Part shown: piece by piece, positions 1 through 64,000 of the stretch
How the letters are laid out: every line of letters starts with the position of its first letter
How positions within the stretch are numbered: position 1 is the first letter of the stretch
Assembly: GCA_020632265.1 (NCBI GenBank)
Contig: JACKFW010000001.1
Coordinates: 983,272-1,047,271, forward strand
Length of the DNA stretch: 64,000 bases
Source: Pseudomonadales bacterium
GTDB taxonomy: Bacteria; Patescibacteriota; Microgenomatia; UBA1400; PJMF01
Direction: 5' to 3'
Position numbers and translations under genes: made by a program
Notes under the pieces: model-generated
Databases searched by the model: none
The model's input: only the letters and a program-made list of their open reading frames with translations
What the model was told of the DNA's origin: nothing

Positions 1-819
1 ACCGATATACCTCTTGGATTTGAAAAAACTTTTCCTAACAACAAGGATACTAAAGAAAAATCACTCTATCCGTTTTTTCGTAAGGACAAAATCAATTTCT
101 ACGGAGTATCAATTATTGGTTTAACTGAGGAGTGGTCGCTTTCGCATTTTAAAAATTTTGCAACCAAAATAATTATGAATTCACTTGCGCTTAATCGATT
201 GCCGATTATTGTTGGTGGAACTGGACTTTACATTAATCATTTATTTAAAAAAGATAATAAATTATTCATTCCTCCATCAGATGAAATTAGAGAAAAAGCA
301 AAAAGTATGTCTTTGCAGGAAATGCAAGAATGGTTAAAAGAGGTTAATTTAAATAAATTTTTATTGATGAATAATTCAGATAAAAATAATCCTCGCAGAT
401 TAATTAGAGCTATCGAGCTATCCTTAGGAATACCTAATGATGAAGAAATTTGCTCACTTCCCGAAAATCTTCTAAAATTAAGATTCGGTTTGACATCAGA
501 TTTAGAAATTATTTTAGAAAAAATTTCTCAAAGAGTTGCGGACAGATTTAATGCCGGGGTAATAAAAGAAGTTGAGAAAGTTAACAAAATTTGTCGCCAA
601 AATAATTTGCCGGTTTGTTCCACTCTTGGAATTAAGGATTTAACAGCCTACATCAAAAATGAAATTAATCTGGAAAAGTGCTTAAAACTTTGGGCTCTTC
701 ATGAGTTTCAATACTCAAAAAGACAATTAGTGTGGCTCAAGAAAGAAAAAGAAGTGATTTGGTTGGACGATTTAACTAAATCAAGCTATACTTTAGTTGA
801 TGAAAAAATATTTATATAG
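1..819 (+). CDS. miaA: tRNA dimethylallyltransferase MiaA, 5'-partial (frame open to window start)
   Basis: Frame 1 is open from nt 1. The LPIIVGGTGLYI motif and the downstream helical insertion domain are typical of MiaA. The P-loop N-terminus lies upstream of the window. Confidence 0.7.
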   Translation, partial: TDIPLGFEKTFPNNKDTKEKSLYPFFRKDKINFYGVSIIGLTEEWSLSHFKNFATKIIMNSLALNRLPIIVGGTGLYINHLFKKDNKLFIPPSDEIREKAKSMSLQEMQEWLKEVNLNKFLLMNNSDKNNPRRLIRAIELSLGIPNDEEICSLPENLLKLRFGLTSDLEIILEKISQRVADRFNAGVIKEVEKVNKICRQNNLPVCSTLGIKDLTAYIKNEINLEKCLKLWALHEFQYSKRQLVWLKKEKEVIWLDDLTKSSYTLVDEKIFI

Positions 820-1807
820 CGATCACGCTGTTTCTGTGTCACCTGCTTCAATAATGTTTGCAGTTTTCTTTTTATTAAGCCTTTATGGAATTTATAGAGC
901 AAGATCAGTGATCATCTTGTTATTGCTAGCATTTATTATTACCGTCGCTCTTAATCCATTAGTAAAATTTTTATCAAAAAAATTGCGTTTTCCTAAAGTT
1001 CCAAGCATTTTTATGGCTTATATTTTGTTGATTGGATTGGTTGTGATTGTAATTGGACTTTTGGTTCCACCGTTATCAAAACAAGTTTTTCAGCTACTTA
1101 ATTTATTAGATTTGCCTGTTTTTGAAGAAGAAGTGCATAAATTTAATTTCACTTTGCAAGAATTTAATGATGTAATCAATAATTTTGGTGGTTCATTCAA
1201 TGTTCTTTTCTCAATTATTAATAGCACTTTTAATGGAGTAATTACGGTTTTTACTCTTTTAGTTATGTCATTTTATTTAATGTTAGAAAGAAAAGTTTTA
1301 CATCAAAAGGTTTATTGGTTTACAAGGAAAGAAGAATATGCTCAAAAGGTTCAAGAATTTATTGATTCAATTGAAGAACAATTGGGTGGCTGGGTTAGAG
1401 CTCAATTAATATTAATGTTCTCTATTTTTATCATTACTTATATTTGTCTTTTCTTAATATCTGTGCCTTATGCATTGCCGTTAGCTCTGCTAGCAGGTTT
1501 TTTGGAAATTGTACCAAATTTAGGTCCAACGATTGCCATGATTCCAGCTGTAGTTGTTTCATATATAACTTTTGGACCGGTTATGGCAGGAATAGTATTT
1601 ATACTTTATATAATCATTCAACAAATTGAAAATAATCTTTTAGTTCCAAGGGTAATGCAAACTAGCGCCCATGTTAATCCATTAGTTGCCATCACAGTTA
1701 TTTTAACAGGATACAAGATGGGCGGAATGATAGGAGCATTACTTTCAATTCCATTATATATAATTGGTCGTACTTTTTTTTCAACTTTTATTAGATCAAA
1801 ATTGTAG
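797..1807 (+). CDS. AI-2E family (PerM/YdiK/TqsA-like, UPF0118) transporter
   Basis: 336 aa with about 8 TM segments and the conserved C-terminal LPYALPLALLAGFLEIVPNLGPTIAMIP block of the AI-2E family. Confidence 0.75.
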   Translation: MMKKYLYSDHAVSVSPASIMFAVFFLLSLYGIYRARSVIILLLLAFIITVALNPLVKFLSKKLRFPKVPSIFMAYILLIGLVVIVIGLLVPPLSKQVFQLLNLLDLPVFEEEVHKFNFTLQEFNDVINNFGGSFNVLFSIINSTFNGVITVFTLLVMSFYLMLERKVLHQKVYWFTRKEEYAQKVQEFIDSIEEQLGGWVRAQLILMFSIFIITYICLFLISVPYALPLALLAGFLEIVPNLGPTIAMIPAVVVSYITFGPVMAGIVFILYIIIQQIENNLLVPRVMQTSAHVNPLVAITVILTGYKMGGMIGALLSIPLYIIGRTFFSTFIRSKL

Positions 1808-1937
1808 CTTTTTATTTTCATTGTAGCTTTATTCTTTCACAGAATTAGTTTCAACCATATTTCGTCCTAAATATTTCTTAATAAATTCAGTAGGGTTTTC
1901 CCACTTTAATTTTTATATTATGGGATATATAATATAT

Positions 1938-2332
1938 TTTGCTTAATTGACGAGACAGTGGCTTTTACATTTTATGTGAAAGAGGAAAGTCCGGACAGCA
2001 GAATAGATGGTGTCTCATGAAGTGTTGGGTTTTAACTTAATACGAGTGAGAGATTTGCGAAATGTGATTCTTCAGATTTTGCAAAGCCAGTTAGAGCAAC
2101 AGTGACGAATCGGGTGGCGCCGAATGAAACGACTAAGCTTCAGAGTTCTCTTAATTATCTTTTGAGAAATTAAGAGGGGCAATCCTCCCAGCTGCAACTG
2201 ACGAACTTCACCGCATTATGGACCTGTTCCCAATTCTATTTGTATCTTCGGATATTATTTAGATCGGTGATAAAGTCTCAGGCATTAGATAGATCATTGT
2301 CAAATACAGAATCCGGCTTATTGTCAATTAAG
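1938..2332 (+). ncRNA. rnpB: RNase P RNA (rnpB)
   Basis: Conserved P4 strands GAGGAAAGTCCGGAC (about 1981-1995) and ACAGAATCCGGCTTA (2307-2321). ACAGTGACGAA, CTTCGGATAT and AGATAGATCATTG blocks resemble Bacillus-type RNase P RNA. P1 pairing is cttaattgac (about 1941-1951) with gtcaattaag (2320-2329). No ORF on the track covers it. Confidence 0.85.
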
Positions 2333-2336
2333 TAAA

Positions 2337-2372
2337 AAACGTCATATTTAAATTGAGTGTGACGTTTTTTTG
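2337..2372 (+). terminator. Rho-independent terminator after rnpB
   Basis: Hairpin aacgtcata...tgtgacgtt followed by a T7 run. Confidence 0.5.
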
Positions 2373-2412
2373 TTTTACTACTATAATAAGTTCAAGTTAG
2401 ATAAGGAGATAT

Positions 2413-3105
2413 ATGCCGAAAACAATTTATGATTCTTTGGTTTTTTTAAGTAGTCAGTTACTTACGGATATTGTTGTATTTTTACCAAAGCTCTTAATGG
2501 CGTTATTGGTGTTGGTTATTGGATCCGCACTAGCTAATACTTTTAGAAAAGTAGTTGTTAAATTATTAGAGAGTTTGCGAGTAAGTGCAACATTCAAGAA
2601 AACTCCGATTGATCATTTTTTACAAAATGCTGAGATTGGCGACAAGGTTGAAGAAATAATTGGTTCAGTTTTGTATTGGTTAGTGATGCTCATTGTTATT
2701 CATACAACAGTTAGTATTTTAGGTTTGGCTTCTTTAACGATTATTTTGAGTAGAGTTTTATTATATTTGCCTACCGTTGTTTCTACGATAATCATTTTAT
2801 TCTTTGGATTGTTAATTGCTGGTGTAGTTGAAAGCTTAGTCAAAGGTGCTGTTAAAAGTGTCGATGGTAAAAGTTCCAGGCTTTTGGGAAAAATTTCAAG
2901 TTATGCGGTAATGATAGTAACAGTTTTGGCTGCAATTTCAGAACTTGGTATTGCCAGAGAATTCATTTTAATCATTTTCATTGGTTTTATTATTATGCTT
3001 TCATTAGGTTTTGGATTGGCTCTGGGTCTTGGGGGAAAGGACTTAGTTAGCATGATACTTAGTGATTGGTATAAAAAATTTAAAAACGAAACAAAAAATA
3101 AATAA
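2413..3105 (+). CDS. Polytopic membrane protein with MscS-like N-terminal 'conserved TM helix' repeats
   Basis: 230 aa, all hydrophobic helices; the repeated helix pattern resembles the TM-helix repeat found N-terminal to mechanosensitive channels. No cytoplasmic MscS beta-domain. Confidence 0.4.
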   Translation: MPKTIYDSLVFLSSQLLTDIVVFLPKLLMALLVLVIGSALANTFRKVVVKLLESLRVSATFKKTPIDHFLQNAEIGDKVEEIIGSVLYWLVMLIVIHTTVSILGLASLTIILSRVLLYLPTVVSTIIILFFGLLIAGVVESLVKGAVKSVDGKSSRLLGKISSYAVMIVTVLAAISELGIAREFILIIFIGFIIMLSLGFGLALGLGGKDLVSMILSDWYKKFKNETKNK

Positions 3106-3120
3106 AATTAAAAAAATTTC

Positions 3121-3891
3121 ATGAACTTAATAACTGCAATGGTTTTAGGATTGGTTCAGGGTTTTGCTGAGTTTTTACCAATTTCAAGTTCCGGTCATTT
3201 GGTAGTGATAGGTCATTTGCTTGGAATTAAGGATTCAAATATTGCCTTCGACGTTTTCTTGCACTTTGCTACCTTATTGGCAATTTTAATTTACTTCAAA
3301 AAAGATATTCTTTCAATAAAACTCAATGAAATTAAGGCAATCATTATTGGAAGTATTCCTGCTACCTTAGTTGGGCTTTTGTTTAAAGATCAATTCGAGG
3401 CTTTATTTGGTTCGGTATTGATAGTTTCAGTGTTTTTGATAATAACAGGTTTTTTGAACCTAATGACTGACAGCAAACTTAATAAACTGAATGATTCTGT
3501 GGTTATAAAAAAGGAAGTTGGCATTAAAGAGGCTTTGATAATTGGAATTTTTCAGGCTTTTGCAATACTACCAGGGATTTCAAGGTCTGGCTCAACTGTT
3601 GCTGGAGGAGTGTTACAAAATATTGATCGAGAAAAAGCCTTTAGATTTTCTTTTTTAATGGTTATTCCAGTCGTTTTTGGCGCTTCTGCAATACAATTAT
3701 TAAGTATTATGAAGGATGGAGAATTATCAATTAGTATTTTGCCATTTATAGTTGGCGGATTAACAGCATTTGGTTCTGGATATTTAAGTTTGAAAATTTT
3801 TTCCTATATAATTAAAAAAGCTCGACTAGAAGTTTTTGGTTATTATTGTATTGTTTTTGGATTGTTGAGTTTGTTCTTGGTAGTGATTTGA
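3121..3891 (+). CDS. uppP: Undecaprenyl-diphosphatase UppP/BacA
   Basis: GFAEFLPISSSGHL and PGISRSGSTV signature motifs; 8 TM segments. Confidence 0.9.
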   Translation: MNLITAMVLGLVQGFAEFLPISSSGHLVVIGHLLGIKDSNIAFDVFLHFATLLAILIYFKKDILSIKLNEIKAIIIGSIPATLVGLLFKDQFEALFGSVLIVSVFLIITGFLNLMTDSKLNKLNDSVVIKKEVGIKEALIIGIFQAFAILPGISRSGSTVAGGVLQNIDREKAFRFSFLMVIPVVFGASAIQLLSIMKDGELSISILPFIVGGLTAFGSGYLSLKIFSYIIKKARLEVFGYYCIVFGLLSLFLVVI

Positions 3892-3921
3892 TAAAGAATT
3901 GATTGAAATTAATTAAAACAG

Positions 3922-5439
3922 CTAAATTTCTAATTTTCTATATTGTAGTGCCTCGGCCACATGTATTTCTTTAATAGTTTTTTCGCCAGACAAATCGCTG
4001 ATTGTTTGAGCAACCTTTATTATTTTAAAATAGCTTCTTGTTGAAATAACTAATTTATTTGTGGCCCTTCTTAATAAAGTTTCAGCTTTTGAAGAAAGTT
4101 GGCAATAATTTCTAACTTGTTTGGAACTAAGTTGAGAGTTTGTTGTGAGATGAATATTTTTATATTTTTCTTCTTGAATTTTTCTAGTTTTAATTATTCT
4201 GTTAATGATTTCTGATGATGATTCGTTGGATGATAAATTTCTATCAGTGATTTTTTTAATTTCAATACCTTTGACATATACAAGTAAATCGATTCTGTCC
4301 AATATGGGCCCAGAAATTTTCTTTCTATATTGATTAAGCATGTGGTTGTTGCAGATACATTGTTTTAAAAAACTATTTTTGTATCCACAAGGACATGGAT
4401 TGCTTGCGGCAACCAAGGTAAAGTCGCAAGGATACTCAATTGTTCCACTTGCTCTAGAAATGGTAATGATTTTGTCTTCTAATGGTTGCCGCAAGCTTTC
4501 TAAAGCATTTGATGAGAATTCAGGAAATTCATCAAGAAATAAAACTCCTTTATGTGCTAACGAAATTTCTCCTGGACGAATTTGACTGCCACCACCAATT
4601 AAGCCTGCTCTAGTTATGGTATGGTGAGGAGACCGAAAAGGTCTTGAACTAATTATTCCATTTTCTAAACATCCTGAAACAGAGTATATTTTTGAAACGT
4701 TTAGTGCTTCATCTTCATTTAATGGTGGCAAAATACTCATGAGTGCTTTTGCCATCATGCTTTTGCCAGCACCCGGTGGTCCCACCATTAGCACATTGTG
4801 GGCTCCAGCTGCGGCAATTTCTAGAGACCTTTTGGCTAGTTTTTGACCATATATGTCTGCAAAATCAATTTGAAATTGATTTCTTTGATTTTTAATAGTT
4901 TCATAAGAAATTTTCTGAATCTTTTGGGGTAATTCGTTTTCGTTTTTTTGTATTAAATCGGTAATATTTTTGATCGGATATATATTGATATTTGATATTA
5001 ATAAAACTTCATTTTTATTTGAATCAGGAATGAAAACATTCTTGATTCCCATATCTTTGGCGGCAATCACTAGTGGTAGTAAACCTCTAACTTTTTTAAC
5101 TTTACCACTGAGCGATAATTCTCCAAAAAACATTGAGTTTTTCAATTCAAAATTAATTTTACCGTATGCTTTTAAAATTCCAATTATTATTGCCAAATCA
5201 AAACCACTGCCATTTTTTTTGATATCTGCAGGGGCTAAATTTACTATAGTTCTTTGAGATTTGGGTCTGATATTTGAATTTAACAGAGCTGAGGTAATTC
5301 TTTCTTTTGATTCCTCTATCGATTTTGAAGGAAGTCCGATGATGATTAGTTGAGGTTTTCCTCTGGTAAGATTAACTTCGACAATTATTTTTATAGCTTG
5401 TAAACCGGCAATAGTTGCAGTGTTAATAGAGGTCAGCAT
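3922..5439 (-). CDS. comM: YifB/ComM family Mg-chelatase-like AAA+ ATPase
   Basis: N-terminal Lon-like domain, Walker A GPPGAGKSMMAKAL, a Cys-rich CPCG segment and the C-terminal chelatase domain. Confidence 0.85.
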   Translation of the reverse strand: MLTSINTATIAGLQAIKIIVEVNLTRGKPQLIIIGLPSKSIEESKERITSALLNSNIRPKSQRTIVNLAPADIKKNGSGFDLAIIIGILKAYGKINFELKNSMFFGELSLSGKVKKVRGLLPLVIAAKDMGIKNVFIPDSNKNEVLLISNINIYPIKNITDLIQKNENELPQKIQKISYETIKNQRNQFQIDFADIYGQKLAKRSLEIAAAGAHNVLMVGPPGAGKSMMAKALMSILPPLNEDEALNVSKIYSVSGCLENGIISSRPFRSPHHTITRAGLIGGGSQIRPGEISLAHKGVLFLDEFPEFSSNALESLRQPLEDKIITISRASGTIEYPCDFTLVAASNPCPCGYKNSFLKQCICNNHMLNQYRKKISGPILDRIDLLVYVKGIEIKKITDRNLSSNESSSEIINRIIKTRKIQEEKYKNIHLTTNSQLSSKQVRNYCQLSSKAETLLRRATNKLVISTRSYFKIIKVAQTISDLSGEKTIKEIHVAEALQYRKLEI

Positions 5440-5583
5440 GCTAGAAATTTACAGGATCAAACTTGCAAATTACGTAGAGAATTCCACTATCAAAATTGAA
5501 CCGATGCAAATTCAGCTTTACAAAGGATCCTATTAACTATACTAAAAAATAAGTTATCATAAATTTATGAAAATTATATTTAA

Positions 5584-6627
5584 CTATAATTTAGCAAGTT
5601 GATCTACCAACCGGTTGCAATAACCCCATTCGTTATCATACCAACTAATTACTTTAACCAGATTTCCTCCGATCACATTTGTAAGTTGTAAATCAACAAT
5701 CGATGATTCGGGTCTGCCAATGATATCGGAAGAAACAATAGGATCATTAGTCACTGCCAAAATTCCTTGCCATCGATTTTCTTTGGAAGCATCAACGAAA
5801 GCTTGATTGACTTCTTCTATTGTCACATCTCGTTTTGTAATAAAGACCATATCAGATAACGAACCTGTTGGAGTTGGAACTCTAATGGCAATTCCGTCAA
5901 AAATTCCACTTAATTCTGGAATAATTTTGGTGGTGGCTTTAGCAGCGCCAGTTGAAGTGGGAATAATGTTTTCTGCTGCAGATCTTGCTCTTCTCATATC
6001 TCCTTTATGAGAATTATCTTGAGTATTTTGATCGTCAGTGTATGAATGAATAGTTGTCAAAGTTGCTTTTTCAATTCCAAACTTTGTGGTCATAATTTGC
6101 ATAACAGGAGCAACACAGTTGGTGGTGCATGATGCATTTGAAAAAATCTTATAATTTTCATCTGCTTGGTTGACACCAATTACGCTAGTACTAATATTAC
6201 CCCCTTTTGAAGGTGCGGTAATTAATACTTTTTTAGCTCCTGCTTCGATATGTGCAGAGGCTTTTTCTTCAGTGTTAAAAACTCCAGTAGCTTCGATTAC
6301 AATATCAATTTCATATTGTTGCCATGGAAGTTTCTTTGGGTCTTTTTGAGCAGTAATAATAATTTCATGATCGTCAACAATGATTGTGCCAAGAACTGGA
6401 TTTTCATCGGTAACATCTTTTACAGATTGCAATCTTTTAGTGATAATATCACCTGAAAAAACTCCATAATTAGTATCATATTTAAGAAGATGTGCCCAGT
6501 TTTCAATTTCCATTGAACCTGAGGTGTTGATCACTTTTAGATTGGAGGAGTTCTTACCATTTTTCCACCACACTCTAAAGAAAGTTCTACCAATTCTACC
6601 CAAACCGTTGATACTAAAATTTTTCAT
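5584..6627 (-). CDS. gap: Glyceraldehyde-3-phosphate dehydrogenase
   Basis: NGLGRIGR Rossmann N-terminus; active site SNASCTTNCVAPV; C-terminal WYDNEWGY. Confidence 0.9.
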   Translation of the reverse strand: MKNFSINGLGRIGRTFFRVWWKNGKNSSNLKVINTSGSMEIENWAHLLKYDTNYGVFSGDIITKRLQSVKDVTDENPVLGTIIVDDHEIIITAQKDPKKLPWQQYEIDIVIEATGVFNTEEKASAHIEAGAKKVLITAPSKGGNISTSVIGVNQADENYKIFSNASCTTNCVAPVMQIMTTKFGIEKATLTTIHSYTDDQNTQDNSHKGDMRRARSAAENIIPTSTGAAKATTKIIPELSGIFDGIAIRVPTPTGSLSDMVFITKRDVTIEEVNQAFVDASKENRWQGILAVTNDPIVSSDIIGRPESSIVDLQLTNVIGGNLVKVISWYDNEWGYCNRLVDQLAKL

Positions 6628-6644
6628 AATTTTTGTCCTTAAAA

Positions 6645-7391
6645 CTATTCTGATGCTAATACTGTTTGAACATCATTACTGACGTATGTGCCAATATCTT
6701 CACCTTTGACGGCTTTAATAAGATTATCTCCATTAAATAATTCAAAGACCATCAGAGGCATATTATTTTCTTTTGACATTGCTAATGCTCCAGTATCCAT
6801 AACATTGACGTCGTCCATCTCGATAGCATCTTTAAATGTTAAGGTTTTAAATCTTTTTGCATCGCTATTTGTCATTGGATCTTTATCATAAATACCGTTG
6901 ACTTTAGTAGCTTTCATTAAGACATCACAGTGAAGTTCTAAAGCATGTAGTGATGCTCCAGTATCAGTTGTAACGTAGGGTACACCAGTTCCTGCTCCCA
7001 ATATAACTACCCTACCCTTTTCCATATGTCTAATGGCTTTTCTTCTAATAAAATTTTCAGCAACTGCTGGCATTTGCAATGCAGATTGAAGTCTGGTTGG
7101 AACACCAATTTTTTCTAAAGCATCCTGCAAAGTAAGGCCATTCATAACTGTTGCCATCATTCCAATATAATCTGCAGTAGCTCTGTCAATACCTTGTTTT
7201 GATCCTGCAACACCTCTAAATATATTTCCCCCGCCGATCACGACGGCAATTTGAATATGTTCTGCATATATAAGTTTAATTTGCTCAGCAACTTTTAAGG
7301 CAGCGCCAGGATCAATTCCATATTCTCGGTCACCTATCATTGATTCACCGCCAACTTTGAGCATAATTCTTTTAAATCTTTGCGCAGACAT
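6645..7391 (-). CDS. pyrH: UMP kinase PyrH
   Basis: MLKVGGE... VIGGGNIFRG uridylate kinase signature. Start set at MSAQRF (7391), which removes the overlap with the upstream gene; the track ORF extends to 7442. Confidence 0.85.
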   Translation of the reverse strand: MSAQRFKRIMLKVGGESMIGDREYGIDPGAALKVAEQIKLIYAEHIQIAVVIGGGNIFRGVAGSKQGIDRATADYIGMMATVMNGLTLQDALEKIGVPTRLQSALQMPAVAENFIRRKAIRHMEKGRVVILGAGTGVPYVTTDTGASLHALELHCDVLMKATKVNGIYDKDPMTNSDAKRFKTLTFKDAIEMDDVNVMDTGALAMSKENNMPLMVFELFNGDNLIKAVKGEDIGTYVSNDVQTVLASE

Positions 7392-7402
7392 AAAATCCTT
7401 TC

Positions 7403-8434
7403 CTACAATTTTAGTTTTGTTTTTAATCTTAATACTTTCCAACGTATGCCATCCACAATTTTGAAAATTTGGTACATTGGAAAATCTACAACATAATCGT
7501 ATGTGCCTAGAAATTCCATTAAATCTCCGCCATAGCCCATTTTAAATTTGTGAAATCCGTACCACTGGTGATTTTTATTAGGTTCTGGACCGAGTGATCC
7601 CCACATGTCTAGCATGCGACAATTTTCACTTTTTCCAAATTTAATCATTTCCCACATCATTAAATTATTTGCCATCACTTCTCTGTGAATTGATCTTGAG
7701 GAACCATATGGATAATAAATAGTACCATTAAAAATAAACATGATCCAAGAAGTGATAACAACATTTTCATAAACAGCATTAAATATTCTTAAAATTCCAG
7801 ATTCTCCCATTTTTTTCCACATATCTCTAAAATACTCTGGAGAGTGAGCATAAAATCCTTGTCTTTTTGTTGTTTCTTCAAGAATTTTTATATATTGCTC
7901 CATGCCATCTTCAGATGTATTTTCAAAAATTCTCACACCTTTTTTATAAGCTAAATTTACATTGTATCTAGTTTTACTAGAAAGATTTTTAAATAAAATT
8001 TCTTCGGGCTTTGTTAAATCAAGTTGAAATGTATGTTTGGTAAAAAGAGGTTTTCCAGGAACGCAACCATTTTCCATTAAGAACTTACTGATATTTGCAT
8101 GGGCTGAAAGTGCCCCAACTTTTTGAGCAACATTTGGTTCGATCTTTATGAAAATTGCATTATTTTTTTGAGCAAGATCTTTAAGTGATGCTAGCTGAGT
8201 AGCATCCGGCATGTATCCTTTTGGAAAGTATCCAATGTTTTTATTTAAAAAAGGAACTGGATGGAAAGTTACTTGAATTGCTTTGGAAATAGCAGATTTT
8301 TCGAAAACTCCAATTCTTTCAACAATTAACCCAGTTTTTTTCTTAAATTCACCCCATTCCCAAGATTGGAGAGGATGGCCTACCGCCTTGTTATAGTCGT
8401 CTTTTTCCTCTGTTCTTATTGATCTTATAAACAT
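7403..8434 (-). CDS. FemAB-family peptidoglycan interpeptide-bridge aminoacyltransferase
   Basis: N-terminal SWEWGEFKKKTG, length 343 aa and overall FemX/FemAB fold pattern. Confidence 0.7.
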   Translation of the reverse strand: MFIRSIRTEEKDDYNKAVGHPLQSWEWGEFKKKTGLIVERIGVFEKSAISKAIQVTFHPVPFLNKNIGYFPKGYMPDATQLASLKDLAQKNNAIFIKIEPNVAQKVGALSAHANISKFLMENGCVPGKPLFTKHTFQLDLTKPEEILFKNLSSKTRYNVNLAYKKGVRIFENTSEDGMEQYIKILEETTKRQGFYAHSPEYFRDMWKKMGESGILRIFNAVYENVVITSWIMFIFNGTIYYPYGSSRSIHREVMANNLMMWEMIKFGKSENCRMLDMWGSLGPEPNKNHQWYGFHKFKMGYGGDLMEFLGTYDYVVDFPMYQIFKIVDGIRWKVLRLKTKLKL

Positions 8435-8542
8435 ATTTAAAACTTATTATACGTTAAAACAATGATTCTGAAATAGTCTCTTGGTTAATTCCCAATCTTT
8501 CTTTTTATAATTATTTTTTTTTGATATTAATGGTTATTGATG

Positions 8543-10492
8543 TTAACTATTAATCAGTTTGTCGATGTCAAAATCACCGTTTAATACTCCTTCAAGAATA
8601 TCATCATCTACAACGATCCTTCTTTTTGGGGTAGTAGTTTTTTTGTTAAAATTATTTGTTGATTTATTATATTGATTATATTGATTATATTTTTCTGGTT
8701 CAGAGGTAATTTTAAGTAAATAGTTTGGAATATCTTCAATGAATCTACTTCTCATTGCAGATGTATTAGCCCCATATTGGAATCTGTTTCTAGAATACGT
8801 AAAATATAAATGAGATTTGGCACGAGTTATTCCTACATAACACAATCTTCTTTCTTCTTCCATCTGCTCATTATCCATCAGAGATCTTGAATGTGGCAAA
8901 AGGCCATCTTCCATGCCCACCATTAACACAACTTCGAACTCCAATCCCTTGGCAGAATGAAGGCTCATGAGGTTAACAGAATATTCATCTCCGTTAGTGT
9001 TGTTTTTATCTGCAAATTCATTATCTTGAATTAAGGAGATATTTTCTAAAAATTGATTAATATCATCAAATTGAGAGGCGACATTGATTAGCTCCTCAAC
9101 ATTTTCTTTGCGAGCAACATTTTCTTCAGAATCTCTTTTGAACTTATCAAGATATTCAGTTTCTTCGACTATTTTTTTGAGGACAGAAGAGACGTTATTA
9201 TTTGGCTCAAGCAATTTATCATTATTTTTTAGCCAATTCATAAAGTTGGAAAACCTTTTTTTTCCAAGTTTTAATATTCTTTGATAACTGACAATATCAG
9301 CTCTATTTTGTGAATATCTTAGGTAAGCAATTAAATCTTTTACTTCCTTTCTATCATAAAATTTTGTACCCCCAATTAATTTGTATGGTACTCCTCCTCC
9401 AATTAATGCCTCTTCGAACTCACGAGATTGAGCATTAGTTCTGTATAAAATTGCAATATTTCCATAATCATAATTTTTGCGATGAGTAATGACAAATTTT
9501 ACCACCTGTAATGCCTCACTTTTTCCTGAATTTGCCTCAAAACAGGTTATTTTGTTACCTGCTGGTTTTGTGGTCCAAAGTTTTAAAATAGGATGAGTGG
9601 TATTTTTTGAAATTATTTCAGTTGCAACGTCAAGAATGGTCTGATTTGAGCGATAGTTTTGTTCTAGTCGATACTCTTGAATATTTGGAAAACTACTTTT
9701 AAGTTGAAGCATATTTTTGTAATCAGCTCCTCTCCATGCATAAATACTTTGACAAAAGTCACCAACCACAAAAATGTTGTTTTGTGGTTGACTAAGAATT
9801 TTGGTTAATTCGTACTGAGCTTTGTTGGTATCTTGATACTCATCAACTAATACATGGTCAAACATGTTTTGATATTTCCTTTTAATTTCACTAGATTCGT
9901 TTAGTAATTGTAATGTTTTTGAAAGCAGGTCGTCAAAATCTACAGCAGAAGCTTTGAATAGTTCATGTTGGTAGATTTTGTAAACTCTAGCCACATGATT
10001 TTGAAAAGAGCCATTGGCAATATTTAAATAATCAGTATGTGAGAGCAATTCATTTTTAGCGTTTGAAATTGCAGCATGAACGGCTTTTATATTAAATTCA
10101 TCATTGTCAAAGTTGTATTCTTTATATATCTTTTTTAACAATGAAATTTGGTCAGACGAATCATAGATAACAAAATTTTGATGAAGTCCTATTTGATTTC
10201 CATCGATTCGCAAAATTTTGGCACAAAAACTATGAAATGTTCCGCTCCATGGCAATAAATGTCCAGTGAGTTTTTGAATACGCTCTTTTATTTCTTTAGC
10301 AGCCTTATTTGTAAAAGTTACAACTAATATGGAATAGGGAGAGACGTTTTTTTTCGAAATTAGCCAGGCAACTCTGTTAGTAAGAACAGTAGTTTTACCT
10401 GATCCAGCACCAGCTAGTACTACTGCTGGTCCATTTTCATGGATCACTGCTGTGGTTTGTTCTGGATTTAGTTTTTTAAGAGGCTCTAACAT
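8543..10492 (-). CDS. uvrD: UvrD/PcrA/Rep-family ATP-dependent DNA helicase
   Basis: Motif I AGAGSGKT, motif II VDEYQDTN, and the downstream helicase motifs through VGITRAK. Confidence 0.85.
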   Translation of the reverse strand: MLEPLKKLNPEQTTAVIHENGPAVVLAGAGSGKTTVLTNRVAWLISKKNVSPYSILVVTFTNKAAKEIKERIQKLTGHLLPWSGTFHSFCAKILRIDGNQIGLHQNFVIYDSSDQISLLKKIYKEYNFDNDEFNIKAVHAAISNAKNELLSHTDYLNIANGSFQNHVARVYKIYQHELFKASAVDFDDLLSKTLQLLNESSEIKRKYQNMFDHVLVDEYQDTNKAQYELTKILSQPQNNIFVVGDFCQSIYAWRGADYKNMLQLKSSFPNIQEYRLEQNYRSNQTILDVATEIISKNTTHPILKLWTTKPAGNKITCFEANSGKSEALQVVKFVITHRKNYDYGNIAILYRTNAQSREFEEALIGGGVPYKLIGGTKFYDRKEVKDLIAYLRYSQNRADIVSYQRILKLGKKRFSNFMNWLKNNDKLLEPNNNVSSVLKKIVEETEYLDKFKRDSEENVARKENVEELINVASQFDDINQFLENISLIQDNEFADKNNTNGDEYSVNLMSLHSAKGLEFEVVLMVGMEDGLLPHSRSLMDNEQMEEERRLCYVGITRAKSHLYFTYSRNRFQYGANTSAMRSRFIEDIPNYLLKITSEPEKYNQYNQYNKSTNNFNKKTTTPKRRIVVDDDILEGVLNGDFDIDKLINS

Positions 10493-10544
10493 GAGAAATT
10501 ATACTAACACACTTGATGGAATTAATGATATAGTGAATTCTATT

Positions 10545-11231
10545 ATGAATAAATTAATTCTAGCAAATTTTAAATCAAATAAGTCGATTACTGAGACAAA
10601 TTTATGGTTTGAAAATTTTTTAACCAATGTTAACAAAGTATCTTTAGATAAAAATGAAGTATCGGTTGCTCCCTCCCTTATTTCTTTGAGTTCTGCATCA
10701 AATACCATTGCTGAATTTGATAAAAAAATATCACTTTCTTTACAGGATATTAGTCCATTTCCAGCCGGTAGTTATACTGGTGCGGTATCAGGTCAAAATA
10801 TTAATGGTCTCAAAATTAAATATGCAATTTTAGGTCATTCAGAAAGAAGGAAATATTTTAAAGAAGATTCTAGAGATGTGGTAATGAAGGTTGAACAGTG
10901 CTTGCAATACAATATTACTCCAGTTTTGTGTATTGATGATGAATATTTAGATGAGCAGATTAATTTAATTGGCAGTGAAAATATGAAGAAATGTGTTGTT
11001 GCTTACGAACCAGTTTCTGCGATTGGCACCGGCAAGAATGTAGATTTAGGGAGAGTTAAAGAAATAATGAGTAGGGTTAAGCAACTTGCAGGCGATGTTA
11101 AAGTTATTTATGGAGGCAGTGTAAACGAAGCAAATGTTAACGAATATTTATTAGTTGCTGATGGTGTTCTAATAAGTAGCGCCTCACTAGATCCTCAAAG
11201 ATTGATAAAAATTATTGAAGCTTTTAGTTAA
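10545..11231 (+). CDS. tpiA: Triosephosphate isomerase
   Basis: MNKLILANFKSNKS N-terminus; AILGHSERR and AYEPVSAIGTGK motifs. Start moved from the track ORF (10452) to the canonical ATG at 10545. Confidence 0.8.
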   Translation: MNKLILANFKSNKSITETNLWFENFLTNVNKVSLDKNEVSVAPSLISLSSASNTIAEFDKKISLSLQDISPFPAGSYTGAVSGQNINGLKIKYAILGHSERRKYFKEDSRDVVMKVEQCLQYNITPVLCIDDEYLDEQINLIGSENMKKCVVAYEPVSAIGTGKNVDLGRVKEIMSRVKQLAGDVKVIYGGSVNEANVNEYLLVADGVLISSASLDPQRLIKIIEAFS

Positions 11232-11235
11232 ATAT

Positions 11236-12960
11236 TTATTTAACTTTGTAAATTATTGTTTTCGAATTCGAAAAAGATATTGGAAAAGTTTTGTTCAAAA
11301 ATTCGTAATTTACTTTAAATTCCAATCTCTCTTGTGCTCCAACTACTATATAACTGATATTATATTTTTTTATTAAGTTAAGTGACTCAGCTGTGTTTTC
11401 AAAAATATTTCTAACATCATTATCTCTAGTGCTGATATCAAATCCAAAATTTGGCACCCAGCCTTTATATCCTAAAACTATCGATCTCGATCCCCACATT
11501 TGCAGAGGATTATTATGTGCTGTTGAAGTTAGAAAAATGTCATCAGTTTTTGTATTAATCATCACTTTTTTAGCAAACTCAATTTCTTCAGCACTAGTGA
11601 GAATATAAGTATTTCTGTCAAAGTTTTGCAATCTAATTAATTCTAATATTCCTGTTGATGAAAGCAGTATGATTATTATTATCGCAATGATTTTTTTTAT
11701 TTTAGATATAGAACCTTTTTCTTTTTTTGATGATTTTTTCCAGAGTTCAATAATTAAATGAGCAGCTAATAATGAAAATCCAACATATGCCCAGGCAAAT
11801 ATTTTAGTATTATCCCAAGCAGTTGGTTGAAAAATAATAATATTTGCAATTATAAATAATGCAAAAAATCCATAAAAATATTTTAATTTTGTTTTATTTT
11901 TTTGATACAACATCATGGCAGAAATAATTGCTGTTGGTATCATAATGCCCCAAAGTTCCCACCACATTTTTATCCATGAAAATAAATTTTTTTCAGACGT
12001 CCATCCAATTAATATTTTCATAAAATTGTCTATCTGAATTCCACCGTAAACAAATTTAAAATACAGAAATATTGAGAGTAATCCAGCAGGAAGAACATAA
12101 TAGATTAACTTTTTATAATTATTTTTATCAGCAAAGCAAATTAATCCACTAATAATTACCACTGCGATAAAACTATGCATGTGGGCAATTGGTAATAAAC
12201 CTGCCAAAATTCCACCAGCAAATAATAATTTTTTTTGATGATTGATTATATTTTTAGAATTCTTTTTTAGCTCAATAGCATTTATTAATAAAAATAAGCT
12301 CCAAACTCCGAGCGTTATTCCAAGCAGAAAAGCTCTTTGAGGGACAAGCATTGCAGTTGGAATATTTCCTGCCAACCAGTTATATTTAATCATTCTAGTG
12401 TAATCGATTGGAGGATATTTCAATAATTCTAGGCTGGGATTGGCAACAAATTCATTTACAAACTTTATAAATCCTGGGCCAGCTGAAGTTAAGTAGATGA
12501 AAATTCCCAGTACTGCTTTTTTTCTTGAGTTTAATATTTGATAAAAGAGAAAGTATATTCCAATTAAAAATAATATGATTAAAATTATTGATGGCCAAAC
12601 CATGGCTTGAACAATATTAAGACCAAGTTTCATTAATAATCCAGAAATTGCATTTGTTAAAAAAGCATAGGTTAATTTTCCACCAGAAAAATAAGGATGA
12701 TATAAAAACCACTCATTAATAGGTTTGTTGGCAAATGTATTAGTTAAAGAAATATGAAGTGCCCAATCACTCCAAACATTTTGATGACCAGCATAAAATC
12801 CATCAGGTTTAAAAGAAATGATATTTAAAAAAATTCTAACAAAATATAAACCAACTGTTGCTAAAATAAAAAGCAAATAATTTTTATGTTTTGTTAATTT
12901 TTTATTGGTTAACTTTAACGATTTGAGCATATTCACCACTAACCCAACCAGATTTTCCAT
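11236..12960 (-). CDS. Large polytopic membrane protein, possibly GT39/GT83 (PMT/ArnT)-like glycosyltransferase
   Basis: 574 aa, more than 10 TM helices followed by a roughly 130-aa soluble C-terminal domain. No diagnostic catalytic motif recognised. Confidence 0.35.
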   Translation of the reverse strand: MENLVGLVVNMLKSLKLTNKKLTKHKNYLLFILATVGLYFVRIFLNIISFKPDGFYAGHQNVWSDWALHISLTNTFANKPINEWFLYHPYFSGGKLTYAFLTNAISGLLMKLGLNIVQAMVWPSIILIILFLIGIYFLFYQILNSRKKAVLGIFIYLTSAGPGFIKFVNEFVANPSLELLKYPPIDYTRMIKYNWLAGNIPTAMLVPQRAFLLGITLGVWSLFLLINAIELKKNSKNIINHQKKLLFAGGILAGLLPIAHMHSFIAVVIISGLICFADKNNYKKLIYYVLPAGLLSIFLYFKFVYGGIQIDNFMKILIGWTSEKNLFSWIKMWWELWGIMIPTAIISAMMLYQKNKTKLKYFYGFFALFIIANIIIFQPTAWDNTKIFAWAYVGFSLLAAHLIIELWKKSSKKEKGSISKIKKIIAIIIIILLSSTGILELIRLQNFDRNTYILTSAEEIEFAKKVMINTKTDDIFLTSTAHNNPLQMWGSRSIVLGYKGWVPNFGFDISTRDNDVRNIFENTAESLNLIKKYNISYIVVGAQERLEFKVNYEFLNKTFPISFSNSKTIIYKVK

Positions 12961-13855
12961 TGAAGTCTATATATAGCCAATTTGATTCGGTTTTTCCCAA
13001 GTATTTGTATTTTGTTCCGACTTTAGCAAATCCAATTTCTAAACCTGTTGATCCTGCTTTATCCCTAACTCTTAACACCTCTTCTCCATTATTAAAAAAA
13101 TTGGTCGTATTAATTATAACTTCGTCTTGAGTAGGTGGTGAAACTTGAGATTCTGTGTCTATTACAGCTGATTCAGTTGAGTTTTTAATTAAGTTAGTTT
13201 CTGCTTCATTGGTAGCAATATTTTCAATACTTTCTTGATTCATTTCTGAGTCGATATCTTCGACTTCTGCGTCAGAAATTCCAGAACCATCGATATTAAT
13301 TTTTGCCAGTTTTACGTTTACTAGCATTCGATACCCAGGTACAACATTAATAGTGTGTTTTTGAGATTCATATGAAGGTAGTGATACTTCAAATTCATTG
13401 TGGTCAGGATTAACATCTGTAATAATTACAGGAGAAAATTCTTTTTCTTTTCCTTGAAGGGATACAATAGCACCGTCAGGAATGGTGACGAAAGAAACTT
13501 CTGATTTATTTTTTGAACTGATTGGTTCCATTTCATAAATTACTCCACCGCTAAGCTCAGGTCTTTGAGCAAGTTTCCAAGTTACAACGGTTAAAAGTCC
13601 GGGTCTTAATCTAATTTTTGTTTCATATGAGACCAAAGTAGGATCATCTGGTTGTATTTTTAATAAATATTCTCCAGGTTTTATATCACGATTGATGAAA
13701 GGAGATTTTTCGAGATATTGGTCATCGAGAAAAACCGAGCTCTCTACTCCATCGGTAATGACTTGAAGGCCAGATTTTGCGGTTTTGCTTAATGGATTAC
13801 AACCAGAAAGTATGGTGGTTACCAAAAGAATGATGATTAATTTAAACCATTTCAT
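12902..13855 (-). CDS. Lipoprotein with PEGA-like domains and C-terminal SH3b domain
   Basis: Signal peptide with lipobox LSGC; two segments of PEGA-like ...PG... beta pattern; C-terminal NWLYIDFNGKSGWVSGEYA SH3b-like block. Confidence 0.5.
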   Translation of the reverse strand: MKWFKLIIILLVTTILSGCNPLSKTAKSGLQVITDGVESSVFLDDQYLEKSPFINRDIKPGEYLLKIQPDDPTLVSYETKIRLRPGLLTVVTWKLAQRPELSGGVIYEMEPISSKNKSEVSFVTIPDGAIVSLQGKEKEFSPVIITDVNPDHNEFEVSLPSYESQKHTINVVPGYRMLVNVKLAKINIDGSGISDAEVEDIDSEMNQESIENIATNEAETNLIKNSTESAVIDTESQVSPPTQDEVIINTTNFFNNGEEVLRVRDKAGSTGLEIGFAKVGTKYKYLGKTESNWLYIDFNGKSGWVSGEYAQIVKVNQ

Positions 13856-13878
13856 ATATTCAGTTTAACACGACTTAA

Positions 13879-16281
13879 TTAGACTAAAGGTTTAAGTTTT
13901 TTTGTTAGTGCTAAGGTTAGGTTCTCTTCAACGTGTGAAACTGGAATAAATTTGATGTCTTTTTTAACGCTTTCAGGAATTTTAATTATATCTCTTTCAT
14001 TTTCCTTTGGAATTAAAACAGTCTTAATTCCTGCCATATGGGCAGCAATACTTTTTTCTTTTAGTCCACCAATTCTTAAAACTCGACCTCTAAGGGTGAC
14101 TTCTCCAGTCATAGCAATATCTTTTCTAACAGGAATTTTGGTAAAGGCTGAAACAATTGCTGTTGTTAGCGTTACTCCTGCTGATGGACCGTCTTTTGGT
14201 ACAGCTCCCTCAGGAACATGGATGTGAACATCTGTATTTTGGATCTGTTTTTCAGTAATTCCAAGCTGTTTGTGATTTGCTTTAACAAAAGTAAGTGCTG
14301 CTTGCGCAGATTCTTGCATCACACTACCAAGTTTGCCAGTTAACTGAATTTTGCCTTTTCCTGGAGTTAATGACACTTCAATAAATAGAAGTTCGCCTCC
14401 AACTGAAGTCCAAGCAAGTCCAGTTGCTTGACCTATAATATCTTCTTTTTCAGCAATATTAACATCAAACTTTTCTGGTCCTAAGTATTTTTTAAGTAGT
14501 TTTTCGTCTACTACAATTTTTGATTTGGATTTTTTTGAAACAATATCTCTAGCTGCTTTTCTCATTAATTTGCCCAAAGTTCTTTCAAGGTCCCTCACTC
14601 CAGCTTCTCTTGTATATCTATTGATTATTGTTTTTATACTATTATCGGGAATTGAAATTTCACTAGCTCTTAAGCCATTAGTTGCCAAAGCTTTTTCATA
14701 AAGATAATCTCTGCCAATATTAAATTTTTCTTCTTGAGTGTATCCAGAATATCTAATTATTTCCAGTCTGTCTCTTAGAGCTGGAGGAATAGTATCCAAA
14801 GTGTTTGCAGTTGTAATAAAAATCACCTCAGATAAATCGAACGGCATGTCCAGATAGTGATCTTCAAACTCTTTATTTTGTTCAGGGTCTAAAGCTTCAA
14901 GTAATGCTGATGATGGATCTCCTTTGTAATCACTACCAATTTTATCAATTTCATCCAACATAAAGACTGGATTCATGCTTTTTGCCTGACGCATACCACT
15001 GATAATTTTTCCAGGCATGGCTCCCACATAAGTGCGTCTATGACCTCTTATTTCTGATTCATCTCTAATTCCCCCAAGAGAAATTTTGATAAATTTTCTA
15101 CCTAAAGCTTCGGCGATAGATTTGCCAATACTAGTTTTTCCTACACCCGGTGGTCCAACAAAACATAAAATTGTTGGCAAACTTTGATCTTCTTTTTTAG
15201 TATTTCTTTGTTTGAGTTGTAAGACAGCAACATATTCGAGAATTCTATCTTTAACTTCGTCTAATCCATAATGACTTTTTTCAAGAATGTTTTCAGCTTT
15301 CTTAATATTTAATTTTGAATTTGCGCTGACATTCCAAGGTAATTCAAAGACTGTATCAAGCCAACTTCTGACATAGCCAGATTCTGGATTGTTTGGGGAC
15401 ATCATTCTTAATCGTTTGATTTCTTTTTTAATTTTCTTCTTTAATTCTTGATCAAATTTGATTTTACTCAATCTTTTCTGATAGTCTTCCGCTGCTTCAT
15501 CATCATCGTCAATGTCGCCCAATTCTTTTTGAATTGTTTTCAGTCTTTCTCGCAAAATATTTTCTTTCATGCTCTTATCGAATTTTTCTTGAGTTTTGTG
15601 AACCACATCTTTTTCAATTTCTAGAACCTTAATTTCATGTGCTAAATGGTTAATGACGAGCTCCATTCTTTCTTTGACATTTAAAGTTTCGAGCACTTTT
15701 TGTTTGCTGGAAGTTTTAATTGTGAGAGTACTTGCAATTTGATCTACTAATTCACCATCAGTGACTCCGCCCATTAATTTCATAAAGCTTAAAAATTCAA
15801 CAGGTTTGCCCATATGAACAGCTTTTCTAAATTCTTTTTGTAAGTGGGATACCAATGCAGCCGTGTCATCATTGATACTTACATCCTCATGTAATTTTTC
15901 AACCTCGACAATAAGTTTGGGTGAAGTTTGAATAAATCTAATAATTTTGACCCTACTAATTCCCTTTACCAGAGCATTAATGTTATCTTCAGTTTTAATT
16001 TTTTTCTCGACGATGGCTAAGGTGCCAACTTGATACAAATCTTCAGCTGTTGGTAGGTTAATCTTTGGATCTCTTTGCGTAATAAGCGCAACCATTTTCT
16101 TTTGACTTTTAAGATCCTTGATTGCATTCAAAGATAACTGTCTTCCAAAGGTTAAAACTGATTCGGTGCTTGGGAATAACACTCCTTCACGAATTGGAAT
16201 AGCATCAAGAATTAAGATTTCACTCTTAACTTTTTTAAGCTTAGGTTTGGTTTGTTTAATTTTATCGATCATGTTTAGCAT
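13879..16281 (-). CDS. lon: ATP-dependent Lon protease
   Basis: N-terminal LON domain, AAA+ Walker A GPPGVGKTS, protease domain with catalytic DGPSAG. Start taken at MLNMIDK (16281); the track ORF start (16377) would overlap the tRNA. Confidence 0.9.
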   Translation of the reverse strand: MLNMIDKIKQTKPKLKKVKSEILILDAIPIREGVLFPSTESVLTFGRQLSLNAIKDLKSQKKMVALITQRDPKINLPTAEDLYQVGTLAIVEKKIKTEDNINALVKGISRVKIIRFIQTSPKLIVEVEKLHEDVSINDDTAALVSHLQKEFRKAVHMGKPVEFLSFMKLMGGVTDGELVDQIASTLTIKTSSKQKVLETLNVKERMELVINHLAHEIKVLEIEKDVVHKTQEKFDKSMKENILRERLKTIQKELGDIDDDDEAAEDYQKRLSKIKFDQELKKKIKKEIKRLRMMSPNNPESGYVRSWLDTVFELPWNVSANSKLNIKKAENILEKSHYGLDEVKDRILEYVAVLQLKQRNTKKEDQSLPTILCFVGPPGVGKTSIGKSIAEALGRKFIKISLGGIRDESEIRGHRRTYVGAMPGKIISGMRQAKSMNPVFMLDEIDKIGSDYKGDPSSALLEALDPEQNKEFEDHYLDMPFDLSEVIFITTANTLDTIPPALRDRLEIIRYSGYTQEEKFNIGRDYLYEKALATNGLRASEISIPDNSIKTIINRYTREAGVRDLERTLGKLMRKAARDIVSKKSKSKIVVDEKLLKKYLGPEKFDVNIAEKEDIIGQATGLAWTSVGGELLFIEVSLTPGKGKIQLTGKLGSVMQESAQAALTFVKANHKQLGITEKQIQNTDVHIHVPEGAVPKDGPSAGVTLTTAIVSAFTKIPVRKDIAMTGEVTLRGRVLRIGGLKEKSIAAHMAGIKTVLIPKENERDIIKIPESVKKDIKFIPVSHVEENLTLALTKKLKPLV

Positions 16282-16366
16282 TCTATTATTATGACTGCTA
16301 AAGATCAAGAGGTAATCTGTGAACTTTAAAAAGTCTTTGGAAATTTGAGTTATTTTGGATTTATTG

Positions 16367-16440
16367 TGGGTGTACATCGATTCGAACGATGGACCTCAGT
16401 CTTATCAGGACTGCGCTCTAACCAACTGAGCTATACACCC
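16367..16440 (-). tRNA. tRNA-Ile (anticodon GAT)
   Basis: Reverse complement GGGTGTATAGCTCAGTTGGTTAGAGCGCAGTCCTGATAAGACTGAGGTCCATCGTTCGAATCGATGTACACCCA folds as a cloverleaf with anticodon loop CTGATAA. Confidence 0.85.
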
Positions 16441-16524
16441 TCTAACAAAACAATATTTTAGCACATTTTATCTCAAGAAACATGTTCAATTTTGAATATA
16501 TTATATTAATATTTTTTTAAAGGT

Positions 16525-17367
16525 TTAATAGGGTTCTAAGGTTTCATCATCATTGAGATCAATACTTTCGTCTTGGACTGCAACAAAATGCTCTTTAAGT
16601 AAGGCAGTTAATGATCTTAAGAACCGCATTACTTCCCTTCGGTTGCCATAGTCATCAAAGTCTTCAATTTTAGGAAGTAAATCAATTGGATTGCCAATAT
16701 TAATTATGATTTCTTTTCTTCTAAGCGTACCTTTTTCTCTAAATTTTGGTAGGGATTGTCCTACCGGCATAATTGTTTCTGCGCCACTTAAATAAACAGG
16801 AATTATAACTGGAGAATTAGATTTTTTTTGCTCTTCGTCAAGTGCATTAATAGTTGCAACTAACATTTGAATAATTCCAGTTTTAAATTTTCGATCTTTT
16901 ACCTCTTTATTTGGATCTCTACTCCTTGTTCCTTCAGGGAAAATTACTAAGTAATCTCCCGCTAAAAGTTGAGTAACTGTTTTGACCGTAATATCATTAT
17001 TAGTTTCAGCCCCACCGGATCTATCTATTGGTAATGTTCTTAAAAAAATATTTGATAAGATTTTCATCTTCATATCTTTATCCCAATAATCTCCAGCTGC
17101 AATAAAAGCCATTTTACTCCTCACTCTTGGAGGCATAGCTTTTCTGACGAATAATGAGTCTGTGTGACCATTGTGTGGGGATACAACAAAAATAATTGGA
17201 CGATTAGTTTTTGCAATATTTTCAACGCCTTCAACTTTAATCTTTGCGTTATTCAAAATTAAGCCAAAGGTATTTCTAATTAATTCACTAATTCTATTTG
17301 CTTTTTTAAGAGGGAGCTTTTCGGTTTTGATATTAATATTTGATTCTTTAATGTTTTTTCTTGCCAT
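16525..17367 (-). CDS. plsC: 1-acyl-sn-glycerol-3-phosphate acyltransferase family (PlsC-like)
   Basis: HNGHTD (HX4D) and FPEGTRS acyltransferase motifs. Confidence 0.75.
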   Translation of the reverse strand: MARKNIKESNINIKTEKLPLKKANRISELIRNTFGLILNNAKIKVEGVENIAKTNRPIIFVVSPHNGHTDSLFVRKAMPPRVRSKMAFIAAGDYWDKDMKMKILSNIFLRTLPIDRSGGAETNNDITVKTVTQLLAGDYLVIFPEGTRSRDPNKEVKDRKFKTGIIQMLVATINALDEEQKKSNSPVIIPVYLSGAETIMPVGQSLPKFREKGTLRRKEIIINIGNPIDLLPKIEDFDDYGNRREVMRFLRSLTALLKEHFVAVQDESIDLNDDETLEPY

Positions 17368-17455
17368 ATATAAAGTATTTTTTTGTAAAAATTTATGTTT
17401 ATGTTAAAATCAGTTCTTCGTATTAGTCGGAGAATCATTATAACTTATTGTAAAT

Positions 17456-18457
17456 ATGACAAATAATAGAATTGAAGCTGGAGTTTTAAGAGTAGAATCT
17501 GATATTCAAATACCTTCGGTGACTATACCCAGAACACAGCAGAAAATTGATGTTTGGAAGCCAACTGACGAAGATCTTGAAAGTGGAGTGATTGCAGTTT
17601 TAAGGTTGCAGGCTTCGGCAAAAATAATTGGGGGCAATCACATGTTTTGGATTCACGATAGGCCACCGAGAAGACATCATCCTGACGAAGAAAAGCATAG
17701 TATCTATTGGATAGATACTGTTGGTGATGGAGCAAATATTGATTCCTGGAGTGATGATTCTTGGATAAAACTTGCTCAAGATGGTTTGTTTTTAGCTCAG
17801 GCAGAGGCTTATTTTGCTGATATGCAATCGAAAAATGAGAAATTGAGGATATTTCAAACTTTAGGTTTCGCAAAAAACTCAGATATTAAGATGATAAATG
17901 GAAGAAAAATTGCCGATCGAAGCCTTCAATCTCAATATAGAGCTCATTTGCATTTTGTTGATGCAGTTGACTCAGATTCGCCAAGCATAAGTTGGATTCA
18001 AGAGGCTGAGATAGTTAAAAGCAAGCATCTTTTGCCTTTCTTTCTGAATACAGTGGGAGAATTAGCAATACAACGTTATTCAAATGAACTAGTCAGCTTT
18101 GGACAAAAAATGGTTTACACCCAAACAGTTGGAAAAAGCGCTGTTTATGACATTGAAAGAACTGTATTTGCATTTGATTCATGGAGTGATGTCTTAAATT
18201 CTGTTTTAGAACTTTATCAAAAATTACTTTCTGGTTGGTTAAACACTGCAGCAGCGATAGCTGAGAATCACTTAGATTTTGCAAATCAAAGCATTGATTT
18301 ATTGCAGGGATGTTTGCCCGGATTTACTTTTGTAAAACCAACTCAAAAAGATAAAATTTCTGGTGGCATCGACCCAAGTGTTCAATGGCTAGTGATGCCA
18401 TTTGCCATAGCATTGCCTCAAGGAGTTCTACAGCCAGGAGTTTTGTTCAATCGTTAA
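17456..18457 (+). CDS. Hypothetical protein, no recognisable domain
   Basis: 333-aa ORF with clean start; composition (more G/C, more Trp/His/Asp) differs visibly from neighbours. Confidence 0.5.
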   Translation: MTNNRIEAGVLRVESDIQIPSVTIPRTQQKIDVWKPTDEDLESGVIAVLRLQASAKIIGGNHMFWIHDRPPRRHHPDEEKHSIYWIDTVGDGANIDSWSDDSWIKLAQDGLFLAQAEAYFADMQSKNEKLRIFQTLGFAKNSDIKMINGRKIADRSLQSQYRAHLHFVDAVDSDSPSISWIQEAEIVKSKHLLPFFLNTVGELAIQRYSNELVSFGQKMVYTQTVGKSAVYDIERTVFAFDSWSDVLNSVLELYQKLLSGWLNTAAAIAENHLDFANQSIDLLQGCLPGFTFVKPTQKDKISGGIDPSVQWLVMPFAIALPQGVLQPGVLFNR

Positions 18458-18508
18458 TAATTTTAGGAAATAAATCAAATTAAATTAATCAAATTAAATA
18501 ATTTTCTT

Positions 18509-19081
18509 TTAAAGATATAAATTGATATCGGATTCTACATCATTTTCATTTATTTCAAGTAAAATTTCAATATTATTTTTACAATCTTCACTATTTTCTT
18601 CTGAGCATTTTTGCATTTTTGAATAAAAACTTTTTTCTGCTGAAGGGTTTGGAAGTGCGAAAACAAAATATTTTCCTTTTGGAATTTCTAAATAGTATTG
18701 AAATATTTTTGGATCATTAGTATTAATTATTTCGTCAGTGCAGAATTCTTTTGTGGTAAATTTGTCTTGAGCACAAATGATAGTGGTTGAAATTTCTTGA
18801 GTTTCGTCAAGCTGAATATAACCTGAAATAGTACCAGTCACAGTTGTTGATGCACCTTTAACGTCTAGATTATTGTTCAAATTTTCAAGTTGTTTAACTT
18901 TATTAATTAATGTTTCAATTTGAGTTTCTTGCTTTGTGATATTTTTGATTAATAATTCTTTTTCTTTTTCAGATCTCCATATATAAAGGATTGTAAGTAA
19001 GCCTAATATTAGGATTAATAAGATAAAGGCATTATTTAATCTCTTCATAATCACAGTATATACTATTTTTTTAAAATACAA
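18509..19081 (-). CDS. Hypothetical membrane-anchored coiled-coil protein
   Basis: N-terminal TM helix (AFILLILILGLLTILYIW), then heptad-like QIETLINKVKQLENLNN segment. Confidence 0.45.
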   Translation of the reverse strand: MYFKKIVYTVIMKRLNNAFILLILILGLLTILYIWRSEKEKELLIKNITKQETQIETLINKVKQLENLNNNLDVKGASTTVTGTISGYIQLDETQEISTTIICAQDKFTTKEFCTDEIINTNDPKIFQYYLEIPKGKYFVFALPNPSAEKSFYSKMQKCSEENSEDCKNNIEILLEINENDVESDINLYL

Positions 19082-19123
19082 GAAATTTATCTACTTTTTA
19101 TAATTGATCTGAAAATTATCGAA

Positions 19124-19189
19124 AATTCACTAATCTGAGTAAAAAATACTCTAAATTGAGGTAAAAATTCACTAATCGGAGTAAAAAAG
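19124..19189 (+). repeat. Two copies of 24-nt motif AAATTCACTAATC(T/G)GAGTAAAAAA, 42 bp apart
   Basis: Direct sequence comparison; the motif lies in the 340-bp gap downstream of the 16S 3' end. Confidence 0.6.
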
Positions 19190-19423
19190 TCACCAATTAA
19201 AGTGGTCCTGTGATATGAAAAATTATGGAAAAAATTGCTGTAAGTTAATAACTAATACTTGCATTATTGCAAATTATTGCAAGATAAAATGACAAAATTC
19301 TGGCGCAAACATGGTGATAGAGCCGACCTGGATATGATAGTCTCAGGATTTGTAAAAAATTGTTTCATTCCGATTGCTCGGAATGGGAAACAGGAGGTCG
19401 TGATATCTCCTACCCATCTCCTT

Positions 19424-20918
<1,495 letters not shown>

Positions 20919-21382
20919 GTTTGAATTCTTATCCCGTAAAGGATAAGAGTTTAGCTCTATATTTGTTATTTTAGATTTATTTATTTTAAAAATTAACGGA
21001 TTGTACACATAAACATATATAAATATATGTAATGTATGTAATATCTTAGGTAAACCTAGGATAGAATTGTACAATCCACTTTTAAATTAAAGTCGATCTA
21101 TTTTTTCAGTTCTATCACCATGTTTATGTCAGATATTTGTCATTGTTGATTTGCAGTTTGCTGTTTTGACTGCAAATCTATTAGTTATTAACTTGTTAAA
21201 GTGCGATTTGATAATGTATTTTAGACACTAGCAAACTCAAGAACGATTATTATAGTTCTTGATTAAATTATTTAAAACCCCCAAATTTGGAGATTTTCTT
21301 GAGATTAGTATCCAAATTTGGACTTTATCTTTAAGAAGATTCGTATTTTATCATGTGCTGATATAAAAACAAAGGGTTAGTT

Positions 21383-22597
21383 TTATGAAATGATTCCACC
21401 CCCGAGACAAATAATTTCAGACCCACTACCCACTTCAATATTTTTTGAAATCTGCTGATACCCTCTTGGACATAAATAAAAAACCGCTGATTGTCCTTCA
21501 GCAATACCTTTGATTGATTGATCCAGCTTGACAACATTATTATTAAGTTTGCACTTGAGTAATTCTCCTGTGTGTCTGATTCTCACATAAAGCTCAGATT
21601 TTTTGTAGGCTAACTCTTCATTGTCATCATTAATCCAATGAATATCTCGAACCTTAAATTCGTCACTTAATGTTTCAAATCCAAAACCAACCACTAGCTG
21701 ATTTTGCTTTGGTTTTTTTTTGATTACATAAAATGGCGGAATATTATGTTTGCTGATGGTTGAGCCATCATCTTGTTTGATAAGTACTTTTGATTTAATT
21801 GTAAATCCACTTCTTTGTCCGATTGTATAAAACCATAATCCTCTGTGAGAGCCAATAACATTTCCGGCTGTATCAACTACATCTCCCGGATTTTCTCCGA
21901 GCCTATCTTTCAAGAATTCATGTACATTAATATCGCCAATAAAACATATCCCAACAGAATCCTTTTTATTTGAAACGTGAATATTTTTTAGTTGGGCTAT
22001 TTTTCTGACTTCTGATTTATTTAAATCTTGTAAAGGAAATATGGTGTGATCGATTTGATCTTGATTCATTAAATATAAGAAATATGTTTGGTCTTTATGA
22101 GCATCTTTTGGAATAAAAAGTTTCTTTGTAACAATTGCATTATTTTTTGAAGTTGGTTTTAAGTTGGGTTTTAAAAAATAAGTAGTCTTGGCAATTTTTG
22201 CATAATGTCCTGTTGCAATAAAATCAAACTTATTATCCATTGCCCAGTTATAAAATAACCCAAATTTAATTTCTTTGTTACACATTACGTCTGGATTTGG
22301 AGTCAGCCCTTTTTTATACTCTTCAAAAAAGTATTCGACTACTTTGTCTTTGTAGGCCTTTTTGAAATCTAGAATTTTAAATGGAATTCCAAGGTCGAGA
22401 GCAATTTTTAGTGCGTCTTTCCTATCTTCTTCACTCCTGCATCCAGGAGCTTTCCAGCATTCAAGAAATACTCCAGTAACATCATAGCCTTGCTCGATTA
22501 ATAAATGTGCGCAAGTAGATGAATCCACTCCACCGCTCATTCCTAATGCAACTTTGGTTTTGAAATTTGTTTTTTTGTTTTGTAATTTAACTGGCAT
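21383..22597 (-). CDS. mnmA: tRNA-specific 2-thiouridylase MnmA
   Basis: PP-loop ALGMSGGVDSS; catalytic Cys region; full-length MnmA architecture. Confidence 0.85.
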   Translation of the reverse strand: MPVKLQNKKTNFKTKVALGMSGGVDSSTCAHLLIEQGYDVTGVFLECWKAPGCRSEEDRKDALKIALDLGIPFKILDFKKAYKDKVVEYFFEEYKKGLTPNPDVMCNKEIKFGLFYNWAMDNKFDFIATGHYAKIAKTTYFLKPNLKPTSKNNAIVTKKLFIPKDAHKDQTYFLYLMNQDQIDHTIFPLQDLNKSEVRKIAQLKNIHVSNKKDSVGICFIGDINVHEFLKDRLGENPGDVVDTAGNVIGSHRGLWFYTIGQRSGFTIKSKVLIKQDDGSTISKHNIPPFYVIKKKPKQNQLVVGFGFETLSDEFKVRDIHWINDDNEELAYKKSELYVRIRHTGELLKCKLNNNVVKLDQSIKGIAEGQSAVFYLCPRGYQQISKNIEVGSGSEIICLGGGIIS

Positions 22598-22654
22598 AAG
22601 ACAAGATATTGTATCAGAATTGAATATTTATTACCTATTAAAGTCGTGTAGTAA

Positions 22655-22720
22655 CGGTTCAAATCTTGCAATAGCGGTTCAAATCTTGCATTAGTGGTTC
22701 AAATCTTGCAATAGCGGTTA
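22655..22720 (+). repeat. Tandem direct repeat, 20-bp unit CGGTTCAAATCTTGCA(A/T)TAG, 3 copies plus a partial copy
   Basis: Seen directly between the mnmA start and the truB stop. Confidence 0.8.
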
Positions 22721-22757
22721 AAAAATGTAATTTTAGTTTAATTCTAGACAGGCTAAA

Positions 22758-23528
22758 TTAAATAATGCAATTTCTTTGACTGTAAATACCGTTTCTAGTT
22801 CTCACAATTGAAAATGTCGTGGCCGGTACTCCAATTATTTTAGCAATATCTCTTACTAAAGATCTAATATAAGTTCTCTTGGAAACAACCGCTGATAATT
22901 TTATAATCAATGAACTACGTGTTCCAAGTTTTTTGAAATTTTTGTTCCAATTATTAATGATTATTTCTTGTCTAAAATCTCCATTTACGAGAGAAAGTTT
23001 GTGGTTGATTTTATTAAGTAATTTTTTGTTTTCAATCCAATACGTGTTGATAAGTTTTAAGGAATCAATCTCAATATTATTAGATTTTATCTTAAAATTT
23101 TGTTGTTTTTTTGCCAAATCGAACCCAGATTTTCCTTTTACTCTTTGAGCAGAAAACTTGGGCTGAAGTTGTTTTTGAAAACCAATAAAGGATGGAATTA
23201 TAGATTCTAATTTTATTTTAATTTCTTCCAAGTTTAAATTGAAAGTTATAAGATTTGTTTGAAGTCCTAATAAGTCTAACGAATCAGTACTGACTCCAAA
23301 TAAAATTTCAAATTGATATATTTTTTTCCAATCAGAAAATTCTGCCTTTTTAAATCGATCATCTCCAGTTAAAACCACCACGACACCTTCAGCCATTGGA
23401 TCAAGAGTGCCTGTGTGAGTAGCTTTTAAGTCATTGTTGTTATTTGTTTTTGAAGCAATGAATTCTCCGGTTTTCTTTGCGAGCATGTGTGTGGATTCGC
23501 CTACTTTTTTCCAAACAGGGATAATCAT
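22758..23528 (-). CDS. truB: tRNA pseudouridine(55) synthase TruB
   Basis: HTGTLDPMAEGVVVVLTG catalytic-Asp motif; K.Y.FE..FG..TDS.D..G pattern. Confidence 0.7.
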   Translation of the reverse strand: MIIPVWKKVGESTHMLAKKTGEFIASKTNNNNDLKATHTGTLDPMAEGVVVVLTGDDRFKKAEFSDWKKIYQFEILFGVSTDSLDLLGLQTNLITFNLNLEEIKIKLESIIPSFIGFQKQLQPKFSAQRVKGKSGFDLAKKQQNFKIKSNNIEIDSLKLINTYWIENKKLLNKINHKLSLVNGDFRQEIIINNWNKNFKKLGTRSSLIIKLSAVVSKRTYIRSLVRDIAKIIGVPATTFSIVRTRNGIYSQRNCII

Positions 23529-24493
23529 GATAATTGATCAAAGTTGTTAAAAATTCCGATTTTATTAATTTCTTCAGCATAACTTTGTCTATTCAATGTA
23601 AAAAAACTTGGCAACTTTGGAACAAAGTCTGGGTTCAGACTGTAAGCTAAATCGGCATCTTCTTTTGCTAATTTGCCAAAATAAAGTTTGGTAAGATCGT
23701 AATTATTAGCTCTTAACCAAAGCCAAACATCGACCATACCTTCAAAATACACTAGATCTTTTGAAAATCCACCGGGTTTGCTTGTGTCTCTTAGTCCCCT
23801 TTTTTGTCGAAAAGTTACCGTCCAACATCTGTTGGGGTCATTAATATATTTACTAATTTTTTTAAAGGTTTCAGCAAATGAGTTGCTTTGAGCATATGTT
23901 ACTGCCAGATATCTGATAGCTGAAACATATGCGCTTTTGTGAGAATGTGGAATTATGGCATGCAATGTAGCAAGACCTTCTTCGGTTTTTAAATAATTAG
24001 AAAAACCAAATTGCTTTTTTCTTCTATACCAAGGTTGTTTTTCATAATTGATTTGTCTAATAGCATGCGTACCAATTTCATGGTAAACCATTCCCAATAA
24101 TCCCTCTTTTCTAAAAGTGACTGGTAATTTAAGTTTGATTGTATCTGCGTAAATACTTGTTCTAGAAACGAAAGATGAGGACCAAATAATATTATATTTT
24201 TTGTGAAGTTGATGCATGTTTAAAAATGTTTTGATTGTTTTTTCTGTATATGATTGTGTGATCAGAGGACCTTCCATCATAATTAGATCTTGTTCATTTC
24301 TACCCAAAAATGTTTTTTCTAGAATTTGATTCGCGAGTTGTATATGTTGTAAGCTTGGTTTTCCGTGATTATAAATTTTTTCATCGGAGGTTTCATTTTC
24401 ATATACAAATTGAGGATTATATGAATTATCAATGAAAAATTTCTCCTTTTCTTCATTTAAGTTAATGGGAATTAAATCTGTAATTAAACTCAT
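23525..24493 (-). CDS. DUF1704 'QEGLA-motif' family protein with HExxH zinc-binding motif
   Basis: YHEIGTHAIRQ (HExxH) and EEGLATLHA (QEGLA-like) motifs. The family is annotated as a partner of RimK-like ATP-grasp ligases. Start set at MSLITD (24493); the track ORF extends to 24550. Confidence 0.65.
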   Translation of the reverse strand: MSLITDLIPINLNEEKEKFFIDNSYNPQFVYENETSDEKIYNHGKPSLQHIQLANQILEKTFLGRNEQDLIMMEGPLITQSYTEKTIKTFLNMHQLHKKYNIIWSSSFVSRTSIYADTIKLKLPVTFRKEGLLGMVYHEIGTHAIRQINYEKQPWYRRKKQFGFSNYLKTEEGLATLHAIIPHSHKSAYVSAIRYLAVTYAQSNSFAETFKKISKYINDPNRCWTVTFRQKRGLRDTSKPGGFSKDLVYFEGMVDVWLWLRANNYDLTKLYFGKLAKEDADLAYSLNPDFVPKLPSFFTLNRQSYAEEINKIGIFNNFDQLS

Positions 24494-24497
24494 AACC

Positions 24498-25787
24498 TTA
24501 TTTTTCTTCCACGTCGCCAACCAAGAATCCTTGTAAATCCATTCGACCAAGTTCGATTTTGTGTTTGCTTTTATTTAATTTTTTAATAACTACCATAGCT
24601 GTGTTGAGCTTCTTTCCTTTTAATTTAAACTTAACTTGAACAACTGGAACTTTTCCTTCAATACTTTCTTGTTGTCTCCATAACAAATCATCGATGTCTA
24701 AAATTCCTAAATGATGAGCGTAATTTTCACTTATAGCAGATCGATATCTTCCGGTATTAACAAGTGCTTCTGTATCAAATCCTTTATTTTTGTCATCAAA
24801 AACTGTAATATGAGGTTTGGTTGGAATAACTTTCACTCCATTTTCAATGTCTTTTGTATCTGTAAAATTATGTGCAAATAGTGCTTGTGCAATTTTTACT
24901 CCATGTTTCGCGTCTCTAATTTCTAAACCCTCAATTCTTTCAAGTCTTTTTTTAAGACCTGCTTTATTGCAAAGTTGAATTGAAAGTCCTGGAAAACCAT
25001 TTAATTCTACTATCATTGGACCTTTTGCTTCATGAATGAATAAATCTGCACCCATAAAAATAAATCCTGCTGATTCAGCTGCTTTAACTGCGACTTCTAG
25101 AAGCTGATTCCATTGTGGAATTTGAATCCCAGAAACCTTTTTTCTGGTTCCTGGAAAATGCGTAATGATGCCAGATTTTCCATTAACACCATAAGTTGTG
25201 AGTCCAGTTGCCATATCTATACCTAGGCCGATTGCACCTTGATCTAGATTTGCTTTACCCCTGGATTTTTTGGTTGGAATTCGAGCCATTGCCATTACTG
25301 GGACACTGTTAAATACAATTATTCTAATATCTGGAGTTCCTTTGTACGAGTATTTTAACAAATCTGGGTGAGCTGGGATCATTTCTTCGACGATTGCTTT
25401 ATGGGTGCTACCCCAGGTGCTAAACTCACCATCTAGAATATTGTTTACATGAAGATTTAAATCTTCATCAGTGAGTATTTCCCCTTCAGAACTTTCCCAT
25501 TCAAGTTTGTTGGGTTTTTTATTTAAGATAACAATAATACCTTTTCCAGCACTTCCACTAGCAGGTTTGACTACGAACGGCACTGGAATAGTTTCCCAAT
25601 TAATATTATCTAAATCGTTTATTGATTCAAATGTATGAAAAACTTCTGCAGTTGGGATGTGACATTCGCGCAATAACTCTTTGGTTTTTAATTTTGAAAA
25701 ACCATAGGTTTTAGCAACATAAGGATTTTTTTTTGTGTATTTAAATCGAGCATTCATGCCCAATATATGAGAGGGTTTTATTGCCAT
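24498..25787 (-). CDS. Alpha-L-glutamate ligase-like (RimK-related) ATP-grasp protein
   Basis: ATP-grasp fold pattern: VVKPASGSAGKGI, LIEEMI-like hinge, MGADLFI...GPMIVELNGFPG. Confidence 0.7.
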   Translation of the reverse strand: MAIKPSHILGMNARFKYTKKNPYVAKTYGFSKLKTKELLRECHIPTAEVFHTFESINDLDNINWETIPVPFVVKPASGSAGKGIIVILNKKPNKLEWESSEGEILTDEDLNLHVNNILDGEFSTWGSTHKAIVEEMIPAHPDLLKYSYKGTPDIRIIVFNSVPVMAMARIPTKKSRGKANLDQGAIGLGIDMATGLTTYGVNGKSGIITHFPGTRKKVSGIQIPQWNQLLEVAVKAAESAGFIFMGADLFIHEAKGPMIVELNGFPGLSIQLCNKAGLKKRLERIEGLEIRDAKHGVKIAQALFAHNFTDTKDIENGVKVIPTKPHITVFDDKNKGFDTEALVNTGRYRSAISENYAHHLGILDIDDLLWRQQESIEGKVPVVQVKFKLKGKKLNTAMVVIKKLNKSKHKIELGRMDLQGFLVGDVEEK

Positions 25788-25796
25788 ATTTTTTCC

Positions 25797-26762
25797 CTAC
25801 TCTTCTTCAATAATTGACCTAAATCTTAATCTTTCGCTAACTCTTAGTCCTGCAAATTTACCAATGAGAATATTAATGAGTCCTGGAGCAAGTAATAATA
25901 GTTCAGGTTCTGATAAGGCTAATTTTTGAAGTGGTTCAAATTTAAGCAAAAATCCAGAAATTACTGCCAGGCCAATAGTTTCGATTGTTAATAATAAAGC
26001 CTGACTTTGTTTTGTTTTGGCTTGAGCATCCAAAAAGTTTTCGGCCAAAAGTACCAAAATTAAAATTGGAAAAATATTAACACTTAATAAAGAGATATAT
26101 TTTACAAATGGAGCAAGCATGAGAATCGAGAAAATACCTATGGAAACCATCCAGAGCATTAACGAAGTTCTTGGTAAATATGATAGTTTTGCCTTTTTAA
26201 GAATTTTTCTTGCTCCCATTGCAGTAACTGCAATTACTAAGAAAATAATTAAGCCTTCGATGACACCTGTAGAAACTAAAGCAACTGAAAGAACGGCTGG
26301 AATATAGATTCCAAAACCTCTCAAACCAATAATATGTCTTGATGCAGCAATAACTGAAGCAGCAAGTGGAAATAAAATAATTAGAACAATCACATTTACT
26401 TGTAATCCATTAGAAACTGCTAATCGAATTGAGTGTTGTAAAAAGTTATTCCAATTTAATTGATCAGGTGGATTTTCATCAAGATAAGTTTCAAGTTTTG
26501 TTTTTTGTTTACCACTAGTTTCGGTAATATCTTGATCCTTTTTTTCTTGAATTTTTTCAACCACAGCTGCTGAAGGAGACGCTAGTTTTGTGGAATCTGT
26601 AGCAGAGGCTTCAGTAGTTGCATCATCGGGGATAACTCCAATTTCAGTATTTATTTCAACATTCTCGAGCGATATTGCATGAACTTTTAAATTTACAAGC
26701 AAACTAGTTTTTAAGAAAAAAGCTAATAAAAATAACAAAAATAAATAATAAATATTTTTCAT
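25797..26762 (-). CDS. Signal-peptide plus 7TM membrane protein (third member of the ATP-grasp/QEGLA cassette)
   Basis: N-terminal signal peptide, about 100-aa acidic soluble segment, then 7 predicted TM helices. Gene order matches the conserved three-gene cassette. Confidence 0.5.
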   Translation of the reverse strand: MKNIYYLFLLFLLAFFLKTSLLVNLKVHAISLENVEINTEIGVIPDDATTEASATDSTKLASPSAAVVEKIQEKKDQDITETSGKQKTKLETYLDENPPDQLNWNNFLQHSIRLAVSNGLQVNVIVLIILFPLAASVIAASRHIIGLRGFGIYIPAVLSVALVSTGVIEGLIIFLVIAVTAMGARKILKKAKLSYLPRTSLMLWMVSIGIFSILMLAPFVKYISLLSVNIFPILILVLLAENFLDAQAKTKQSQALLLTIETIGLAVISGFLLKFEPLQKLALSEPELLLLAPGLINILIGKFAGLRVSERLRFRSIIEEE

Positions 26763-26797
26763 ATGTGTATTATACCTTAAATCATTACAGACAAGAA

Positions 26798-26839
26798 ATA
26801 TGCATTTGGAATCAAAAAATATGCATTTGGAATCAAAAA
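26798..26839 (+). repeat. Perfect 21-bp tandem direct repeat ATATGCATTTGGAATCAAAAA x2
   Basis: Seen directly, immediately upstream of the cassette's first gene (minus-strand start 26762). Confidence 0.8.
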
Positions 26840-26846
26840 ATATTTT

Positions 26847-27203
26847 TTAAAGTATTTTCTTGATGATTGAGTGGATGAAGCCAATTAAAAATGAAACAAA
26901 GATTAATGACCAAAATTGGCCCAAATGTGTTCCATAAATTATCATATTTTGAATGTGAAAACCAGGAACAAGATAGGTGCTTAGCCAAAGCAAAAAAACA
27001 TTGATAACACCTGAAAATAATCCCAATGTCACAACATTTACAGGTAAGAATAAAATTTTTAAAATTGGTCTAACCAATGAATATAGAATTGTTAAAACGA
27101 TGCTAGCAATTATTAAACTGAACAGACTATTAAATCCAATTGTTGGGAGAGCCCAGCTTAAAATTGCTAGGGTTATTCCCGTAATAATCACTGCTCTAAA
27201 CAT
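26847..27203 (-). CDS. DUF360 / phage holin family 4_2-like small membrane protein
   Basis: 118 aa, 4 TM segments; block VRPILKILFLPVNVVTLGLFSGVINVFLLWLSTYLVPGFHI matches the family consensus (VRPIL...TLGLF...LWL...VPGFH). Confidence 0.6.
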   Translation of the reverse strand: MFRAVIITGITLAILSWALPTIGFNSLFSLIIASIVLTILYSLVRPILKILFLPVNVVTLGLFSGVINVFLLWLSTYLVPGFHIQNMIIYGTHLGQFWSLIFVSFLIGFIHSIIKKIL

Positions 27204-27235
27204 AAGAATATTATATAGATTTTTTGTAAAATTTT

Positions 27236-28633
27236 CTAGGAGAACATTCCTTTTATTCGGCGTTTTTTGTGTTGATTTTGTGAAAATCTATGAGCTTCAT
27301 TTCTTATTTGCTGAACTAATTTGAGGGAGGGATCGTTTGCGTCTAGTTTAACAATATGATATTGAAGTCCCTTGAGGATCTCTTTTTTGTTATTTTTATC
27401 TTCCCACCTTGTCCAATTAATAATGGGCAGAATAAATCTGTCTGGATTTTTTGCAATTCCAATTATTGGGTTTTGCCAATTCCAGATTTGCAAAATTGTT
27501 CTCACTTGACCTTTGCCTCCATCAACAACAACTAAATTAGGAGCACTCCACTCGGGATGATTTTGTCTCCTGATAATGGCTTCTTTCATCATATGGTAGT
27601 CATTGGGCGTATTTAAAGTTTTAATGTTAAATAATCTATATTGAGAAGAATCGGGTTTCCCGTCAGTGAAGACAACCATTGAAACTGCCGAATTTGTTCC
27701 TTGGGTATTACTAACGTCGTAGCCTTCAATTCTTTTTAAAGGCAGTTTTTTTGGTAAACTAAGATATGTTGAAAGGATTTTTTGTAAATAAATAATTCCA
27801 TCTTCATTAATCTTATTTTTAAGTGCTTGGGTAGTTAGCTCTGGTTTAAGGCGATGAGATTTTTTAGTCACTTCATCGATCATTTTTAATTGATCTCTGA
27901 TGATAGCTGCTTCTTCATATTTTTCTAAGATGATGTTCTTATCCATCATTTTTTTGAGGTTTTTAGAAACTGTTTGTTTTTTTCCTTTTAAAAATAGAAT
28001 TAGCTGCTTAATATTTTTATTATATTTAGTCTGGGTAATTTCATTGATACATGATCCTGGACACAGATCTATATGATAGTAAAAACATGGTCTTGAGCCA
28101 CCATTACACCATGGAAATATTTTTCTAGCAATTTTTAAGACCTCTTGAGTTTTATATGCACTTGGAAATGGACCAAGAATTGTTCCTTTTGGTTTGGCAG
28201 AAATAATTTCTTTTTTTCTAATTGCTATGACTCTAGGAAATTCTTCATCAGTAATATGTATATAAAGCGGACTTTTATCATCTTTAAGTAAGATGTTGAA
28301 ATGTGGCTGATAAGTTCTTATTAACTCTGCTTCAGTAAGCAAAGCTTCTAATTCACTATCTAGAACCTTAAATTTTACTGCGTAGGCTGTAGAAACCATT
28401 TGCTTAATTCTGTTTGAAAGTTGGTTAAAATGGGTATAAGACTTAAGTCGGTTCTTGAGTTTCTTCGCTTTGCCTACGTACAGAACTTTGCCATTTTTGT
28501 TTGAGAACCAATACACTCCCGGTAACAAGGGTGATGACAACAGCACCGATTCCCAAATAAATGATTGCTTGAGGATCTTGGATCTGCTTGATAATTTCTG
28601 GGCCACTTTTAATGGATTGCGTGCTTGATTCAT
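27236..28633 (-). CDS. uvrC: Excinuclease ABC subunit C (short form lacking C-terminal HhH)
   Basis: GIY-YIG (PGVYWFSNKNGKVLYVGKAKKLKNRLKSY), Cys motif CFYYHIDLCPGSC, UVR motif (YEEAAIIRDQL), RNase H-like endonuclease block (EGYDVSNTQGTNSAVSMVVF). The track start overlaps the upstream gene by about 190 nt; the true start may be internal. Confidence 0.8.
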   Translation of the reverse strand: MNQARNPLKVAQKLSSRSKILKQSFIWESVLLSSPLLPGVYWFSNKNGKVLYVGKAKKLKNRLKSYTHFNQLSNRIKQMVSTAYAVKFKVLDSELEALLTEAELIRTYQPHFNILLKDDKSPLYIHITDEEFPRVIAIRKKEIISAKPKGTILGPFPSAYKTQEVLKIARKIFPWCNGGSRPCFYYHIDLCPGSCINEITQTKYNKNIKQLILFLKGKKQTVSKNLKKMMDKNIILEKYEEAAIIRDQLKMIDEVTKKSHRLKPELTTQALKNKINEDGIIYLQKILSTYLSLPKKLPLKRIEGYDVSNTQGTNSAVSMVVFTDGKPDSSQYRLFNIKTLNTPNDYHMMKEAIIRRQNHPEWSAPNLVVVDGGKGQVRTILQIWNWQNPIIGIAKNPDRFILPIINWTRWEDKNNKKEILKGLQYHIVKLDANDPSLKLVQQIRNEAHRFSQNQHKKRRIKGMFS

Positions 28634-30392
28634 ATAATAAATTACCAGTTAACACATCTTTATAGTTTACATTGATTAAAGAATCTTTAGGAATAGAAAT
28701 CTTTTTTGTAAAAAATGTAACATTATATTTGATTGTTTGAAATGGAAGTATTGTTTTAATAATTGTTGAATCATTAAATTCAACATTAACTTCACTATCT
28801 AAAGATGTTATTAATGCCTGCATATCATACCATGCCTGACCTGTATCATTGCGCACGTACATTTCATACATTCCTGGAATTGGAATAAAAAGTAGCTTTT
28901 TTTGTACCATTTTGGTAGAAATTTGAGGTGTAATTTGAGGAAATAGCTCACCAATGCTAACTTCGACATCTTTGGTGTCTTCACTTTGAATTTTATATGA
29001 TCCGGCTGGATGCGGTAAGTTGCTTGATACTCCATTAATTGCAAACACAATATGATTTAAATCAAATTGATGAAAATAATCTATTCCTCCAGTAGTGTCT
29101 CCCCAGGTTGGGTCAATTGGTATCCAAATATTTTTTGTACTATCATAATATTCTGGCCATGAATGCAAAATGTCTCCTTCAAAACTTAGTGGTCTTAAAA
29201 CTGAATTTTCTGTATATGCGTATCCTATTAATCTGCGCGCAGGAATATTATTTGCTCTCGCCATGGCAATGAAAGTATCTGTAAATTCTTGACAAACCGC
29301 CAAATTTGGATTTTCAAATGCTTTGACTGCCCCCAGTCTTGAAATTGTATTTATATCAAGCTCATCTCTGGAATAATTTAGTGTATCGATTATGTAATTG
29401 TAGATTTGTTCAGGAGTTTTGTACTGTTGCGCTTTTTCTATAATTGATGAATCGTTACTTTCCCAAAATTTTAAGCTTTTTGTGTGATCGTTTGATGGAA
29501 TAGAAAATGGAATATTTGGATTAGGATCTAAGGTTATTTTTGCTTCGGCGGTTAAATGAACCACTGTTGCAGCACTTGCTGGGATTGTGTAAGTTGCAAT
29601 CCAATTACCATCTAGATCCTTTTTCATTTCTGTGGGCAAAGGGTCAAGTGCGTGGTAATGCATTTTTTGGAATGGAGTATCTGGAGGCAATGATATTTGC
29701 GCTATTGCCGGTGAGTTAGTGGGATTTTCTAAGCTATATCTTAGTGTCATTTTATAGACTTGCTCTTGACCATAAATTGCAGAAATTGTTTCTCCATTTG
29801 GACGCAGAAAAATTGAAGTTACTCCGTTTGGTTTGAAATCAACACTGAGTGGTTCTGGACTGACTCGAACTGGGATTGAAAAATAGGAAGGAGTTATTAA
29901 TGTCGTTTTATTTTCACTAAAGCTGTGTGCATCACCAAGCTGTGGAATATGAACTTCAAGAACTCTCCCAGCTATTGTTGCAAGATCTGGGTTGTTATAT
30001 TCAATTAAAAAATTTCTTGATTTTCCTTGACCAACAACTTCGTCTTCAAAGGTAATACCGATACTTGTTCCAGTTTCATTAGTTACTATATTTGCTGGAA
30101 TTGTTTTACCACTGGTATTTTTAATTTCAATATTATTAAGACCAAAATAACTGGTTTTTAAAGCATATTGTTTTAGATAAAAAGCTGGGGTGTTGTTTGT
30201 AATTTTAATATTGTGCGAGACTTTAGTCATGCCTTGAAGATCAACAGTATATGTTGAGTTAATTGTAGTGATGAAGTTTTCATTTTCTTGCTGATTGTTA
30301 ATTTCAGTTTGGGCAAAAATTAATTGAGGTTGAGCAACAAAAATGAATGATAAAAAAATAACTAGAATTACTCTAAGTTTAAACATATACAT
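28443..30392 (-). CDS. Secreted, C-terminally membrane-anchored transglutaminase-like protein
   Basis: Signal peptide; transglutaminase-like core Cys (AVCQEFTDTFIAMARANNIPARRLIGYAY), His (HSWPEYY) and Asp (WIPIDPTWGD) blocks; C-terminal TM helix. Confidence 0.7.
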   Translation of the reverse strand: MYMFKLRVILVIFLSFIFVAQPQLIFAQTEINNQQENENFITTINSTYTVDLQGMTKVSHNIKITNNTPAFYLKQYALKTSYFGLNNIEIKNTSGKTIPANIVTNETGTSIGITFEDEVVGQGKSRNFLIEYNNPDLATIAGRVLEVHIPQLGDAHSFSENKTTLITPSYFSIPVRVSPEPLSVDFKPNGVTSIFLRPNGETISAIYGQEQVYKMTLRYSLENPTNSPAIAQISLPPDTPFQKMHYHALDPLPTEMKKDLDGNWIATYTIPASAATVVHLTAEAKITLDPNPNIPFSIPSNDHTKSLKFWESNDSSIIEKAQQYKTPEQIYNYIIDTLNYSRDELDINTISRLGAVKAFENPNLAVCQEFTDTFIAMARANNIPARRLIGYAYTENSVLRPLSFEGDILHSWPEYYDSTKNIWIPIDPTWGDTTGGIDYFHQFDLNHIVFAINGVSSNLPHPAGSYKIQSEDTKDVEVSIGELFPQITPQISTKMVQKKLLFIPIPGMYEMYVRNDTGQAWYDMQALITSLDSEVNVEFNDSTIIKTILPFQTIKYNVTFFTKKISIPKDSLINVNYKDVLTGNLLYESSTQSIKSGPEIIKQIQDPQAIIYLGIGAVVITLVTGSVLVLKQKWQSSVRRQSEETQEPT

Positions 30393-30481
30393 TTATTGTA
30401 ACTGTTTTTGTGATAATTGTGCAGATATCAGTTGAAATATTTAAACGTTTATTTTATTTGAACAAAGTTGGGGGAACGTAA

Positions 30482-33445
30482 TTAGATTAAACCGCTTTTT
30501 TTTAATTCTTCTTTGAGATAGGTTCCAGTAATGGAATTTTTATTATTTGCAATATTGAATGGAGTGCCTTCGGCAATTACTTCGCCTCCACCATCTCCTC
30601 CTTCTGGTCCCAAATCAATTATCCAATCAGAGTTTTTAATGACGTCTAAATTATGTTCTATCAAAATTACCGTGTTGTTTTGATGAGTTAATTGATTTAA
30701 TACTTCCAATAATTTTTTTACATCTTCAAAATGTAATCCGGTAGTTGGTTCGTCTAGAAGATAAACTACATGATCCAAAGTTTTGGTAGATAATTCTTTT
30801 GCAAGTTTAACTCTTTGTGCTTCTCCACCACTAAGGGTTGGAGCTGGTTGGCCAAGTTTAATATATCCTAAGCCAACTTCTTGTAGGGTTTTAATTTTTT
30901 TAATAATTGTGCTTTGATTCTTAAAAAACTCTGCTGCTTCATCGATTGTCATATCCAATACTTGAGAAATATTTTTATTTTTATAATAAACTTCCAAAGT
31001 TTCTTCACTGTAACGTTTGCCATCACACACATCGCAGGTAACATAAACGTCTGGTAAAAATTGCATTTCAATTTTTATTTGTCCATCTCCCTGACAGGTT
31101 TCGCATCTTCCTCCTTTGACATTAAAACTAAATCTACCGGCATTGAATCCTCTGATACGAGCATCTTTTGTGTTTGTGAAGATTTTACGAATATAGTCAA
31201 AAATCTTAGTGTAGGTTGCAGGATTTGATCTAGGTGTTTTGCCAATTGGACTCTGATCAATTAGACTTACCCTTTTAACTTCATCTGGAACTGTAATAGT
31301 GTCTATTGGTCCAGAAATAGTTTTGATTGTTTTACCTAAATGCATTGCAAGATGATTGTATAAAGTGTCATGAAGTAAAGTAGATTTTCCGCTTCCGGAG
31401 ATACCGGTTAGACAGGTAAGTTTACCCAAGGGAAAATCAACGTCTATGTTTTTTAAATTATGTTTCCTTGCACCAGTAATTTTGATTGATGATTTTTGTA
31501 TTGGTTCGTCATCACTTACTATTTTTCGTTCGATAAATTTTTTACGAATTACATCTTTTTTACGACTGAGATATTTTCCAGTGAGTGATTTTTGAGAATT
31601 CATAATATCGTCTGGAGTTCCTTGAGCTACAATTTCACCACCATGTATTCCAGCTTTTGGTCCTATGTCGAGAATGTAGTCTGCGGATATCATTATATCT
31701 CGGTCATGTTCAACCACAATAACAGTATTGCCTTTTTGTTGGAGTTCCTTTAATGTGTCTATCAATTGATGATTATCTCTTTGATGTAAGCCAATAGTTG
31801 GTTCATCTAAAATATATAAAACTCCCGTGAGTCCAGTTCCAATTTGAGATGCCAGTCTGATTCTTTGGGCTTCACCACCGGCTAATGTTGATGCTTCACG
31901 ACTAAGATTTAAATAATTTAAGCCCACCGAGTTTAAAAAACTTAATCTGGAAACAATTTCCTTGAGAATTGATTCCCCAATTAATTTTTCATTTTTACTT
32001 AAATTCTCGCTTTTTGAAAGTAATTTTGCCCATTCAAATGCTTTTTTAATTGGTAATTTGGTAATTTCGGCAATATTTTTTCCTTCAATATATACACTTA
32101 ATGCCTCTGGCTTTAATCTATCGCCATTACATTTTGCACAAATTTGCTTGTGCATATATTGACCGATTTCTTTTCTAATGAAGTCTGAATCAGTTTCGCT
32201 ATATCTTCTTTCTAAGTTTTTGACAAAGCCTTCGAATTGCTCGTGAATTACTGTTTGTCTGCCAAATCTATTTTCACCTTCTACCTTGTAAATTTCATCA
32301 CTGCCAAATAATAAAAGTTCCTGAGCTTCTTTACTCATTTCTTCAAATGGAGTTTTTCTAAAATCATAGCCAGTTTTTTCTACAACAATGCGAACTAATC
32401 TCGACCACCAGGTGTCATTACTCATCATTCTTGCAAAGGGAATAATTGCACCTTCACTTAAAGTTAATGACGGAGCAACAATTTTTTCTATATTTATTTT
32501 TTGCAACGATCCTAATCCATTGCAAGTTTCACAAGCTCCCTGCGGAGAATTAAATGAAAAAAGCCTAGGTTCAATTTCAGATATTGAAATTCCACAGTCG
32601 CTACAAGCTCTTTTTTCACTAAAAAGTTTGTCAGTAAATTGTTTTGGATTTTCAGGAAAATCTAATGAATCATCTTCGATAAATGAGACAATCACTAATC
32701 CATCTGCAAGTTTTAAGGATTCTTCAATAGATTGTGAAATTCTACTCCTTAAAATCTTTCTTTCTTTGATATCCCTAATTTGTTTTTTCGAAACAACCAA
32801 TCGATCTATGAGTGAACTTATGTCATGTTTATTTGTTTTAATTAAGGTCAAATCTTCATCTAGCGAATAGAACCGTCCATCAATTCTTGCTCTTAAGTAA
32901 CCTTTTTTTTGTAAAGAATCAAAAAGACTACTAAATTCACCCTTTTTTTGTTTAATAATTGGAGAAAGAATCATCATTCTTACTGCTGATCCATTAACTT
33001 TGCTTTCTATCTCATTTAAAATTCTACTGACAATTTGGTCAATTGATTGGGTAGCAACTTCGTTTCCGCAGTTTGCGCAATGAGGTCTACCCACTCTGGC
33101 ATACAGTAGTCTTAAGTAATCATATATTTCAGTAATAGTTCCAACGGTTGATCTCGGGTTGTGGGACGTGGTTTTTTGATCAATTGAAATTGCCGGAGAC
33201 AAACCTTCAATTTGGTCGACTTCTGGTTTATGCATGACTCCTAGGAATTGTCTTGCATAGGAACTTAAGGATTCAACATAGCGCCTTTGGCCCTCAGCGT
33301 AGAGAGTATCAAATGCCAATGAACTTTTGCCACTTCCAGAAATGCCGGTGAAAACAATAAGTTTATTTTTTGGGATTTCCACTGAAATATTTTTGAGATT
33401 GTGTTCTTTAGCGCCAGTAATAGTAATTGTGTCTTGAGTGCTCAT
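30482..33445 (-). CDS. uvrA: Excinuclease ABC subunit A
   Basis: Two ABC ATPase modules (GISGSGKSSLA, GVSGSGKSTL), zinc-finger Cys clusters, 987 aa. Confidence 0.92.
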   Translation of the reverse strand: MSTQDTITITGAKEHNLKNISVEIPKNKLIVFTGISGSGKSSLAFDTLYAEGQRRYVESLSSYARQFLGVMHKPEVDQIEGLSPAISIDQKTTSHNPRSTVGTITEIYDYLRLLYARVGRPHCANCGNEVATQSIDQIVSRILNEIESKVNGSAVRMMILSPIIKQKKGEFSSLFDSLQKKGYLRARIDGRFYSLDEDLTLIKTNKHDISSLIDRLVVSKKQIRDIKERKILRSRISQSIEESLKLADGLVIVSFIEDDSLDFPENPKQFTDKLFSEKRACSDCGISISEIEPRLFSFNSPQGACETCNGLGSLQKINIEKIVAPSLTLSEGAIIPFARMMSNDTWWSRLVRIVVEKTGYDFRKTPFEEMSKEAQELLLFGSDEIYKVEGENRFGRQTVIHEQFEGFVKNLERRYSETDSDFIRKEIGQYMHKQICAKCNGDRLKPEALSVYIEGKNIAEITKLPIKKAFEWAKLLSKSENLSKNEKLIGESILKEIVSRLSFLNSVGLNYLNLSREASTLAGGEAQRIRLASQIGTGLTGVLYILDEPTIGLHQRDNHQLIDTLKELQQKGNTVIVVEHDRDIMISADYILDIGPKAGIHGGEIVAQGTPDDIMNSQKSLTGKYLSRKKDVIRKKFIERKIVSDDEPIQKSSIKITGARKHNLKNIDVDFPLGKLTCLTGISGSGKSTLLHDTLYNHLAMHLGKTIKTISGPIDTITVPDEVKRVSLIDQSPIGKTPRSNPATYTKIFDYIRKIFTNTKDARIRGFNAGRFSFNVKGGRCETCQGDGQIKIEMQFLPDVYVTCDVCDGKRYSEETLEVYYKNKNISQVLDMTIDEAAEFFKNQSTIIKKIKTLQEVGLGYIKLGQPAPTLSGGEAQRVKLAKELSTKTLDHVVYLLDEPTTGLHFEDVKKLLEVLNQLTHQNNTVILIEHNLDVIKNSDWIIDLGPEGGDGGGEVIAEGTPFNIANNKNSITGTYLKEELKKSGLI

Positions 33446-33521
33446 TGTAAATTTTTAAATCCTGTCTAAAGTTTTTTCTAATGTTTCCTTTAAAAAATTA
33501 TTGGCTTAATCGAGCAGGTAT

Positions 33522-33535
33522 TATATCGCGATATA
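33522..33535. promoter_or_regulatory. Perfect 14-bp palindrome TATATCGCGATATA about 80 bp upstream of uvrA
   Basis: Seen directly. Its position upstream of an SOS gene in a genome that encodes LexA makes it a candidate operator. No confirmed second copy. Confidence 0.25.
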
Positions 33536-33580
33536 GTTAAATTTTATAGAGTGGGTTCGTAATTTTCTATTTAGGGTTTG

Positions 33581-35890
33581 TTATTTTAGGCTTTTGATAA
33601 CATCCCGAATAATTGCAGCTAATTCGAAATCCATCTCTTTGACAGCCACGCCCATAGATCGTCTAAGTTTTTTAGTGATTTTAACTTTGTCATCAGGAGT
33701 TAGCGCATCGGGATTAATTTTATTTAAATCAATTTGTTCGCCTTTTTTAAGTTGAATAATTACCTTGGGTTTATCTTCTTCTTCAAACAATCCACTCCCC
33801 CTTTTTTTATTTTTTGGTTTATTTTTAATTTTAACCATTTTATCTCTAATAGGTTTGATAATTGTTTCAGGAGTAATATCATGATCTAAATTATGTTTAA
33901 TTTGAACATTTCGTCTTCTAAGAGTTTCTTCAATTGCTTGCTTCATTGATCCAGTGAGTCTATCAGCATATAGAATTGCATGGCCCTCGATATGTCTTGC
34001 GCCTCTACCCATAGTTTGAATCATTGATGTTCTAGATCTTAGAAAACCTTCTTTATCTGCATCTAGAATTGCTACCAATGAAACTTCGGGAAGATCTAAG
34101 CCCTCCCTAAGTAAGTTAATTCCAATTAGAACATCATAATCTCCCCTGCGTAAATCGTCTAAAATATCAGATCGCTCCAAAGTATCGATATCTGAGTGAA
34201 GATAGGCAACTTTAGGGTATTCAATGATTTCTAAATCTACTCTATCAACAGATTTTACAGCTTTTTTAAGATGTGAAAAATATTTTTCTTCAATTTTGCC
34301 AATTTCCATTTTGTTTATTGGAAGTTCTTCTTGTTGCCAAATAGTAATATCAATTTCTTCACCCATCTGAATTGCTTTGTCATTCTTTTTTTGTTTATCT
34401 TTATAGTTTTTAATCAATTGATCAATTTTTTCTTTATCATTTAAATAATCCGTTAGAGCTTCTGACATTTTTTTAGTTAAAGTAGTAACTAGAACTCTTT
34501 GGCCTAGTTTTTTTCTTTTAATAATTTCAACTATCAGATCTTCAATTTGACCAGTCGTAGGTCTTAATTCAATATTTGAGTCAACTAGGCCAGTTGGTCT
34601 AATCAGTTGCTCAACTACTTCATTTCCTGAAAGAAAAATTTCAGTTTCTTTTGGGGTTGCAGAAGCATAAAGTTTTATTTTCGTTTTTTTCATGAATTCA
34701 TCGATTTTTAGAGGTCTATTGTCCAGAGCACTTGGTAATCTAAAGCCGTAATCAATCAATGTTTGTTTTCTTGATTGATCTCCGAGATACATGCCCTTAA
34801 TTTGTGGCAGAGTCATGTGACTTTCATCAATAATAGTTAAAAATGATCCATCAGAAAATTCTTGAGCATTAGCTTCGAAGTAATCAATTAAAGTAAATGG
34901 AGGATCTCCGGGTTTGCGATTGTCAAAATATCTTGAATAGTTTTCGATTCCATTTACAAATCCAAACTCTAGCATTTGATCAAGATCGTAATTAACTTTT
35001 TGTTCCAGTCTGTAGGCTTCAATTATTTTGTTTTGTTTTCTCAGTTCGTCTAACCTTATTTTCAAGTCTTTCTTGATTTCGGCAATTCCATCAGCTTGAG
35101 ATTTTGGATTCATTACATAATGTTTTGCAGGATATATAATGAAACGTTTTTGTTCGGGGTTATAAGTCTTATGAATACTGCCATTGTTTGGTGTGGTGAC
35201 AGTACCACTAATCGGATCAATCCAGGTAATTGATTCAATAGAATTTTCCAGAGTATCAATTCTTAAAGCATTATCCTCGTAAGCTGGCCAAAGCTGAATG
35301 GTGTCGCCACGCACCCTATATGTTCCTCTGACAAATTCAGTTTCTGCCCGATTATATTGAAGATTACCTAATTGCAAAAATAATGTTTCACGAGAAATTA
35401 CTTGTCCAATAACTAGTTCCAATTTATATTTTCCATACTCTACTGGAGAACCCAAGTTGTAGATACAAGAAACTGAAGCAATTACAATACAATCTGGTCT
35501 TGTAAGTAGATTTGTTGTGGAACTTAGACGTAATTTGTCAATTTCATCATTAATAGTGGCCTCTTTTTCGATGTAAGTATCGGTAGTCGGTATATAGGCC
35601 TCTGGTTGATAATAGTCGTAATAGGAAACAAAATAACTTACTGCATTTTCTGGAAAAAAGTCTCTAAACTCTTGATAGAGTTGTGCTGCTAGGGTTTTAT
35701 TATGGGCAATAATTAAAGTTGGTTTTTGAATTTTCTCAATTACTTTAGCCATAGTAAATGTTTTTCCAGAGCCAGTTACACCAAGGAGCGTGATGTGTTT
35801 TTTATTAGCATTAAATTCACTAACAATTTTATTAATTGCTTGTGGTTGATCGCCGGTCGGTTCAAATCTAGATATGACTTTAAATTTCAT
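33581..35890 (-). CDS. uvrB: Excinuclease ABC subunit B, with C-terminal extension ending in a UVR motif
   Basis: EPTGDQPQAI, GVTGSGKTFT, the helicase motifs, and C-terminal MDFELAAIIRDVI. Confidence 0.92.
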   Translation of the reverse strand: MKFKVISRFEPTGDQPQAINKIVSEFNANKKHITLLGVTGSGKTFTMAKVIEKIQKPTLIIAHNKTLAAQLYQEFRDFFPENAVSYFVSYYDYYQPEAYIPTTDTYIEKEATINDEIDKLRLSSTTNLLTRPDCIVIASVSCIYNLGSPVEYGKYKLELVIGQVISRETLFLQLGNLQYNRAETEFVRGTYRVRGDTIQLWPAYEDNALRIDTLENSIESITWIDPISGTVTTPNNGSIHKTYNPEQKRFIIYPAKHYVMNPKSQADGIAEIKKDLKIRLDELRKQNKIIEAYRLEQKVNYDLDQMLEFGFVNGIENYSRYFDNRKPGDPPFTLIDYFEANAQEFSDGSFLTIIDESHMTLPQIKGMYLGDQSRKQTLIDYGFRLPSALDNRPLKIDEFMKKTKIKLYASATPKETEIFLSGNEVVEQLIRPTGLVDSNIELRPTTGQIEDLIVEIIKRKKLGQRVLVTTLTKKMSEALTDYLNDKEKIDQLIKNYKDKQKKNDKAIQMGEEIDITIWQQEELPINKMEIGKIEEKYFSHLKKAVKSVDRVDLEIIEYPKVAYLHSDIDTLERSDILDDLRRGDYDVLIGINLLREGLDLPEVSLVAILDADKEGFLRSRTSMIQTMGRGARHIEGHAILYADRLTGSMKQAIEETLRRRNVQIKHNLDHDITPETIIKPIRDKMVKIKNKPKNKKRGSGLFEEEDKPKVIIQLKKGEQIDLNKINPDALTPDDKVKITKKLRRSMGVAVKEMDFELAAIIRDVIKSLK

Positions 35891-35941
35891 AGGTCATTAT
35901 TATAACCTCAAATAATCATCTTTGCCTGCTATAATTCAGCT

Positions 35942-36709
35942 ATGAAAATAACAGCCATAAAAACTGAAGTAGTTCATATTAATGACGATGCATTTGTTTT
36001 TTTAGATAAATACGTTCCAGCAGATTTAGAAAATAAAGTTTTGGTAGTTACCTCAAAGATATTAGCAATGTTTGAGGGTAGTGTTGTAAAACCTAGTGGT
36101 AAATTTGAGAATCAAAGCCTTGAAAAACATGAGCTTGCTAAAAAAGTTTCAGATTATTACACAGACCCTAATTCTTCAAAGTATAATTTGATGTTAACAA
36201 TTATTCATAATACATTGCTGGTAAATGGCGGAATCGATAGTTCGAACGCACAAGGTCATTACATCCTTTTACCAAAATATCCATATAAATGGGCAGAAAA
36301 CATTTGGAGTCATTTTAGAAAAAAATTTAATTTAAGTAACTTTGGAGTAATAGTAACTGATAGTAAATCTTATCCTCTAAAGTGGGGTTGTGTTGGTACT
36401 GCTTTATCCTATTGTGGTTTTAAAGCATTAAATAATAAAGTGGGCACTAAAGACTTATTTGGAAGAAAAATGGAAATGACCTATGTTGGTGTCGCTGAAA
36501 GCATTGCGATTGCATCAGTTTTGGAAATGGGCGAAGTTGCTGAATCACAACCACTTTGTATTGTTGAAGAAATTAGTCAAATTGAGTTTGTTGATTATGC
36601 ACCAACTCAAAGTGAGATTGAGTTGCTGAAGATCAATATCGAAGATGATGTTTTTGCGCCAATTTTAACAAAGGCCGATTGGAAACAAACTAAAAAAACG
36701 CTAAAATAA
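35942..36709 (+). CDS. CofE/FbiB-like protein (F420-0:gamma-glutamyl ligase family fold)
   Basis: VVTSKILAMFEGSVVK, NGGIDSSNAQGHYILLP and VGVAESIAIASV blocks typical of the CofE family. The substrate here is unknown. Confidence 0.5.
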   Translation: MKITAIKTEVVHINDDAFVFLDKYVPADLENKVLVVTSKILAMFEGSVVKPSGKFENQSLEKHELAKKVSDYYTDPNSSKYNLMLTIIHNTLLVNGGIDSSNAQGHYILLPKYPYKWAENIWSHFRKKFNLSNFGVIVTDSKSYPLKWGCVGTALSYCGFKALNNKVGTKDLFGRKMEMTYVGVAESIAIASVLEMGEVAESQPLCIVEEISQIEFVDYAPTQSEIELLKINIEDDVFAPILTKADWKQTKKTLK

Positions 36710-36712
36710 GAT

Positions 36713-36769
36713 AAATTAGCGAAAATAAAATAAATTAGCTAAAATAAAATAAATTAGCGAAAATAAAAT
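36713..36769 (+). repeat. Tandem direct repeat, 19-bp unit AAATTAGC(G/T)AAAATAAAAT x3
   Basis: Seen directly between the CofE-like stop and the start of the adenosyltransferase gene. Confidence 0.8.
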
Positions 36770-36775
36770 AAATTT

Positions 36776-37345
36776 ATGGGTAAGCTTATTTCGGTTTCAA
36801 CTAAAAAAGGTGACAAAGGTGAAAGCTATCTTATTAATGGAAAAAAAATTTCTAAAAGCAATATAGTTTTTGAAGTTTTAGGAACTTTAGATGAATTGAA
36901 TTCACACTTAGGATTGGTAATAGTAAAAATTCAAGAAAATCCTTCCAAAGAAATAACAAAAAATGTCAAATTTTTATTAGATATTCAACACACACTTTTT
37001 TATCTAGGCGCACAATTAGCTGAATCTCCAAAAGAAAGTTTGAGTGAGTCTCAGTTGTTTAAACTTGAGACAGAAGCCGACAGACTTCAGTTGGAAATGG
37101 CAGATAATTGGATAACTAAATTTGTTTTACCAGGAGGAACTGAGTTAGGTGCTCATATAGATATTGCGAGAACAGTAAGTAGACGTTTGGAGAGATTGAT
37201 TGTAGGATTATCAGAAAAAAAGAGTGTGCCTGAACTCATTTTAAAATATATAAATCGGCTGTCCGACTATTTATTTATTTTGAGATGTTTTATTAATGAT
37301 AAATTGTGTGTCAAAGAGCATTTATTCCAAGTAAAAAAAAGATAA
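36776..37345 (+). CDS. PduO-type ATP:cob(I)alamin adenosyltransferase family (MMAB-like)
   Basis: TKKGDKGESYL, VLGTLDELNSHLG, LFYLGAQLA, LPGGTELGAHIDIARTVSRRLER blocks. Confidence 0.75.
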   Translation: MGKLISVSTKKGDKGESYLINGKKISKSNIVFEVLGTLDELNSHLGLVIVKIQENPSKEITKNVKFLLDIQHTLFYLGAQLAESPKESLSESQLFKLETEADRLQLEMADNWITKFVLPGGTELGAHIDIARTVSRRLERLIVGLSEKKSVPELILKYINRLSDYLFILRCFINDKLCVKEHLFQVKKR

Positions 37346-37438
37346 TTTAATCATATCAATATAATATTAAGGATATCAAAGCATATCTAAAAACAACATT
37401 TTTTGTCTGGTGTATCCACAATTTTTTTTGAGATGTCA

Positions 37439-37469
37439 AATTAGCAGTCATACTAGTTGACTGCTAATT
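37439..37469. terminator. 12-bp perfect inverted repeat hairpin (AATTAGCAGTCA-N7-TGACTGCTAATT) between convergent genes
   Basis: Seen directly; flanked by an A-run on one side and a T-rich run on the other. Likely a bidirectional terminator for the adenosyltransferase gene and lexA. Confidence 0.4.
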
Positions 37470-37497
37470 AATTTTCAGTGCATTTGAATTTGATGTT

Positions 37498-37573
37498 TGA
37501 TAATTAACATTGAAATTGAGTTTTGATAATTAAAATTAAATTTGAGGTTGGATAATTAATATTGAAATTTTCG
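37498..37573 (+). repeat. Tandem direct repeat, about 25-bp unit TGATAATTAA(C/A/T)ATT(G/A)AAATTTGAG, 3 copies; the last overlaps the lexA stop
   Basis: Seen directly. Confidence 0.7.
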
Positions 37574-38176
37574 AATTAGACCCACTACTCTTCCTTGAAT
37601 TTTAACGTTAGTAGCATAAATTGGACTCATACTTGAGTTTGCTGGTTCAAGTCTGATTCTAGTAACTTCTTTATAATATCTTTTTAGAGTAGCTAGACCA
37701 TTATCCAAAAGAGCTACAACTATGTCACCATTATTTACATTATTTGTTTCTTCAATTACCACATAATCATTTTCATCAATGTGATCTTCAATCATCGATT
37801 GTCCTTTAACCTGCAATACGTACGATCTTCTTTTACCGCTAATCATTTCTGGCGAAACTTTAAAACTTGCGTTGGGATCAATGTGAGGTTCAATTGGTGA
37901 TCCAGCTGCTATAAAACCTAAAAATGGAAGATCAATACTTTCTGACATTTTAATGAATGTTCGATCTAAAAGTTCGATGCCACGTACTGCCCCATCATGT
38001 TTTCTTATGACTTTTTTTCTTACTAATGCTTGAAGATGTTCGTGAACTGTAGCTAAAGAAGAAACTCCAATTGAGCTTGCAATTTCTTTTAGAGTTGGCG
38101 AATAACCATTTTTTTGGATGTATTGAGCAATGAAATCAACTATTTGTCTTTGTCTTTTATATAGTGTTATTGCCAT
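37556..38176 (-). CDS. lexA: LexA repressor
   Basis: N-terminal wHTH (LTKRQRQIVDFI...SPTLKEIA), autocleavage region, S24 peptidase domain with Ser (VKGQSM) and Lys (RLEPAN...) context; 206 aa. Confidence 0.85.
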   Translation of the reverse strand: MAITLYKRQRQIVDFIAQYIQKNGYSPTLKEIASSIGVSSLATVHEHLQALVRKKVIRKHDGAVRGIELLDRTFIKMSESIDLPFLGFIAAGSPIEPHIDPNASFKVSPEMISGKRRSYVLQVKGQSMIEDHIDENDYVVIEETNNVNNGDIVVALLDNGLATLKRYYKEVTRIRLEPANSSMSPIYATNVKIQGRVVGLIRKFQY

Positions 38177-38339
38177 AAATATCCTTTTTAAATAATATTA
38201 CTTTAATAATTGTTAGGGCGTACTTATCCCGAAGTGAATACAGCATAACCGAAGTTAGTACGAATAGACAACTAGAACTTAATATAACTTAGTATATCAA
38301 TATTGAATAAATAACAAATTTTTGAATATTATGGATAAT

Positions 38340-40511
38340 CTAGATTAGTGTACGACCGGTCATTGATGGAGGTTTGCTGATTCCCATAATGTTTAACATT
38401 GTGGGAGCAATATCAGCCAGAATGCCCGTTGGTAGCATTTTTGCTTGATTGATGTATTGTTTGCCGATAATCATCAGGGGAACAGGGTATGAAGAATGTT
38501 CAGTATCAACTTCTCCAGTATCATTATTGATCAGTTCTTCAACATTGCCGTGATCAGCAGTGATTATCACTACTCCATCTCGTGCCAAGACTGCAGAAAC
38601 AATTTTTCCAACTACCTCATCAACTATTTCACATGCTTTAATTGCTGCGGCAAGATTTCCTGTGTGTCCTACCATGTCTCCATTACAGATATTTGAGATA
38701 ATGACGTCATACATATCTTGCTCAATTCTTTTAATCATTTCACCGGCGATTTCATAAGCACTCATTTCGGGTGCTTGGTCATATGATTTAACTCCTTTTG
38801 ACGGAATTATGACTCTATCTTCTCCTGGGTAGATTATATCTTGTTGACCATTCATGTAATAAGTAACAAAGCGTTCTTTTTCAGTTTCAGTAATTCTTAG
38901 TTGCCTTAAACCACTGTTTGCAAATACTCTGCAAAGAGGGTTTTTAATATTTTGAGGTGGAAAAGCAATGTCAGTGGGAACATTTTCCTCATATCTGGTC
39001 ATTGTTACAAAATATAGGTTATTAATTTTTACTTTTCTTTCGAAAGTTTCAATAATTTTAGTGTTTTCTTGAATGTTAGTTTTGTTGTATTTTTCTGAAT
39101 ATGGATCGAATGCTTCGTGTTTCACTCCGCTTTCAAAATCTTGCATTACAAACGCTCTGGTTAGTTCTCTTGGTCTATCAATACGATAATTAAAAAATAT
39201 TACAGCGTCGTTATCTTTGACCACTCTGTGAGAGCCATCCTGATCACAGACATTGATTGGTTCAATAAATTCATCTGTGATGCCTTTATCATATTGAGCT
39301 TTCATAGCAGAAATTGGATCAATTGTGCAAGATTCTTCTTTACCAATTGTTAAAGCGTCATATGCTTTTTCAATTCTTTCCCACCTTTTGTCTCGATCCA
39401 TGGCATAGTATCTACCCATTAAAGTTGCGATTTTTCCAATACCAAGAGATTTGCAATTATCAATAATTTGCTGAACATAATTTATTCCTGACGTTGGTGG
39501 TGAGTCTCTACCGTCTGTGAATCCATGAATTAATACATTATTAATATTTTGTTGTTTGCAGAAATTTAATAATGCATATAAGTGTTCGATATTTGAGTGA
39601 ACTCCGCCTGCACCAATTAGTCCCATTAAATGCATGGTGGAATTATTTTTTCTAACATGATCAGCTGCGTTTAGAATCGCTCGATTTTGATAGAAGGTAC
39701 CATCAGCAATCGACATATTTATTCTTGGTAGATCCTGATAAACAATATGGCCAGCGCCAATATTAATGTGGCCAGTTTCAGTATTTCCATCTTCTCCTCT
39801 TGGTAAGCCAACTGCTTCTCCGCTGGCAGTGAGTTGGGTATGAGGAAATGCAATCCAATATTTATCCATATTTGGTGTATTAGCTTGCACGATTGCATTA
39901 CCTGCATTATTTGGTCCGATTCCCCATCCATCAAGGATTAGAAGTACCATTGGCTTTGGTCCGTTATAATCAAGCTTGGGAAAAGTATCGTTAAATGGAG
40001 CTCCAGATAAGATAGGTTCAGAAGATCTACTTTTGATAATATCCTCAACGACTTGTTTATTTGAATTTGTTGGTTGCGTTTCTATTGTTGGTGATTCTGT
40101 TGCGGGTTCAGTTGGTTGCGTTTCTATTGTTGGTGATTCTGTTGCGGGTTCAGTTGGTTGCGTTTCTATTGTTGGCTGCGTTTCTATTGTTGGCGATTCT
40201 GCACTGGGTTTATGGATGCTTCCTAGGGTTGAACCGGATTCGGTTGGTGGTTCGTCAATAATTGTTGTGTCTACAAAAGGTGTTTCTTGACTTGCCACTG
40301 GGTTTTCTTGAATCGCCACTGGGATTTCTTGAGTTTCCACAGGGATGTTAGTAGTCGCCACTTGGTTTTTTGGAACGGGCTGGGTTGTTGCAGGGTTTAT
40401 AGGATTTTCAACTGATTCTGTTTCATCCAATTGAACATCGTTCTTTTTAACATTAATATTTAATTGATTTGTTAATACGCTGATTGGAACTTTGTTTTGA
40501 TTATCTGTCAT
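38340..40511 (-). CDS. gpmI: 2,3-bisphosphoglycerate-independent phosphoglycerate mutase with about 195-aa repetitive N-terminal extension
   Basis: iPGM core begins at PMVLLILDGWG; the Ser/metal-binding blocks run to the C-terminus. The N-terminal 195 aa are Pro/Thr/Glu/Gln-rich with tandem ESPTIETQPTEPAT repeats. Confidence 0.85.
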   Translation of the reverse strand: MTDNQNKVPISVLTNQLNINVKKNDVQLDETESVENPINPATTQPVPKNQVATTNIPVETQEIPVAIQENPVASQETPFVDTTIIDEPPTESGSTLGSIHKPSAESPTIETQPTIETQPTEPATESPTIETQPTEPATESPTIETQPTNSNKQVVEDIIKSRSSEPILSGAPFNDTFPKLDYNGPKPMVLLILDGWGIGPNNAGNAIVQANTPNMDKYWIAFPHTQLTASGEAVGLPRGEDGNTETGHINIGAGHIVYQDLPRINMSIADGTFYQNRAILNAADHVRKNNSTMHLMGLIGAGGVHSNIEHLYALLNFCKQQNINNVLIHGFTDGRDSPPTSGINYVQQIIDNCKSLGIGKIATLMGRYYAMDRDKRWERIEKAYDALTIGKEESCTIDPISAMKAQYDKGITDEFIEPINVCDQDGSHRVVKDNDAVIFFNYRIDRPRELTRAFVMQDFESGVKHEAFDPYSEKYNKTNIQENTKIIETFERKVKINNLYFVTMTRYEENVPTDIAFPPQNIKNPLCRVFANSGLRQLRITETEKERFVTYYMNGQQDIIYPGEDRVIIPSKGVKSYDQAPEMSAYEIAGEMIKRIEQDMYDVIISNICNGDMVGHTGNLAAAIKACEIVDEVVGKIVSAVLARDGVVIITADHGNVEELINNDTGEVDTEHSSYPVPLMIIGKQYINQAKMLPTGILADIAPTMLNIMGISKPPSMTGRTLI
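40060..40225 (-). repeat. In-frame tandem DNA repeats (about 42-bp unit) encoding ESPTIETQPTEPAT repeats of the gpmI N-terminus
   Basis: Repeated gttggttgcgtttctattgttggtgattctgttgcgggttca units are visible on the plus strand. Confidence 0.7.
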
Positions 40512-40566
40512 GAGAGAAAATATTGTTAAATATTTTGTATAGCCAAAAAGCTATATTTAACTTAAA

Positions 40567-41862
40567 CTACATTTTTTCAGGATTGGTGTTAATACTCTTT
40601 TCATTATTACTTTGATTTATTTCGAATTCTATTTGTGATAAACGATTATATTTAGCTACTCTCTCACCCCGATTTGGTGGACCAAATTTAGTATAATCTG
40701 CTCCGATGCCTACTGCAAAGTCAGCAATGAAATCATCATTTGTTTCACCGCTGCGATGAGACATAATTACTTGCCATTTGGCTTCTTTTGCCATTTTTAT
40801 TACTTCAATTGTTTCACTAATTGTTCCAGTTTGATTTGGTTTTATCAAAACAGTGTTGCAGGTTTTTTCTGTAATTGCTTTTTGAGTTTTAGCTTTATTT
40901 GTAGCCAAAAAACTATCTCCAATGATTTTAGTTGTTTCTCCTAATTCAGCAGTTAATTTTGCCCATGAAGCCAGATCATCCTCTTGGAAAGGATCCTCAA
41001 TACAAAAAACATGATAGAGGCTTCGGATTTTTTTGTAAAATTCTAATAATTCTTCACTAGTATATGGTTGAGATTTATCTTTAAGAACATACTTTCCATT
41101 TTCAAATAATTGTTCAGCAGCGACATCAATGCCGAAAAACAAATCTTGTGCAAATGTGTAAGGACTAGTTTTAATTGTCTCGATTAAAATTTCAAAAACA
41201 TCTGAATTGCTGTAAAGATTTGGGGTAAATCCTCCCACAATGCCAGTCGAGTGAGTTGCGCCTTTAAGGATCAGAATTTCTTCAACTTTTTGAAACAGTG
41301 TAACTGCCATATCCATTGATTTACTATAATTTATATGGCTAGCTGGGATTATTTGGAATTCTTGAATATCTAGGTTATCTGCTCCATGCACGCCACCGTT
41401 AATCATGGTGTAGATACAGCTAGGAATATTTAGTTGTTGAATTAATTGATATTTCTGTTCAATATAATAATAAAGCGGCACATTTATGCTGATAGCTCCT
41501 GCTTTCATTACGGCTTGAGAAGCAGCTAGAATTGCATTTGATCCAAGTTTTGATTTATCTTCGGTTCCATCTAGATCTACGAGAAGTTGATCAAGCTCTG
41601 TTTGGTTGGTTGGATCCTTGCCAATGAGATTTTTTGAAATAACTGTATTGATATTATTGGCGGCATTTAATACTCCTTTTCCCAACATTCTTTCCATGTC
41701 GCCATCTCTAAGTTCTTTGGCTTCATATTTACCTACGGAAGTACCAGTGGGTACACTTGTCGCAACAACTGCTCCTGTATCAAGCCATAATGCACATTCT
41801 AAAGTTGGTATTCCTCTGGAGTCAAGAATTTCTCTTGCGTATATTCCATCAATTTTTGCCAT
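40567..41862 (-). CDS. eno: Enolase
   Basis: MAKIDGIYAREILDSRGIPT N-terminus and enolase signature blocks. Start set at MAKID (41862); the track ORF extends to 41877. Confidence 0.92.
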   Translation of the reverse strand: MAKIDGIYAREILDSRGIPTLECALWLDTGAVVATSVPTGTSVGKYEAKELRDGDMERMLGKGVLNAANNINTVISKNLIGKDPTNQTELDQLLVDLDGTEDKSKLGSNAILAASQAVMKAGAISINVPLYYYIEQKYQLIQQLNIPSCIYTMINGGVHGADNLDIQEFQIIPASHINYSKSMDMAVTLFQKVEEILILKGATHSTGIVGGFTPNLYSNSDVFEILIETIKTSPYTFAQDLFFGIDVAAEQLFENGKYVLKDKSQPYTSEELLEFYKKIRSLYHVFCIEDPFQEDDLASWAKLTAELGETTKIIGDSFLATNKAKTQKAITEKTCNTVLIKPNQTGTISETIEVIKMAKEAKWQVIMSHRSGETNDDFIADFAVGIGADYTKFGPPNRGERVAKYNRLSQIEFEINQSNNEKSINTNPEKM

Positions 41863-42061
41863 ATTATCTAAAAGCACAATGTAATTTATTCATCAAAAAA
41901 CTTACTATGCCTATGTATTAATAATACACTTTTTTGTAGTTTCTGTAAGCTTTGGATTAGGAATTATGATCCAAAAATTACTAATAATTAATTTAGATAT
42001 CTATCTTTATGATATATCATTTTTATTTTTTTTTGAAAGGGTTAGTGTACAATAAATATAT

Positions 42062-42340
42062 ATGCAAAGAGGTGTTATCCGACTTAGTAATCAAGAATTA
42101 ATAATTCTTTCAAATTTTTTGATTTCTAAAGATTGTCAAGAGGAAAACCTGCTTTTTAAACTTAAACCTGTGGAAAATTTAATTGATCAAACGCAAGAAT
42201 TAGATGTCTTAATTAGTGAAAATGAAGCGGAAATTGTTCTTGATTGTATGCCTATTCCTAGTAAACAAGATGATCCTAATTTGATCAGTGCAAGAACAAA
42301 ACTTCAGCAGTTTATTGCCAAATTAAGATTTGATGAATAG
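42062..42340 (+). CDS. Hypothetical small protein (92 aa)
   Basis: ORF only; no recognisable motif. Confidence 0.3.
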   Translation: MQRGVIRLSNQELIILSNFLISKDCQEENLLFKLKPVENLIDQTQELDVLISENEAEIVLDCMPIPSKQDDPNLISARTKLQQFIAKLRFDE

Positions 42341-42361
42341 CATTATCGCTTCTATTTAAAA

Positions 42362-43453
42362 CTAGATGCCTTGAGTCATTTTTTTAAGTTCATTTTTGAA
42401 GTCATCAACAAATGGAATTGGACTTGGATTGATTCCTTCCAACATGGCCAAATAAAATCCCGCAAATGAAAATGTAGTTAACATTTCGAATACCTGTTCA
42501 ATTTTAGTTTTTGCTTGAAGAGGTATTGTCAAAGTGTCAATTTCATTAACGTCAACAATTTTTTGAGTTAATTGCATTCTAATAATATTTTTTGGATGAT
42601 AAAGCATTGATTGGACGAAGATAAAGATATGATTAACAACATTACTTTTCGGATATTTTAAACCTTCCAAAAGATGGTGATCAATTTCAGGAACAACTTT
42701 ATAATCAATAAAAGCTTTAGCATTTTCGTTATGCTGATTAGCACTGACGTGTCCAGCACCTTCTAAAAAATCTGAAACTACAAATACTGGTCTGCGATCT
42801 ATCATCATGAAAGCAAGGGCTTTTGCTGGATTTTCTTCGACCAATACTTCTATTTTACAATCATCAACTTTTCTATTGATTGTATCTACAACTGCTTTTA
42901 TTTGTTCATCTTTGAGTGAAATTATTCCTGCCTTAGCGAGTAATCCGATGGTTCCAAAAACTGTATAACCAATGGCCATTCTTGGTTGTTGCGAAGGATT
43001 GTATGTTGGGTTGATTTTGTAAAACGTATATTTATTCTTTATAGCAATTTCTTCTAGCTTTCCTCCGGAAGCGATGACCATAATTTGGGCATTTGCACTT
43101 TGAGCTAATTGAGCACAAGAAATTATTTCTTCTGTATTTCCAGAATAACTTGCTAGAATAACAAGTGTGTGTTGATTAACAAATCCGGGAAGTGTGTAAT
43201 CATGCACATAATCAAAGGGTACTTTTAGTTCTTGTTTGAAAAGATTTTTAATTACGTCTGCTCCCAAACCAGAACCCCCCATCCCAGCAACTATGACATT
43301 ATGAATCTCAGTTGTTTTTTCGAATTCAATATTTTTTATTTCATTCCAAGAATGTTCAATTTGATTACCCAATTTTTCGATAGAGCCCATCATATTTTCT
43401 AAATCGAGTTTTGAGATTTCGTCACGAGAATCTAAAATTGAGGTTTTTGTCAT
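42362..43453 (-). CDS. Bifunctional phosphoglucose/phosphomannose isomerase (archaeal-type SIS-domain PGI/PMI)
   Basis: Two SIS domains; VIVAGMGGSGLGADV and VILASYSGNTEE blocks. Confidence 0.65.
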   Translation of the reverse strand: MTKTSILDSRDEISKLDLENMMGSIEKLGNQIEHSWNEIKNIEFEKTTEIHNVIVAGMGGSGLGADVIKNLFKQELKVPFDYVHDYTLPGFVNQHTLVILASYSGNTEEIISCAQLAQSANAQIMVIASGGKLEEIAIKNKYTFYKINPTYNPSQQPRMAIGYTVFGTIGLLAKAGIISLKDEQIKAVVDTINRKVDDCKIEVLVEENPAKALAFMMIDRRPVFVVSDFLEGAGHVSANQHNENAKAFIDYKVVPEIDHHLLEGLKYPKSNVVNHIFIFVQSMLYHPKNIIRMQLTQKIVDVNEIDTLTIPLQAKTKIEQVFEMLTTFSFAGFYLAMLEGINPSPIPFVDDFKNELKKMTQGI

Positions 43454-44262
43454 AAATCTTTTCCTTGGATAATTTTTAATAAATATTCAGCAATACCGTT
43501 CTCGTTGACATTTCCAATTACTTTGTCAGTAATTTGTTTTAGGGTTTCTATTGCATTTTCCATAGAAACACTAAAGCCACATGATTGCAAAAACTCTAGA
43601 TCATTGAGACTGTCCCCAAATCCAATTACTTTTTCCATAGGGATTTGAGTTTTTTCCGACCATTTGTGGAGTAAAGTTGATTTGTTTACTCCTTTTGCCG
43701 TGACATCAATATAAGGTTTTCCAGAATTGTTTCCCACCATTTCTTTATAGGAAAGATTTGGATTGTTTTCAATATAATTTACAATTTCATTATTTAACTT
43801 AGTGATAAAAACTGCCCCTACTCTCTCATTACTCATTTGATCTAATTTTTTTACAACATAATTCCAAGGGTGATTTTTCATTTTAGAATACAATGGTTCA
43901 TCAGCATATTGAGCGTCAGCTTTCATAAATACTGCCAAAGCATTTGATTCGCTTAGGTAATTTTTAATAATTTCGACAGTTAATGGATTGATAGGATGAT
44001 CATAAATAATTTCTCCTTTTGAGTTTACTAATTGAGAGCCTCCGGTAGTAATATGAAATGATTTTTTTGGAAATATAGGCAAAATTTTGTTTTTGATAGC
44101 CGCTGTTCCTCTGCCAGTGCAAATTCCAATTTGATAGCCTAATTTGTCTAATTGATTCAAACAATTAATGGTTTCAGTTGGAATACCATTTCTATCGTTT
44201 GTTAAAGTTCCGTCAAGATCAAAAAGCAAAGCACTAAAATCTGATAATTTTTTATTTTTCAT
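43450..44262 (-). CDS. Cof-type HAD-IIB phosphatase
   Basis: FDLDGTL motif I, ICTGR motif II, GDSLNDLEFL motif IV. Confidence 0.75.
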   Translation of the reverse strand: MKNKKLSDFSALLFDLDGTLTNDRNGIPTETINCLNQLDKLGYQIGICTGRGTAAIKNKILPIFPKKSFHITTGGSQLVNSKGEIIYDHPINPLTVEIIKNYLSESNALAVFMKADAQYADEPLYSKMKNHPWNYVVKKLDQMSNERVGAVFITKLNNEIVNYIENNPNLSYKEMVGNNSGKPYIDVTAKGVNKSTLLHKWSEKTQIPMEKVIGFGDSLNDLEFLQSCGFSVSMENAIETLKQITDKVIGNVNENGIAEYLLKIIQGKDL

Positions 44263-44280
44263 ATACGATAATTTTTTTAA

Positions 44281-45543
44281 TTATTCTTTGATTATTTCAT
44301 TATCATCAATATTATTGATAATGGTTAATCCAGGATAAATTATTGTATTTTCACCAATTAATATTCCAGGCATAGTCTTTACTCCAATGCCTATTTTGAC
44401 GTAATTGCCCGTAATTATTCCCAAATTGTTAATTCCTGTTTCCATAAATTTATTTTTCACCAAAACTTTGATGTTTTTTCTATCTAATCTTTTGTTGGCT
44501 GTAATTAATCCAGCTCCAATTTTGGTTTGAAATCCAATAATGGAATCAGCAATATAGCCATAATGTATCGAAGAATTTTCAAAAAATATGCATCTAACTA
44601 CCTCTGATTTTGCGCCAATTATCACATTCTTTTCAATAGAGCTTCCACGAACAAAAGAATAGTCTCCTACTAGGCAATTTTTGCCTATATAGCAAGGACC
44701 AGAAATTTTACTAAAATCCCCAACTTTTGCACCTGAAGCAATGATTACGGGTCCTCTGGAGTCATCAATGATGGTGGTTTTTGAAATTGTGGCATCATTA
44801 GATATATTAGTTTTTTCATTTGTAATGATTTGGTTGAATGAATTGAATAAATGCCAAGGAAATTTAATACTTTTTATTTGTTCGTTACTTTTTATCCATG
44901 TAATATTGTTGTTTTTTGAGTATGATGTGATTGCGTTTTCTAGCGAATATTCATCGTCGGGAGTGTTGTTTAATTCTTGGATAAATTTTTTATCAAATAA
45001 GTAAACACTGTCGATTTTATATTTTGAAGGTTCTGTCCCTTTTTGAGGTTTTTCAATAATGCCTAAAACCTTAGCTGGGTTAGTTGGATCAAGATTTAAG
45101 ATTCCATATAATTCTGTATTTTCAGTTTGAGTTCCAGAAAAAACACAATTTGCTCCAGACTGATTTTTTTTATTCCAAAGAATTTCGGCTCTATCTCCTA
45201 AATTGAAGTAATATGGTGAAGATACTATGAAAAATTCATCTAAAAAGTCTTTTGCAACCAGTATCGCATCTCCCATTCCTTTGGGTTCATTTTGAAGCAC
45301 AACTTTAATATCTAATCCAAAGTCATTTTCTTTTAAATATTTACTGAAGCCTTGATCTCCATAATCTTTTTGTGAAACTACAATCACGACCTTTTGGTAA
45401 TTATTTTTTTTTAGATTTTCAAGAGCATGTGCGACAATTGGTTTTCCAACTAAGGTTGAAAATCCTTTGTGAGTTTGAGTATTGAGGGGATAAAATCTTG
45501 AGTTTTCTCCTCCGGCAATAATTAGAATTGTAGGTTTTTGCAT
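44281..45543 (-). CDS. Sugar-1-phosphate nucleotidyltransferase fused to a left-handed beta-helix domain (GlmU-like)
   Basis: N-terminal ILIIAGGENSRFYPL...GMGDAIL NTP-transferase motifs; C-terminal hexapeptide-repeat region. Confidence 0.7.
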   Translation of the reverse strand: MQKPTILIIAGGENSRFYPLNTQTHKGFSTLVGKPIVAHALENLKKNNYQKVVIVVSQKDYGDQGFSKYLKENDFGLDIKVVLQNEPKGMGDAILVAKDFLDEFFIVSSPYYFNLGDRAEILWNKKNQSGANCVFSGTQTENTELYGILNLDPTNPAKVLGIIEKPQKGTEPSKYKIDSVYLFDKKFIQELNNTPDDEYSLENAITSYSKNNNITWIKSNEQIKSIKFPWHLFNSFNQIITNEKTNISNDATISKTTIIDDSRGPVIIASGAKVGDFSKISGPCYIGKNCLVGDYSFVRGSSIEKNVIIGAKSEVVRCIFFENSSIHYGYIADSIIGFQTKIGAGLITANKRLDRKNIKVLVKNKFMETGINNLGIITGNYVKIGIGVKTMPGILIGENTIIYPGLTIINNIDDNEIIKE

Positions 45544-45593
45544 AATTCTATTCTACCTCACAGTTATCTGGAATCTAGCTCAAAAAGTATTTT

Positions 45594-46361
45594 TTATGCT
45601 AAATAATCAAGTAAGAGTTTGTGTAATATTCCGTTTGAAGCGAGTGCCGATGTTGATTTAGTTGTTATCTTGTTGCCATCAATGTCAGTTACTTTTCCTC
45701 CGGCTTCTTGAATAATCACTAAAACAGCTGCAATATCCCAAATTTTTAGTTTTGCTTCAATAATTGCATCAAGTTTTCCTTCAGCGACAAATTGGTAACT
45801 CCAGGTATCTCCAAATCCTTTCATTCCAGCACAATCTTCGTTAATTTTTACTAATTTATTAAGTATTTCTAGTTTTTTGAAATACTTTAAACTTCCAATA
45901 CTAATATATGCATTTTTAATTTTATCGACTTTACTTACTTGAATTTTTTGAGTTTCATTCAGATAAGCTCCCTGACCTTTTTGGGCATAAACAAATTTTT
46001 TGAGCAATGGAGCATTAGAAATTCCCAAAATCAACTCTTCATCTTCGAATAGAGCTAGTTCTGTAGCAAACAAAGGAATATTTCTCGAGTAGTTTTTTGT
46101 TCCATCAATTGGATCAATCACCCAGGTATACTTTGATTTTTTTTGTGAGTCACCATACTCTTCACCAATGAAGCCATGATCTGGAAAGGCTGACGTGATA
46201 ATTTTTCTAATAATCTGTTCTGACTCTCTGTCTGCAATTGTGACAGGAGAACCATCTTTTTTTGTATCTATATTCAAATTAGTGTCAAAGTATTTCAATA
46301 CGATTTTTTGAGCTTCCTTGACTGCTTCTATTCCTGTTAATAAAAATTTACTCTTATCCAT
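45594..46361 (-). CDS. Inositol-monophosphatase family protein (IMPase/FBPase-type)
   Basis: WVIDPIDGTKNY and WDIAA...EAGG motifs. Confidence 0.8.
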   Translation of the reverse strand: MDKSKFLLTGIEAVKEAQKIVLKYFDTNLNIDTKKDGSPVTIADRESEQIIRKIITSAFPDHGFIGEEYGDSQKKSKYTWVIDPIDGTKNYSRNIPLFATELALFEDEELILGISNAPLLKKFVYAQKGQGAYLNETQKIQVSKVDKIKNAYISIGSLKYFKKLEILNKLVKINEDCAGMKGFGDTWSYQFVAEGKLDAIIEAKLKIWDIAAVLVIIQEAGGKVTDIDGNKITTKSTSALASNGILHKLLLDYLA

Positions 46362-46409
46362 TTTTGAGTAGCTTTCGTATTGCTTTTTCTAATTGTACGT
46401 ATGCCTACA

Positions 46410-47831
46410 CTAATCAAGTGCGTGAGTATTCACTCCCTGGCTCCAATCAATTTCTGGATATTTTTTGAGTATTCTATGTAAAATCTTTTTAACATCATCA
46501 TATTGCTCTCGAGTTTTACCTTCAAATTTTACTGTGATGTATGGACCATTTTGTGATGCTCTCACAATTGCCATTTCATTATTAGTGTCCATTCGAATGC
46601 CATCAATGTCAATATATTTTGCATTTGGCCACTGCGCTTCAAATTCAGACTTAATTTTTGTCTGAACAAATTCAAATTTTATATCATCGGCGAGTCCAAA
46701 CTTAATTTCTGGACTGCTAATATATTTTGATAATTTTGAGGCCGCTTGCGAAAGTGACTGATTTCTTCTTTCAAGATACGCCAAAAGTCTTAAGCTTGCA
46801 TAGGCGCCATCATCGTGTCCATAAAAATTATCCATGAAAAATATGTGTCCAGACAATTCGCCTCCAAAAGGCGCTCTTACTTCTTTTAGTTTGGCTTTAA
46901 TAAAGGAGTGTCCTGTCAGCCACATTACTGGTTCGCCTCCAGCTTTTTCGATTGTTTCTGTAACTTGGCGAGAACAAAGAGTATTGTAAACGATTTTCGA
47001 CCCCGGCATGAAGTCTAAGACATCTTTTGCAAAAAGTGCGACGATTGAGTCCATCCACAATACTTGACCTTGATCATCAACAACTGCCATTCTATCTCCG
47101 TCAGTATCGTAAGCAAAACCAATGTCAGCTTTGGCTTTTTTAACACCTTTGGCTAGTCGATCAAGGACTTCAATTTCAGTTGGATCTGGAACTCCTAAGG
47201 GAAAACTTCCATTTAGCTCAGTATTTTGTTCAATTACATCACAGCCCGCACTTCTCAAAACTTCTGGATAAAATTTTCCCGAAGTAGTGTTGCAAGCATC
47301 AACAACAATTCTCCATTTTTTATTTAAATTAAAGTGTTTTAAAATATCAGTTTTATATGCTGGGAAAATATCCTTTTCTCTATTCGTTCCTGTTCCTGTT
47401 GAGAATTCTCCTTTTTCGCAAAGTATTCTAAGATCTTGAATTTCTTCAGTGATCATGGTCTCAGAATAACCGATTGCCAATTTTAGACCATTATATTCTT
47501 TTGGATTATGAGATGCGGTGATCATTGCACCACCTTTGGTTTTGAATTCGTAAGAGGAAAAATACACAATTTGGCTTAATGAAAGACCTATATCGATTGT
47601 GTTGATTCCCCCATCATTGAGTCCTTTTATAAATGCTTTTGAATAAATTTCTCCAGTCAAGCGATTATCTCTTCCTACTGTTGCTTCTTTAATACGTCGT
47701 TGACTTAGAAACGTGGCATAAGCTCTAGCAAGGGTGTAATAAACATCTTCATTTAGGTCTACATCGGCAACACCTCTGATGTCGTAACCTCTAAAAATTG
47801 ATGAGTTGATATTTTTAACTAATTTGTACAT
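46410..47831 (-). CDS. Phosphoglucomutase/phosphomannomutase (alpha-D-phosphohexomutase)
   Basis: Active-site TASHNPKEYNG; metal-binding DTDGDR; sugar-binding GELSGH. Confidence 0.85.
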   Translation of the reverse strand: MYKLVKNINSSIFRGYDIRGVADVDLNEDVYYTLARAYATFLSQRRIKEATVGRDNRLTGEIYSKAFIKGLNDGGINTIDIGLSLSQIVYFSSYEFKTKGGAMITASHNPKEYNGLKLAIGYSETMITEEIQDLRILCEKGEFSTGTGTNREKDIFPAYKTDILKHFNLNKKWRIVVDACNTTSGKFYPEVLRSAGCDVIEQNTELNGSFPLGVPDPTEIEVLDRLAKGVKKAKADIGFAYDTDGDRMAVVDDQGQVLWMDSIVALFAKDVLDFMPGSKIVYNTLCSRQVTETIEKAGGEPVMWLTGHSFIKAKLKEVRAPFGGELSGHIFFMDNFYGHDDGAYASLRLLAYLERRNQSLSQAASKLSKYISSPEIKFGLADDIKFEFVQTKIKSEFEAQWPNAKYIDIDGIRMDTNNEMAIVRASQNGPYITVKFEGKTREQYDDVKKILHRILKKYPEIDWSQGVNTHALD

Positions 47832-47889
47832 TATTTCCTTTTGATATTTTTAATTTATTTATTTTGATTTTACTTTGTATAGTTCAAAA

Positions 47890-47905
47890 GTATGAAAAAG
47901 TATGA
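47890..47905. promoter_or_regulatory. 16-mer GTATGAAAAAGTATGA upstream of the pgm-led operon, identical to the motif at 56753-56768
   Basis: Exact 16-nt identity between the two sites, seen directly. Confidence 0.4.
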
Positions 47906-47916
47906 ACTATGTTAAT

Positions 47917-48597
47917 TTACATTTTTAAAGTTAAAAGGTCAAGAGTTTGAAGCAAATTTAAGTTTGACTTTGAGGTTTTTTGTGATTGATCAATTTTAAG
48001 TAAATATTCGTATAAATCAAGTAATTTTTCAAGAGAAAATTTTGATGCTTGAGCCTTAATTTTTGAGATCATGAACGGTGCGCCTTTTGGTAGGCCACCC
48101 GATTTTATTTCAACTAAACTGCGAATTTGTCTAATAAGCATCAAAAAACAAAAAAAATCTCCGTCTGTTTCAATTGCTGAATGAAGCAAGTTTAATTTTT
48201 TGTTATCAGAATCTTTAGATCCAAGTAAATCTAGCCAAGCAAATAATGTCTTGCTAATTTTATATTCATAAATTTGGGCATTTGGAAACTTATTGAGCAT
48301 GGTTTTTGTAAGTAGTCTTTTTTCCCATAAAATTATGTCATGAGTTTGAGGTTTTGATAAAAGCTCAATAAAGTTTTTCTTTTTGTTTGAAGTTGGCAAT
48401 GAGTGAAGTTCTTCAATGATGATAGTTTTGGATGTTCCAAAAAGATCGGTAGCTCCCAATATTTCTTCTAAATTTGCTTCTGAAAGTTTTTTAGCTTCTA
48501 ATCTGAAGATTTCTTGATCTTTAGCTTTTTTATCCGTAATAATTTCAACTAACTTTTGTCGAGAATTTACAGTGTTTTCTCCGTGGATAATGATCAT
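47917..48597 (-). CDS. DNA polymerase III delta subunit-like (HolA-like) protein
   Basis: Weak resemblance to the delta N-terminal domain (IIIHGENTV... LFGTSKTIIIEEL); 226 aa. Confidence 0.35.
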   Translation of the reverse strand: MIIIHGENTVNSRQKLVEIITDKKAKDQEIFRLEAKKLSEANLEEILGATDLFGTSKTIIIEELHSLPTSNKKKNFIELLSKPQTHDIILWEKRLLTKTMLNKFPNAQIYEYKISKTLFAWLDLLGSKDSDNKKLNLLHSAIETDGDFFCFLMLIRQIRSLVEIKSGGLPKGAPFMISKIKAQASKFSLEKLLDLYEYLLKIDQSQKTSKSNLNLLQTLDLLTLKM

Positions 48598-48620
48598 AAT
48601 TTTTTCTATTTTTTTTCTAT

Positions 48621-49349
48621 TTAGTCCAGACTCAAGCCATTACGGTTGAGCCATCCTTTATGCTTCAGGTATTCTTGGTCATATTGTTTTACAAAATCCC
48701 AAAACTGTTTTGAATGATTCATGTGAACTAAATGTGACAATTCATGAATAATTACGTAATCAATGATACTAGTATCAAAATGTGCCAATCTCCAGTTGAA
48801 GTTCAAATTTTTCTGGCTTGAACAACTACCCCATCTAGTTTTTTGATTTTTTAACGTAATTTTATTAAAGCTTAAGTTCATGCTTTTTGCTAGCTCATGA
48901 GTTCTTTTGACAATATAATGACTAGCGGAGCTTTTTAAAAAATCATCAATCTTTTTTTTAAACTTTTTATTCAAATCAGTAACAACTTTTGCACTGCTTT
49001 TTTTCGGCATGGTAATTGGCATGGTAATCGGCATGGCAATTGGATTGAAAATAATTTTGTCTCCTCTCACATACACTCCCGACTTTTGATCTGCGGAATA
49101 AATAATTTTTTTCTGATATTTTTTTCCAAAAATGAAGGTAAATTGCTCTGAATCAAACTTTTTACTTTTTGAAGTTTTTTTAAGCGAATCCAAAATCCAT
49201 TGTTGATTTTTTTTGACAAAATGATCAATTATGAACTTAGGAACAAATTTTGGTGAGATCACAATTATTTTGCCATCCTGTTCAATTTTTAGTCTTAAAG
49301 ATTTTGAATTTTTATTGGTTTTATGAGTGTATTCAAATGGAATTATCAT
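48621..49349 (-). CDS. DUF45/YgjP-like (SprT-like) zinc metallopeptidase
   Basis: C-terminal IDYVIIHELSHLVHMNHSKQFW (HExxH...H); internal MPITMPITMP tandem repeat. Confidence 0.7.
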   Translation of the reverse strand: MIIPFEYTHKTNKNSKSLRLKIEQDGKIIVISPKFVPKFIIDHFVKKNQQWILDSLKKTSKSKKFDSEQFTFIFGKKYQKKIIYSADQKSGVYVRGDKIIFNPIAMPITMPITMPKKSSAKVVTDLNKKFKKKIDDFLKSSASHYIVKRTHELAKSMNLSFNKITLKNQKTRWGSCSSQKNLNFNWRLAHFDTSIIDYVIIHELSHLVHMNHSKQFWDFVKQYDQEYLKHKGWLNRNGLSLD

Positions 49350-50014
49350 TTTTGTATTAGATTTATAACTATATTAAGAAGATCAAATTGTATCAGAATA
49401 TTTTGAATATAGTTTGTTCCAACAATTAGAATTGTAGCAATAAATAAATCAATATTATGGGCAGTTGTTTCTTTAGTTTTTCCCAATCTAATTGCCATAA
49501 ATATGTTGATTAAAGTAGTTAGAGCAACAATTATCGCGGTTGCAATTAGAAAATTGACTTCGTCTCGTTTTATCCAATGCATACTTAGCTGGAATTCCAA
49601 GTCTTTTAAGTCAACTAAAACAAATTTAATTGATTCCCAAAATCCAATAAGTCCATGAACTGATAGCAACACCACAGCAATTTTATGCCACCAGTGAAAG
49701 AAGGCATGAGAAATTTTTTTAAGTTTAGTTTTTGAGTTTTTGGATATGGGTTCAATGATGGGTTTGACAAAACTTGATCCTGGCAGTGGCTGGTTAATTT
49801 GTGAAGTAGTTTGTGGCTGGTTAATTTGTGAAGTAGTTTGTGGCTGATTAATTTGAGGAGCAATTTGTGGCTGGTTAATTTGTGAAGTAGTTTGTGGCTG
49901 GTTAATTTGAGGAGTAATTTGTGGCTTAATAATAGAAGAAAAACCATGAGCTTTGGATACTGTATTTTTATTTTGATTAGGTTCTAGTTGAGTTGGGTTT
50001 TCTGCTAGGATCAT
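49346..50014 (-). CDS. Hypothetical membrane protein with N-terminal tandem octapeptide repeats (xxSQINQPQ)
   Basis: Six repeat units encoded by 24-bp tandem DNA repeats (about 49790-49935); C-terminal half has 3 TM helices. Confidence 0.45.
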   Translation of the reverse strand: MILAENPTQLEPNQNKNTVSKAHGFSSIIKPQITPQINQPQTTSQINQPQIAPQINQPQTTSQINQPQTTSQINQPLPGSSFVKPIIEPISKNSKTKLKKISHAFFHWWHKIAVVLLSVHGLIGFWESIKFVLVDLKDLEFQLSMHWIKRDEVNFLIATAIIVALTTLINIFMAIRLGKTKETTAHNIDLFIATILIVGTNYIQNILIQFDLLNIVINLIQK

Positions 50015-50173
50015 TAAATTATCTTATAAAAAATTTGCCTTGATATAAATAGGAAAAAAGCAAATTATCCAAATGAGGATTAGTATTAGCTGTGCTCTTA
50101 GTGTAAAATACATCTTGTAAGATATATTTTTTAAGATGTCTTTTAATATATGTCTTGTCAAAATATACAAAAT

Positions 50174-50258
50174 GCCGAAGTGGCGGAATTGGTATACGCG
50201 CACGGCTTAGAACCGTGTGGAGCAATCCTTGGAGGTTCAAGTCCTCTCTTCGGCACCA
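50174..50258 (+). tRNA. tRNA-Leu (anticodon TAG), long variable arm, CCA encoded
   Basis: GCCGAAGTGGCGGAATTGGTATACGCGCACGGCTTAGAACCGTGTGGAGCAATCCTTGGAGGTTCAAGTCCTCTCTTCGGCACCA; anticodon loop CTTAGAA; class II variable arm. Confidence 0.85.
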
Positions 50259-50260
50259 GT

Positions 50261-51073
50261 TTATAAGGGACTCTTGATATTTTTAAGTTTAGGATTAGTT
50301 ACTTTAGTATATATTTGCGTTGTTCTGATATTTTGGTGGCCCAATAACTCTTGCACATATCTTACGTCAGTTCCATTCTCTAGCAAATGCGTGGCAAAAG
50401 AGTGCCTTAGTGAATGAAAAGTGGCGATTTTTTTTATTCCTGAATCACGCAAGGCATTCTCGAAAACTTTTTGTGCCGTTCTTGTGGTTAGCTTTCCACC
50501 TCGTTCACTGGCAAAGACAGAATCGTCTCCTACCTTTCCTGCAGTTAAACTCCTCAAACTATCAGTCAAGCTTTCCGGTATGACGCTTATTCGGTCTTTT
50601 TGTCCTTTTGCTTGTTTGATGTGTACCACCAGTTCTTCAAGATCTAAATCTTGAACTTTTAGTGCAATAACTTCGCTTACTCTCAGTCCTGCACCATAAG
50701 CAAGTGATAACATAAGTTTATGTTTGGCATTCTTTACAGTTGTTAAAATTTTGTTTATCTCACTTCTGGATAAAACAATAGGTAAACTGTGTGGTTTTTT
50801 AGCTGATTGAATTTCAATTTTTTGTGAATTTTTTACAACATTGCGATAATAAAACTTAATAGCATTTAACAACAAATTTCTGCTTTGAGGTGAGATACGT
50901 TTTTTCTCACAGTGAAGTAGAAAATCTCTAATGTTTTCTTGATCAAGTTCTGTAAATTTATTGTTTTTGAAAGAAAAATACTTTCGTAAACTATAAAGGT
51001 AACTTTGTAAAGTTTTGGGACTGTAATTTTTAATTTTCAATTCACGTTTTGTTTTCTGAAGCTGTATTTGCAT
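50261..51073 (-). CDS. Tyrosine-type site-specific recombinase/integrase (XerD-like, 270 aa)
   Basis: Core-binding N-terminus (SPKTLQSY); catalytic box with R (LAYGAGLRVSE), HxxR (HSLRHSFAT) and terminal Y (IRTTQIYTKV). Confidence 0.85.
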   Translation of the reverse strand: MQIQLQKTKRELKIKNYSPKTLQSYLYSLRKYFSFKNNKFTELDQENIRDFLLHCEKKRISPQSRNLLLNAIKFYYRNVVKNSQKIEIQSAKKPHSLPIVLSRSEINKILTTVKNAKHKLMLSLAYGAGLRVSEVIALKVQDLDLEELVVHIKQAKGQKDRISVIPESLTDSLRSLTAGKVGDDSVFASERGGKLTTRTAQKVFENALRDSGIKKIATFHSLRHSFATHLLENGTDVRYVQELLGHQNIRTTQIYTKVTNPKLKNIKSPL

Positions 51074-51415
51074 AAGTTATTGAAAATGATTAAAATTGAT
51101 GTAGTTTTTGCAGATTTGAATTTATCATAACTTCGTATAACATACAAATTATTATTTAATTTATGAAAATATATCGTATAAAAATGAGTTAGGCAAAATT
51201 CGCTTCCAACGAGAGCTATTTAGTATTGAAAATATTACTATTCCTTGAACCCTTGCTTTTTATTATTGCACTTTTTCTTTCACCCAAATTTCGCCTCTTC
51301 TATGATAAAATAATAATGAAGTCGGCGAAACTTCTCATGCACGCAAACGTTATACGCCATAATAAAAAGCAATTTGATATAATTTTGGCAATAAATAAAA
51401 GGAGGTGTGAAAAAA

Positions 51416-51939
51416 TGATCGAGAAAAAACCATATAGTATATTAGAGGCACGAGAAACGTTAGATCCACAAAAAGGTAAAGATGCTTTAGCTAAAGCAAT
51501 GTTTCAGCTAATAAGCCTACATGAAGGTCGTATAGATAATCAATCTAAACAAGCATATGTTGAGGCTTGTATTGATGCTTTTGCTAATGGTGTGTACTTT
51601 GAAAAGTTTTGGCAATGTATAGGCCAGGCATTTTCAAATGGGCCAAAAGCATTCCACGAGATGGATTGGCAAAAAGCATTAAACCCTAGTCCCGACACAA
51701 GACCAAGTGAACCAGATTGGAATATTACCGATGATCGTTATGATGGAAATGCTAGAGAAGTATTACAAGTAGCCCTCTCTGAAACCAAAGCATCATTTAA
51801 AAATCTTAAGCCAGGTGATGAAAAAGAAGGCAATTTTTTTCAAAGTATTTTTAATTTAGGCAATTCTGCAATAGGGTTGTTTAGAGGAGGAATGAGTAAA
51901 GCTGAGATTTTATCATCCCTCACTGATCAAGATAAATAA
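51416..51939 (+). CDS. Hypothetical protein (island), 174 aa
   Basis: Start chosen at MIEKKPY, preceded by AAAGGAGGTG RBS. The track ORF extends to 51226. Confidence 0.45.
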
Positions 51940-52307
51940 TTGCCAAAATTATTAAGAACAAGGATAAATTGGCTTTTTATTACGTCCCCGCATACGCTGC
52001 GACCACGCTGCGCTCTTCGGGTCATATAACACGACATATACGGTTCGTCGGTCGCTAACGCTGCCTCACCCATATTTTTTGCCCTTTCTTTCTGATAAAA
52101 TAATAAGGAAGCGGGCAAAAAACATCGCATATGCAGGAACGTTGTCCGACATATTTTTCTGAAAATTTTTGCAAGAAGAATGTTGAAGGATTACAATAAA
52201 GGAAGAAATTTTGATTTTTATTATTTTATGAGGGGGATAAAGGGCGTTTTCACTTGTTCCGTTCCTTCACAATTGAAAAATTATTTATAAATTTAAAAGG
52301 ATAAATT

Positions 52308-53171
52308 ATGGAAAAACCAAAAATACCTGAAGAATTAATACAAAGGAAAATCCCTATTGACGTCTTTGACGCTTCGGTGATATCCCAAAGAGGTGAAATT
52401 GTTGATGTTACTTCATTAATTCCAGCTCGTGAAGGTGAAGATAGAGATTTATTTCAGAGCCAAGTGCAAAGAGTTTTTGACTGGGTTGCAGAAACAATGA
52501 ATTCTCCTGAATATGCTAAATTTGAAATTGAAATTGGAAATATGTTGGCAGAAGTCAAAGGTCAGCACTTCATTTTTGATATTGAAGGTGTTGTGATGAA
52601 TGATGTCCAAAATCAGGTAGATTCGTCTGAAAGAGTTTATCATGTGGTGCCTTGGATGCAACCGTTACTCAAGAAGCTAATTGAAAATGGTAATCAAGTA
52701 GGATTTTGGACTTCTGCAACAGCAGAAAGTTTAGAAAAGATGAGAAAAGCAATGAGTTCAGAATTGGCTGGACTACCAGCCATAAGTATTGAGGATTGGG
52801 GAAAAGTAGCATTAGCCTATAAAGCACAAAGACTCGGCCAGATGACTGACGAGCAGGTGATTGGAGTTATGCAATCAATCTATCCCACCGCAAGTTGGAA
52901 GACTTTTCAAGCTGGACTAGAGATATTTGATGAGGATATGATCGATAACTTCGACGACGACCCGATCTTTTTTTTGAGAGGAAGTAAATATCCACAACTT
53001 TTTATTCCTCCAGAAAACGGATTTTTTGTTGACGACAACAATATGTTTATTGAAAGTGCCAAGAGACATGGCTGGCCCAAACATAGAGCTATAAAAAGTA
53101 GCTATTTTCCCCAGAAAGGAGATGTTTTAAAAGTTGCTCAATATATAAAAGAAGGAATGGAACAGCAATAA
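52308..53171 (+). CDS. HAD-superfamily NT5C-like 5'(3')-deoxyribonucleotidase-like protein with D-x-E variant motif I
   Basis: HFIFDIEGVVMND (motif I-like), VGFWTSAT (motif II), FFVDDN (motif IV); preceded by AAAAGGA RBS. Confidence 0.45.
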   Translation: MEKPKIPEELIQRKIPIDVFDASVISQRGEIVDVTSLIPAREGEDRDLFQSQVQRVFDWVAETMNSPEYAKFEIEIGNMLAEVKGQHFIFDIEGVVMNDVQNQVDSSERVYHVVPWMQPLLKKLIENGNQVGFWTSATAESLEKMRKAMSSELAGLPAISIEDWGKVALAYKAQRLGQMTDEQVIGVMQSIYPTASWKTFQAGLEIFDEDMIDNFDDDPIFFLRGSKYPQLFIPPENGFFVDDNNMFIESAKRHGWPKHRAIKSSYFPQKGDVLKVAQYIKEGMEQQ

Positions 53172-53559
53172 GGAATTTTGGCTCAAAAAATTCACCCCTA
53201 ACCCCTCTTTTTTGAGCCAAAAAGGAAAAAATCAAAATTTCTTTTATAAAGAATCCTTCAACAAATATGGAGAAAAATTTTCAGAAAAATACGCTAAAGC
53301 CACGTTGCACTCTCGCTCCACTTCGTTCCGTTTTACTATGCGATTTATTCTTACGGAAAAAAACACGTAACAGAGATTATCTGGTTGGTAATTTTCAGTT
53401 TTAACCCAAATCTCACTTCTTGAGATTTCGTAAAATTGTGAGCGTTAGCCAACATTTATTTTGCTAATTAGATAGTGGTCCAAGACTGAAGTCACTGTTT
53501 TTATCCTCTCTTTGCGAAATTGTGTATCAGCAATTATAAAAAATGTAAATTGATAAAAA

Positions 53560-53605
53560 AAATCCACTCTTCATATATTTTTTGCATGAGGTGGATTTTT
53601 TTGTC
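53560..53605. terminator. Bidirectional terminator-like hairpin (AAAAAATCCAC-N23-GTGGATTTTTTT)
   Basis: 11-bp perfect inverted repeat flanked by A- and T-runs, between the convergent genes at 53171 and 53737. Confidence 0.45.
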
Positions 53606-53736
53606 TCAGAACGAAGTTCCCGGTGAGGAATAACCTTCTGAGGTAAATGTATAATAGCATTATATTATAAGATTGTCAAACAATAGCAAAATATATCAAA
53701 AATTTGTATCAAAATTTGAGCCTGATATTTAAATTT

Positions 53737-54585
53737 TTAGTTTGAAATTGAATATGTAGCCGATTCCAAAGCCGAATCTTTAGCCGATTCCAAAGCCGAA
53801 TCTTTAGCCGATTCCAAAGCCGAATCTGAAGCATCAACAAATTCCAACAAGTCTGCTTCTTCTTTATTCTTTATTCCAGATTTTCGGTCGTCATATCTCA
53901 TTTCAGCCATCCACTGATTGATTGAATCTGCCCAACTACCATTACTTGGCGGTGTATATTTTTTCATGATTTTATATGGCGTATCCAAACCTATGTCAAT
54001 ATAATTTTTTTTAAGTGTCTTCGCAGCTTGCTCAAAATTCGCTTCAAAACTGGAAAATTTTGTAACAGTTTGTCCGTATACTCCAAAGCCTAAACAATTA
54101 AATGATTCAATAATATTGCCGTTCTCGTCAGTAGGTTTAGGTGTTTTAACACACAAGTTGCTTTCTTGCATTGCAATAGCTGGTAAAAGTCGAAAATCTA
54201 AATTATATTTATCTGCAAGTTCAACGAAAAATTTGCCAAAGTATTCTTCTGGAACAAGTGGATGGTGTAAATTTCTAGTTTCGCCGTTGTATCTTTTTAA
54301 AAAGTTAGTGATAATTAGAGCTCTGGCATCTTCAGTTTCTACAATTGTTGTTGCCCCTAAAATTTCTTCGCTATTACCGTTTGCTTGACCAATAGAAATT
54401 GCAACATTTTCGTCATAACTATCATTTTCTAGATAAGCTACGATATTATCTTTGTAGAAAGAATAACCGGCAATTGTGGTTACAATTACCCCAGCAGACA
54501 ATAAAAACCAGGCAAAAACAAAGAATAATGATTTCATAAGTATTTTAAACAACAGTAGTATACCAAATATTGTGAACATTGACAT
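53737..54585 (-). CDS. Membrane-anchored protein with possible lysozyme-like/lytic-transglycosylase-like domain and C-terminal DSALESAK repeats
   Basis: N-terminal TM helices; LPAIAMQESN block reminiscent of the SLT-domain catalytic E-S region; three 24-bp tandem repeats at the 3' end (53758-53830). Confidence 0.35.
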   Translation of the reverse strand: MSMFTIFGILLLFKILMKSLFFVFAWFLLSAGVIVTTIAGYSFYKDNIVAYLENDSYDENVAISIGQANGNSEEILGATTIVETEDARALIITNFLKRYNGETRNLHHPLVPEEYFGKFFVELADKYNLDFRLLPAIAMQESNLCVKTPKPTDENGNIIESFNCLGFGVYGQTVTKFSSFEANFEQAAKTLKKNYIDIGLDTPYKIMKKYTPPSNGSWADSINQWMAEMRYDDRKSGIKNKEEADLLEFVDASDSALESAKDSALESAKDSALESATYSISN

Positions 54586-54617
54586 TTTGGTCTGGAAATG
54601 ATATCCTATAATATAGA

Positions 54618-55691
54618 ATGATAATAAAAAAATTGATGTTTTTAGCCAGTTTAATTTGCATAATGTTATTACACAGCGTGAGCGAAGTGAGTGCTTTTGA
54701 ATTCTCCAAGTTGGGTGTTCATATTTTAAATGTTTCTGAACTAAAAGACGCTAAAGATCTAGTTATACCTATATCAACTGATATTCTTGGGGTAAATTCT
54801 CAAGAAATATTACCCACTGTTTACGAAGATTGGAATTATGTGACAGTACCAATTACTTTTGACGATATTGAGGATCATAAAGAGTTGGATTGGCAACTAT
54901 TTTTTGATAATGCCAAAACTATGAAGGTTATACCAATTGTTAGATTAACTACAAAATATTCTTTAGAAGATAAAGCTTGGGTGGTTCCAAATAAAAAACA
55001 AATAATTACTCAGTTAGATTTTCTCTCAAAGCTAAATTGGCCTACTGAACAGCGAAACATTATAGTTTTTAATGAAGTTAACCATGCAGCAGAATGGGGA
55101 GGAAAAGTTAATCCACAAGAATACACACAAATTTTGAAATTTGTGAGCAATTGGGCTCACACCGAGGGAAAAAATTATGTAGTTTTACCTGCAGCTATGG
55201 ATTTAGCAGTTCCAAATTCCTCGATTTCATTTGAAGCCTTTAATTATTTAAATCAAATGTATGCAGAGGATCCAGAAATATTTTCGTATGTCGATATTTG
55301 GAATTCGCACTCATATCCTAATCCAGGATTTATTAGTTCTCCCACAAAATATGGCAAGAATTCCTTAAGAGGCTTTGAATATGAATTAGACTATTTGAAA
55401 GCAAAAACTGGTGAAGAATATAAGGTGATGATTACCGAAACAGGTTGGATGGAAACGAAGGCAACTTCAAGATGGTTGAGCTCTTATTATACTTATGCGA
55501 TGCAGCACATTTGGTCAGATGATAGAGTTGTGGCGGTAACTCCATTTTTGCTTAAGGGTGCTCCAGGACCTTTTGCAGGCTTTAGTTTTTATGATGAAAA
55601 TGATCAACCCACCAATCAGTTCCATGCTTTCAAAGCAGCATTACAAAAAATTTCCGAAATCGATTTTCCAAAAGTTAGTTATAAAAATTAA
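54618..55691 (+). CDS. Secreted clan GH-A (TIM-barrel) glycoside hydrolase-like protein
   Basis: Signal peptide; IVFNEVNHAAEWGG (acid/base NE) and MITETGW (nucleophile E) spaced as in GH-A families (GH5/GH1-like). Confidence 0.5.
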   Translation: MIIKKLMFLASLICIMLLHSVSEVSAFEFSKLGVHILNVSELKDAKDLVIPISTDILGVNSQEILPTVYEDWNYVTVPITFDDIEDHKELDWQLFFDNAKTMKVIPIVRLTTKYSLEDKAWVVPNKKQIITQLDFLSKLNWPTEQRNIIVFNEVNHAAEWGGKVNPQEYTQILKFVSNWAHTEGKNYVVLPAAMDLAVPNSSISFEAFNYLNQMYAEDPEIFSYVDIWNSHSYPNPGFISSPTKYGKNSLRGFEYELDYLKAKTGEEYKVMITETGWMETKATSRWLSSYYTYAMQHIWSDDRVVAVTPFLLKGAPGPFAGFSFYDENDQPTNQFHAFKAALQKISEIDFPKVSYKN

Positions 55692-56647
55692 AGGTTTGGG
55701 TCTGGGTTTTCTGCGACAACCTCTTTTGATTCAGCAACAACGGGTTCGGCATCTGCTTCTTCAACTCTTTCACTTGGTTCTTTTACAATAGGTATGGCCA
55801 ATGTTTCATCTTGGGTAGCATCTCCAACCGTTTCTTCTCCGCTAATCTCCGCAACACCAGCTTCTCCAGATTTAGTTTTTGTTTGATCGACATCACTGAG
55901 TCTAAGTAAGTGAACCTTGGTTTCTTCCATGACATCTAATAAAGTTCCTCCATCCGATCTTCCGTCTTCAATTTGAAGATTTGCAGTATTAAGATTAAGC
56001 CAAAGATAAATTGAGTTGTTGAGCTCACCTAAATATGCGTCAGAAACTGCCAAGGGATGTTTTCTTCTAAGTAACTTCATGGTTTCTCTACTATTGGTGA
56101 CAAGTGCTTCCCATTGTGGCGCAATTATTTGGATTTGTTGTAAATCTTTACTCACTTCATTGAAATTTTTTGATTTGGCTGCGAGCCTAAATTTATCAGT
56201 TATTCTTTGAATAAATTGAGGAAGTTCTTTAGTAATTAAAGTTGTAATACTATATAACAGCTCGGTTACCAGAGCCGCTTTCTCATCCTGCAGCGCTATT
56301 AAATCTTCAGTGGTTTCGTTACCACTGACTGCGTCGATTTTTTGATTTACTTCTTTAAGTTTTATTTTAAGCACATGCGCTTTGTCATTTCGATTGGGAA
56401 GAGTAAAGTTATCAAATTGATGTTCTCTTAAGAGCCCTGCTGCTACTGCCATACTATGCAACTTATCAACTTGTGCTGAATTTGCATTAATTAATTCTTG
56501 ATTTTTTGCCTCAATTTCTGGACCAGAAACTGCGTCCATGCCTCCGCCATCCATATTTGGTTGGCCAGCTTCACCAAGATCAAGACCTTTTTCTTCAAAT
56601 TCATTGTTTGGTATCAATCCTATTTTTTTATTTGATGGGTCGTTCAT
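55688..56647 (-). CDS. Hypothetical acidic coiled-coil protein
   Basis: 319-aa ORF; no recognisable domain; acidic low-complexity C-terminus. Confidence 0.4.
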   Translation of the reverse strand: MNDPSNKKIGLIPNNEFEEKGLDLGEAGQPNMDGGGMDAVSGPEIEAKNQELINANSAQVDKLHSMAVAAGLLREHQFDNFTLPNRNDKAHVLKIKLKEVNQKIDAVSGNETTEDLIALQDEKAALVTELLYSITTLITKELPQFIQRITDKFRLAAKSKNFNEVSKDLQQIQIIAPQWEALVTNSRETMKLLRRKHPLAVSDAYLGELNNSIYLWLNLNTANLQIEDGRSDGGTLLDVMEETKVHLLRLSDVDQTKTKSGEAGVAEISGEETVGDATQDETLAIPIVKEPSERVEEADAEPVVAESKEVVAENPDPNL

Positions 56648-56789
56648 AAAATTGTCCGTAATTAGATGTATTCCTTATATTTATTTTTCAATCGATCTAA
56701 AAATATTTTAACAAACTAAAATTAAGATTACATTTGTAACTCGCACTTTAAATGTATGAAAAAGTATGATAATTTTATTTTATCAGAAA

Positions 56790-57605
56790 ATGAAGACCAA
56801 AACGCGCCTTACTATCACTCTTTCCCAAGATTTATTATCTAGAGTAGATTCATTAATTGATGGTCATACTATTCGAAGCCGCTCTCATTCAATTGAAAAT
56901 TTGGTTAGACAAAGTTTATTAGCTAGTGTTGGTACAGCAGTTATTCTAGCCGGTGGTGATAGAAAAAACCAAGAAATCCCCTCTTTAAAAAAGATAGGCA
57001 ATCGCTATGTTCTTTCGATAATGATTGATCAACTAAAAATATTTGGAATTTCTCATATTGTAATTTGTGCTGGCGTTAATGAAGCCAAAATAAAAAGCGT
57101 CTTTGCTGATGGAGCTTCATATGGAGTTAAGATTGTTTACAGTAGTGAAAAAAACCCACTTGGTTCTGCGGGCACTATCAAAAATGCTGAGAAATTAATC
57201 GGCAACGGTTCTTTTTTGGTGATAAACGACAACACTCTCACCAACTTAAACCTCAATGATTTGTTTGAGTTTCATCTGGTGGAGGACTCAATCGCCACGA
57301 TATGTGTAAAACCAAGAATGAGTGAAGAAAAATATGGTCAGGCATTTTTGCATGGCAATAAAATTGTCAAATTTCTGGACAAATCCAAGCACGAAGGCAT
57401 CAGTATTGTTAATATTGGCATGTATGTTTTGAAACCTGAAGTTTTTGAGTTGATTGCAAAATATAAATATCTAAATTTAGAGACAGATATATTTCCAAAG
57501 TTGGCTCGAGAAAAAGAACTAAGCGCATTTGTTTTTCAAGGAAATTGGTTTGATGCCTCAAAAGATCAGTCATATAAGGAAGCTGTCGAGAATTGGAAAG
57601 ATTAA
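56790..57605 (+). CDS. Ribbon-helix-helix (NikR/CopG-like) DNA-binding domain fused to sugar-1-phosphate nucleotidyltransferase domain
   Basis: TRLTITLSQDLLSRVDSLIDGHTIRSRSHSIENLVRQSL matches the NikR-type RHH pattern (beta-strand, then helix-turn-helix with RS(E/H)xIRxxL). Downstream AVILAGGDRK...PLGSAGTI are NTP-transferase motifs. Start chosen at MKTKTRL; the track ORF starts at 56766. Confidence 0.6.
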   Translation: MKTKTRLTITLSQDLLSRVDSLIDGHTIRSRSHSIENLVRQSLLASVGTAVILAGGDRKNQEIPSLKKIGNRYVLSIMIDQLKIFGISHIVICAGVNEAKIKSVFADGASYGVKIVYSSEKNPLGSAGTIKNAEKLIGNGSFLVINDNTLTNLNLNDLFEFHLVEDSIATICVKPRMSEEKYGQAFLHGNKIVKFLDKSKHEGISIVNIGMYVLKPEVFELIAKYKYLNLETDIFPKLAREKELSAFVFQGNWFDASKDQSYKEAVENWKD

Positions 57606-57624
57606 TATTTGGAAAGGTCAACTT

Positions 57625-58587
57625 ATGGAAGACTCATTAGCATTATCTTTATCTCACGCAACTGAAGTTGGTGCCATTGAAGCTTCCAGGACTGCAGGTT
57701 TTGGCGACAAAAAGAAGGCGGACCAAAAAGCAGTTGAAGCAATGCGAACCTATTTTAATGAACTAGATTTTAATGGTCGAATTGTTATTGGTGAAGGTGA
57801 AAGAGATGAAGCCCCTATGCTTTTTATTGGTGAAAAATTGGGGACCGGTAAAGGTAAAGCAATCGATATCGCTGTTGATCCTTTGGAAAATACCAACGCG
57901 ACTGCAGTTTTTGGTCCGGGAGCAATTGCAGTTTTAGCTGCCAGCGAAAGAGGCGGATTATTTCATGCTCCAGATATGTATATGGATAAATTGATTGTGC
58001 CCGAAGAAGCAGCCGGTAAAGTTGATATTGATTGGGAACCTCAAAGGAACTTGAAGGCAATTGCTAAAGGTTTAGATCGCCATGTTTCTGATTTGGTGAT
58101 CGTGATTCTAGATCGAGAAAGAAATGAAGAGCTGATCGCAAATGTTAGAGGGGCTGGCGCTAGAGTTAAATTGATTAGTGATGGAGACTTAATTCCAGGC
58201 GTGGAAGCTTGTATGAGAGGATCTGGAGTGCATGGAGTCATGGGAATAGGTGCTGCGCCTGAAACAGTGATTACAGCCGCCGCAATGAGATGTTTAAAGG
58301 GTGAGCTTCAAGCCAGATTTTGGCCAAAAAGCGAAGAAGAAAGAAAACGACTTATGAAAATGGGTGGAAAACTTGATAAAGTATATACACAGAATGATTT
58401 AGCTAGTGGTAAGACCGCAATCTTTTGTGCTACTGGGGTCACTGAAGGTTCAATACTTAAAGGAGTGAGATTTTTTGGTTCTGGTGCAAGAACACATACT
58501 TTAATGATGTCTACTCAAAGCAAAAAAATTCGTTTTATTGATACTACTCATGTTTTTAATCATGATGATATTAAATTTAGACTTTAA
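57625..58587 (+). CDS. glpX: Fructose-1,6-bisphosphatase class II GlpX
   Basis: GFGDKKKADQKAVEAMR, IVIGEGERDEAPMLFIGEKLG, DIAVDPLENT, APDMYMDKLIV; near-colinear with E. coli GlpX. Confidence 0.9.
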   Translation: MEDSLALSLSHATEVGAIEASRTAGFGDKKKADQKAVEAMRTYFNELDFNGRIVIGEGERDEAPMLFIGEKLGTGKGKAIDIAVDPLENTNATAVFGPGAIAVLAASERGGLFHAPDMYMDKLIVPEEAAGKVDIDWEPQRNLKAIAKGLDRHVSDLVIVILDRERNEELIANVRGAGARVKLISDGDLIPGVEACMRGSGVHGVMGIGAAPETVITAAAMRCLKGELQARFWPKSEEERKRLMKMGGKLDKVYTQNDLASGKTAIFCATGVTEGSILKGVRFFGSGARTHTLMMSTQSKKIRFIDTTHVFNHDDIKFRL

Positions 58588-58651
58588 AAATAATCAAATA
58601 ATTAGCAAATAGTTATCTTTGAAATATTTTTTCGAAGATTAGAAAGGAAGC

Positions 58652-59983
58652 ATGGTTGATACAAATGAGATAGACAAATTAGTATATTCGGCAGTCTTTG
58701 GATCTGAAGAAGAAAAACAAGATTCAAGATATCAAATTTGGAAATTAGGAGTCGATAATGGCGTATTTTGTGCTTCAATCAATGATTTATATATGGCTCG
58801 TGGTAGAGGTGAATTGCCAAATGATTTTACAGTACCAGCAATGAATGTTAGAGGCATGAACTATGATTTGTCTAGAGGAATTTTTAAAGTTGCTAAGGAA
58901 AAAAACGTTGGAGCGATGATTTTCGAAATTGCGAGATCTGAAATGGGTTATACCGATCAATCCCCTTTTGAATATACGACTGTGGTAACTGCAGCAGCTT
59001 TAAGAGAAGGTTGGTCTGGTCCACTATTTATACAAGGAGATCATATTCAAGCAAAAGCTGAATCAATGGGAGTTATAAAAGAGGGTGAGATTGAAGCAAT
59101 TAAGGATTTAATTAGTCAGTGCATAGCCGGTGGTTTTTATAATATTGACATTGATATGTCAACCTTAGTTGACTTAGACAAGGAAGATGTTTTTGAGCAA
59201 CAAGAGCCAAATGTTAAATATTCTGTCGAGTTAGCTCAGTTTATTAGAGAAATTCAACCAGATGGTATTGAAATTTCCATTGGCGGAGAAATTGGACATA
59301 TTGGTGGAAGAAATAGTACCACTGAAGATTTTGTAGCTTTTATTTCAGGATTTAATGATAGATTGCCAAAGGGATTAGTGGGAATAAGTAAGATTAGTGT
59401 TGCAACTGGTACCTCTCATGGAGGTGTAGTTTTGGCCGATGGCACTTTGGCAGATATTGATGTAGATTTTTCGATTCTTTCAAATATTTCTAAAATTTGT
59501 AGGAATAATTATCAAATTGGTGGCGCAGTTCAACATGGCGCTTCTACTCTACCTGATGAATTTTTTAGCCAATTTCCAAAATCAGAAGCTATTGAAGTGC
59601 ATTTAGCAACTGGATTTCAAAATTTGCAGATGAATCATCCAAATTTTCCCAAAGATTTATTGAATAAAATGTATGCTTGGCTTGATGAAACTAAGCGAGC
59701 TGAAAGAAAAGAAGGTCAAACTGACGAGCAATTTCATTATGAGTTAAGAAAGAAAGCTTGGGGAAAATTTAAAAAAGAATGTTGGGATATTGATGAAAAG
59801 AACAAAACTGAAATTAGAAAATCTATCTCAGAGAGAGTTGAATTTTTATTTGGAGAGATAAATGTTTTTGATACTGCTGAAATGGTTAATTCAATTGTGA
59901 AACCAAATGTGGTCGACAAGGAAAAATCAGATTTTGCACCTTGGGGATCTAAAATTAAAGATGTAATTGGTTTGTCAGACTAA
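58652..59983 (+). CDS. fba: Class II fructose-bisphosphate aldolase (long FbaA type)
   Basis: TVPAMNVRG...AMIFEIARSE, FIQGDHIQ (metal His), ATGTSHGGV blocks. Confidence 0.65.
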   Translation: MVDTNEIDKLVYSAVFGSEEEKQDSRYQIWKLGVDNGVFCASINDLYMARGRGELPNDFTVPAMNVRGMNYDLSRGIFKVAKEKNVGAMIFEIARSEMGYTDQSPFEYTTVVTAAALREGWSGPLFIQGDHIQAKAESMGVIKEGEIEAIKDLISQCIAGGFYNIDIDMSTLVDLDKEDVFEQQEPNVKYSVELAQFIREIQPDGIEISIGGEIGHIGGRNSTTEDFVAFISGFNDRLPKGLVGISKISVATGTSHGGVVLADGTLADIDVDFSILSNISKICRNNYQIGGAVQHGASTLPDEFFSQFPKSEAIEVHLATGFQNLQMNHPNFPKDLLNKMYAWLDETKRAERKEGQTDEQFHYELRKKAWGKFKKECWDIDEKNKTEIRKSISERVEFLFGEINVFDTAEMVNSIVKPNVVDKEKSDFAPWGSKIKDVIGLSD

Positions 59984-60127
59984 TGTCTTTGTATTATTAT
60001 GATATAATCTGATAATATTAAATCAGCAAGCTTCAGTCGTAGCTAAAGCATGCATGTGGCACTAACAATCTAAATCTTTTAATATTTTTTTATTAATATA
60101 TTTATATAATTTACAGAGTAAATAATA

Positions 60128-60439
60128 ATGAGTAAAAAGAATCGTAAGGAATTACCATTACCTCAAATAACTAAGTCAGGAACTCCTGATACATCAATAA
60201 TTTTATTAGATTGCTTTCCCAATGGAATCAATAATATTGATCAAGCTATAGAATTTATTAATACAAATTATATTAAACTTTTGCTTATTCAATTATCACA
60301 AGAAACTAAATTTTCTGATCAAGATTTGGAGAAAATGAGAATTCTTAGAAAATGTATTCAGTGTTTGACTGAAGATCAAATAAAAACAGTTATTAGCCTT
60401 CTTAGATTGAAGGCTTATGAGTCACAAATGAATAATTAA
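60128..60439 (+). CDS. Hypothetical small protein (103 aa) in extremely AT-rich context
   Basis: ORF only. Confidence 0.3.
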   Translation: MSKKNRKELPLPQITKSGTPDTSIILLDCFPNGINNIDQAIEFINTNYIKLLLIQLSQETKFSDQDLEKMRILRKCIQCLTEDQIKTVISLLRLKAYESQMNN

Positions 60440-60589
60440 ACGTAATTATATTTATTGGTTGATAAATTTTTATTTTTATTATTTTTAATTTTATTATAAA
60501 AAATATTGATGATTTTTCTAATTTAATAAATTAATAATTTATTAGGTAGAAGAATATTTGTATATTTTCCTAGATTAAGTATTTCTTAG

Positions 60590-61462
60590 TTAAAAAGCTG
60601 TTGAAATAATACCAATGATGGTTATTATTATTCCAAGTCCTTGACTTTTTGTTAACTTTTCTTTCAAAAATATTATTGCTAGACCTACTGTTACAACAGT
60701 TAGAGATGAAGCAATTGGTGAAACAATTATCATATCTCCAAAAGCTACACCAAAGCTCATTCCAAGAATTGCTATTGCCTCTAATAGTCCAACCGCCAGG
60801 AGTACAAGTTTTAATCTATTATTTGGTTTAATAAGAGTTAGTTTTTGTTTTTTTGCAAAAGAAATAATTAGTAATGTTAATATAGCTACTAATTTAGTCA
60901 GGAAGCTTACTAAAATCCAATCTGCTCTTTCTGATACATATTCATTCAAGGGCCAAAAGAAAATTCCAAACATAATAGTTGCGAGTAGTGTTTCTTTAAC
61001 TCCTTTAACAAGTGAAACATTACCCTTTTTAAGATCATTAAAGTTAATTGAAACTAATGTAGTACCTGAGAGAATTAAAATAATTGCAGGGATTTGATAT
61101 GTCGTAAGTGATTGTCCAAATAAAAAATATGAAATGAAGATAATAAATATATTTTGAAAGTTAATTACGGCAGAAACGATTGAAACGTTTCCAATTTCAA
61201 ATGCTTTGTAGAATAGTAAATATCCAAAAGTATAAGTAATTCCTGATAAAATTATTAAAAATCCAAGCATTGGACTTAAAATTAAGTTTTTTGCGAAGAA
61301 TATTGTTGCTAATCCAATAAGTATAAGTCCTGCTAGCTGAGAAAAAAACAGAGCTTTTATATGTCCAACTTTATCTGATGCTTCATTAGCAAAAAAATCA
61401 GATGTTCCCCATCCAATCATTGCTGTAAGTCCACCAAGTAAGCTAATGAGTGTTTTATCCAT
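60590..61462 (-). CDS. EamA/DMT-superfamily transporter
   Basis: 10 TM helices, two EamA-like halves. Confidence 0.6.
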   Translation of the reverse strand: MDKTLISLLGGLTAMIGWGTSDFFANEASDKVGHIKALFFSQLAGLILIGLATIFFAKNLILSPMLGFLIILSGITYTFGYLLFYKAFEIGNVSIVSAVINFQNIFIIFISYFLFGQSLTTYQIPAIILILSGTTLVSINFNDLKKGNVSLVKGVKETLLATIMFGIFFWPLNEYVSERADWILVSFLTKLVAILTLLIISFAKKQKLTLIKPNNRLKLVLLAVGLLEAIAILGMSFGVAFGDMIIVSPIASSLTVVTVGLAIIFLKEKLTKSQGLGIIITIIGIISTAF

Positions 61463-61511
61463 GAATTAATTATATCAGAGAAGAAATTTAATTTTTTGAT
61501 AATCAAATGAG

Positions 61512-61645
61512 TTTATAAATCAATCTATTTTATCTTGTGGAGTAAGAACTCTGACACGGAACCCCCCAATTCCTCAAGTATGAAATTGGTTTTTTCTTAT
61601 TATGATTTAGATTTGCAACTATTAAGGTGGAAGAATCGGTGGGTT
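61512..61645. repeat. Repeated element copy A (about 135 bp; TATAAATCAATCTATTTTATCTTGTGG ... GGTGGAAGAATCGGTGGG)
   Basis: Shares both terminal blocks with copies B (62625-62759) and C (63336-63477). Confidence 0.6.
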
Positions 61646-61647
61646 AA

Positions 61648-62151
61648 TTAATGACTTCGCTTCATTAATACATCATACCCAACAACTTTACTATCTACTT
61701 TGAATGGTACTTTACCAATTTCTCTAAAATCATACTTTTTATAGAGTCCTGTAGCTTTATCATTTTTGGCATAGACATCCAGATAAATATCAGTGGTTGG
61801 CTTAACTCTCTCATTAGAAAGCATTGCTTCAATTAGTTTTTTGCCTATGCCCTGCCCATGATATTTAGGATTAACATAGATTTTATTTAGTTCTAGGTCT
61901 TCAGGATTAGTTTCAATATTGTCATAGCTAACAGCGCCAAATTGAATAAATCCAACAATCTTTCCTCCTAATTCAGCTACAACAATTTCTTCTGTCCTAA
62001 TTGCTTGTGAAAAATAATCTTCATTTCTTGTTTTTAATGCTTTAGTCAAGTCTTCTGGTGACATTTCATCGCCAAAAGTTTGGGTATATGTTTCTTGGGC
62101 TAATATTGCTATTTGATTTATATCGTTTTCATTAGCATTTCGTATTATCAT
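61648..62151 (-). CDS. GNAT family N-acetyltransferase
   Basis: IVGFIQF...YVNPKYHGQGIGKKLIE acetyl-CoA binding motif A. Confidence 0.75.
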   Translation of the reverse strand: MIIRNANENDINQIAILAQETYTQTFGDEMSPEDLTKALKTRNEDYFSQAIRTEEIVVAELGGKIVGFIQFGAVSYDNIETNPEDLELNKIYVNPKYHGQGIGKKLIEAMLSNERVKPTTDIYLDVYAKNDKATGLYKKYDFREIGKVPFKVDSKVVGYDVLMKRSH

Positions 62152-62189
62152 GAGATGAATTATAGCTTTTACGTTATACTTTAGCTAAT

Positions 62190-62624
62190 ATGAATATCAT
62201 TTTTAGAAAAGCACTAACAGCAGAAGACACTAGCGGTTGTAAATTAGTCGATACAAAAATGGGTTTTACTACTAATGACAAGGTATTTGCTAAATCAATT
62301 GAAGATGGAAGACTGTTTGTTGCTAAATTGGGCAATCAAATAATTGGATATATTCGTTATGGTTATCTTTGGGACAATGAAGTTGCTGTACTACAAATGA
62401 TTCGTGTTTTACCAGAAGAGCGAGGAAAAGGGGTTGGCAGAGAGTTAGTTCAATCAGTAGAAGAAGTACTTAAAAAACTTGGTGTTAGACAACTGCTAAG
62501 CTCTACTGATGAAAGCAATGACAATTCATATAAGTTTCACAAATCATTAGGTTTTAAAGAATGTGGTGAACTAGATATTAATGAAGATCAGTTGAAAGAA
62601 GTATTTTTTTCAAAAAAAATTTAG
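62190..62624 (+). CDS. GNAT family N-acetyltransferase
   Basis: IIGYIRY...RVLPEERGKGVGRELVQ motif A. Confidence 0.7.
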   Translation: MNIIFRKALTAEDTSGCKLVDTKMGFTTNDKVFAKSIEDGRLFVAKLGNQIIGYIRYGYLWDNEVAVLQMIRVLPEERGKGVGRELVQSVEEVLKKLGVRQLLSSTDESNDNSYKFHKSLGFKECGELDINEDQLKEVFFSKKI

Positions 62625-62759
62625 CTTTATATATCAATCTATTGCAACTTGTGGGACAACATCGTTAACCCCGAAGTCCCTAATAAAGAGGAGTCGCCTC
62701 TGGTATTTCATATTTCAAATATAGATAAGAAGATTAGGCGATGGAAGAATCGGTGGGAG
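62625..62759. repeat. Repeated element copy B
   Basis: TATATCAATCTATTGCAACTTGTGGGACAA ... GATGGAAGAATCGGTGGG; the 3' block forms the last codons of ORF 62734..63282. Confidence 0.6.
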
Positions 62760-63282
62760 TAATAAAATTTTTCCATTGTTCACCAAACTTTGTATCACTT
62801 ATTGTGAATGGTACTTTTCCCTCTTTGTAGTCTTTATCTAAAGCATCTAAAAGGTCTCTAAAATTTTCTTCTGTGATTTCAGGAATTTTTGTTTGTTCTA
62901 CTCTTACCATGAACTCAAGCTGTTGAGCTATTTTAGTGATTAAAGAAATGAATGTTTGTAAAAATTGAAGATCATCGTCGCTTAATTCTAGCTCTTGTAT
63001 AAAGTTATTAAGATTTTCAAGTTCATCTTTTTGCCAACCTTTTGTTTCGTGTTGCTTTTCTTTATCTTCATTTGCTTGTTCTAGAATTGCAACTTCTACT
63101 AATCGATTGAGTTTTGCCATTAAAATGTCATACTGATTTTCTTGAATTTTTGTTTTAAGGTAAATAAATCCAGAAAAGTTATCAATAAAATTGAGACAGG
63201 CTTCTCGTGCAATAGTTACACTTGGTGTGTCAGATAAGGCTTCAATAAAATCAGTTGGTTGTGGTCGATCATATTTTGACAT
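62734..63282 (-). CDS. Hypothetical acidic protein (182 aa)
   Basis: ORF only; its last 8 codons lie inside repeated element copy B. Confidence 0.4.
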   Translation of the reverse strand: MSKYDRPQPTDFIEALSDTPSVTIAREACLNFIDNFSGFIYLKTKIQENQYDILMAKLNRLVEVAILEQANEDKEKQHETKGWQKDELENLNNFIQELELSDDDLQFLQTFISLITKIAQQLEFMVRVEQTKIPEITEENFRDLLDALDKDYKEGKVPFTISDTKFGEQWKNFITPTDSSIA

Positions 63283-63335
63283 AATGATAATTATATCACT
63301 TAGTAATGAGAAAATCCTATTTTAGAAATAAAAAT

Positions 63336-63477
63336 TGATATATAAATATATTTTATCTTGTGGGACAAAGATTTTGACCCAGAAGTATTATACAACGAGA
63401 AACACCCCTTAATTCTGACAATTTCAGACATTGATAAGAGCATTAGAAGGATCGGAAATAGATGGTCCAGCCATAAT
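63336..63477. repeat. Repeated element copy C (more diverged)
   Basis: TATATAAATATATTTTATCTTGTGGGACAAAG ... AGAAGGATCGGAAATAGATGG. Confidence 0.45.
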
Positions 63478-63652
63478 GTTCTATTAAATATAACCTAAGC
63501 AGGATCTACTAGAGGTTAGCTCCCTAAAAATATTAGGTTTTATTAGGTTGCAATAATGGTTAAATGTCAGGTTTTGACAGGTTCTGAAAAATAGATTAGA
63601 CGATATATAACAATCTATCAGTTTGTATAGGTGATATCATAAAAAAGTAAAA

Positions 63653-64000
63653 ATGAATCTTAACAAGAAAGCCACCATAGTCTCTATTATTATATTCTTA
63701 TTTGTATCTATAGCTGTATCAGCTACTCTAAAACCGTTCAATTCTACCGAATCTAATGCAATAGATGATAAAGAATCTGAGATAGTCCTAAAGCCTGAAG
63801 AAACCATTCAATTATATGAAGAAGATACCTTATTTATAGAAGATGAAGTCAATGAAGATGAGATAGATGTGTTAATAGAATCTGAGCCTATTTATATTAT
63901 CGATAATTTCTCTGATGTTTATTATGGAAAGGTCCAAGCAGAAGCTGAAGAAAAGGTTTTTAGAAAGGGATGGGTTGCAATCTATGATAAAAAAAGTGAT
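63653..64000 (+). CDS. Hypothetical secreted/membrane-anchored acidic protein, 3'-partial (runs off the window)
   Basis: ATG at 63653 with N-terminal hydrophobic helix (ATIVSIIIFLFVSIAVSA); open to the window end. Not on the ORF track. Confidence 0.35.
   Translation, partial: MNLNKKATIVSIIIFLFVSIAVSATLKPFNSTESNAIDDKESEIVLKPEETIQLYEEDTLFIEDEVNEDEIDVLIESEPIYIIDNFSDVYYGKVQAEAEEKVFRKGWVAIYDKKSD

What the first reader, a model, noticed from the sequence alone, without database searches (positions are those of the whole stretch)
23525..26846. ATP-grasp ligase / DUF1704 HExxH 'QEGLA' protein / 7TM protein cassette with a 21-bp tandem repeat in its promoter
Three co-oriented, tightly packed genes, followed by truB. 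They are a RimK-like alpha-L-glutamate-ligase-like ATP-grasp protein, a DUF1704 protein with an intact HExxH (YHEIGTH) and QEGLA-like (EEGLATL) motif, and a signal-peptide plus 7TM protein. As far as I recall (hedged), the vertebrate tubulin detyrosinase MATCAP is a DUF1704-type metallopeptidase, while tubulin tyrosine ligase is an ATP-grasp enzyme. This bacterial pair therefore looks like a ligase/peptidase couple that could add and remove C-terminal amino acids (Glu/Tyr-type) on an unknown substrate, with the 7TM partner as target or anchor. The cassette is conserved in bacteria but functionally uncharacterised. The perfect tandem ATATGCATTTGGAATCAAAAA x2 at 26798-26839 is a candidate operator for it.
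Basis: partly seen in the sequence, partly recalled or inferred. Interest (0 to 1): 0.6.

Follow-up and report, generated by a model that had tools for sequence, protein, structure and literature searches.

The report
Membrane-linked glutamate ligase and MATCAP peptidase cassette
A tiny candidate-phyla-radiation (CPR/Patescibacteria) bacterium carries a conserved three-gene module: a seven-helix membrane protein ending in glutamates, a RimK-like amino-acid ligase with a dead retroviral-type protease domain, and a bacterial cousin of the human tubulin-trimming enzyme MATCAP, which together look like a system that adds and removes glutamates on a protein tail.

Summary
On the minus strand, 7TM (26762-25797), ATP-grasp (25787-24498) and MATCAP/DUF1704 (24493-23525) are packed 9 and 4 nt apart and overlap truB.

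Corrections:
- The metal motif is HExxxH (HEIGTH), not HExxH.
- The peptidase starts at ATG 24493.
- The 7TM protein lacks the inactive-transglutaminase domain.

The module is a Patescibacteria variant of the Pseudomonas rloB/rloC system.

New findings:
1. The ligase carries a C-terminal retropepsin-fold domain. It links transitively to RimB/RloA (PF05618), with the catalytic Asp replaced by Asn.
2. The peptidase model matches human MATCAP over its whole length (TM 0.85), with identical HEIGTH and TEEGLA motifs.
3. The gene order is kept in about 66 loci. Ligase and MATCAP are one fused protein in at least 120 clusters from Gracilibacteria, Peregrinibacteria and related MAGs.
4. The 7TM partner's predicted cytoplasmic C-terminus ends in EE(E...) in 49/60 distinct tails, against 9/698 background ORFs.

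Best reading: a reversible C-terminal glutamylation module, with the 7TM tail as the leading acceptor candidate. That step is inferred, not shown.

The 21-bp tandem repeat is real but absent from 15 related loci inspected, so a conserved operator is unsupported.

Verdict: new variant of a known kind.

The parts
26792..26843 (.). 21-bp tandem repeat, 2.5 copies. It lies between the stop of the upstream holin_4_2-like gene (26847) and the -35 position of the cassette promoter.
   Evidence: TRF score 97. Two exact 21-mers against 0.06 expected. Identical in a second sample, L089. Absent from 15 relatives, whose closest intergenic regions are 42-43 bp against 84 bp here. No significant RNA fold, z = 0.53.
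26769..26774 (-). TATAAT -10 box, 6 nt upstream of the ATG of the 7TM gene (GGTATAAT-ACACAT-ATG). It is the likely promoter of a leaderless cassette transcript.
   Evidence: A (G)GTATAAT, TGTTATAAT or near-variant (GGTATACT in L014) lies 6-8 nt before the ATG in all 15 relatives inspected. The same arrangement occurs at 10 or more other genes of the window.
25797..26762 (-). RloB-like 7TM membrane protein, 321 aa. It has a signal peptide, a roughly 90-aa acidic extracellular segment, seven TM helices, and a cytoplasmic tail RVSERLRFRSIIEEE.
   Evidence: PF14402 at 84.5 bits. 29% identity to Legionella RloB across the TM region. Hydropathy and positive-inside topology.
25800..25808 (-). Three terminal Glu codons (GAA GAA GAG) of the 7TM protein. 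They encode the candidate acceptor or docking tail.
   Evidence: Translation. 49/60 distinct orthologous tails end in EE and 56/60 in E, with 2-5 terminal Glu. EE is kept in 11/11 loci where the stop codon is 20 nt or more from the next start. Background is 9/698.
24498..25787 (-). RloC-like, RimK-related ATP-grasp amidoligase, 429 aa.
   Evidence: PF14397 4.8e-56 and TIGR02291 1.6e-72. 36% identity to Legionella RloC. D..E-x-N and K/G-rich ATP-grasp columns are nearly invariant in 26 sequences.
24513..24836 (-). C-terminal retropepsin-fold domain of the ligase (residues about 318-425). Asn344 (codon 24756-24758) sits in place of the catalytic Asp, giving ALVNTGRYRS.
   Evidence: In Foldseek the 28 significant hits (E <= 0.001) and nearly all of the top 50 are retropepsin-like: Ddi1 2.8e-5, DUF785 2pma, RloA 9g58/9g59. 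Distant relatives carry DTGA and hit PF05618 above the gathering score. The position is N in 56/68, D in 4 and H in 4. The RloA D48N mutant is inactive (PMC12239564).
23525..24493 (-). MATCAP-family (PF08014/DUF1704) zinc metallocarboxypeptidase homologue, 322 aa, with no signal peptide.
   Evidence: pLDDT 88.8. Human MATCAP at TM 0.85, rmsd 2.6. Profile against 7z5g at 1.4e-57.
24065..24082 (-). HEIGTH, the HExxxH zinc-binding and catalytic motif (H138, E139, H143).
   Evidence: Invariant in 16 homologues. Identical in human MATCAP. Mutating the equivalent Glu in human TMCP1 (E281A) kills activity (PMC10499314).
23969..23986 (-). TEEGLA, the EEG motif that supplies the putative third metal ligand.
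   Evidence: Invariant T-E-E-G, and A175. Identical TEEGLASLHS in human MATCAP. The EEG motif is described in PMC10499314.

Best explanation
The cassette is the Patescibacteria (CPR) version of the RloB/RloC-type module. It combines a 7TM membrane protein with a cytoplasmic RimK-related ATP-grasp amidoligase.

In this version the RimB/RloA-type retropepsin has been fused to the ligase and has lost its catalytic Asp (Asn344). A cytoplasmic MATCAP-family zinc carboxypeptidase is encoded immediately downstream, and in other CPR classes it is fused to the ligase.

Proposed mechanism:
1. The three genes, probably with truB, are transcribed from a leaderless-type TATAAT promoter.
2. The ligase uses ATP to add alpha-linked glutamates to a C-terminal acidic tail.
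3. The inactive retropepsin domain holds that acidic tail, or dimerises and docks the ligase.
4. The MATCAP homologue trims the added residues from the C-terminus.
5. The leading acceptor candidate is the cytoplasmic ...RFRSIIEEE C-terminus of the 7TM protein itself. Tail length would then set the state of that envelope protein.

This parallels RimK/RimB on ribosomal protein S6 and TTLL/MATCAP on tubulin tails.

Shown here by computation: the family and fold assignments, the D-to-N change, the operon conservation, the fusions, the EE tail and its predicted cytoplasmic side.

Inferred: glutamate as the added residue, carboxypeptidase activity, the identity of the acceptor, the role of the dead protease domain, and the physiological output.

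My confidence is about 0.85 for 'Rlo-like ligase plus peptidase module acting on one substrate' and about 0.35 for 'the 7TM tail is that substrate'.
For: Gene order and fusions:
- The order 7TM, ligase(+RVP), MATCAP is kept in about 66 of about 70 loci with enough flank, down to 29-31% MATCAP identity. This includes Woesebacteria loci that lack the TGase, uvrC and holin genes found upstream elsewhere.
- The fusion ATP-grasp, degenerate RVP, MATCAP is found as 757-820 aa proteins in at least 120 clusters. All seven contexts inspected have a 7TM (six of them PKD-7TM) gene upstream, directly adjacent in six; their other neighbours differ from the window's.
- A 7TM-ligase fusion occurs on a Halobacterium plasmid.

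Homology to Rlo:
- The ligase is 36% identical to Legionella RloC and the 7TM protein 29% to RloB. The Legionella plasmid carries a canonical rloABC operon.
- In Pseudomonas, rloB/rloC deletions suppress loss of the polyGlu-cleaving RloA proteases (PMC12239564).

Peptidase:
- It shows whole-length fold and motif identity with human MATCAP.
- The MATCAP/TMCP enzymes also shorten polyglutamate chains (PMC10499314).

Dead protease domain:
- Fold, transitive PF05618 membership, and NTG in place of DTG.

Acceptor candidate:
- The tail ends in EE in 49/60 distinct tails and in E in 56/60, and in all 7 partners of the fused form.
- Background is 9/698.
- EE is kept in 11/11 loci where it cannot act as the downstream Shine-Dalgarno.
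- The tail is predicted to be cytoplasmic.
- Canonical RloB, whose ligase has no RVP domain and which has no MATCAP neighbour, lacks the EE tail.
- The four loci with His at the RVP site all have Arg-terminal tails.
Against: - No biochemical data exist for any CPR member.
- Amino-acid specificity of RloC-type ligases is unknown. TIGR02291 and TIGR02421 scores are below the equivalog cut-offs.
- Canonical RloB has no acidic tail and RloA is periplasmic. In the characterised relatives the product therefore probably ends up outside the cytoplasm.
- In the Halobacterium fusion the 7TM C-terminus is not free.
- A few divergent loci lack a terminal Glu: L073 ...EKKS, and L067-71 ...ER/KR.
- In short-gap loci the Glu codons double as the Shine-Dalgarno of the ligase gene. 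Part of the conservation may therefore act at the nucleotide level.
- The His/Arg covariation is a single clade.
- Proteobacterial MATCAP homologues sit next to GshB-like ligases and an FGase, which hints at small-peptide substrates.
Confidence: 0.5

Rival explanations
1. The ligase makes a free poly-alpha-glutamate or another short peptide, or modifies a small molecule. The 7TM protein exports or presents this product at the cell surface. The MATCAP homologue only degrades or recycles product on the cytoplasmic side. The EE tail of the 7TM protein is then a docking site or primer mimic for the dead retropepsin domain rather than the substrate.
For: - In Pseudomonas the polyGlu-cleaving RloA is secreted, and loss of rloB or rloC suppresses its absence (PMC12239564).
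- RimK can make free poly-alpha-Glu (same paper).
- Canonical RloB lacks an acidic tail.
- The covalent 7TM-ligase fusion in Halobacterium leaves no free tail.
- Proteobacterial MATCAP homologues neighbour a GshB-like ligase and an FGase.
Against: - The peptidase and the retropepsin-like domain are both cytoplasmic here, with no signal peptides.
- MATCAP-family enzymes are known as protein-tail carboxypeptidases.
- The EE terminus co-occurs with the RVP and MATCAP modules across deep CPR lineages.
- There is no evidence that PF14402 is a transporter.
Confidence: 0.3
2. The module acts on cell-envelope precursors. The 'sugar-transfer associated' ATP-grasp ligates an amino acid onto a lipid-linked glycan or peptidoglycan-type precursor. 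The 7TM protein flips or scaffolds it. The peptidase edits the stem peptide.
For: - The Pfam name and description of PF14397.
- Rlo mutants show cell-shape, hypo-osmotic and beta-lactam phenotypes.
- LytR_cpsA_psr and sugar epimerase genes lie a few genes downstream in L003.
- An extracellular transglutaminase-core protein is syntenic in about 50 loci.
Against: - Those neighbours are separated from the cassette by housekeeping genes (uvrC, truB, mnmA) and are lost in Woesebacteria and Gracilibacteria loci that keep the core.
- The nearest characterised ligase relatives (RimK) and both peptidase types (RimB/RloA, MATCAP) act on alpha-peptide C-terminal Glu chains.
Confidence: 0.1
3. The acceptor is a soluble cytoplasmic protein such as ribosomal protein S6. 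This would be a RimK/RimB-like system merely anchored at the membrane.
For: - The family relationship to RimK.
- RimB-type domain ancestry.
- Extra RimK-like genes sit next to the cassette in many relatives.
Against: - Strict linkage with the 7TM gene, including fusions.
- The extra RimK-like genes are variable and are better candidates for S6 modification.
- S6 was not examined here.
Confidence: 0.07
4. The 21-bp tandem repeat is a functional operator or activator site that controls the cassette.
For: - Two exact copies plus a partial third, spaced at two helical turns, sit from about -35 to -85 relative to the start.
- The repeat is far above chance.
- It is identical in a second sample.
Against: - It is absent from all 15 related loci inspected. 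The closest have a 42-43 bp intergenic region, so this looks like a recent local duplication that includes the ancestral TCCAAA(A)TG segment.
- There is no other copy in 64 kb.
- There is no adjacent regulator gene and no RNA structure.
Confidence: 0.15

Closest known systems
rloABC operon of Pseudomonas aeruginosa and other Gammaproteobacteria (Lormand et al. 2025, PMC12239564)
   Same: - A 7TM_transglut membrane protein is followed by a TIGR02291-type ATP-grasp ligase. Identities are 29% and 36% to the Legionella RloB and RloC.
- A retropepsin-lineage module is associated with the ligase.
- The acceptor is unknown in both systems.
   Different: - There is no secreted RloA. The retropepsin module is fused to the ligase, is cytoplasmic, and carries Asn instead of the catalytic Asp.
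- There is no inactive transglutaminase domain on the 7TM protein.
- A MATCAP-family metallopeptidase has been added.
- The 7TM protein ends in EE(E), unlike RloB.
RimK / RimB / ribosomal protein S6 (RpsF) C-terminal polyglutamylation
   Same: - A RimK-related ATP-grasp ligase is paired with a RimB-lineage domain.
- The candidate acceptor ends in Glu-Glu, like S6 (established knowledge).
- Both enzymes are cytoplasmic.
   Different: - The ligase belongs to PF14397/TIGR02291, not to the RimK equivalog (TIGR00768 at only 41 bits).
- The candidate acceptor is a membrane protein.
- The hydrolase is a zinc carboxypeptidase rather than an aspartic endopeptidase.
Vertebrate MATCAP/TMCP1 (KIAA0895L) and TMCP2 with TTL/TTLL ligases on tubulin tails
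   Same: - The catalytic domain has the same fold over its whole length (TM 0.85).
- The HEIGTH and TEEGLA motifs are identical.
- A MATCAP peptidase is paired with an ATP-grasp amino-acid ligase.
- The substrates are acidic C-terminal tails. TMCPs also deglutamylate.
   Different: - The microtubule-binding extension is absent: the match covers residues 139-461 of the 471-residue chain 7z6s_C.
- The ligase is RimK/RloC-type, not TTL-type.
- There is no tubulin.
- Genes are linked in an operon or fused, not dispersed.
Proteobacterial 'QEGLA motif protein' TIGR02421
   Same: - The same Pfam family and motifs.
- It also neighbours an ATP-grasp ligase in the one locus examined (L082).
   Different: - The proteobacterial proteins are about 600 aa with an extra N-terminal region.
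- Their partners are a GshB-like ligase plus an FGase.
- The window protein scores 86 bits against a 339-bit cut-off.

Membership tests
MATCAP / PF08014 (DUF1704) | Match to the Pfam model above the gathering score | tested here: met
   84.4 bits against a cut-off of 27
MATCAP / PF08014 (DUF1704) | HExxxH motif plus EEG third-ligand motif | tested here: met
   HEIGTH and TEEGLA are invariant in 16 homologues and identical in human MATCAP. The motif definition comes from PMC10499314.
MATCAP / PF08014 (DUF1704) | Fold of the MATCAP catalytic domain | tested here: met
   Foldseek against 7z5g: E 1e-18, TM 0.85, rmsd 2.6 A over about 330 columns. The next family scores E > 0.03.
MATCAP / PF08014 (DUF1704) | Carboxypeptidase activity on C-terminal Tyr/Glu of a protein tail | not testable with these tools
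   Needs an enzyme assay
TIGR02421 QEGLA equivalog (proteobacterial) | Score above the curated cut-off | tested here: not met
   85.7 bits against 338.65. The window protein is a relative, not an equivalog.
RloC / TIGR02291 alpha-L-glutamate ligase-like | Score above the curated cut-off | tested here: not met
   244 bits against 314. Canonical Legionella RloC scores 436. PF14397 is met at 190 bits.
RloC / TIGR02291 alpha-L-glutamate ligase-like | Encoded directly downstream of an RloB-type 7TM gene | tested here: met
   A 9-nt gap in the window. The order is conserved in about 66 loci.
RloB (NF052267; PF14400 + PF14402) | 7TM_transglut domain | tested here: met
   PF14402 at 84.5 bits. 29% identity to Legionella RloB.
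RloB (NF052267; PF14400 + PF14402) | N-terminal periplasmic inactive transglutaminase domain | tested here: not met
   Only profile positions 312-507 are matched. The N-terminal 120 aa give no transglutaminase hit. Gracilibacteria and Peregrinibacteria versions carry PKD domains instead.
rloABC operon | Separate secreted RloA retropepsin gene | tested here: not met
   No such ORF lies in or next to the cassette. The retropepsin-like module is the ligase C-terminus and has no signal peptide.
RimB/RloA retropepsins (PF05618) | Retropepsin fold | tested here: met
   In Foldseek the significant hits are all retropepsin-like, including DUF785 2pma and RloA 9g58/9g59, at TM 0.5-0.56.
RimB/RloA retropepsins (PF05618) | Direct sequence-model match | tested here: not met
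   - No PF05618 hit. The best hits are PF13975 at E 0.017 and PF13650 at 0.082.
- The domain HMM against RloA gives 3-6 bits.
- hhalign gives E 0.03-0.05.
- Only transitive support exists: the window domain reaches DTGA relatives at E 1e-9 to 1e-4, and most of those tested reach PF05618 at or above GA 27, scoring 22-38 bits.
RimB/RloA retropepsins (PF05618) | Catalytic Asp in D-T/S-G | tested here: not met
   NTG in the window. The position is N in 56/68 orthologues. It aligns on the DTG of RloA and of DTGA relatives.
RimK-type C-terminal glutamylation of a protein | Acceptor with a free C-terminal Glu-Glu in the same compartment as the ligase | tested here: met
   The 7TM tail ...IIEEE is predicted to be cytoplasmic and is conserved. 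This shows a candidate acceptor only.
RimK-type C-terminal glutamylation of a protein | ATP-dependent addition of Glu to that acceptor | not testable with these tools
   Needs biochemistry or mass spectrometry
Operator / transcription-factor site (tandem repeat) | Conservation at orthologous promoters, or recurrence elsewhere in the genome | tested here: not met
   Absent from 15 relatives. No other copy in the window at up to 3 mismatches.
Known anti-phage defence systems (PADLOC) | Any model match | tested here: not met
   No hits for five proteins

The most novel reading that the evidence does not exclude
The cytoplasmic C-terminus of the 7TM envelope protein is reversibly polyglutamylated. 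This would be a bacterial membrane-protein counterpart of the tubulin-tail code. The ligase/MATCAP pairing seen in eukaryotes would then have a prokaryotic antecedent, and the still-unknown substrate logic of Rlo systems would become directly testable.
Probability: 0.3. Interest if true: 0.8.

Novelty: new variant of a known kind. Interest (0 to 1): 0.6.

Why it matters
1. It ties an uncharacterised, very widespread CPR gene module to two experimentally studied systems: Rlo/RimK in Pseudomonas and MATCAP/TMCP in animals.

2. It shows that the hydrolase partner of RloC-type ligases is interchangeable, either a retropepsin or a MATCAP enzyme. Both known enzyme types cut glutamate chains, which argues that the product is a C-terminal Glu chain.

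3. It offers a concrete acceptor that a single mass-spectrometry experiment could test: the EE tail of the 7TM partner. The 2025 Rlo study left this question explicitly open.

4. It gives MATCAP a bacterial context in which it is genetically wedded to an ATP-grasp amino-acid ligase. That bears on the origin of the eukaryotic tail-modification enzymes.

5. The natural D-to-N retropepsin domain is a candidate pseudo-enzyme that reads acidic tails.

Tried and rejected
- A profile of the ligase C-terminal domain against PDB sequences gave only noise.
I re-ran it with database homologues.
- hhalign and HMM comparisons against two RloA sequences were weak. Family placement therefore rests on fold plus transitive homology.
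- The ligase has no close solved structure.
- Iyer et al. 2009, which probably first described these neighbourhoods, is not held. I could not check what was already predicted there.
- Literature searches for DUF1704, QEGLA and MATCAP+ATP-grasp found nothing on the bacterial module.
- I tested whether the EE tail is merely the Shine-Dalgarno of the next gene. I rejected this as the sole cause, because EE is kept in 11/11 loci with a gap of 20 nt or more, and separate GGAGG-like sites exist in gaps of 9-12 nt. It remains a confounder where gaps are 1-5 nt.
- I tested whether the intergenic repeat forms a terminator or hairpin. It does not, z = 0.53; the only terminator-like site the pattern scan finds near it lies inside the upstream gene (26908-26921), not in the intergenic region.
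- The standard -35/-10 scan does not flag the cassette promoter. That promoter is inferred from conservation alone.
- There are no PADLOC defence matches.
- There is no second ATP-grasp, MATCAP or 7TM paralogue in the window.
- I rejected the syntenic transglutaminase-core, uvrC and holin_4_2 genes as core parts. Woesebacteria, Gracilibacteria and Peregrinibacteria loci keep the module without them.

Full report
**Observation.** The features are all present on the minus strand.
- The 7TM gene (26762-25797) is followed after 9 nt by the ATP-grasp gene (25787-24498).
- After 4 more nt comes the DUF1704 gene, which overlaps truB (23528-22758) by ATGA.
- The DUF1704 gene's real start is ATG 24493. 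That gives a 322-aa product identical to a deposited protein.
- Downstream lie mnmA and a 16S rRNA gene.

Family scans confirm the three identities.
- 7TM protein: PF14402 at 1.1e-23, and the C-terminal half of the RloB model NF052267.
- Ligase: PF14397 at 4.8e-56 and TIGR02291 at 1.6e-72, which is below the equivalog cut-off.
- Peptidase: PF08014 'MATCAP' at 1e-23 and TIGR02421 at 3.5e-24, far below cut-off.

The 21-bp repeat has 2.5 copies at 26792-26843, with a TRF score of 97. The 21-mer occurs twice against 0.06 expected.

Two details of the finding need correction. YHEIGTH is an HExxxH motif, not HExxH. The 7TM protein lacks the inactive transglutaminase domain typical of its family.

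**Origin.** Homologues are almost all from Patescibacteria/CPR metagenome-assembled genomes. The 'Pseudomonadales' labels are evidently mislabels, for example isolate HK-STAS-PATE-16. The identical protein sits on a 1.08-Mb contig.

**The peptidase.**
- An AlphaFold2 model (pLDDT 88.8) matches human MATCAP 7z5g/7z6s over its whole length: E 1e-18, TM 0.85, rmsd 2.6 A, 27% identity. The next families, all gluzincins, score E > 0.03.
- A 16-sequence profile hits the MATCAP chain at 1.4e-57. The HEIGTH, TEEGLASLHS and KRGxTDTSxPGxFSKDxVY blocks are shared.
- Nicot et al. 2023 (PMC10499314) define HExxxH plus an EEG third-ligand motif for this family. They show that E281A is inactive and that TMCP1/2 also shorten polyglutamate chains.
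- The bacterial protein has no signal peptide. It corresponds only to the catalytic domain: the match covers residues 139-461 of the 471-residue 7z6s chain.

**The ligase and its hidden domain.** Residues 1-306 are the ATP-grasp, 36% identical to RloC of a canonical rloABC operon on a Legionella adelaidensis plasmid.

Residues about 318-425 form a further domain that is conserved in all orthologues.
- Its model (pLDDT 79) gives retropepsin-like Foldseek hits: all 28 significant ones (E <= 0.001) and nearly all of the top 50. These include Ddi1 RVP at 2.8e-5, DUF785 Lpg0085, RloA 9g58, RloA2 9g59 and the HIV/HTLV proteases.
- Direct sequence models fail. There is no PF05618 hit, the domain HMM gives 3-6 bits against RloA, and hhalign gives E 0.03-0.05, though colinear.
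- An exhaustive search of 1.84 billion representatives finds only 38 relatives. The distant ones carry an intact DTGA motif ('AKVDTGAWRTSID') and are short, possibly stand-alone, proteins or joined to ATP-grasp (PF14397 or RimK-type) sequence.
- Most of those tested reach PF05618, the RimB/RloA family, at or above its gathering score.

The window domain is therefore a derivative of a RimB/RloA-type retropepsin. Asn344 (ALVNTGRYRS) sits at the catalytic Asp position. Across orthologues that position is N in 56/68, D in 4 and H in 4. The RloA D48N mutant is catalytically dead (PMC12239564), so the domain is most likely a pseudo-protease.

**Conservation.** I scanned one genome per species and retrieved 80 loci. 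I then searched their six-frame ORFs with iterated profiles of the window proteins.
- The order 7TM, ligase(+RVP), MATCAP is kept in about 66 loci, down to 29-31% MATCAP identity.
- Most Pacebacteria/Paceibacterota-labelled loci share a larger block: transglutaminase-core, uvrC, holin_4_2, cassette, 0-3 extra RimK-like genes, truB, mnmA.
- Woesebacteria loci keep only the three-gene core.
- In Gracilibacteria and Peregrinibacteria the ligase, a degenerate RVP segment and MATCAP form one 757-820-aa protein, found in at least 120 clusters at 90% identity.
- All seven contexts inspected have a 7TM (six of them PKD-7TM) gene upstream, directly adjacent in six, among neighbours unrelated to the window's.
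- A Halobacterium plasmid encodes a 7TM-ligase fusion.

These Rosetta-stone fusions and the flank-independent linkage show that the three components work together.

**The 7TM tail.** Hydropathy and the positive-inside rule give an N-out/C-in topology, which places RVSERLRFRSIIEEE in the cytoplasm.
- Across loci, 56/60 distinct tails end in E and 49/60 in EE, with 2-5 terminal glutamates.
- All seven partners of the fused enzyme end in EE, although the preceding residues differ...RHDVEE...MHSEEE...KNIEE.
- Only 9/698 other long ORFs in the same loci end in EE.
- Glu codons can double as the Shine-Dalgarno of the next gene, so I stratified by gap length. EE is kept in 11/11 loci where the stop is 20 nt or more from the ligase start. 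Loci with gaps of 9-12 nt have their own GGAGG-like site.
- Canonical RloB proteins (Legionella, Aeromonas) do not end in Glu. Their ligase has no RVP domain and they have no MATCAP neighbour.
- The four loci with His at the RVP 'catalytic' position all have Arg-terminal tails. This is suggestive, but it is a single clade.

**Mechanism.** The nearest characterised ligases (RimK) extend a C-terminal Glu-Glu. Both hydrolase lineages linked to this ligase family cut glutamate chains: RimB/RloA, and here MATCAP.

I therefore propose a cytoplasmic write/erase cycle of C-terminal glutamylation. The dead retropepsin domain would act as tail clamp or dimeriser, and the 7TM tail is the leading acceptor candidate.

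The main rival is synthesis of a free or exported Glu-rich product, with the 7TM protein as exporter or anchor and the EE tail as a docking site. That rival fits the periplasmic RloA of Proteobacteria and the Halobacterium fusion.

Envelope-precursor modification, or a soluble acceptor such as S6, are less likely.

**Promoter and repeat.**
- A TATAAT box lies 6 nt before the 7TM start codon.
- A (G)GTATAAT, TGTTATAAT or near-variant lies 6-8 nt before the ATG in all 15 relatives inspected.
- Ten or more other genes of the window show the same arrangement. This indicates leaderless transcripts.
- The repeat lies upstream of this box and reaches the -35 position.
- It is identical in a second sample but absent from every relative. 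The closest relatives have intergenic regions of 42-43 bp against 84 bp here.
- The repeat unit contains the ancestral TCCAAA(A)TG segment, which points to a recent local duplication.
- There is no other copy in the window and no RNA structure.
- A strain-specific regulatory role cannot be excluded, but nothing supports a conserved operator.

**Novelty and verdict.** The 7TM plus ligase pair belongs to a known kind, Rlo. The MATCAP-coupled, pseudo-retropepsin-bearing, EE-tailed CPR form is a new variant.
- I found no description of it in the searchable literature.
- The 2009 comparative-genomics paper that may mention these neighbourhoods could not be read.
- It is not a known defence system.
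- Interest is 0.6. The finding is in silico only, but it gives a sharp, cheap experiment on an open question.

Noticed in passing
window 19426-20917 (-): A complete 16S rRNA gene lies directly downstream of mnmA. The Rfam scan of the whole 64 kb found no 23S or 5S gene and only one tRNA, so the rRNA genes appear to be unlinked in this genome.
   Followed up: no
window start codons at 10492, 26762, 27203, 35890, 35942, 54618, 61462, 62151, 63282 and others: An exact TATAAT lies 5-9 nt upstream of the start codon of ten or more long ORFs. This implies frequent leaderless mRNAs in this Patescibacteria genome. A comparable box (GGTATAAT, TGTTATAAT or a near-variant) at N6-8 before the ATG precedes the 7TM gene in all 15 relatives inspected.
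   Followed up: partly
window 28443-30392 (-): An extracellular, membrane-anchored transglutaminase-core protein with an apparently intact Cys/His/Asp site (CQEF, HSWPEYY, DPTWGD) lies two genes upstream. The order TGase, uvrC, holin_4_2, 7TM is kept in about 50 loci. That is intriguing because this 7TM family is usually fused to an inactive transglutaminase. Woesebacteria and Gracilibacteria loci lack it.
   Followed up: partly
L001 8974-10683; L009, L011, L023, L066, L072 (between MATCAP and truB/mnmA): Relatives carry from none to three additional RimK-like ATP-grasp genes inserted right after the MATCAP gene. The window has none. They may be further ligases of the same pathway, or the true S6 modifiers.
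   Followed up: no
L067, L068, L069, L071: In one divergent clade the residue at the retropepsin 'catalytic' position is His instead of Asn. The 7TM tails end in ...ER/...KR instead of ...EE. The GAGAGG codons also form the Shine-Dalgarno of the ligase gene.
   Followed up: partly
L088 5170-6924 (Halobacterium sp. DL1 plasmid CP007061): An unannotated 584-aa ORF fuses an RloB-type 7TM domain directly to a TIGR02291-type ATP-grasp. The system therefore reaches haloarchaea.
   Followed up: partly
L082 5884-9591 (Porticoccaceae MAG): A proteobacterial 632-aa QEGLA/MATCAP protein is flanked by an N-formylglutamate-amidohydrolase-like gene and a glutathione-synthetase-like ATP-grasp. This is a second, different MATCAP-ligase pairing.
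   Followed up: no
L022 8954-10072, L039 9996-11312, L063 2664-4364: Second, longer MATCAP-family paralogues lie next to the cassette in some relatives.
   Followed up: no
L092 3061-4947 (Peregrinibacteria CP064978): The PKD and 7TM parts are called as separate genes. A 23S_rRNA_IVP-family gene sits between the 7TM gene and the ligase-MATCAP fusion. This may be a disrupted or rearranged locus.
   Followed up: no
window 27236-28633 (-): The mechanical uvrC ORF (465 aa) overlaps the transglutaminase gene by about 190 nt. Gene calls in an identical contig start uvrC later, giving 387 aa. The long ORF start is probably not used.
   Followed up: no

What the first reader, a model, noticed from the sequence alone, without database searches (positions are those of the whole stretch)
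47890..47905. Exact 16-mer GTATGAAAAAGTATGA shared by the RHH-NTase gene start and the pgm-headed sugar-nucleotide operon promoter
GTATGAAAAAGTATGA occurs at 56753-56768, ending on the upstream ATG at 56766 and about 22 nt before the preferred start. It also occurs at 47890-47905, about 60 nt upstream of the minus-strand pgm start (the operon pgm, IMPase, GlmU-like NTase, Cof-HAD, PGI/PMI). It is a direct repeat of GTATGA with 10-bp periodicity, as expected for an RHH dimer-of-dimers operator. A chance 16-mer identity in 64 kb is unlikely even at this AT content. This suggests a small regulon in which the RHH-NTase fusion autoregulates and controls hexose-phosphate/NDP-sugar synthesis.
Basis: seen in the sequence. 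Interest (0 to 1): 0.65.

Follow-up and report, generated by a model that had tools for sequence, protein, structure and literature searches.

The report
Operator of a NikR-like sugar-metabolism repressor
The repeated 16-mer is a conserved DNA binding site (operator) for an undescribed regulator of candidate-phyla (Patescibacteria) bacteria: a nickel-regulator-type DNA-binding domain fused to a decayed sugar-nucleotide enzyme, which appears to switch off its own operon and the genes that make hexose phosphates and nucleotide sugars.

Summary
A shared 16-mer alone is not significant in this AT-rich window, because about 12 dispersed ones are expected by chance. Conservation is what makes it real. 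GTATGA-N4-GTATGA occurs 52 times in 1.01 Mb of related loci against 0.2 expected. All copies lie at four gene starts: the RHH-NTase gene (40), pgm (8), glpX (3) and gapdh (1), including in 61-70% GC contigs. The RHH domain is most similar to E. coli NikR, with the same recognition strand (R-x-T-I-T-L). NikR's published half-site is the same hexamer, GTATGA. Where a TTGACA-17-(-10) promoter is recognisable, the operator covers the -10/start region, which is the geometry of a repressor. The window's subfamily has lost the catalytic motifs of sugar-1-phosphate nucleotidyltransferases, so the enzyme-like domain is probably a ligand sensor. I found no description of this regulator in the literature searched. 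It is a new variant of a known kind, and everything rests on comparative genomics with no binding experiment.

The parts
56754..56769 (+). Operator O1: GTATGA-AAAA-GTATGA, 20 nt upstream of the RHH-NTase start. The consensus unit is AAGTATGAYA repeated twice.
   Evidence: Conserved upstream of orthologues. Where a promoter is recognisable in other lineages, the operator covers the -10/TSS region.
56790..57605 (+). RHH-NTase-like protein (271 aa). It has a NikR-like ribbon-helix-helix domain (residues 4-47) and a PF00483-fold domain that lacks the GxGTRxxPxT...PK loop. It is the proposed repressor.
57625..58587 (+). glpX (class II fructose-1,6-bisphosphatase). It starts 19 nt after the regulator's stop and is therefore probably co-transcribed with it.
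   Evidence: PF03320, E 7e-125. The start was set by alignment with relatives. In L003, L004 and L014, where glpX is separated from the regulator, it has its own exact operator.
58652..59983 (+). Class II fructose-bisphosphate aldolase-like gene. It follows glpX in the window, L001, L003-L005, L018-L020, L022 and L036; in L013 and L023/L024 it follows the regulator directly, without glpX.
47890..47905 (+). Operator O2. It has the same 16-mer but is inverted relative to pgm (it reads TCATACTTTTTCATAC in the pgm direction). It lies 58 nt upstream of the pgm ATG.
   Evidence: It is invariant in the holA-pgm spacer of L002, L003, L004, L006 and L007, while the sequence downstream of it is not conserved.
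47914..47942 (-). Candidate pgm promoter TTGACC-17-TAAATT. The -10 overlaps the holA stop codon. The operator starts 8 nt downstream of the -10, so it would cover the transcription start.
   Evidence: 9 of 12 matches. The TTGAyC and TGTAnATT blocks are conserved, although they overlap the holA coding end.
46410..47831 (-). pgm (phosphoglucomutase/phosphomannomutase), the first gene of the regulated operon.
45594..46361 (-). Inositol-monophosphatase-family phosphatase.
44281..45543 (-). Archaeal-GlmU-like sugar-1-phosphate nucleotidyltransferase/acetyltransferase. It retains the enzyme motifs (GGxxSRFxPL, IIEKP).
43450..44262 (-). Cof-type HAD phosphatase.
42362..43453 (-). Bifunctional phosphoglucose/phosphomannose isomerase, the last gene of the tight operon.

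Best explanation
GTATGA-N4-GTATGA is the operator of the protein encoded at 56790-57605. This protein is a one-component regulator. Its N-terminal ribbon-helix-helix domain is of the NikR type and reads the hexamer GTATGA with its beta-strand R-L-T-I-T-L. Two RHH dimers, held together by the oligomeric NTase-like domain, would sit in tandem one helical turn apart. By covering the -10/start region, the bound protein would repress two operons. One is its own operon (regulator, glpX, aldolase-like gene). The other is the pgm, IMPase-family, GlmU-like NTase, HAD phosphatase and PGI/PMI operon. Together these form the route from triose and fructose bisphosphate to hexose phosphates and nucleotide sugars. 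The C-terminal domain has the sugar-1-phosphate nucleotidyltransferase fold but has lost the nucleotide/phosphate-binding catalytic motifs. It most likely acts as a sensor for a sugar phosphate or NDP-sugar that modulates DNA binding. What is shown: the motif, its conservation, its positions, the domain homologies and the motif decay. What is inferred: that this protein binds the motif, that it represses, and that a ligand controls it. The identity of the ligand is unknown.
For: There are two exact sites in the window and no others. The motif is conserved upstream of RHH-NTase orthologues in L001-L005, L008 and L009, with a one-mismatch variant in L010. It is conserved in the holA-pgm spacer of L002, L003, L004, L006 and L007, and upstream of glpX in L003 and L004. 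In 90 loci plus the window there are 52 exact sites (46 distinct) against 0.2 expected: 40 before the regulator gene, 8 before pgm, 3 before glpX and 1 before gapdh. These include contigs of 61-70% GC. N5-spaced or degenerate arrays sit at pgk promoters where pgk precedes the regulator. Two-mismatch copies are about 5 times denser in intergenic DNA. The spacer bases vary while both hexamers are fixed, and arrays of 3-4 half-sites occur in direct or inverted order. In 20 of the 21 sites with a recognisable TTGACA-16/18-(-10) promoter (L039, L050 and L055 contribute two sites each), the operator starts between -22 and +6 relative to the -10. The same geometry holds at pgm. The best match of the RHH domain among solved structures is the E. 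coli NikR DNA-binding domain (profile E 3e-6; RVTITL against RLTITL). R6, T8, I9, T10 and L11 are invariant in the family. The E. coli NikR half-site is 5'-GTATGA-3', and each half-site is occupied by the beta-strands of one RHH dimer (PMC7055735; PMC4486848; PMC545781). The regulator is the only NikR-like RHH ORF in the window. On catalytic decay: 44 of 47 short-loop proteins have a 6-residue deletion that removes xRPxT, the Lys of PK is replaced (Pro in 31 of 47), and EKP is lost. The related long-loop subfamily keeps all three motifs.
Against: There is no binding, expression or ligand data. I could not scan any complete genome, so the full regulon and the true background frequency are unknown, and the loci are biased towards the regulator gene. 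L006, L007, L015 and L016 lack the motif in front of the regulator gene, although L006, L007 and L016 keep it at pgm; the L015 contig is too short to show the pgm region. About 28% of short-loop loci and about 65% of long-loop loci have no operator with at most 1 mismatch within 1.5 kb upstream. In the window's own clade I could not identify a convincing -35/-10 for the regulator gene, so its geometry there is unclear. The conserved promoter blocks at pgm overlap the holA coding end, so their conservation may be due to coding constraint. An RHH dimer is two-fold symmetric, and how it reads an asymmetric hexamer in direct repeat is not modelled here. The window's Pfam RHH_1 score is just below the curated cut-off (18.8 against 20.5 bits).
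Confidence: 0.8

Rival explanations
1. The RHH-NTase is a fully active bifunctional 'trigger enzyme', like PutA, BirA or NadR. It would make an NDP-sugar and repress the pathway depending on substrate occupancy, rather than being a catalytically dead sensor. The operator assignment is the same as in the best explanation; only the nature of the C-terminal domain differs.
For: The fold and many pocket residues are retained: GTAG, the E-x-D-x-F-P motif and G-x-W-x-D. Most short-loop members keep the (H)GD Asp (39 of 47). Basic residues remain near the shortened loop. The long-loop relatives look like true enzymes fused to the same RHH domain.
Against: The signature loop is deleted and its remnant is not conserved. 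The Lys of PK and the EKP motif are lost. The window's clade has NDN in place of (H)GD. An enzyme-like NTase with intact motifs is encoded in the regulated pgm operon.
Confidence: 0.2
2. The motif is bound by a different, unidentified transcription factor, for example a true NikR or another RHH protein encoded elsewhere in the genome. On this view the RHH-NTase gene is only one of the regulated targets.
For: No binding data exist. The half-site equals that of enterobacterial NikR. Only 64 kb of this genome is visible.
Against: The motif follows the RHH-NTase gene across lineages from 33% to 70% GC, which is the pattern expected of autoregulation. The protein itself carries the NikR-type recognition strand. 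The arrangement (direct repeat, N4) differs from the NikR arrangement (inverted, N16), and none of the targets is related to nickel. There is no other NikR-like RHH ORF in the window.
Confidence: 0.06
3. The motif is a core-promoter element, such as tandem TATGAT -10-like boxes or the recognition site of an alternative sigma factor, and not a regulator's operator.
For: GTATGAT contains TATGAT, which matches the -10 consensus at 5 of 6 positions. In L008, L009 and L075 a half-site coincides with the predicted -10.
Against: The motif occurs in both orientations relative to the downstream gene: it is inverted at pgm and in L036, L066 and L076. Its position relative to clear TTGACA-17-(-10) promoters varies from -22 to +6. 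Both G positions are invariant, unlike in -10 boxes. It is restricted to a handful of functionally linked genes, while other promoters in the window are ordinary.
Confidence: 0.04
4. The match is a coincidence between two AT-rich intergenic regions.
For: Dispersed exact 16-mers are expected by chance in this window: about 12 are observed and simulations give 11.7.
Against: There are 52 exact occurrences against 0.2 expected in related DNA, all at the same four kinds of gene start.
Confidence: 0.01

Closest known systems
NikR (nickel-responsive RHH repressor, E. coli; PDB 1q5v, 2hzv)
   Same: NikR is the closest solved relative of the DNA-binding domain. The recognition strand is the same (R-V/L-T-I-T-L) and so is the half-site, GTATGA. 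In both, an RHH domain is fused to a C-terminal ligand-binding and oligomerisation domain, and the operator overlaps the promoter.
   Different: The C-terminal domain is a sugar-nucleotidyltransferase fold and not the ACT-like nickel-binding tetramerisation domain. The half-sites are direct repeats 10 bp apart, not an inverted repeat with 16 bp between them. The targets are carbohydrate genes and not nickel uptake genes.
Enzyme-derived one-component regulators: PutA (RHH plus proline-catabolic enzyme), BirA, NadR, MocR-type GntR regulators
   Same: A DNA-binding domain is fused to an enzyme or enzyme-like domain of the pathway it regulates. The gene is autoregulated, and the effector is presumably a pathway metabolite. 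MocR regulators use an aminotransferase-like sensory domain (PMC5320631, listed). The other examples are from general knowledge.
   Different: The fusion partner (PF00483 NTase) and the operator are different. Here the catalytic motifs have decayed in one subfamily, while a sister subfamily keeps them.
CggR (central glycolytic genes repressor of Bacillus; from general knowledge)
   Same: It is a functional analogue: an autoregulated repressor that binds direct repeats at the promoter of a gapA/pgk-type operon and responds to a sugar phosphate. Here gapdh, pgk, glpX, an aldolase-like gene and pgm carry the operator in various lineages.
   Different: The protein family is unrelated (DeoR/SorC-type rather than RHH plus NTase fold). 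No homology is claimed.
Tandem-binding RHH repressors (MetJ, the omega protein of pSM19035, CopG, Arc; from general knowledge)
   Same: RHH dimers bind adjacent short repeats cooperatively. The omega protein accepts direct and inverted heptad arrays, which resembles the arrays of 3-4 half-sites in L039, L050, L055 and L076.
   Different: Those proteins are small stand-alone RHH proteins, or use SAM as corepressor (MetJ). Their repeat units are 7-9 bp, not 10 bp.
GMPPA, the catalytically inactive paralogue of GDP-mannose pyrophosphorylase (PDB 7d72; its role as a GDP-mannose sensor is from general knowledge)
   Same: It is a precedent for a nucleotidyltransferase-fold protein that senses an NDP-sugar instead of making it. 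GMPPB and VTC1 are among the best structural matches of the C-terminal domain.
   Different: GMPPA regulates an enzyme allosterically and has no DNA-binding domain.

Membership tests
Ribbon-helix-helix (MetJ/Arc/CopG) DNA-binding domain | An N-terminal segment of about 45 residues with a beta-strand followed by two helices, detectable by sequence. | tested here: met
   The family profile matches the NikR RHH domain at E 3e-6 over residues 5-47. Many homologues carry PF01402. The window protein alone scores 18.8 bits against a 20.5-bit cut-off. The AF2 model has helices at 13-22 and 31-43 after an extended N-terminus.
Ribbon-helix-helix (MetJ/Arc/CopG) DNA-binding domain | Dimerisation into a two-stranded antiparallel sheet that enters the major groove. 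| not testable with these tools
   Only a monomer could be modelled.
Ribbon-helix-helix (MetJ/Arc/CopG) DNA-binding domain | Binds short repeated subsites at its own promoter (autoregulation). | tested here: met
   This was tested by comparative genomics only. Of 81 distinct loci, 38 have an operator with at most 1 mismatch within 120 nt of the start, and the operator overlaps the -10/TSS region. Binding itself was not tested.
NikR | A C-terminal ACT-like tetramerisation domain with a His/Cys nickel site. | tested here: not met
   The C-terminal 220 residues are PF00483. The best folds are sugar-1-phosphate NTases.
NikR | The operator is an inverted repeat of two half-sites separated by about 16 bp (GTATGA-N16-TCATAC). 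| tested here: not met
   The half-site is identical, but the arrangement is a direct repeat with N4, and sometimes N5. The NikR operator is taken from PMC7055735 and PMC4486848.
NikR | The recognition beta-strand R-x-T-x-T of the E. coli type. | tested here: met
   RLTITL against RVTITL. These residues are invariant in 32 homologues.
Sugar-1-phosphate nucleotidyltransferase (PF00483; RmlA/GMPP/GlmU N-terminal type) as an enzyme | An NTP_transferase fold. | tested here: met
   Pfam E 2.2e-24. Foldseek E about 2e-20 to tlr0611, VTC1 and GMPPB.
Sugar-1-phosphate nucleotidyltransferase (PF00483; RmlA/GMPP/GlmU N-terminal type) as an enzyme | The signature loop G-x-G-T-R-x-x-P-x-T ... P-K. That this loop binds NTP and is catalytic is established knowledge. 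| tested here: not met
   The window protein has GGDRK------NQEIPSLK. The deletion is present in 44 of 47 short-loop members, and the Lys of PK is replaced.
Sugar-1-phosphate nucleotidyltransferase (PF00483; RmlA/GMPP/GlmU N-terminal type) as an enzyme | The (V)EKP motif and the metal-binding Asp of the GD motif. | tested here: not met
   The window protein has FLDKS and VINDNT. In the subfamily the Lys is kept in 12 of 47 members and the Pro is lost. The long-loop relatives keep EKP in 27-28 of 34 and the GD Asp in 34 of 34.
Sugar-1-phosphate nucleotidyltransferase (PF00483; RmlA/GMPP/GlmU N-terminal type) as an enzyme | Pyrophosphorylase activity. | not testable with these tools
   This needs an enzyme assay.
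Type II/IV toxin-antitoxin (RHH antitoxin plus nucleotidyltransferase toxin, MNT/AbiE type) | A Pol-beta-type minimal NTase toxin in a small, mobile two-gene module. | tested here: not met
   The domain is the PF00483 sugar-NTase fold and not a Pol-beta-type fold. The gene is a single fused gene in conserved synteny with glpX, the aldolase-like gene, pgk and pgm. The literature hits for RHH plus nucleotidyltransferase were all toxin-antitoxin papers of the other NTase type.

The most novel reading that the evidence does not exclude
The short-loop RHH-NTase proteins form a new class of metabolite-sensing repressor. They combine a NikR-type DNA-binding domain with a catalytically dead sugar-nucleotidyltransferase that senses a sugar phosphate or NDP-sugar. 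On this reading they act as the main transcriptional switch of gluconeogenesis and hexose-phosphate supply in Patescibacteria (glpX, the aldolase-like gene, gapdh, pgk, pgm, pgi/pmi). They would be a functional counterpart of CggR that arose from a still extant RHH-fused enzyme, the long-loop subfamily.
Probability: 0.45. Interest if true: 0.75.

Novelty: new variant of a known kind. Interest (0 to 1): 0.62.

Why it matters
Patescibacteria (the candidate phyla radiation) have tiny genomes and few recognisable transcription factors, and very little is known about how they regulate metabolism. Source databases label this protein only as a sugar-phosphate nucleotidyltransferase or as hypothetical. 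This analysis gives a concrete regulator, operator and regulon, with a 20-bp consensus site that can be used directly for EMSA, reporter assays and genome-wide regulon scans. It also offers a clean example of two things. The first is a DNA-recognition module (the NikR strand and the GTATGA hexamer) reused with a different sensor domain and a different half-site geometry. The second is an enzyme-regulator fusion that decays into a pure sensor, with both stages still present in nature.

Tried and rejected
1. I searched the window for degenerate copies of the motif (up to 3 mismatches) and for the bare hexamer. Neither is enriched. The four 2-mismatch hits (2690, 5626, 9848, 60932) all lie inside long ORFs, so I treated them as chance.
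2. I looked for an operator in the 484-bp gap upstream of enolase (41878-42361). Only 3-mismatch matches are there, so enolase and iPGM are not assigned to the regulon in this window.
3. I tried to place a sigma-70-type promoter for the regulator gene in the window's clade. None scored at least 9 of 12. The only scan hit nearby, TTGTCC-18-TATATT at 56652-56681, is 73 nt upstream and is not conserved in relatives, where that region is occupied by another gene.
4. I tested the toxin-antitoxin reading (RHH antitoxin plus NTase toxin) and rejected it because the NTase is of the wrong type and the synteny is conserved.
5. I looked for a second NikR-like RHH gene in the window and found none.
6. Literature searches for an RHH-nucleotidyltransferase regulator or a Patescibacteria regulon gave no relevant paper. 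The NikR-DNA complex paper (Schreiter 2006) is not held, so the base-contact details rest on reviews.
7. The statistic 'a 16-mer repeat is improbable' was tested and rejected.

Full report
OBSERVATION. The 16-mer GTATGAAAAAGTATGA occurs exactly twice in the window, at 47890-47905 and 56754-56769. Both copies are on the + strand, and no further copy appears even with two mismatches. The first site lies in the 85-bp spacer between a holA-like gene (47917-48597, minus strand) and pgm (46410-47831, minus strand). It is 58 nt upstream of the pgm ATG. The second site ends 20 nt before the ATG at 56790, where the RHH-NTase protein and all its homologues begin (MKTKTRL). The ATG at 56766 is simply part of the second hexamer.

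The window contains about a dozen dispersed exact 16-mer repeats, and third-order Markov simulations give 11.7 on average. The hexamer GTATGA is not enriched (24 found, 26.9 expected). Degenerate copies of the bipartite pattern are not enriched either (56 found, 60.9 expected). Taken alone, the 16-mer identity would therefore be unremarkable.

ORGANISM AND GENES. The window is bacterial (16S rRNA at 19426-20917), has about 33% GC, and its closest relatives are Patescibacteria/Paceibacteria metagenome-assembled genomes.
- Downstream of site 1, on the minus strand, lies a tight gene row: pgm/pmm, an inositol-monophosphatase-family phosphatase, an archaeal-GlmU-like sugar-1-phosphate nucleotidyltransferase/acetyltransferase, a Cof-type HAD phosphatase, and a bifunctional PGI/PMI.
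- Downstream of site 2 lie the RHH-NTase gene, then glpX (its real start is 57625, 19 nt after the regulator's stop), then a class II FBP-aldolase-like gene.

CONSERVATION. A scan of one genome per species gave 10 loci, and a metagenome scan gave 80 more.
- GTATGA-N4-GTATGA lies directly upstream of the orthologous RHH-NTase gene in L001-L005 (65-76% identity) and in L008 and L009 (37-39%). L010 has a one-mismatch variant.
- The same motif, in the same orientation, sits in the holA-pgm spacer of L002, L003, L004, L006 and L007.
- In L003 and L004, and also in L014, glpX has drifted away from the regulator gene and acquired its own spacer. In each case that spacer carries its own exact copy.
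- Over all 90 loci plus the window (1.01 Mb) there are 52 exact copies (46 distinct) against 0.2 expected from base composition. Forty precede the regulator gene, eight pgm, three glpX and one gapdh.
- Several copies lie in contigs of 61-70% GC, where an AT-rich 12-mer is especially improbable.
- Where pgk precedes the regulator gene, the pgk promoter carries N5-spaced or one-mismatch arrays.
- Two-mismatch copies are about five times denser in intergenic than in coding DNA.
- The alignment of the six pgm upstream regions shows an invariant TCATACTTTwTCATAC. It is flanked upstream by two promoter-like blocks and downstream by unconserved sequence.
- The consensus of the distinct sites is aAaaGTATGA[A/C/T]AAAGTATGA[C/T]A, which is two 10-bp units of AAGTATGAYA. 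Spacer bases vary while both hexamers are fixed.
- Some lineages have three tandem units (L039, L076) or four half-sites in an inverted arrangement (L050, L055).

WHO BINDS IT. The N-terminal 47 residues of the protein form a ribbon-helix-helix domain.
- The family profile matches the E. coli NikR DNA-binding domain (1q5v, 2hzv) at E 3e-6, and many homologues carry PF01402.
- The single-sequence alignment shows RLTITL...DLL..DSL...NRS.AI against RVTITL...DLL..DSL...NRS.AI in NikR.
- R6, T8, I9, T10 and L11 are invariant in 32 diverse homologues.
- The published operator of E. coli NikR is GTATGA-N16-TCATAC. Each GTATGA half-site is occupied by the antiparallel beta-strands of one RHH dimer (PMC7055735; PMC4486848). 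The enterobacterial consensus is GTATGAT-N13/14-ATCATAC (PMC545781).

The same recognition strand therefore goes with the same hexamer. This evidence is independent of the genomic co-occurrence, and it points to this protein as the reader of the motif. No other NikR-like RHH ORF exists in the window.

The arrangement differs from NikR. Here the hexamers are direct repeats one helical turn apart, as expected for two RHH dimers bound in tandem on one face of the DNA. NikR instead places two dimers at the ends of a tetramer.

SIGN OF REGULATION. In 20 of the 21 sites where a TTGACA-16/18-(-10) promoter can be recognised upstream of the regulator gene (L039, L050 and L055 contribute two sites each), the operator begins between -22 and +6 relative to the first base of the -10 hexamer. 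It therefore covers the -10 and the transcription start. The remaining site (L038, +36) is a weak match downstream of the operator.

At pgm in the window, a candidate promoter TTGACC-17-TAAATT (47942-47914, minus strand) is followed 8 nt later by the operator. This layout is conserved in relatives, with the caveat that the promoter blocks overlap the end of holA. This is the geometry of a repressor.

In the window's own clade I could not find a convincing promoter for the regulator gene. The second half-site plus flank (TATGATAAT) may itself be the -10.

THE ENZYME-LIKE DOMAIN. Residues 50-271 have the sugar-1-phosphate nucleotidyltransferase fold (Pfam E 2e-24). The AF2 model has pLDDT 84.6, and the best structural matches are tlr0611, VTC1 and GMPPB.

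The family splits into two subfamilies.
- The long-loop subfamily (34 distinct loci) keeps the enzyme motifs G-G-x-G-x-x-M-R-P-F-T...P-K, E-K-P and G-D. It often sits beside cell-envelope genes such as mevalonate-diphosphate decarboxylase with undecaprenyl-diphosphate synthase, or a PMT-type glycosyltransferase.
- The short-loop subfamily (47 distinct loci, including the window) has a 6-residue deletion that removes x-R-P-x-T (44 of 47). It has Pro instead of the Lys of P-K (31 of 47) and has lost E-K-P. The window's clade also has N-D-N in place of (H)G-D. This subfamily keeps G-T-A-G, E-x-D-x-F-P and G-x-W-x-D.

That these lost motifs bind the nucleotide and phosphates and are needed for catalysis is established knowledge for RmlA, GlmU and GMPP-type enzymes. 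I did not test activity.

The operator is more often present in the short-loop subfamily: 28 of 47 loci within 120 nt and 34 of 47 within 1.5 kb, against 10 and 12 of 34 in the long-loop subfamily. An NTase with intact motifs (GGENSRFYPL, IIEKP) is encoded in the regulated pgm operon.

I therefore infer that the C-terminal domain of the window protein is a ligand sensor and oligomerisation module derived from an enzyme. Its likely ligand is a sugar-1-phosphate or NDP-sugar of the pathway it controls. The ligand, and whether it acts as corepressor or inducer, are unknown.

REGULON LOGIC. The genes that carry the operator in one lineage or another are gapdh, pgk, glpX, the aldolase-like gene, pgm/pmm, PGI/PMI, a sugar-1-phosphate NTase, and phosphatases. 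A class V FBPase (L039) and pgm (L063, L076, L086) also lie directly downstream of the regulator gene. This is the gluconeogenic upper branch and its exit into hexose phosphates and nucleotide sugars. Functionally the system resembles CggR of Bacillus, but with unrelated parts.

COMPARISON AND NOVELTY. The DNA-binding domain is NikR-like, but the protein is not a NikR: it has no nickel-binding domain, a different half-site geometry and different targets. The architecture resembles enzyme-derived regulators such as PutA, BirA, NadR and MocR. Source databases call the protein a sugar-phosphate nucleotidyltransferase, a mannose-1-phosphate guanylyltransferase or hypothetical. NCBIfam has no model that it passes. 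Four literature searches found no description of it as a regulator. I rate it a new variant of a known kind, namely an RHH one-component repressor with a new sensor domain and a new regulon.

LIMITS. All evidence is comparative. The loci were collected through the regulator gene, so the background is biased. No complete genome could be scanned. Some loci lack the motif at the regulator gene (L006, L007, L015, L016); of these, L006, L007 and L016 retain it at pgm, while the L015 contig is too short to show that region.

VERDICT. Confidence that this is a conserved operator of the RHH-NTase regulon is about 0.8. Confidence that the C-terminal domain is a non-catalytic sensor is about 0.45-0.6.

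Noticed in passing
window 50174-51073, with L007:2371-3180: A tyrosine recombinase/integrase gene (50261-51073, minus strand; PF00589, E 2e-43) lies next to tRNA-Leu (50174-50258). Its product is 97% identical to one in L007, although the neighbouring genes of L007 are only about 30-55% identical to the window's. This suggests a recently exchanged mobile element. Together with the extra ORFs at 51226-53171 and 55688-56647, which are missing in L001-L005, it explains why the two operators are 8.9 kb apart here but 4.5 kb apart in L002 and L003.
   Followed up: partly
window 52152-52219 and 53227-53291: Two perfect inverted-repeat pairs (19 nt and 17 nt) flank the unannotated ORF at 52308-53171 (287 aa, no Pfam hit). 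This may be a small mobile cassette, or paired regulatory or terminator elements.
   Followed up: partly
window 55688-56647 (minus strand): A 319-aa acidic, low-complexity ORF with no Pfam match is inserted between the conserved 357-aa gene and the regulator gene. It is absent at this position in all close relatives (L001-L005). It makes the operator region a divergent intergenic region only in this genome.
   Followed up: no
window 40069-40152: An exact 42-bp tandem duplication lies inside the N-terminal extension of an unusually long (723 aa) cofactor-independent phosphoglycerate mutase (38340-40511, minus strand). The Pfam domains start only at residue 186.
   Followed up: no
window 49786-49890, 53757-53804, 26796-26828, 36711-36759, 22655-22704: There are further short exact repeats: 27-bp units in ORF 49346-50014, 24-bp units in ORF 53737-54585, and units of about 19-40 bp elsewhere. 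Their significance is unknown.
   Followed up: no
L008-L010, L054-L090 compared with the window, L001-L053: The RHH-NTase family has two subfamilies. The long-loop subfamily keeps the motifs of active sugar-1-phosphate NTases and is often next to mevalonate decarboxylase with UPP synthase, or next to a PMT glycosyltransferase. The short-loop subfamily has decayed motifs and is linked to glycolytic and gluconeogenic genes. This looks like an enzyme-regulator fusion turning into a pure regulator.
   Followed up: partly
L063, L066, L076, L086: A subgroup whose recognition strand is R-V/I-T-L-T-L instead of R-L-T-I-T-L has operators rich in GTGTGA half-sites (for example GTGTGATGAAGTGTGA). These operators are inverted and lie about 60-130 nt upstream of the regulator start. 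This may be co-variation between the recognition strand and the half-site.
   Followed up: no
L018:8660-8720, L020:8660-8715: At the pgk promoters that head pgk-regulator(-glpX)-aldolase-like operons, the half-sites are spaced N5 rather than N4 (GTATGAtaaagGTATGA). An additional GTATAA that doubles as the -10 is also present. The spacing is therefore somewhat flexible.
   Followed up: partly
window 16366-20917: The 16S rRNA gene (19426-20917, minus strand) has no 23S rRNA gene in the 64 kb window by Rfam. The nearest tRNA-Ile (16366-16440, minus strand) is 3 kb downstream with protein-coding ORFs in between. The rRNA operon therefore appears to be split.
   Followed up: no

What the first reader, a model, noticed from the sequence alone, without database searches (positions are those of the whole stretch)
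56753..57605. NikR-like RHH DNA-binding domain fused to a sugar-1-phosphate nucleotidyltransferase
The N-terminal 45 aa (TRLTITLSQDLLSRVDSLIDGHTIRSRSHSIENLVRQSL) follow the ribbon-helix-helix pattern of NikR/CopG/Arc repressors almost position for position. The rest of the protein is an NTP_transferase (RmlA/GlmU N-domain-like) fold with AVILAGG and GSAG motifs. A metabolic-enzyme domain as the sensor or effector module of an RHH repressor is not an architecture I recognise as described. It would couple sugar-1-phosphate/NTP or NDP-sugar levels directly to transcription. The gene sits beside glpX and class II fba (the gluconeogenic exit toward hexose phosphates).
Basis: partly seen in the sequence, partly recalled or inferred. 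Interest (0 to 1): 0.7.

Follow-up and report, generated by a model that had tools for sequence, protein, structure and literature searches.

The report
Sugar-sensing repressor built from a dead enzyme
This gene encodes a previously undescribed kind of transcription factor: a NikR-like DNA-binding head fused to a sugar-nucleotide enzyme domain that has lost its catalytic loop, and it appears to switch off its own operon and other sugar-phosphate genes through a conserved GTATGA-N4-GTATGA site found from ultra-small bacteria to archaea.

Summary
Window 56790..57605 (+) encodes a 271-aa protein. Residues 1-47 form a NikR/CopG-type ribbon-helix-helix (the family profile hits E. coli NikR at E=6.6e-9). 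Residues 48-271 form a sugar-1-phosphate nucleotidyltransferase fold closest to GDP-mannose pyrophosphorylases.

The fusion is a conserved family: 247 protein clusters and 459 species genomes, in Patescibacteria, Chloroflexota, Acidobacteriota, Planctomycetota and archaea.

- **DNA-reading residues:** R6, T8 and T10 (T10 in 183 of 184 members) are the same residues as in E. coli NikR.
- **Catalytic loop:** in the window's clade the G-x-G-T-R-L-x-P-L-T loop is six residues shorter and evolves freely, and the EKP lysine is lost. The domain looks like a ligand sensor, not an enzyme. Archaeal relatives keep all catalytic motifs.
- **Operator:** an unbiased hexamer count upstream of 79 homologues puts GTATGA first (51/79 against 5.5% background), nearly always as GTATGA-N4-GTATGA at or just after the promoter.
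- **Sites in the window:** there are two exact copies (0.04 expected), one before this gene-glpX-fba and one before a phosphomannomutase/GlmU-like operon.
- **Sites elsewhere:** the motif precedes glpX, pgk and hexokinase genes.

Best reading: an autoregulated repressor of hexose-phosphate and NDP-sugar supply, probably controlled by an NDP-sugar. I found no published description.

The parts
56754..56769 (+). Operator 1: GTATGAaaaaGTATGA, two direct GTATGA repeats with a 10-bp period, ending 20 nt before the ATG of the regulator gene
   Evidence: This is one of only two exact matches to GTATGA-N4-GTATGA in the window, where 0.04 are expected. The same motif lies in the same position upstream of homologues: 51/79 carry GTATGA and 41 repeat pairs are exactly 10 bp apart.
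56790..56930 (+). Ribbon-helix-helix DNA-binding domain (residues 1-47). Beta strand R6-L-T8-I-T10-L, helix A 13-22, N30/R31/S32 turn, helix B 31-43
   Evidence: The family profile hits the E. coli NikR RHH at E=6.6e-9, and the aligned strand RVTITL matches RLTITL. All 34/34 segments hit Pfam RHH_1. R6, T8, R31, S32 and E36 are invariant in 184 members. The AF2 secondary structure agrees.
56931..57605 (+). Nucleotidyltransferase-like (GT-A/Rossmann) sensor domain, residues 48-271 plus the stop codon. The catalytic loop is degenerate (residues 57-63, window 56958-56978), and N148 replaces the metal-binding Asp
   Evidence: Pfam NTP_transferase matches at E=2e-24 but only from profile position 25. 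HMMER places a 6-residue gap opposite LRPLTL of GDP-mannose pyrophosphorylases. Column entropy at positions 57-63 is 3.3-3.8 bits; the EKP-lysine position reads S53/T41/K39, and D148 is kept in 149 of 184. The fold is confirmed.
57625..58587 (+). glpX, class II fructose-1,6-bisphosphatase; co-directional, 19 nt after the regulator's stop codon; a likely operon member and target
   Evidence: Pfam FBPase_glpX E=5e-125 and TIGR00330 339 bits. It lies directly downstream in 12 genome loci. Its own operator precedes glpX in L007 and L009. In archaeal contigs it is divergent from the regulator across the operator.
58652..59983 (+). Divergent long class II fructose-bisphosphate aldolase-like gene, third gene of the likely operon
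   Evidence: Pfam F_bP_aldolase E=5e-13. It lies downstream in 16 loci. The archaeal loci carry a non-orthologous class I (DhnA-type) aldolase in the same place.
47890..47905 (+). Operator 2: an identical GTATGAaaaaGTATGA in the intergenic region 59 nt upstream of the phosphomannomutase operon (which is on the minus strand), just downstream of a TTGACC-N17-TAAATT promoter-like site
   Evidence: It is an exact match. The promoter-like site on the minus strand spans 47942-47914. A site in the same position before the mutase gene is conserved in L001, L006, L007, L012, L013, L014 and L017.
46410..47831 (-). Phosphoglucomutase/phosphomannomutase (PgmG/GlmM-like), first gene of the second target operon
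   Evidence: NCBIfam PgmG-like E=9e-108 and archaeal GlmM E=1e-90. In archaeal contig L089 a mutase lies directly behind the regulator gene.
45594..46361 (-). Inositol-monophosphatase / FBPase / HisN-family phosphatase, second gene of that operon
   Evidence: NCBIfam HisN E=9e-74 (below its cut-off) and bifunctional FBPase/IMPase E=5e-40.
44281..45543 (-). Archaeal-type GlmU-like bifunctional sugar-1-phosphate nucleotidyltransferase/acetyltransferase carrying a G-x-x-S-R-F-x-P-L ... H-K signature that resembles the canonical one. This is the genome's candidate active enzyme in this stretch, and its product is a candidate effector
   Evidence: NCBIfam TIGR03992 E=2e-72, 244 bits. It is the only other NTase-family hit in the window.

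Best explanation
The gene encodes a one-component transcriptional repressor.

**Proposed mechanism**
- The N-terminal ribbon-helix-helix domain dimerises.
- Its two-stranded sheet carries the same R-x-T-x-T residues as E. coli NikR and reads a GTATGA hexamer.
- Two dimers occupy two hexamers one helical turn apart (GTATGA-N4-GTATGA). They are probably held together by the C-terminal domains.
- The sites sit at or just downstream of the -10/start region, so binding should block transcription.

**Targets in this genome**
- Its own operon: regulator, glpX fructose-1,6-bisphosphatase and FBP aldolase.
- The phosphomannomutase, phosphatase and GlmU-like nucleotidyltransferase operon.
- In relatives, also pgk, hexokinase and separately promoted glpX.

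**The C-terminal domain**
It is a sugar-1-phosphate nucleotidyltransferase fold that has lost the phosphate-gripping catalytic loop and the EKP lysine. It keeps the nucleotide- and sugar-binding elements. It most likely no longer catalyses and instead binds a nucleotide sugar, the end product of the controlled pathway (a UDP-hexosamine/hexose or GDP-mannose type). That ligand would act as co-repressor and give feedback control over hexose-phosphate and NDP-sugar supply.

**Shown versus inferred**
- Shown: the domain architecture, the conservation pattern, the operator motif, and its positions and gene associations.
- Inferred: DNA binding itself, repression rather than activation, loss of catalysis, and the identity and sign of the ligand.
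For: **RHH identity**
- Profile hits to NikR and CopG; 34/34 segments hit Pfam RHH_1; the AF2 topology agrees.
- In the NikR alignment the strand RVTITL of NikR matches RLTITL here.
- R6 and T8 are kept in 184/184 members and T10 in 183/184.
- The published E. coli NikR operator is GTATGA-N16-TCATAC (PMC7055735). The enterobacterial consensus is GTATGAT-N13/14-ATCATAC (PMC545781).

**Operator**
- An unbiased hexamer count over 79 upstream regions ranks GTATGA first by count and by enrichment: 51/79 against 5.5% background, 11.6-fold. The reverse complement occurs only 10 times.
- 41 repeat pairs are exactly 10 bp apart. The motif recurs across Patescibacteria, Chloroflexota, Acidobacteriota, Planctomycetota and Zixibacteriota.
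- There are 55 exact sites in 750 kb of loci, where about 0.1 are expected. The consensus is wwwaGTATGAnAAAGTATGAyA, 19-41 nt after TTGAC.
- The window holds 2 exact sites against 0.04 expected.

**Regulon**
- Sites precede the mutase gene in 8 genomes, glpX in 2 and pgk in 2.
- glpX, fba, pgk and iPGM are the commonest same-strand neighbours.
- An independent metagenome scan for the motif alone returned, as the largest adjacent-gene clusters, the family itself (14) and glpX (7). It also returned hexokinase (2), pgk (1) and a UXS-like gene (1).
- Those sites avoid ORFs: 15/120 lie inside one, against 57 +/- 4 for random positions.
- Archaeal contigs keep the same gene set in a different arrangement, with a non-orthologous aldolase.

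**Pseudoenzyme**
- A 6-residue gap and no G-T-R compared with GMPPs.
- Loop entropy of 3.3-3.8 bits, while the RHH and the sugar-side motifs are near-invariant.
- The Pfam and NCBIfam matches begin at profile positions 25 and 33, whereas the archaeal form matches from position 2.
- A candidate active NTase is encoded in the regulated operon.
- There is precedent for a non-catalytic NTase paralogue that binds the NDP-sugar product: GMPPA (PMC11228364).
Against: - No binding, expression or enzyme data exist; everything is comparative.
- The window's own promoter could not be located with a sigma-70 consensus scan, so 'overlaps the promoter' rests on other loci and on the mutase promoter.
- About 30 of 81 homologue loci have no GTATGA within 110 nt. 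Some of these lie behind pgk, with the site further upstream or not found.
- The mutase-side site is in the opposite orientation relative to its gene.
- The window protein still has basic residues near the lost motifs (GGDRKN, LKK, FLDKSK), so residual activity cannot be excluded.
- Many metagenome motif hits sit next to unrelated, phage-like genes and are probably chance.
- The role of NikR R3/T5/T7 in contacting GTATGA is from my own knowledge of the NikR-DNA structure. The papers were not held in the library.
Confidence: 0.7

Rival explanations
1. Bifunctional enzyme-repressor. The window protein is still an active sugar-1-phosphate nucleotidyltransferase that also represses transcription, as BirA, NadR and trifunctional PutA do. 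Substrate or product occupancy of a working active site would set its DNA affinity.
For: Archaeal members of the same family keep every catalytic motif (GG-x-G-T-R-L-x-P-L-T-x3-P-K, VEKP, NGD, GQWFDIG), so they probably are such bifunctional proteins. Gottesman-/Roizmanbacteria members keep the loop length, R-P-x-T..PK and EKP. The window protein has R58/K59, K67/K68 and K198 near the lost motifs. PutA sets the precedent for an RHH fused to active enzymes (PMC5293562).
Against: In the window's clade the loop is 6 residues shorter. Its residues are unconstrained across 184 sequences (3.3-3.8 bits). The EKP-lysine column is S/T/K, and the window and its closest relatives replace the metal-binding Asp (VINDN against VIHGD). 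A separate NTase with a canonical-type signature is encoded in the regulated operon.
Confidence: 0.17
2. Same DNA-binding repressor, but with the opposite effector logic. A precursor (a sugar-1-phosphate, or a nucleotide such as UTP or GTP) acts as an inducer that releases the protein from DNA, or the protein activates some promoters. It would not be co-repressed by an NDP-sugar end product.
For: The sugar-binding half of the fold is the best conserved part (E231, D233, F235, P236, F249-Q-G-x-W253-x-D255). The mutase-side site is inverted and lies close to a -35-like element, which is compatible with a different mode of action there.
Against: The regulon is biosynthetic in direction (FBPase, aldolase, pgk, mutase, GlmU-like), which fits end-product feedback. 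Most sites lie at or after the -10, a repressor position. The triphosphate-gripping loop is the part that was lost, which argues against an NTP ligand.
Confidence: 0.1
3. The GTATGA repeats are not this protein's operator. They would be a promoter element or the site of another factor, and the RHH segment would serve only in oligomerisation.
For: GTATGAT contains a -10-like TATGAT. No direct binding data exist.
Against: In many loci a separate -35/-10 pair precedes the repeats, for example TTGACA-N17-TATGAT-N8-GTATGA in L026 and L044. The motif follows the gene across phyla and into archaeal contigs with TATA-like boxes. 18 of 120 motif-selected metagenome loci carry the family gene. The DNA-reading residues are invariant and identical to those of NikR, whose operator half-site is the same hexamer. 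No other NikR-type RHH is encoded in the window.
Confidence: 0.03

Closest known systems
NikR (nickel-responsive repressor; RHH plus ACT-like metal-binding domain)
   Same: It is the closest sequence relative of the DNA-binding head (E=6.6e-9). Both have the same R-x-T-I-T-L strand and NRS turn, and the same GTATGA hexamer as operator half-site. Both place an N-terminal RHH before a C-terminal ligand-sensing domain across a short linker, and both are likely tetramers.
   Different: The sensor domain here is a nucleotidyltransferase fold, not an ACT-like nickel site. The half-sites are direct repeats with a 10-bp period, not inverted repeats separated by 16 bp. The regulon is sugar-phosphate and NDP-sugar metabolism, not nickel uptake.
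Trifunctional PutA (RHH fused to proline dehydrogenase/P5C dehydrogenase), and the enzyme-repressors BirA and NadR
   Same: A DNA-binding domain is fused to a metabolic enzyme of the pathway it regulates, with autogenous repression (PMC5293562). The archaeal clade of this family, with intact catalytic motifs, probably works this way.
   Different: The enzyme fold and pathway differ. In the window's clade the enzyme has degenerated into a probable pure sensor. PutA switches through flavin redox state and membrane binding.
GMPPA (also GalF, eIF2B gamma/epsilon, ADP-glucose pyrophosphorylase large subunits): non-catalytic nucleotidyltransferase paralogues
   Same: They share the fold. GMPPB/GMPPA-type proteins are the best structural and profile hits. 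These paralogues lack catalysis but keep product binding for feedback: GMPPA binds GDP-mannose and restrains GMPPB (PMC11228364).
   Different: They regulate partner enzymes by protein-protein contact and have no DNA-binding domain. Here the sensing is wired directly to transcription.
CggR (SorC family), HexR and Cra: repressors of central glycolytic/gluconeogenic genes with enzyme-derived sugar-phosphate sensor domains
   Same: The functional role is analogous: transcriptional control of pgk, fba and FBPase-type genes by a metabolite of the pathway (own knowledge of these families).
   Different: They are unrelated in both domains (HTH heads; isomerase/SIS/periplasmic-binding-protein-like sensors) and in operators.
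MetJ / Arc / CopG / omega: RHH repressors on tandem repeats
   Same: RHH dimers bind adjacent repeats cooperatively. MetJ also uses a small-molecule co-repressor (own knowledge). CopG is a direct profile hit (E=2.6e-4).
   Different: These are small single-domain proteins. None carries an enzyme-fold sensor.

Membership tests
Ribbon-helix-helix (CopG/Arc/MetJ/NikR) DNA-binding superfamily | N-terminal beta strand with alternating polar residues, followed by two helices (beta-alpha-alpha) | tested here: met
   The AF2 model has residues 5-11 extended and helices at 13-22 and 31-43. 34/34 family N-termini hit Pfam RHH_1. NikR and CopG profile hits confirm it.
Ribbon-helix-helix (CopG/Arc/MetJ/NikR) DNA-binding superfamily | Obligate dimer that forms a two-stranded antiparallel sheet inserted in the DNA major groove | not testable with these tools
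   Only a monomer could be modelled. The lower pLDDT (63-77) of the N-terminal 40 residues is what an obligate dimer element would give.
Ribbon-helix-helix (CopG/Arc/MetJ/NikR) DNA-binding superfamily | A repeated operator associated with the gene | tested here: met
   GTATGA-N4-GTATGA lies upstream of the gene in most loci and is highly enriched.
NikR family | RHH head homologous to NikR with R-x-T-x-T reading residues | tested here: met
   E=6.6e-9 to 1q5v; RVTITL aligns with RLTITL; the residues are invariant.
NikR family | C-terminal ACT-like tetramerisation and nickel-binding domain | tested here: not met
   The C-terminal 224 residues are an NTP_transferase fold. NCBIfam NikR models match residues 2-44 only and score far below their cut-offs.
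NikR family | Inverted half-sites GTATGA-N16-TCATAC | tested here: not met
   The hexamer is the same, but it occurs as direct repeats with a 10-bp period, against the published operator.
Sugar-1-phosphate nucleotidyltransferases (Pfam PF00483; RmlA/GMPP/GlmU N-domain) | GT-A/Rossmann-like fold with the LGTAG, NxGxY and GxWxD elements | tested here: met
   Pfam E=2e-24; PDB profile hits at 5e-36; Foldseek TM 0.70-0.74. G125-S/T-A-G128, N208-x-G210-x-Y212 and G251-x-W253-x-D255 are conserved.
Sugar-1-phosphate nucleotidyltransferases (Pfam PF00483; RmlA/GMPP/GlmU N-domain) | N-terminal signature G-x-G-T-R-(L/F)-x-P-(L/I)-T-x3-P-K that holds the NTP phosphates (catalytic Arg and Lys) | tested here: not met
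   It is replaced by GGDRKN-QEIPSLKK. There is a 6-residue gap compared with GMPPs, the columns are unconstrained, and the Pfam match starts at profile position 25. The signature is present in archaeal clade-A relatives.
Sugar-1-phosphate nucleotidyltransferases (Pfam PF00483; RmlA/GMPP/GlmU N-domain) | E-K-P lysine that contacts the sugar phosphate, and the metal-binding Asp of the (N/H)-G-D motif | tested here: not met
   The EKP-lysine column reads S53/T41/K39 of 184. The Asp is kept in 149/184 but is N148 in the window and S/T/N in its nearest relatives.
Sugar-1-phosphate nucleotidyltransferases (Pfam PF00483; RmlA/GMPP/GlmU N-domain) | Nucleotidyl transfer activity | not testable with these tools
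   This needs an enzyme assay.
Non-catalytic nucleotidyltransferase-fold sensors (GMPPA-like) | NTase fold with a disabled catalytic loop but retained NDP-sugar binding | tested here: inconclusive
   The fold and the degenerate loop are shown. Ligand binding is not testable here.
Enzyme-repressor fusions (trifunctional PutA type) | RHH fused to a catalytically active enzyme of the regulated pathway | tested here: inconclusive
   The architecture matches. Catalytic motifs are lost in the window's clade but intact in archaeal members.

The most novel reading that the evidence does not exclude
This is a previously unrecognised family of transcription factors spanning Bacteria and Archaea. A NikR-type reading head has been re-deployed on direct repeats and coupled to a sugar-nucleotide pyrophosphorylase.

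The family preserves an evolutionary series. Archaeal (DPANN-like) members look like active enzyme-repressors. Gottesman-/Roizmanbacteria members are intermediates. Pace-/Woesebacteria, Chloroflexota and Acidobacteriota members are pseudoenzyme sensors.

It would be the main transcriptional switch for hexose-phosphate and cell-envelope sugar-nucleotide supply in ultra-small, uncultivated organisms. It would also be one of the first regulon-level regulatory circuits that can be written down for them.
Probability: 0.55. Interest if true: 0.8.

Novelty: new variant of a known kind. Interest (0 to 1): 0.72.

Why it matters
- **Gene regulation in Patescibacteria (CPR) and DPANN-like archaea is almost uncharted.** They are uncultivated and carry few recognisable regulators.
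- **A complete, testable circuit comes from sequence alone.** It comprises the regulator, the residues that read DNA, a 16-bp operator, its promoter position and a coherent regulon: FBPase, aldolase, pgk, hexokinase, phosphomannomutase and a GlmU-like enzyme.
- **It adds the sugar-nucleotide pyrophosphorylase fold to the enzyme folds recruited as transcription-factor sensor domains.** Catalytically intact and decayed versions sit side by side, a natural series for studying how an enzyme-repressor becomes a pseudoenzyme sensor.
- **It shows a NikR reading head and its hexamer reused in a different repeat geometry.** That is informative for RHH-DNA recognition rules.
- **Practical use:** a compact NDP-sugar-responsive repressor and operator pair would be useful as a biosensor.

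Tried and rejected
- **Foldseek against afdb50.** I wanted to see how UniProt annotates the fusion, but the library was not available.
- **NikR structure and mutagenesis papers** (PMC1564233, PMC2144182) are not held, and one literature query returned only irrelevant hits. The statement that NikR R3/T5/T7 contact the GTATGA bases therefore rests on my own knowledge.
- **Sigma-70 consensus scan of the window's own upstream region.** It gave nothing convincing near the operator, so I do not claim a mapped promoter there.
- **Relaxed operator search in the window (2 mismatches).** It gave no more hits than chance: 6 against 5.3 expected. Only the two exact sites are claimed.
- **Single GTATGA hexamers in the window** are at chance level: 24 against 26.9.
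- **Degenerate sites upstream of pgk-linked or Gottesmanbacteria-type homologues.** The search found almost nothing, so autoregulation is not universal in the family.
- **Metagenome motif scan.** It also returned many sites next to phage-like, integrase or unrelated genes. I treat those as noise and count only recurrent neighbour families.
- **Fusion as an assembly or frameshift artefact.** Rejected, because hundreds of independent assemblies keep one uninterrupted ORF of about 270 aa.
- **Toxin-antitoxin RHH reading.** Weak HicB-like and BrnA hits come from the shared RHH fold only. Rejected, because there is no toxin partner and the context is housekeeping.
Full report
**1. What is in the sequence**

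The ORF list and raw sequence show a + strand ORF ending at 57605. Homologue alignment supports the ATG at 56790 as the start (MKTKTRL..., 271 aa). It covers the GTATGAAAAAGTATGA site at 56754-56769.

Pfam finds NTP_transferase (E=2e-24) on residues 66-268, but the match begins at profile position 25. RHH_1 scores only E=0.022 on the whole protein. NCBIfam shows mannose-1-phosphate guanylyltransferase-like hits from profile position 33. It also shows NikR models on residues 2-44 at about 2e-4.

Downstream lie glpX (57625..58587) and a divergent class II aldolase (58652..59983).

**2. The fusion is a real, conserved family**

A search of 5.8 billion proteins found 247 clusters. Almost all are about 270 aa and cover the full length, and several carry a precomputed RHH_1 hit.

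A scan of one genome per species found 459 genomes that encode a relative. They include:
- Patescibacteria (Pace-, Woese-, Gottesman-, Roizmanbacteria, Microgenomates);
- Chloroflexota, Acidobacteriota (Thermoanaerobaculia), Planctomycetota, Zixibacteriota and Verrucomicrobiota;
- one 'archaeon'.

An assembly or frameshift artefact is excluded.

**3. The N-terminus is a NikR-type ribbon-helix-helix**

A profile of 34 N-terminal segments (A2) hits the following in the PDB:

| Target | E-value |
|---|---|
| E. coli NikR RHH | 6.6e-9 |
| P. horikoshii NikR | 2.6e-5 |
| CopG | 2.6e-4 |

All 34 segments hit Pfam RHH_1. The AlphaFold2 model (pLDDT 83.7) has an extended segment, then helices 13-22 and 31-43, then the enzyme fold.

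Across 184 non-redundant members, R6, T8, R31, S32 and E36 are invariant. I9, T10 and D20 are kept in 183/184. In the HMMER alignment the NikR strand RVTITL lies opposite RLTITL.

**4. The C-terminal domain is a nucleotidyltransferase fold with a decayed active site**

The family profile hits GDP-mannose pyrophosphorylases at E about 1e-35. Foldseek gives TM 0.70-0.74 to tlr0611, GMPPB, VTC1 and HddC.

HMMER places a six-residue gap opposite LRPLTL of the canonical GGxGTRLRPLT...PKP loop. Conservation across the 184 sequences:

| Element | State in the family |
|---|---|
| Seven positions after GG | 3.3-3.8 bits of entropy, essentially free |
| EKP-lysine column | S53 / T41 / K39 |
| Metal-binding Asp | kept in 149/184; N in the window, S/T/N in its nearest relatives |
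| E120, G125-(S/T)-A-G128, K174-P175 | conserved |
| N208-x-G210-x-Y212, E231/D233/F235/P236 | conserved |
| F249-Q-G-x-W253-x-D255 | conserved |

The pattern is: phosphate-gripping catalytic residues gone, base- and sugar-side pocket kept, DNA-binding head invariant. That is the signature of a pseudoenzyme sensor.

**5. The family is graded**

Contigs recovered through the operator motif carry relatives with every catalytic motif intact: GG(K/R)GTRL(R/K)PLT...PK, VEKP, NGD and GQWFDIG. One such contig encodes an archaeal-type GluRS (530 bits, above its cut-off), and the proteins are closest to the 'archaeon' locus L084. Their NTase match starts at profile position 2 and scores 186 bits, against 86 bits for the window protein.

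Gottesman-/Roizmanbacteria members are intermediate. They keep the loop length, R-P-x-T..PK and EKP, but the Thr has changed.

The window's clade (Pace-/Woesebacteria, Chloroflexota, Acidobacteriota, Planctomycetota) has the deletion.

**6. The operator**

I counted hexamers in the 200 nt upstream of 79 homologues without any prior. GTATGA came first by count and by enrichment: 51/79 against 5.5% in random segments of the same loci. Its reverse complement occurred 10 times.

The listing shows GTATGA-N4-GTATGA. There are 41 pairs exactly 10 bp apart; 35 loci have two copies, four have three and one has four. The motif occurs in all the phyla above. It often follows a separate TTGACA-N17-TAnnnT promoter. 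The consensus is wwwaGTATGAnAAAGTATGAyA, 19-41 nt after TTGAC.

There are 55 exact sites in 750 kb of loci, against about 0.1 expected. The window has exactly two, and they are identical: 56754-56769 and 47890-47905 (0.04 expected; 0 of 100 shuffles reach 2).

The hexamer is the published E. coli NikR half-site, GTATGA-N16-TCATAC (PMC7055735; PMC545781). This fits the identical reading residues. That R3/T5/T7 of NikR contact these bases is my own knowledge. No other NikR-type RHH is encoded in the window.

**7. The regulon**

*Second site in the window.* It lies between holA and a minus-strand operon, just downstream of a TTGACC-N17-TAAATT promoter-like site. The operon encodes:
- a phosphoglucomutase/phosphomannomutase;
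- an IMPase/FBPase-family phosphatase;
- an archaeal-type GlmU-like nucleotidyltransferase/acetyltransferase with a canonical-type signature.

A site in this position before the mutase is conserved in seven other genomes, including ones whose mutase is only 33% identical.

*Extra sites.* They precede glpX in L007 and L009, and pgk in L047 and L068.

*Recurrent same-strand neighbours*:

| Neighbour | Loci |
|---|---|
| glpX | 12 |
| fba | 16 |
| pgk | 11 |
| iPGM | 9 |
| PMT_2 glycosyltransferase | 8 |

- Sites avoid ORFs: 15 lie inside one, against 57 +/- 4 for random positions.
- 18 loci carry the family gene.
- The largest adjacent-gene clusters are the family (14) and glpX (7).
- Hexokinase (2), pgk (1), a UXS-like gene (1) and a GH63-like hydrolase (1) also appear.

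*Archaeal contigs.* The arrangement there is regulator-mutase <- operator -> glpX-class I aldolase, flanked by TATA-like boxes. The same functional set appears in a different order with a non-orthologous aldolase, which is strong evidence for a functional link.

**8. Mechanism**

The shown steps are the architecture, the conservation pattern, the operator, and its positions and neighbours.

The inferred steps are:
- RHH dimers read GTATGA.
- Two dimers bind one helical turn apart, bridged by the C-terminal domains.
- Binding at or after the -10 represses.
- The NTase-like domain binds an NDP-sugar end product as co-repressor.

Precedents are GMPPA, a non-catalytic paralogue that binds GDP-mannose (PMC11228364), and PutA, an RHH fused to enzymes (PMC5293562).

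The main rival is that the window protein is still an active enzyme-repressor, as the archaeal forms probably are. The sign of the effector is open.

**9. Novelty**

Four literature searches for the domain combination or the motif found nothing. The library is limited to open-access papers and bioRxiv.

The parts and the principle are known: an RHH repressor, an enzyme-derived sensor and a pseudo-NTase. The combination, the operator geometry and the regulon are new. I class it as a new variant of a known kind and score interest at 0.72.

**10. Caveats**

- Nothing here is experimental.
- About 30 of 81 homologue loci lack a nearby site.
- The window's own promoter is not mapped.
- Many single metagenome hits are probably chance.
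- Taxon labels such as 'uncultured Pseudomonadales' on some MAGs are probably placeholders.

Noticed in passing
L089, L143, L121, L150, L185, L194, L119 (metagenome contigs); L084:4998-5834: Archaeal relatives of the regulator keep every catalytic motif of an active sugar-1-phosphate nucleotidyltransferase. L089 carries an archaeal-type GluRS, and TATA-like boxes flank the operator. The regulator sits in the arrangement regulator-mutase <- GTATGATAAAGTATGATA -> glpX-class I aldolase. These are probably true bifunctional enzyme-repressors.
   Followed up: partly
window 50174-53171: tRNA-Leu (50174-50258) lies directly next to a tyrosine-recombinase-like ORF (50261-51073, minus strand) and two unknown ORFs (51226-51939, 52308-53171). 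This block is absent from the otherwise syntenic relative L001, so it is probably an integrated mobile element.
   Followed up: no
window 54618-55691: A 357-aa signal-peptide protein with only a weak Glyco_hydro_cc match (via the homologue L019) is conserved just upstream of the regulator, on the same strand, in 17 loci. Its function is unknown, and it may belong to the same sugar-related neighbourhood.
   Followed up: partly
window 58652-59983: The aldolase next to glpX is a long (443 aa), very divergent class II form. It scores 49.6 bits on Pfam, and NCBIfam cbbA gives 34 bits against a cut-off of 216. It is nevertheless conserved beside glpX in 16 loci.
   Followed up: no
window 45594-46361: The phosphatase in the second regulated operon matches HisN and the bifunctional FBPase/inositol-monophosphatase family. 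The regulon may therefore contain two different FBPase-type enzymes.
   Followed up: no
window 49346-50014 and 53737-54585 (both minus strand): Both ORFs are rich in repeats. One has PQINQPQTTSQINQ-type tandem peptide repeats. The other has three C-terminal DSALESAK repeats after a membrane anchor, and its relatives are conserved upstream in 17 loci.
   Followed up: no
L008, L009, L011, L012, L015 and other 'binchicken' or SRP-coassembly MAGs: The record titles say 'uncultured Pseudomonadales' or 'Gammaproteobacteria'. The loci share 50-70% identical proteins and gene order with Patescibacteria, so the taxon labels look like placeholders or errors.
   Followed up: no
L072, L077-L079, L082, L083 (Gottesman-/Roizmanbacteria): These members start MDR(E/D/Q)RL only 5-10 nt after a TATAAT/TACAAT box, so their mRNAs may be leaderless. 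They have no GTATGA repeats nearby and may not be autoregulated.
   Followed up: partly
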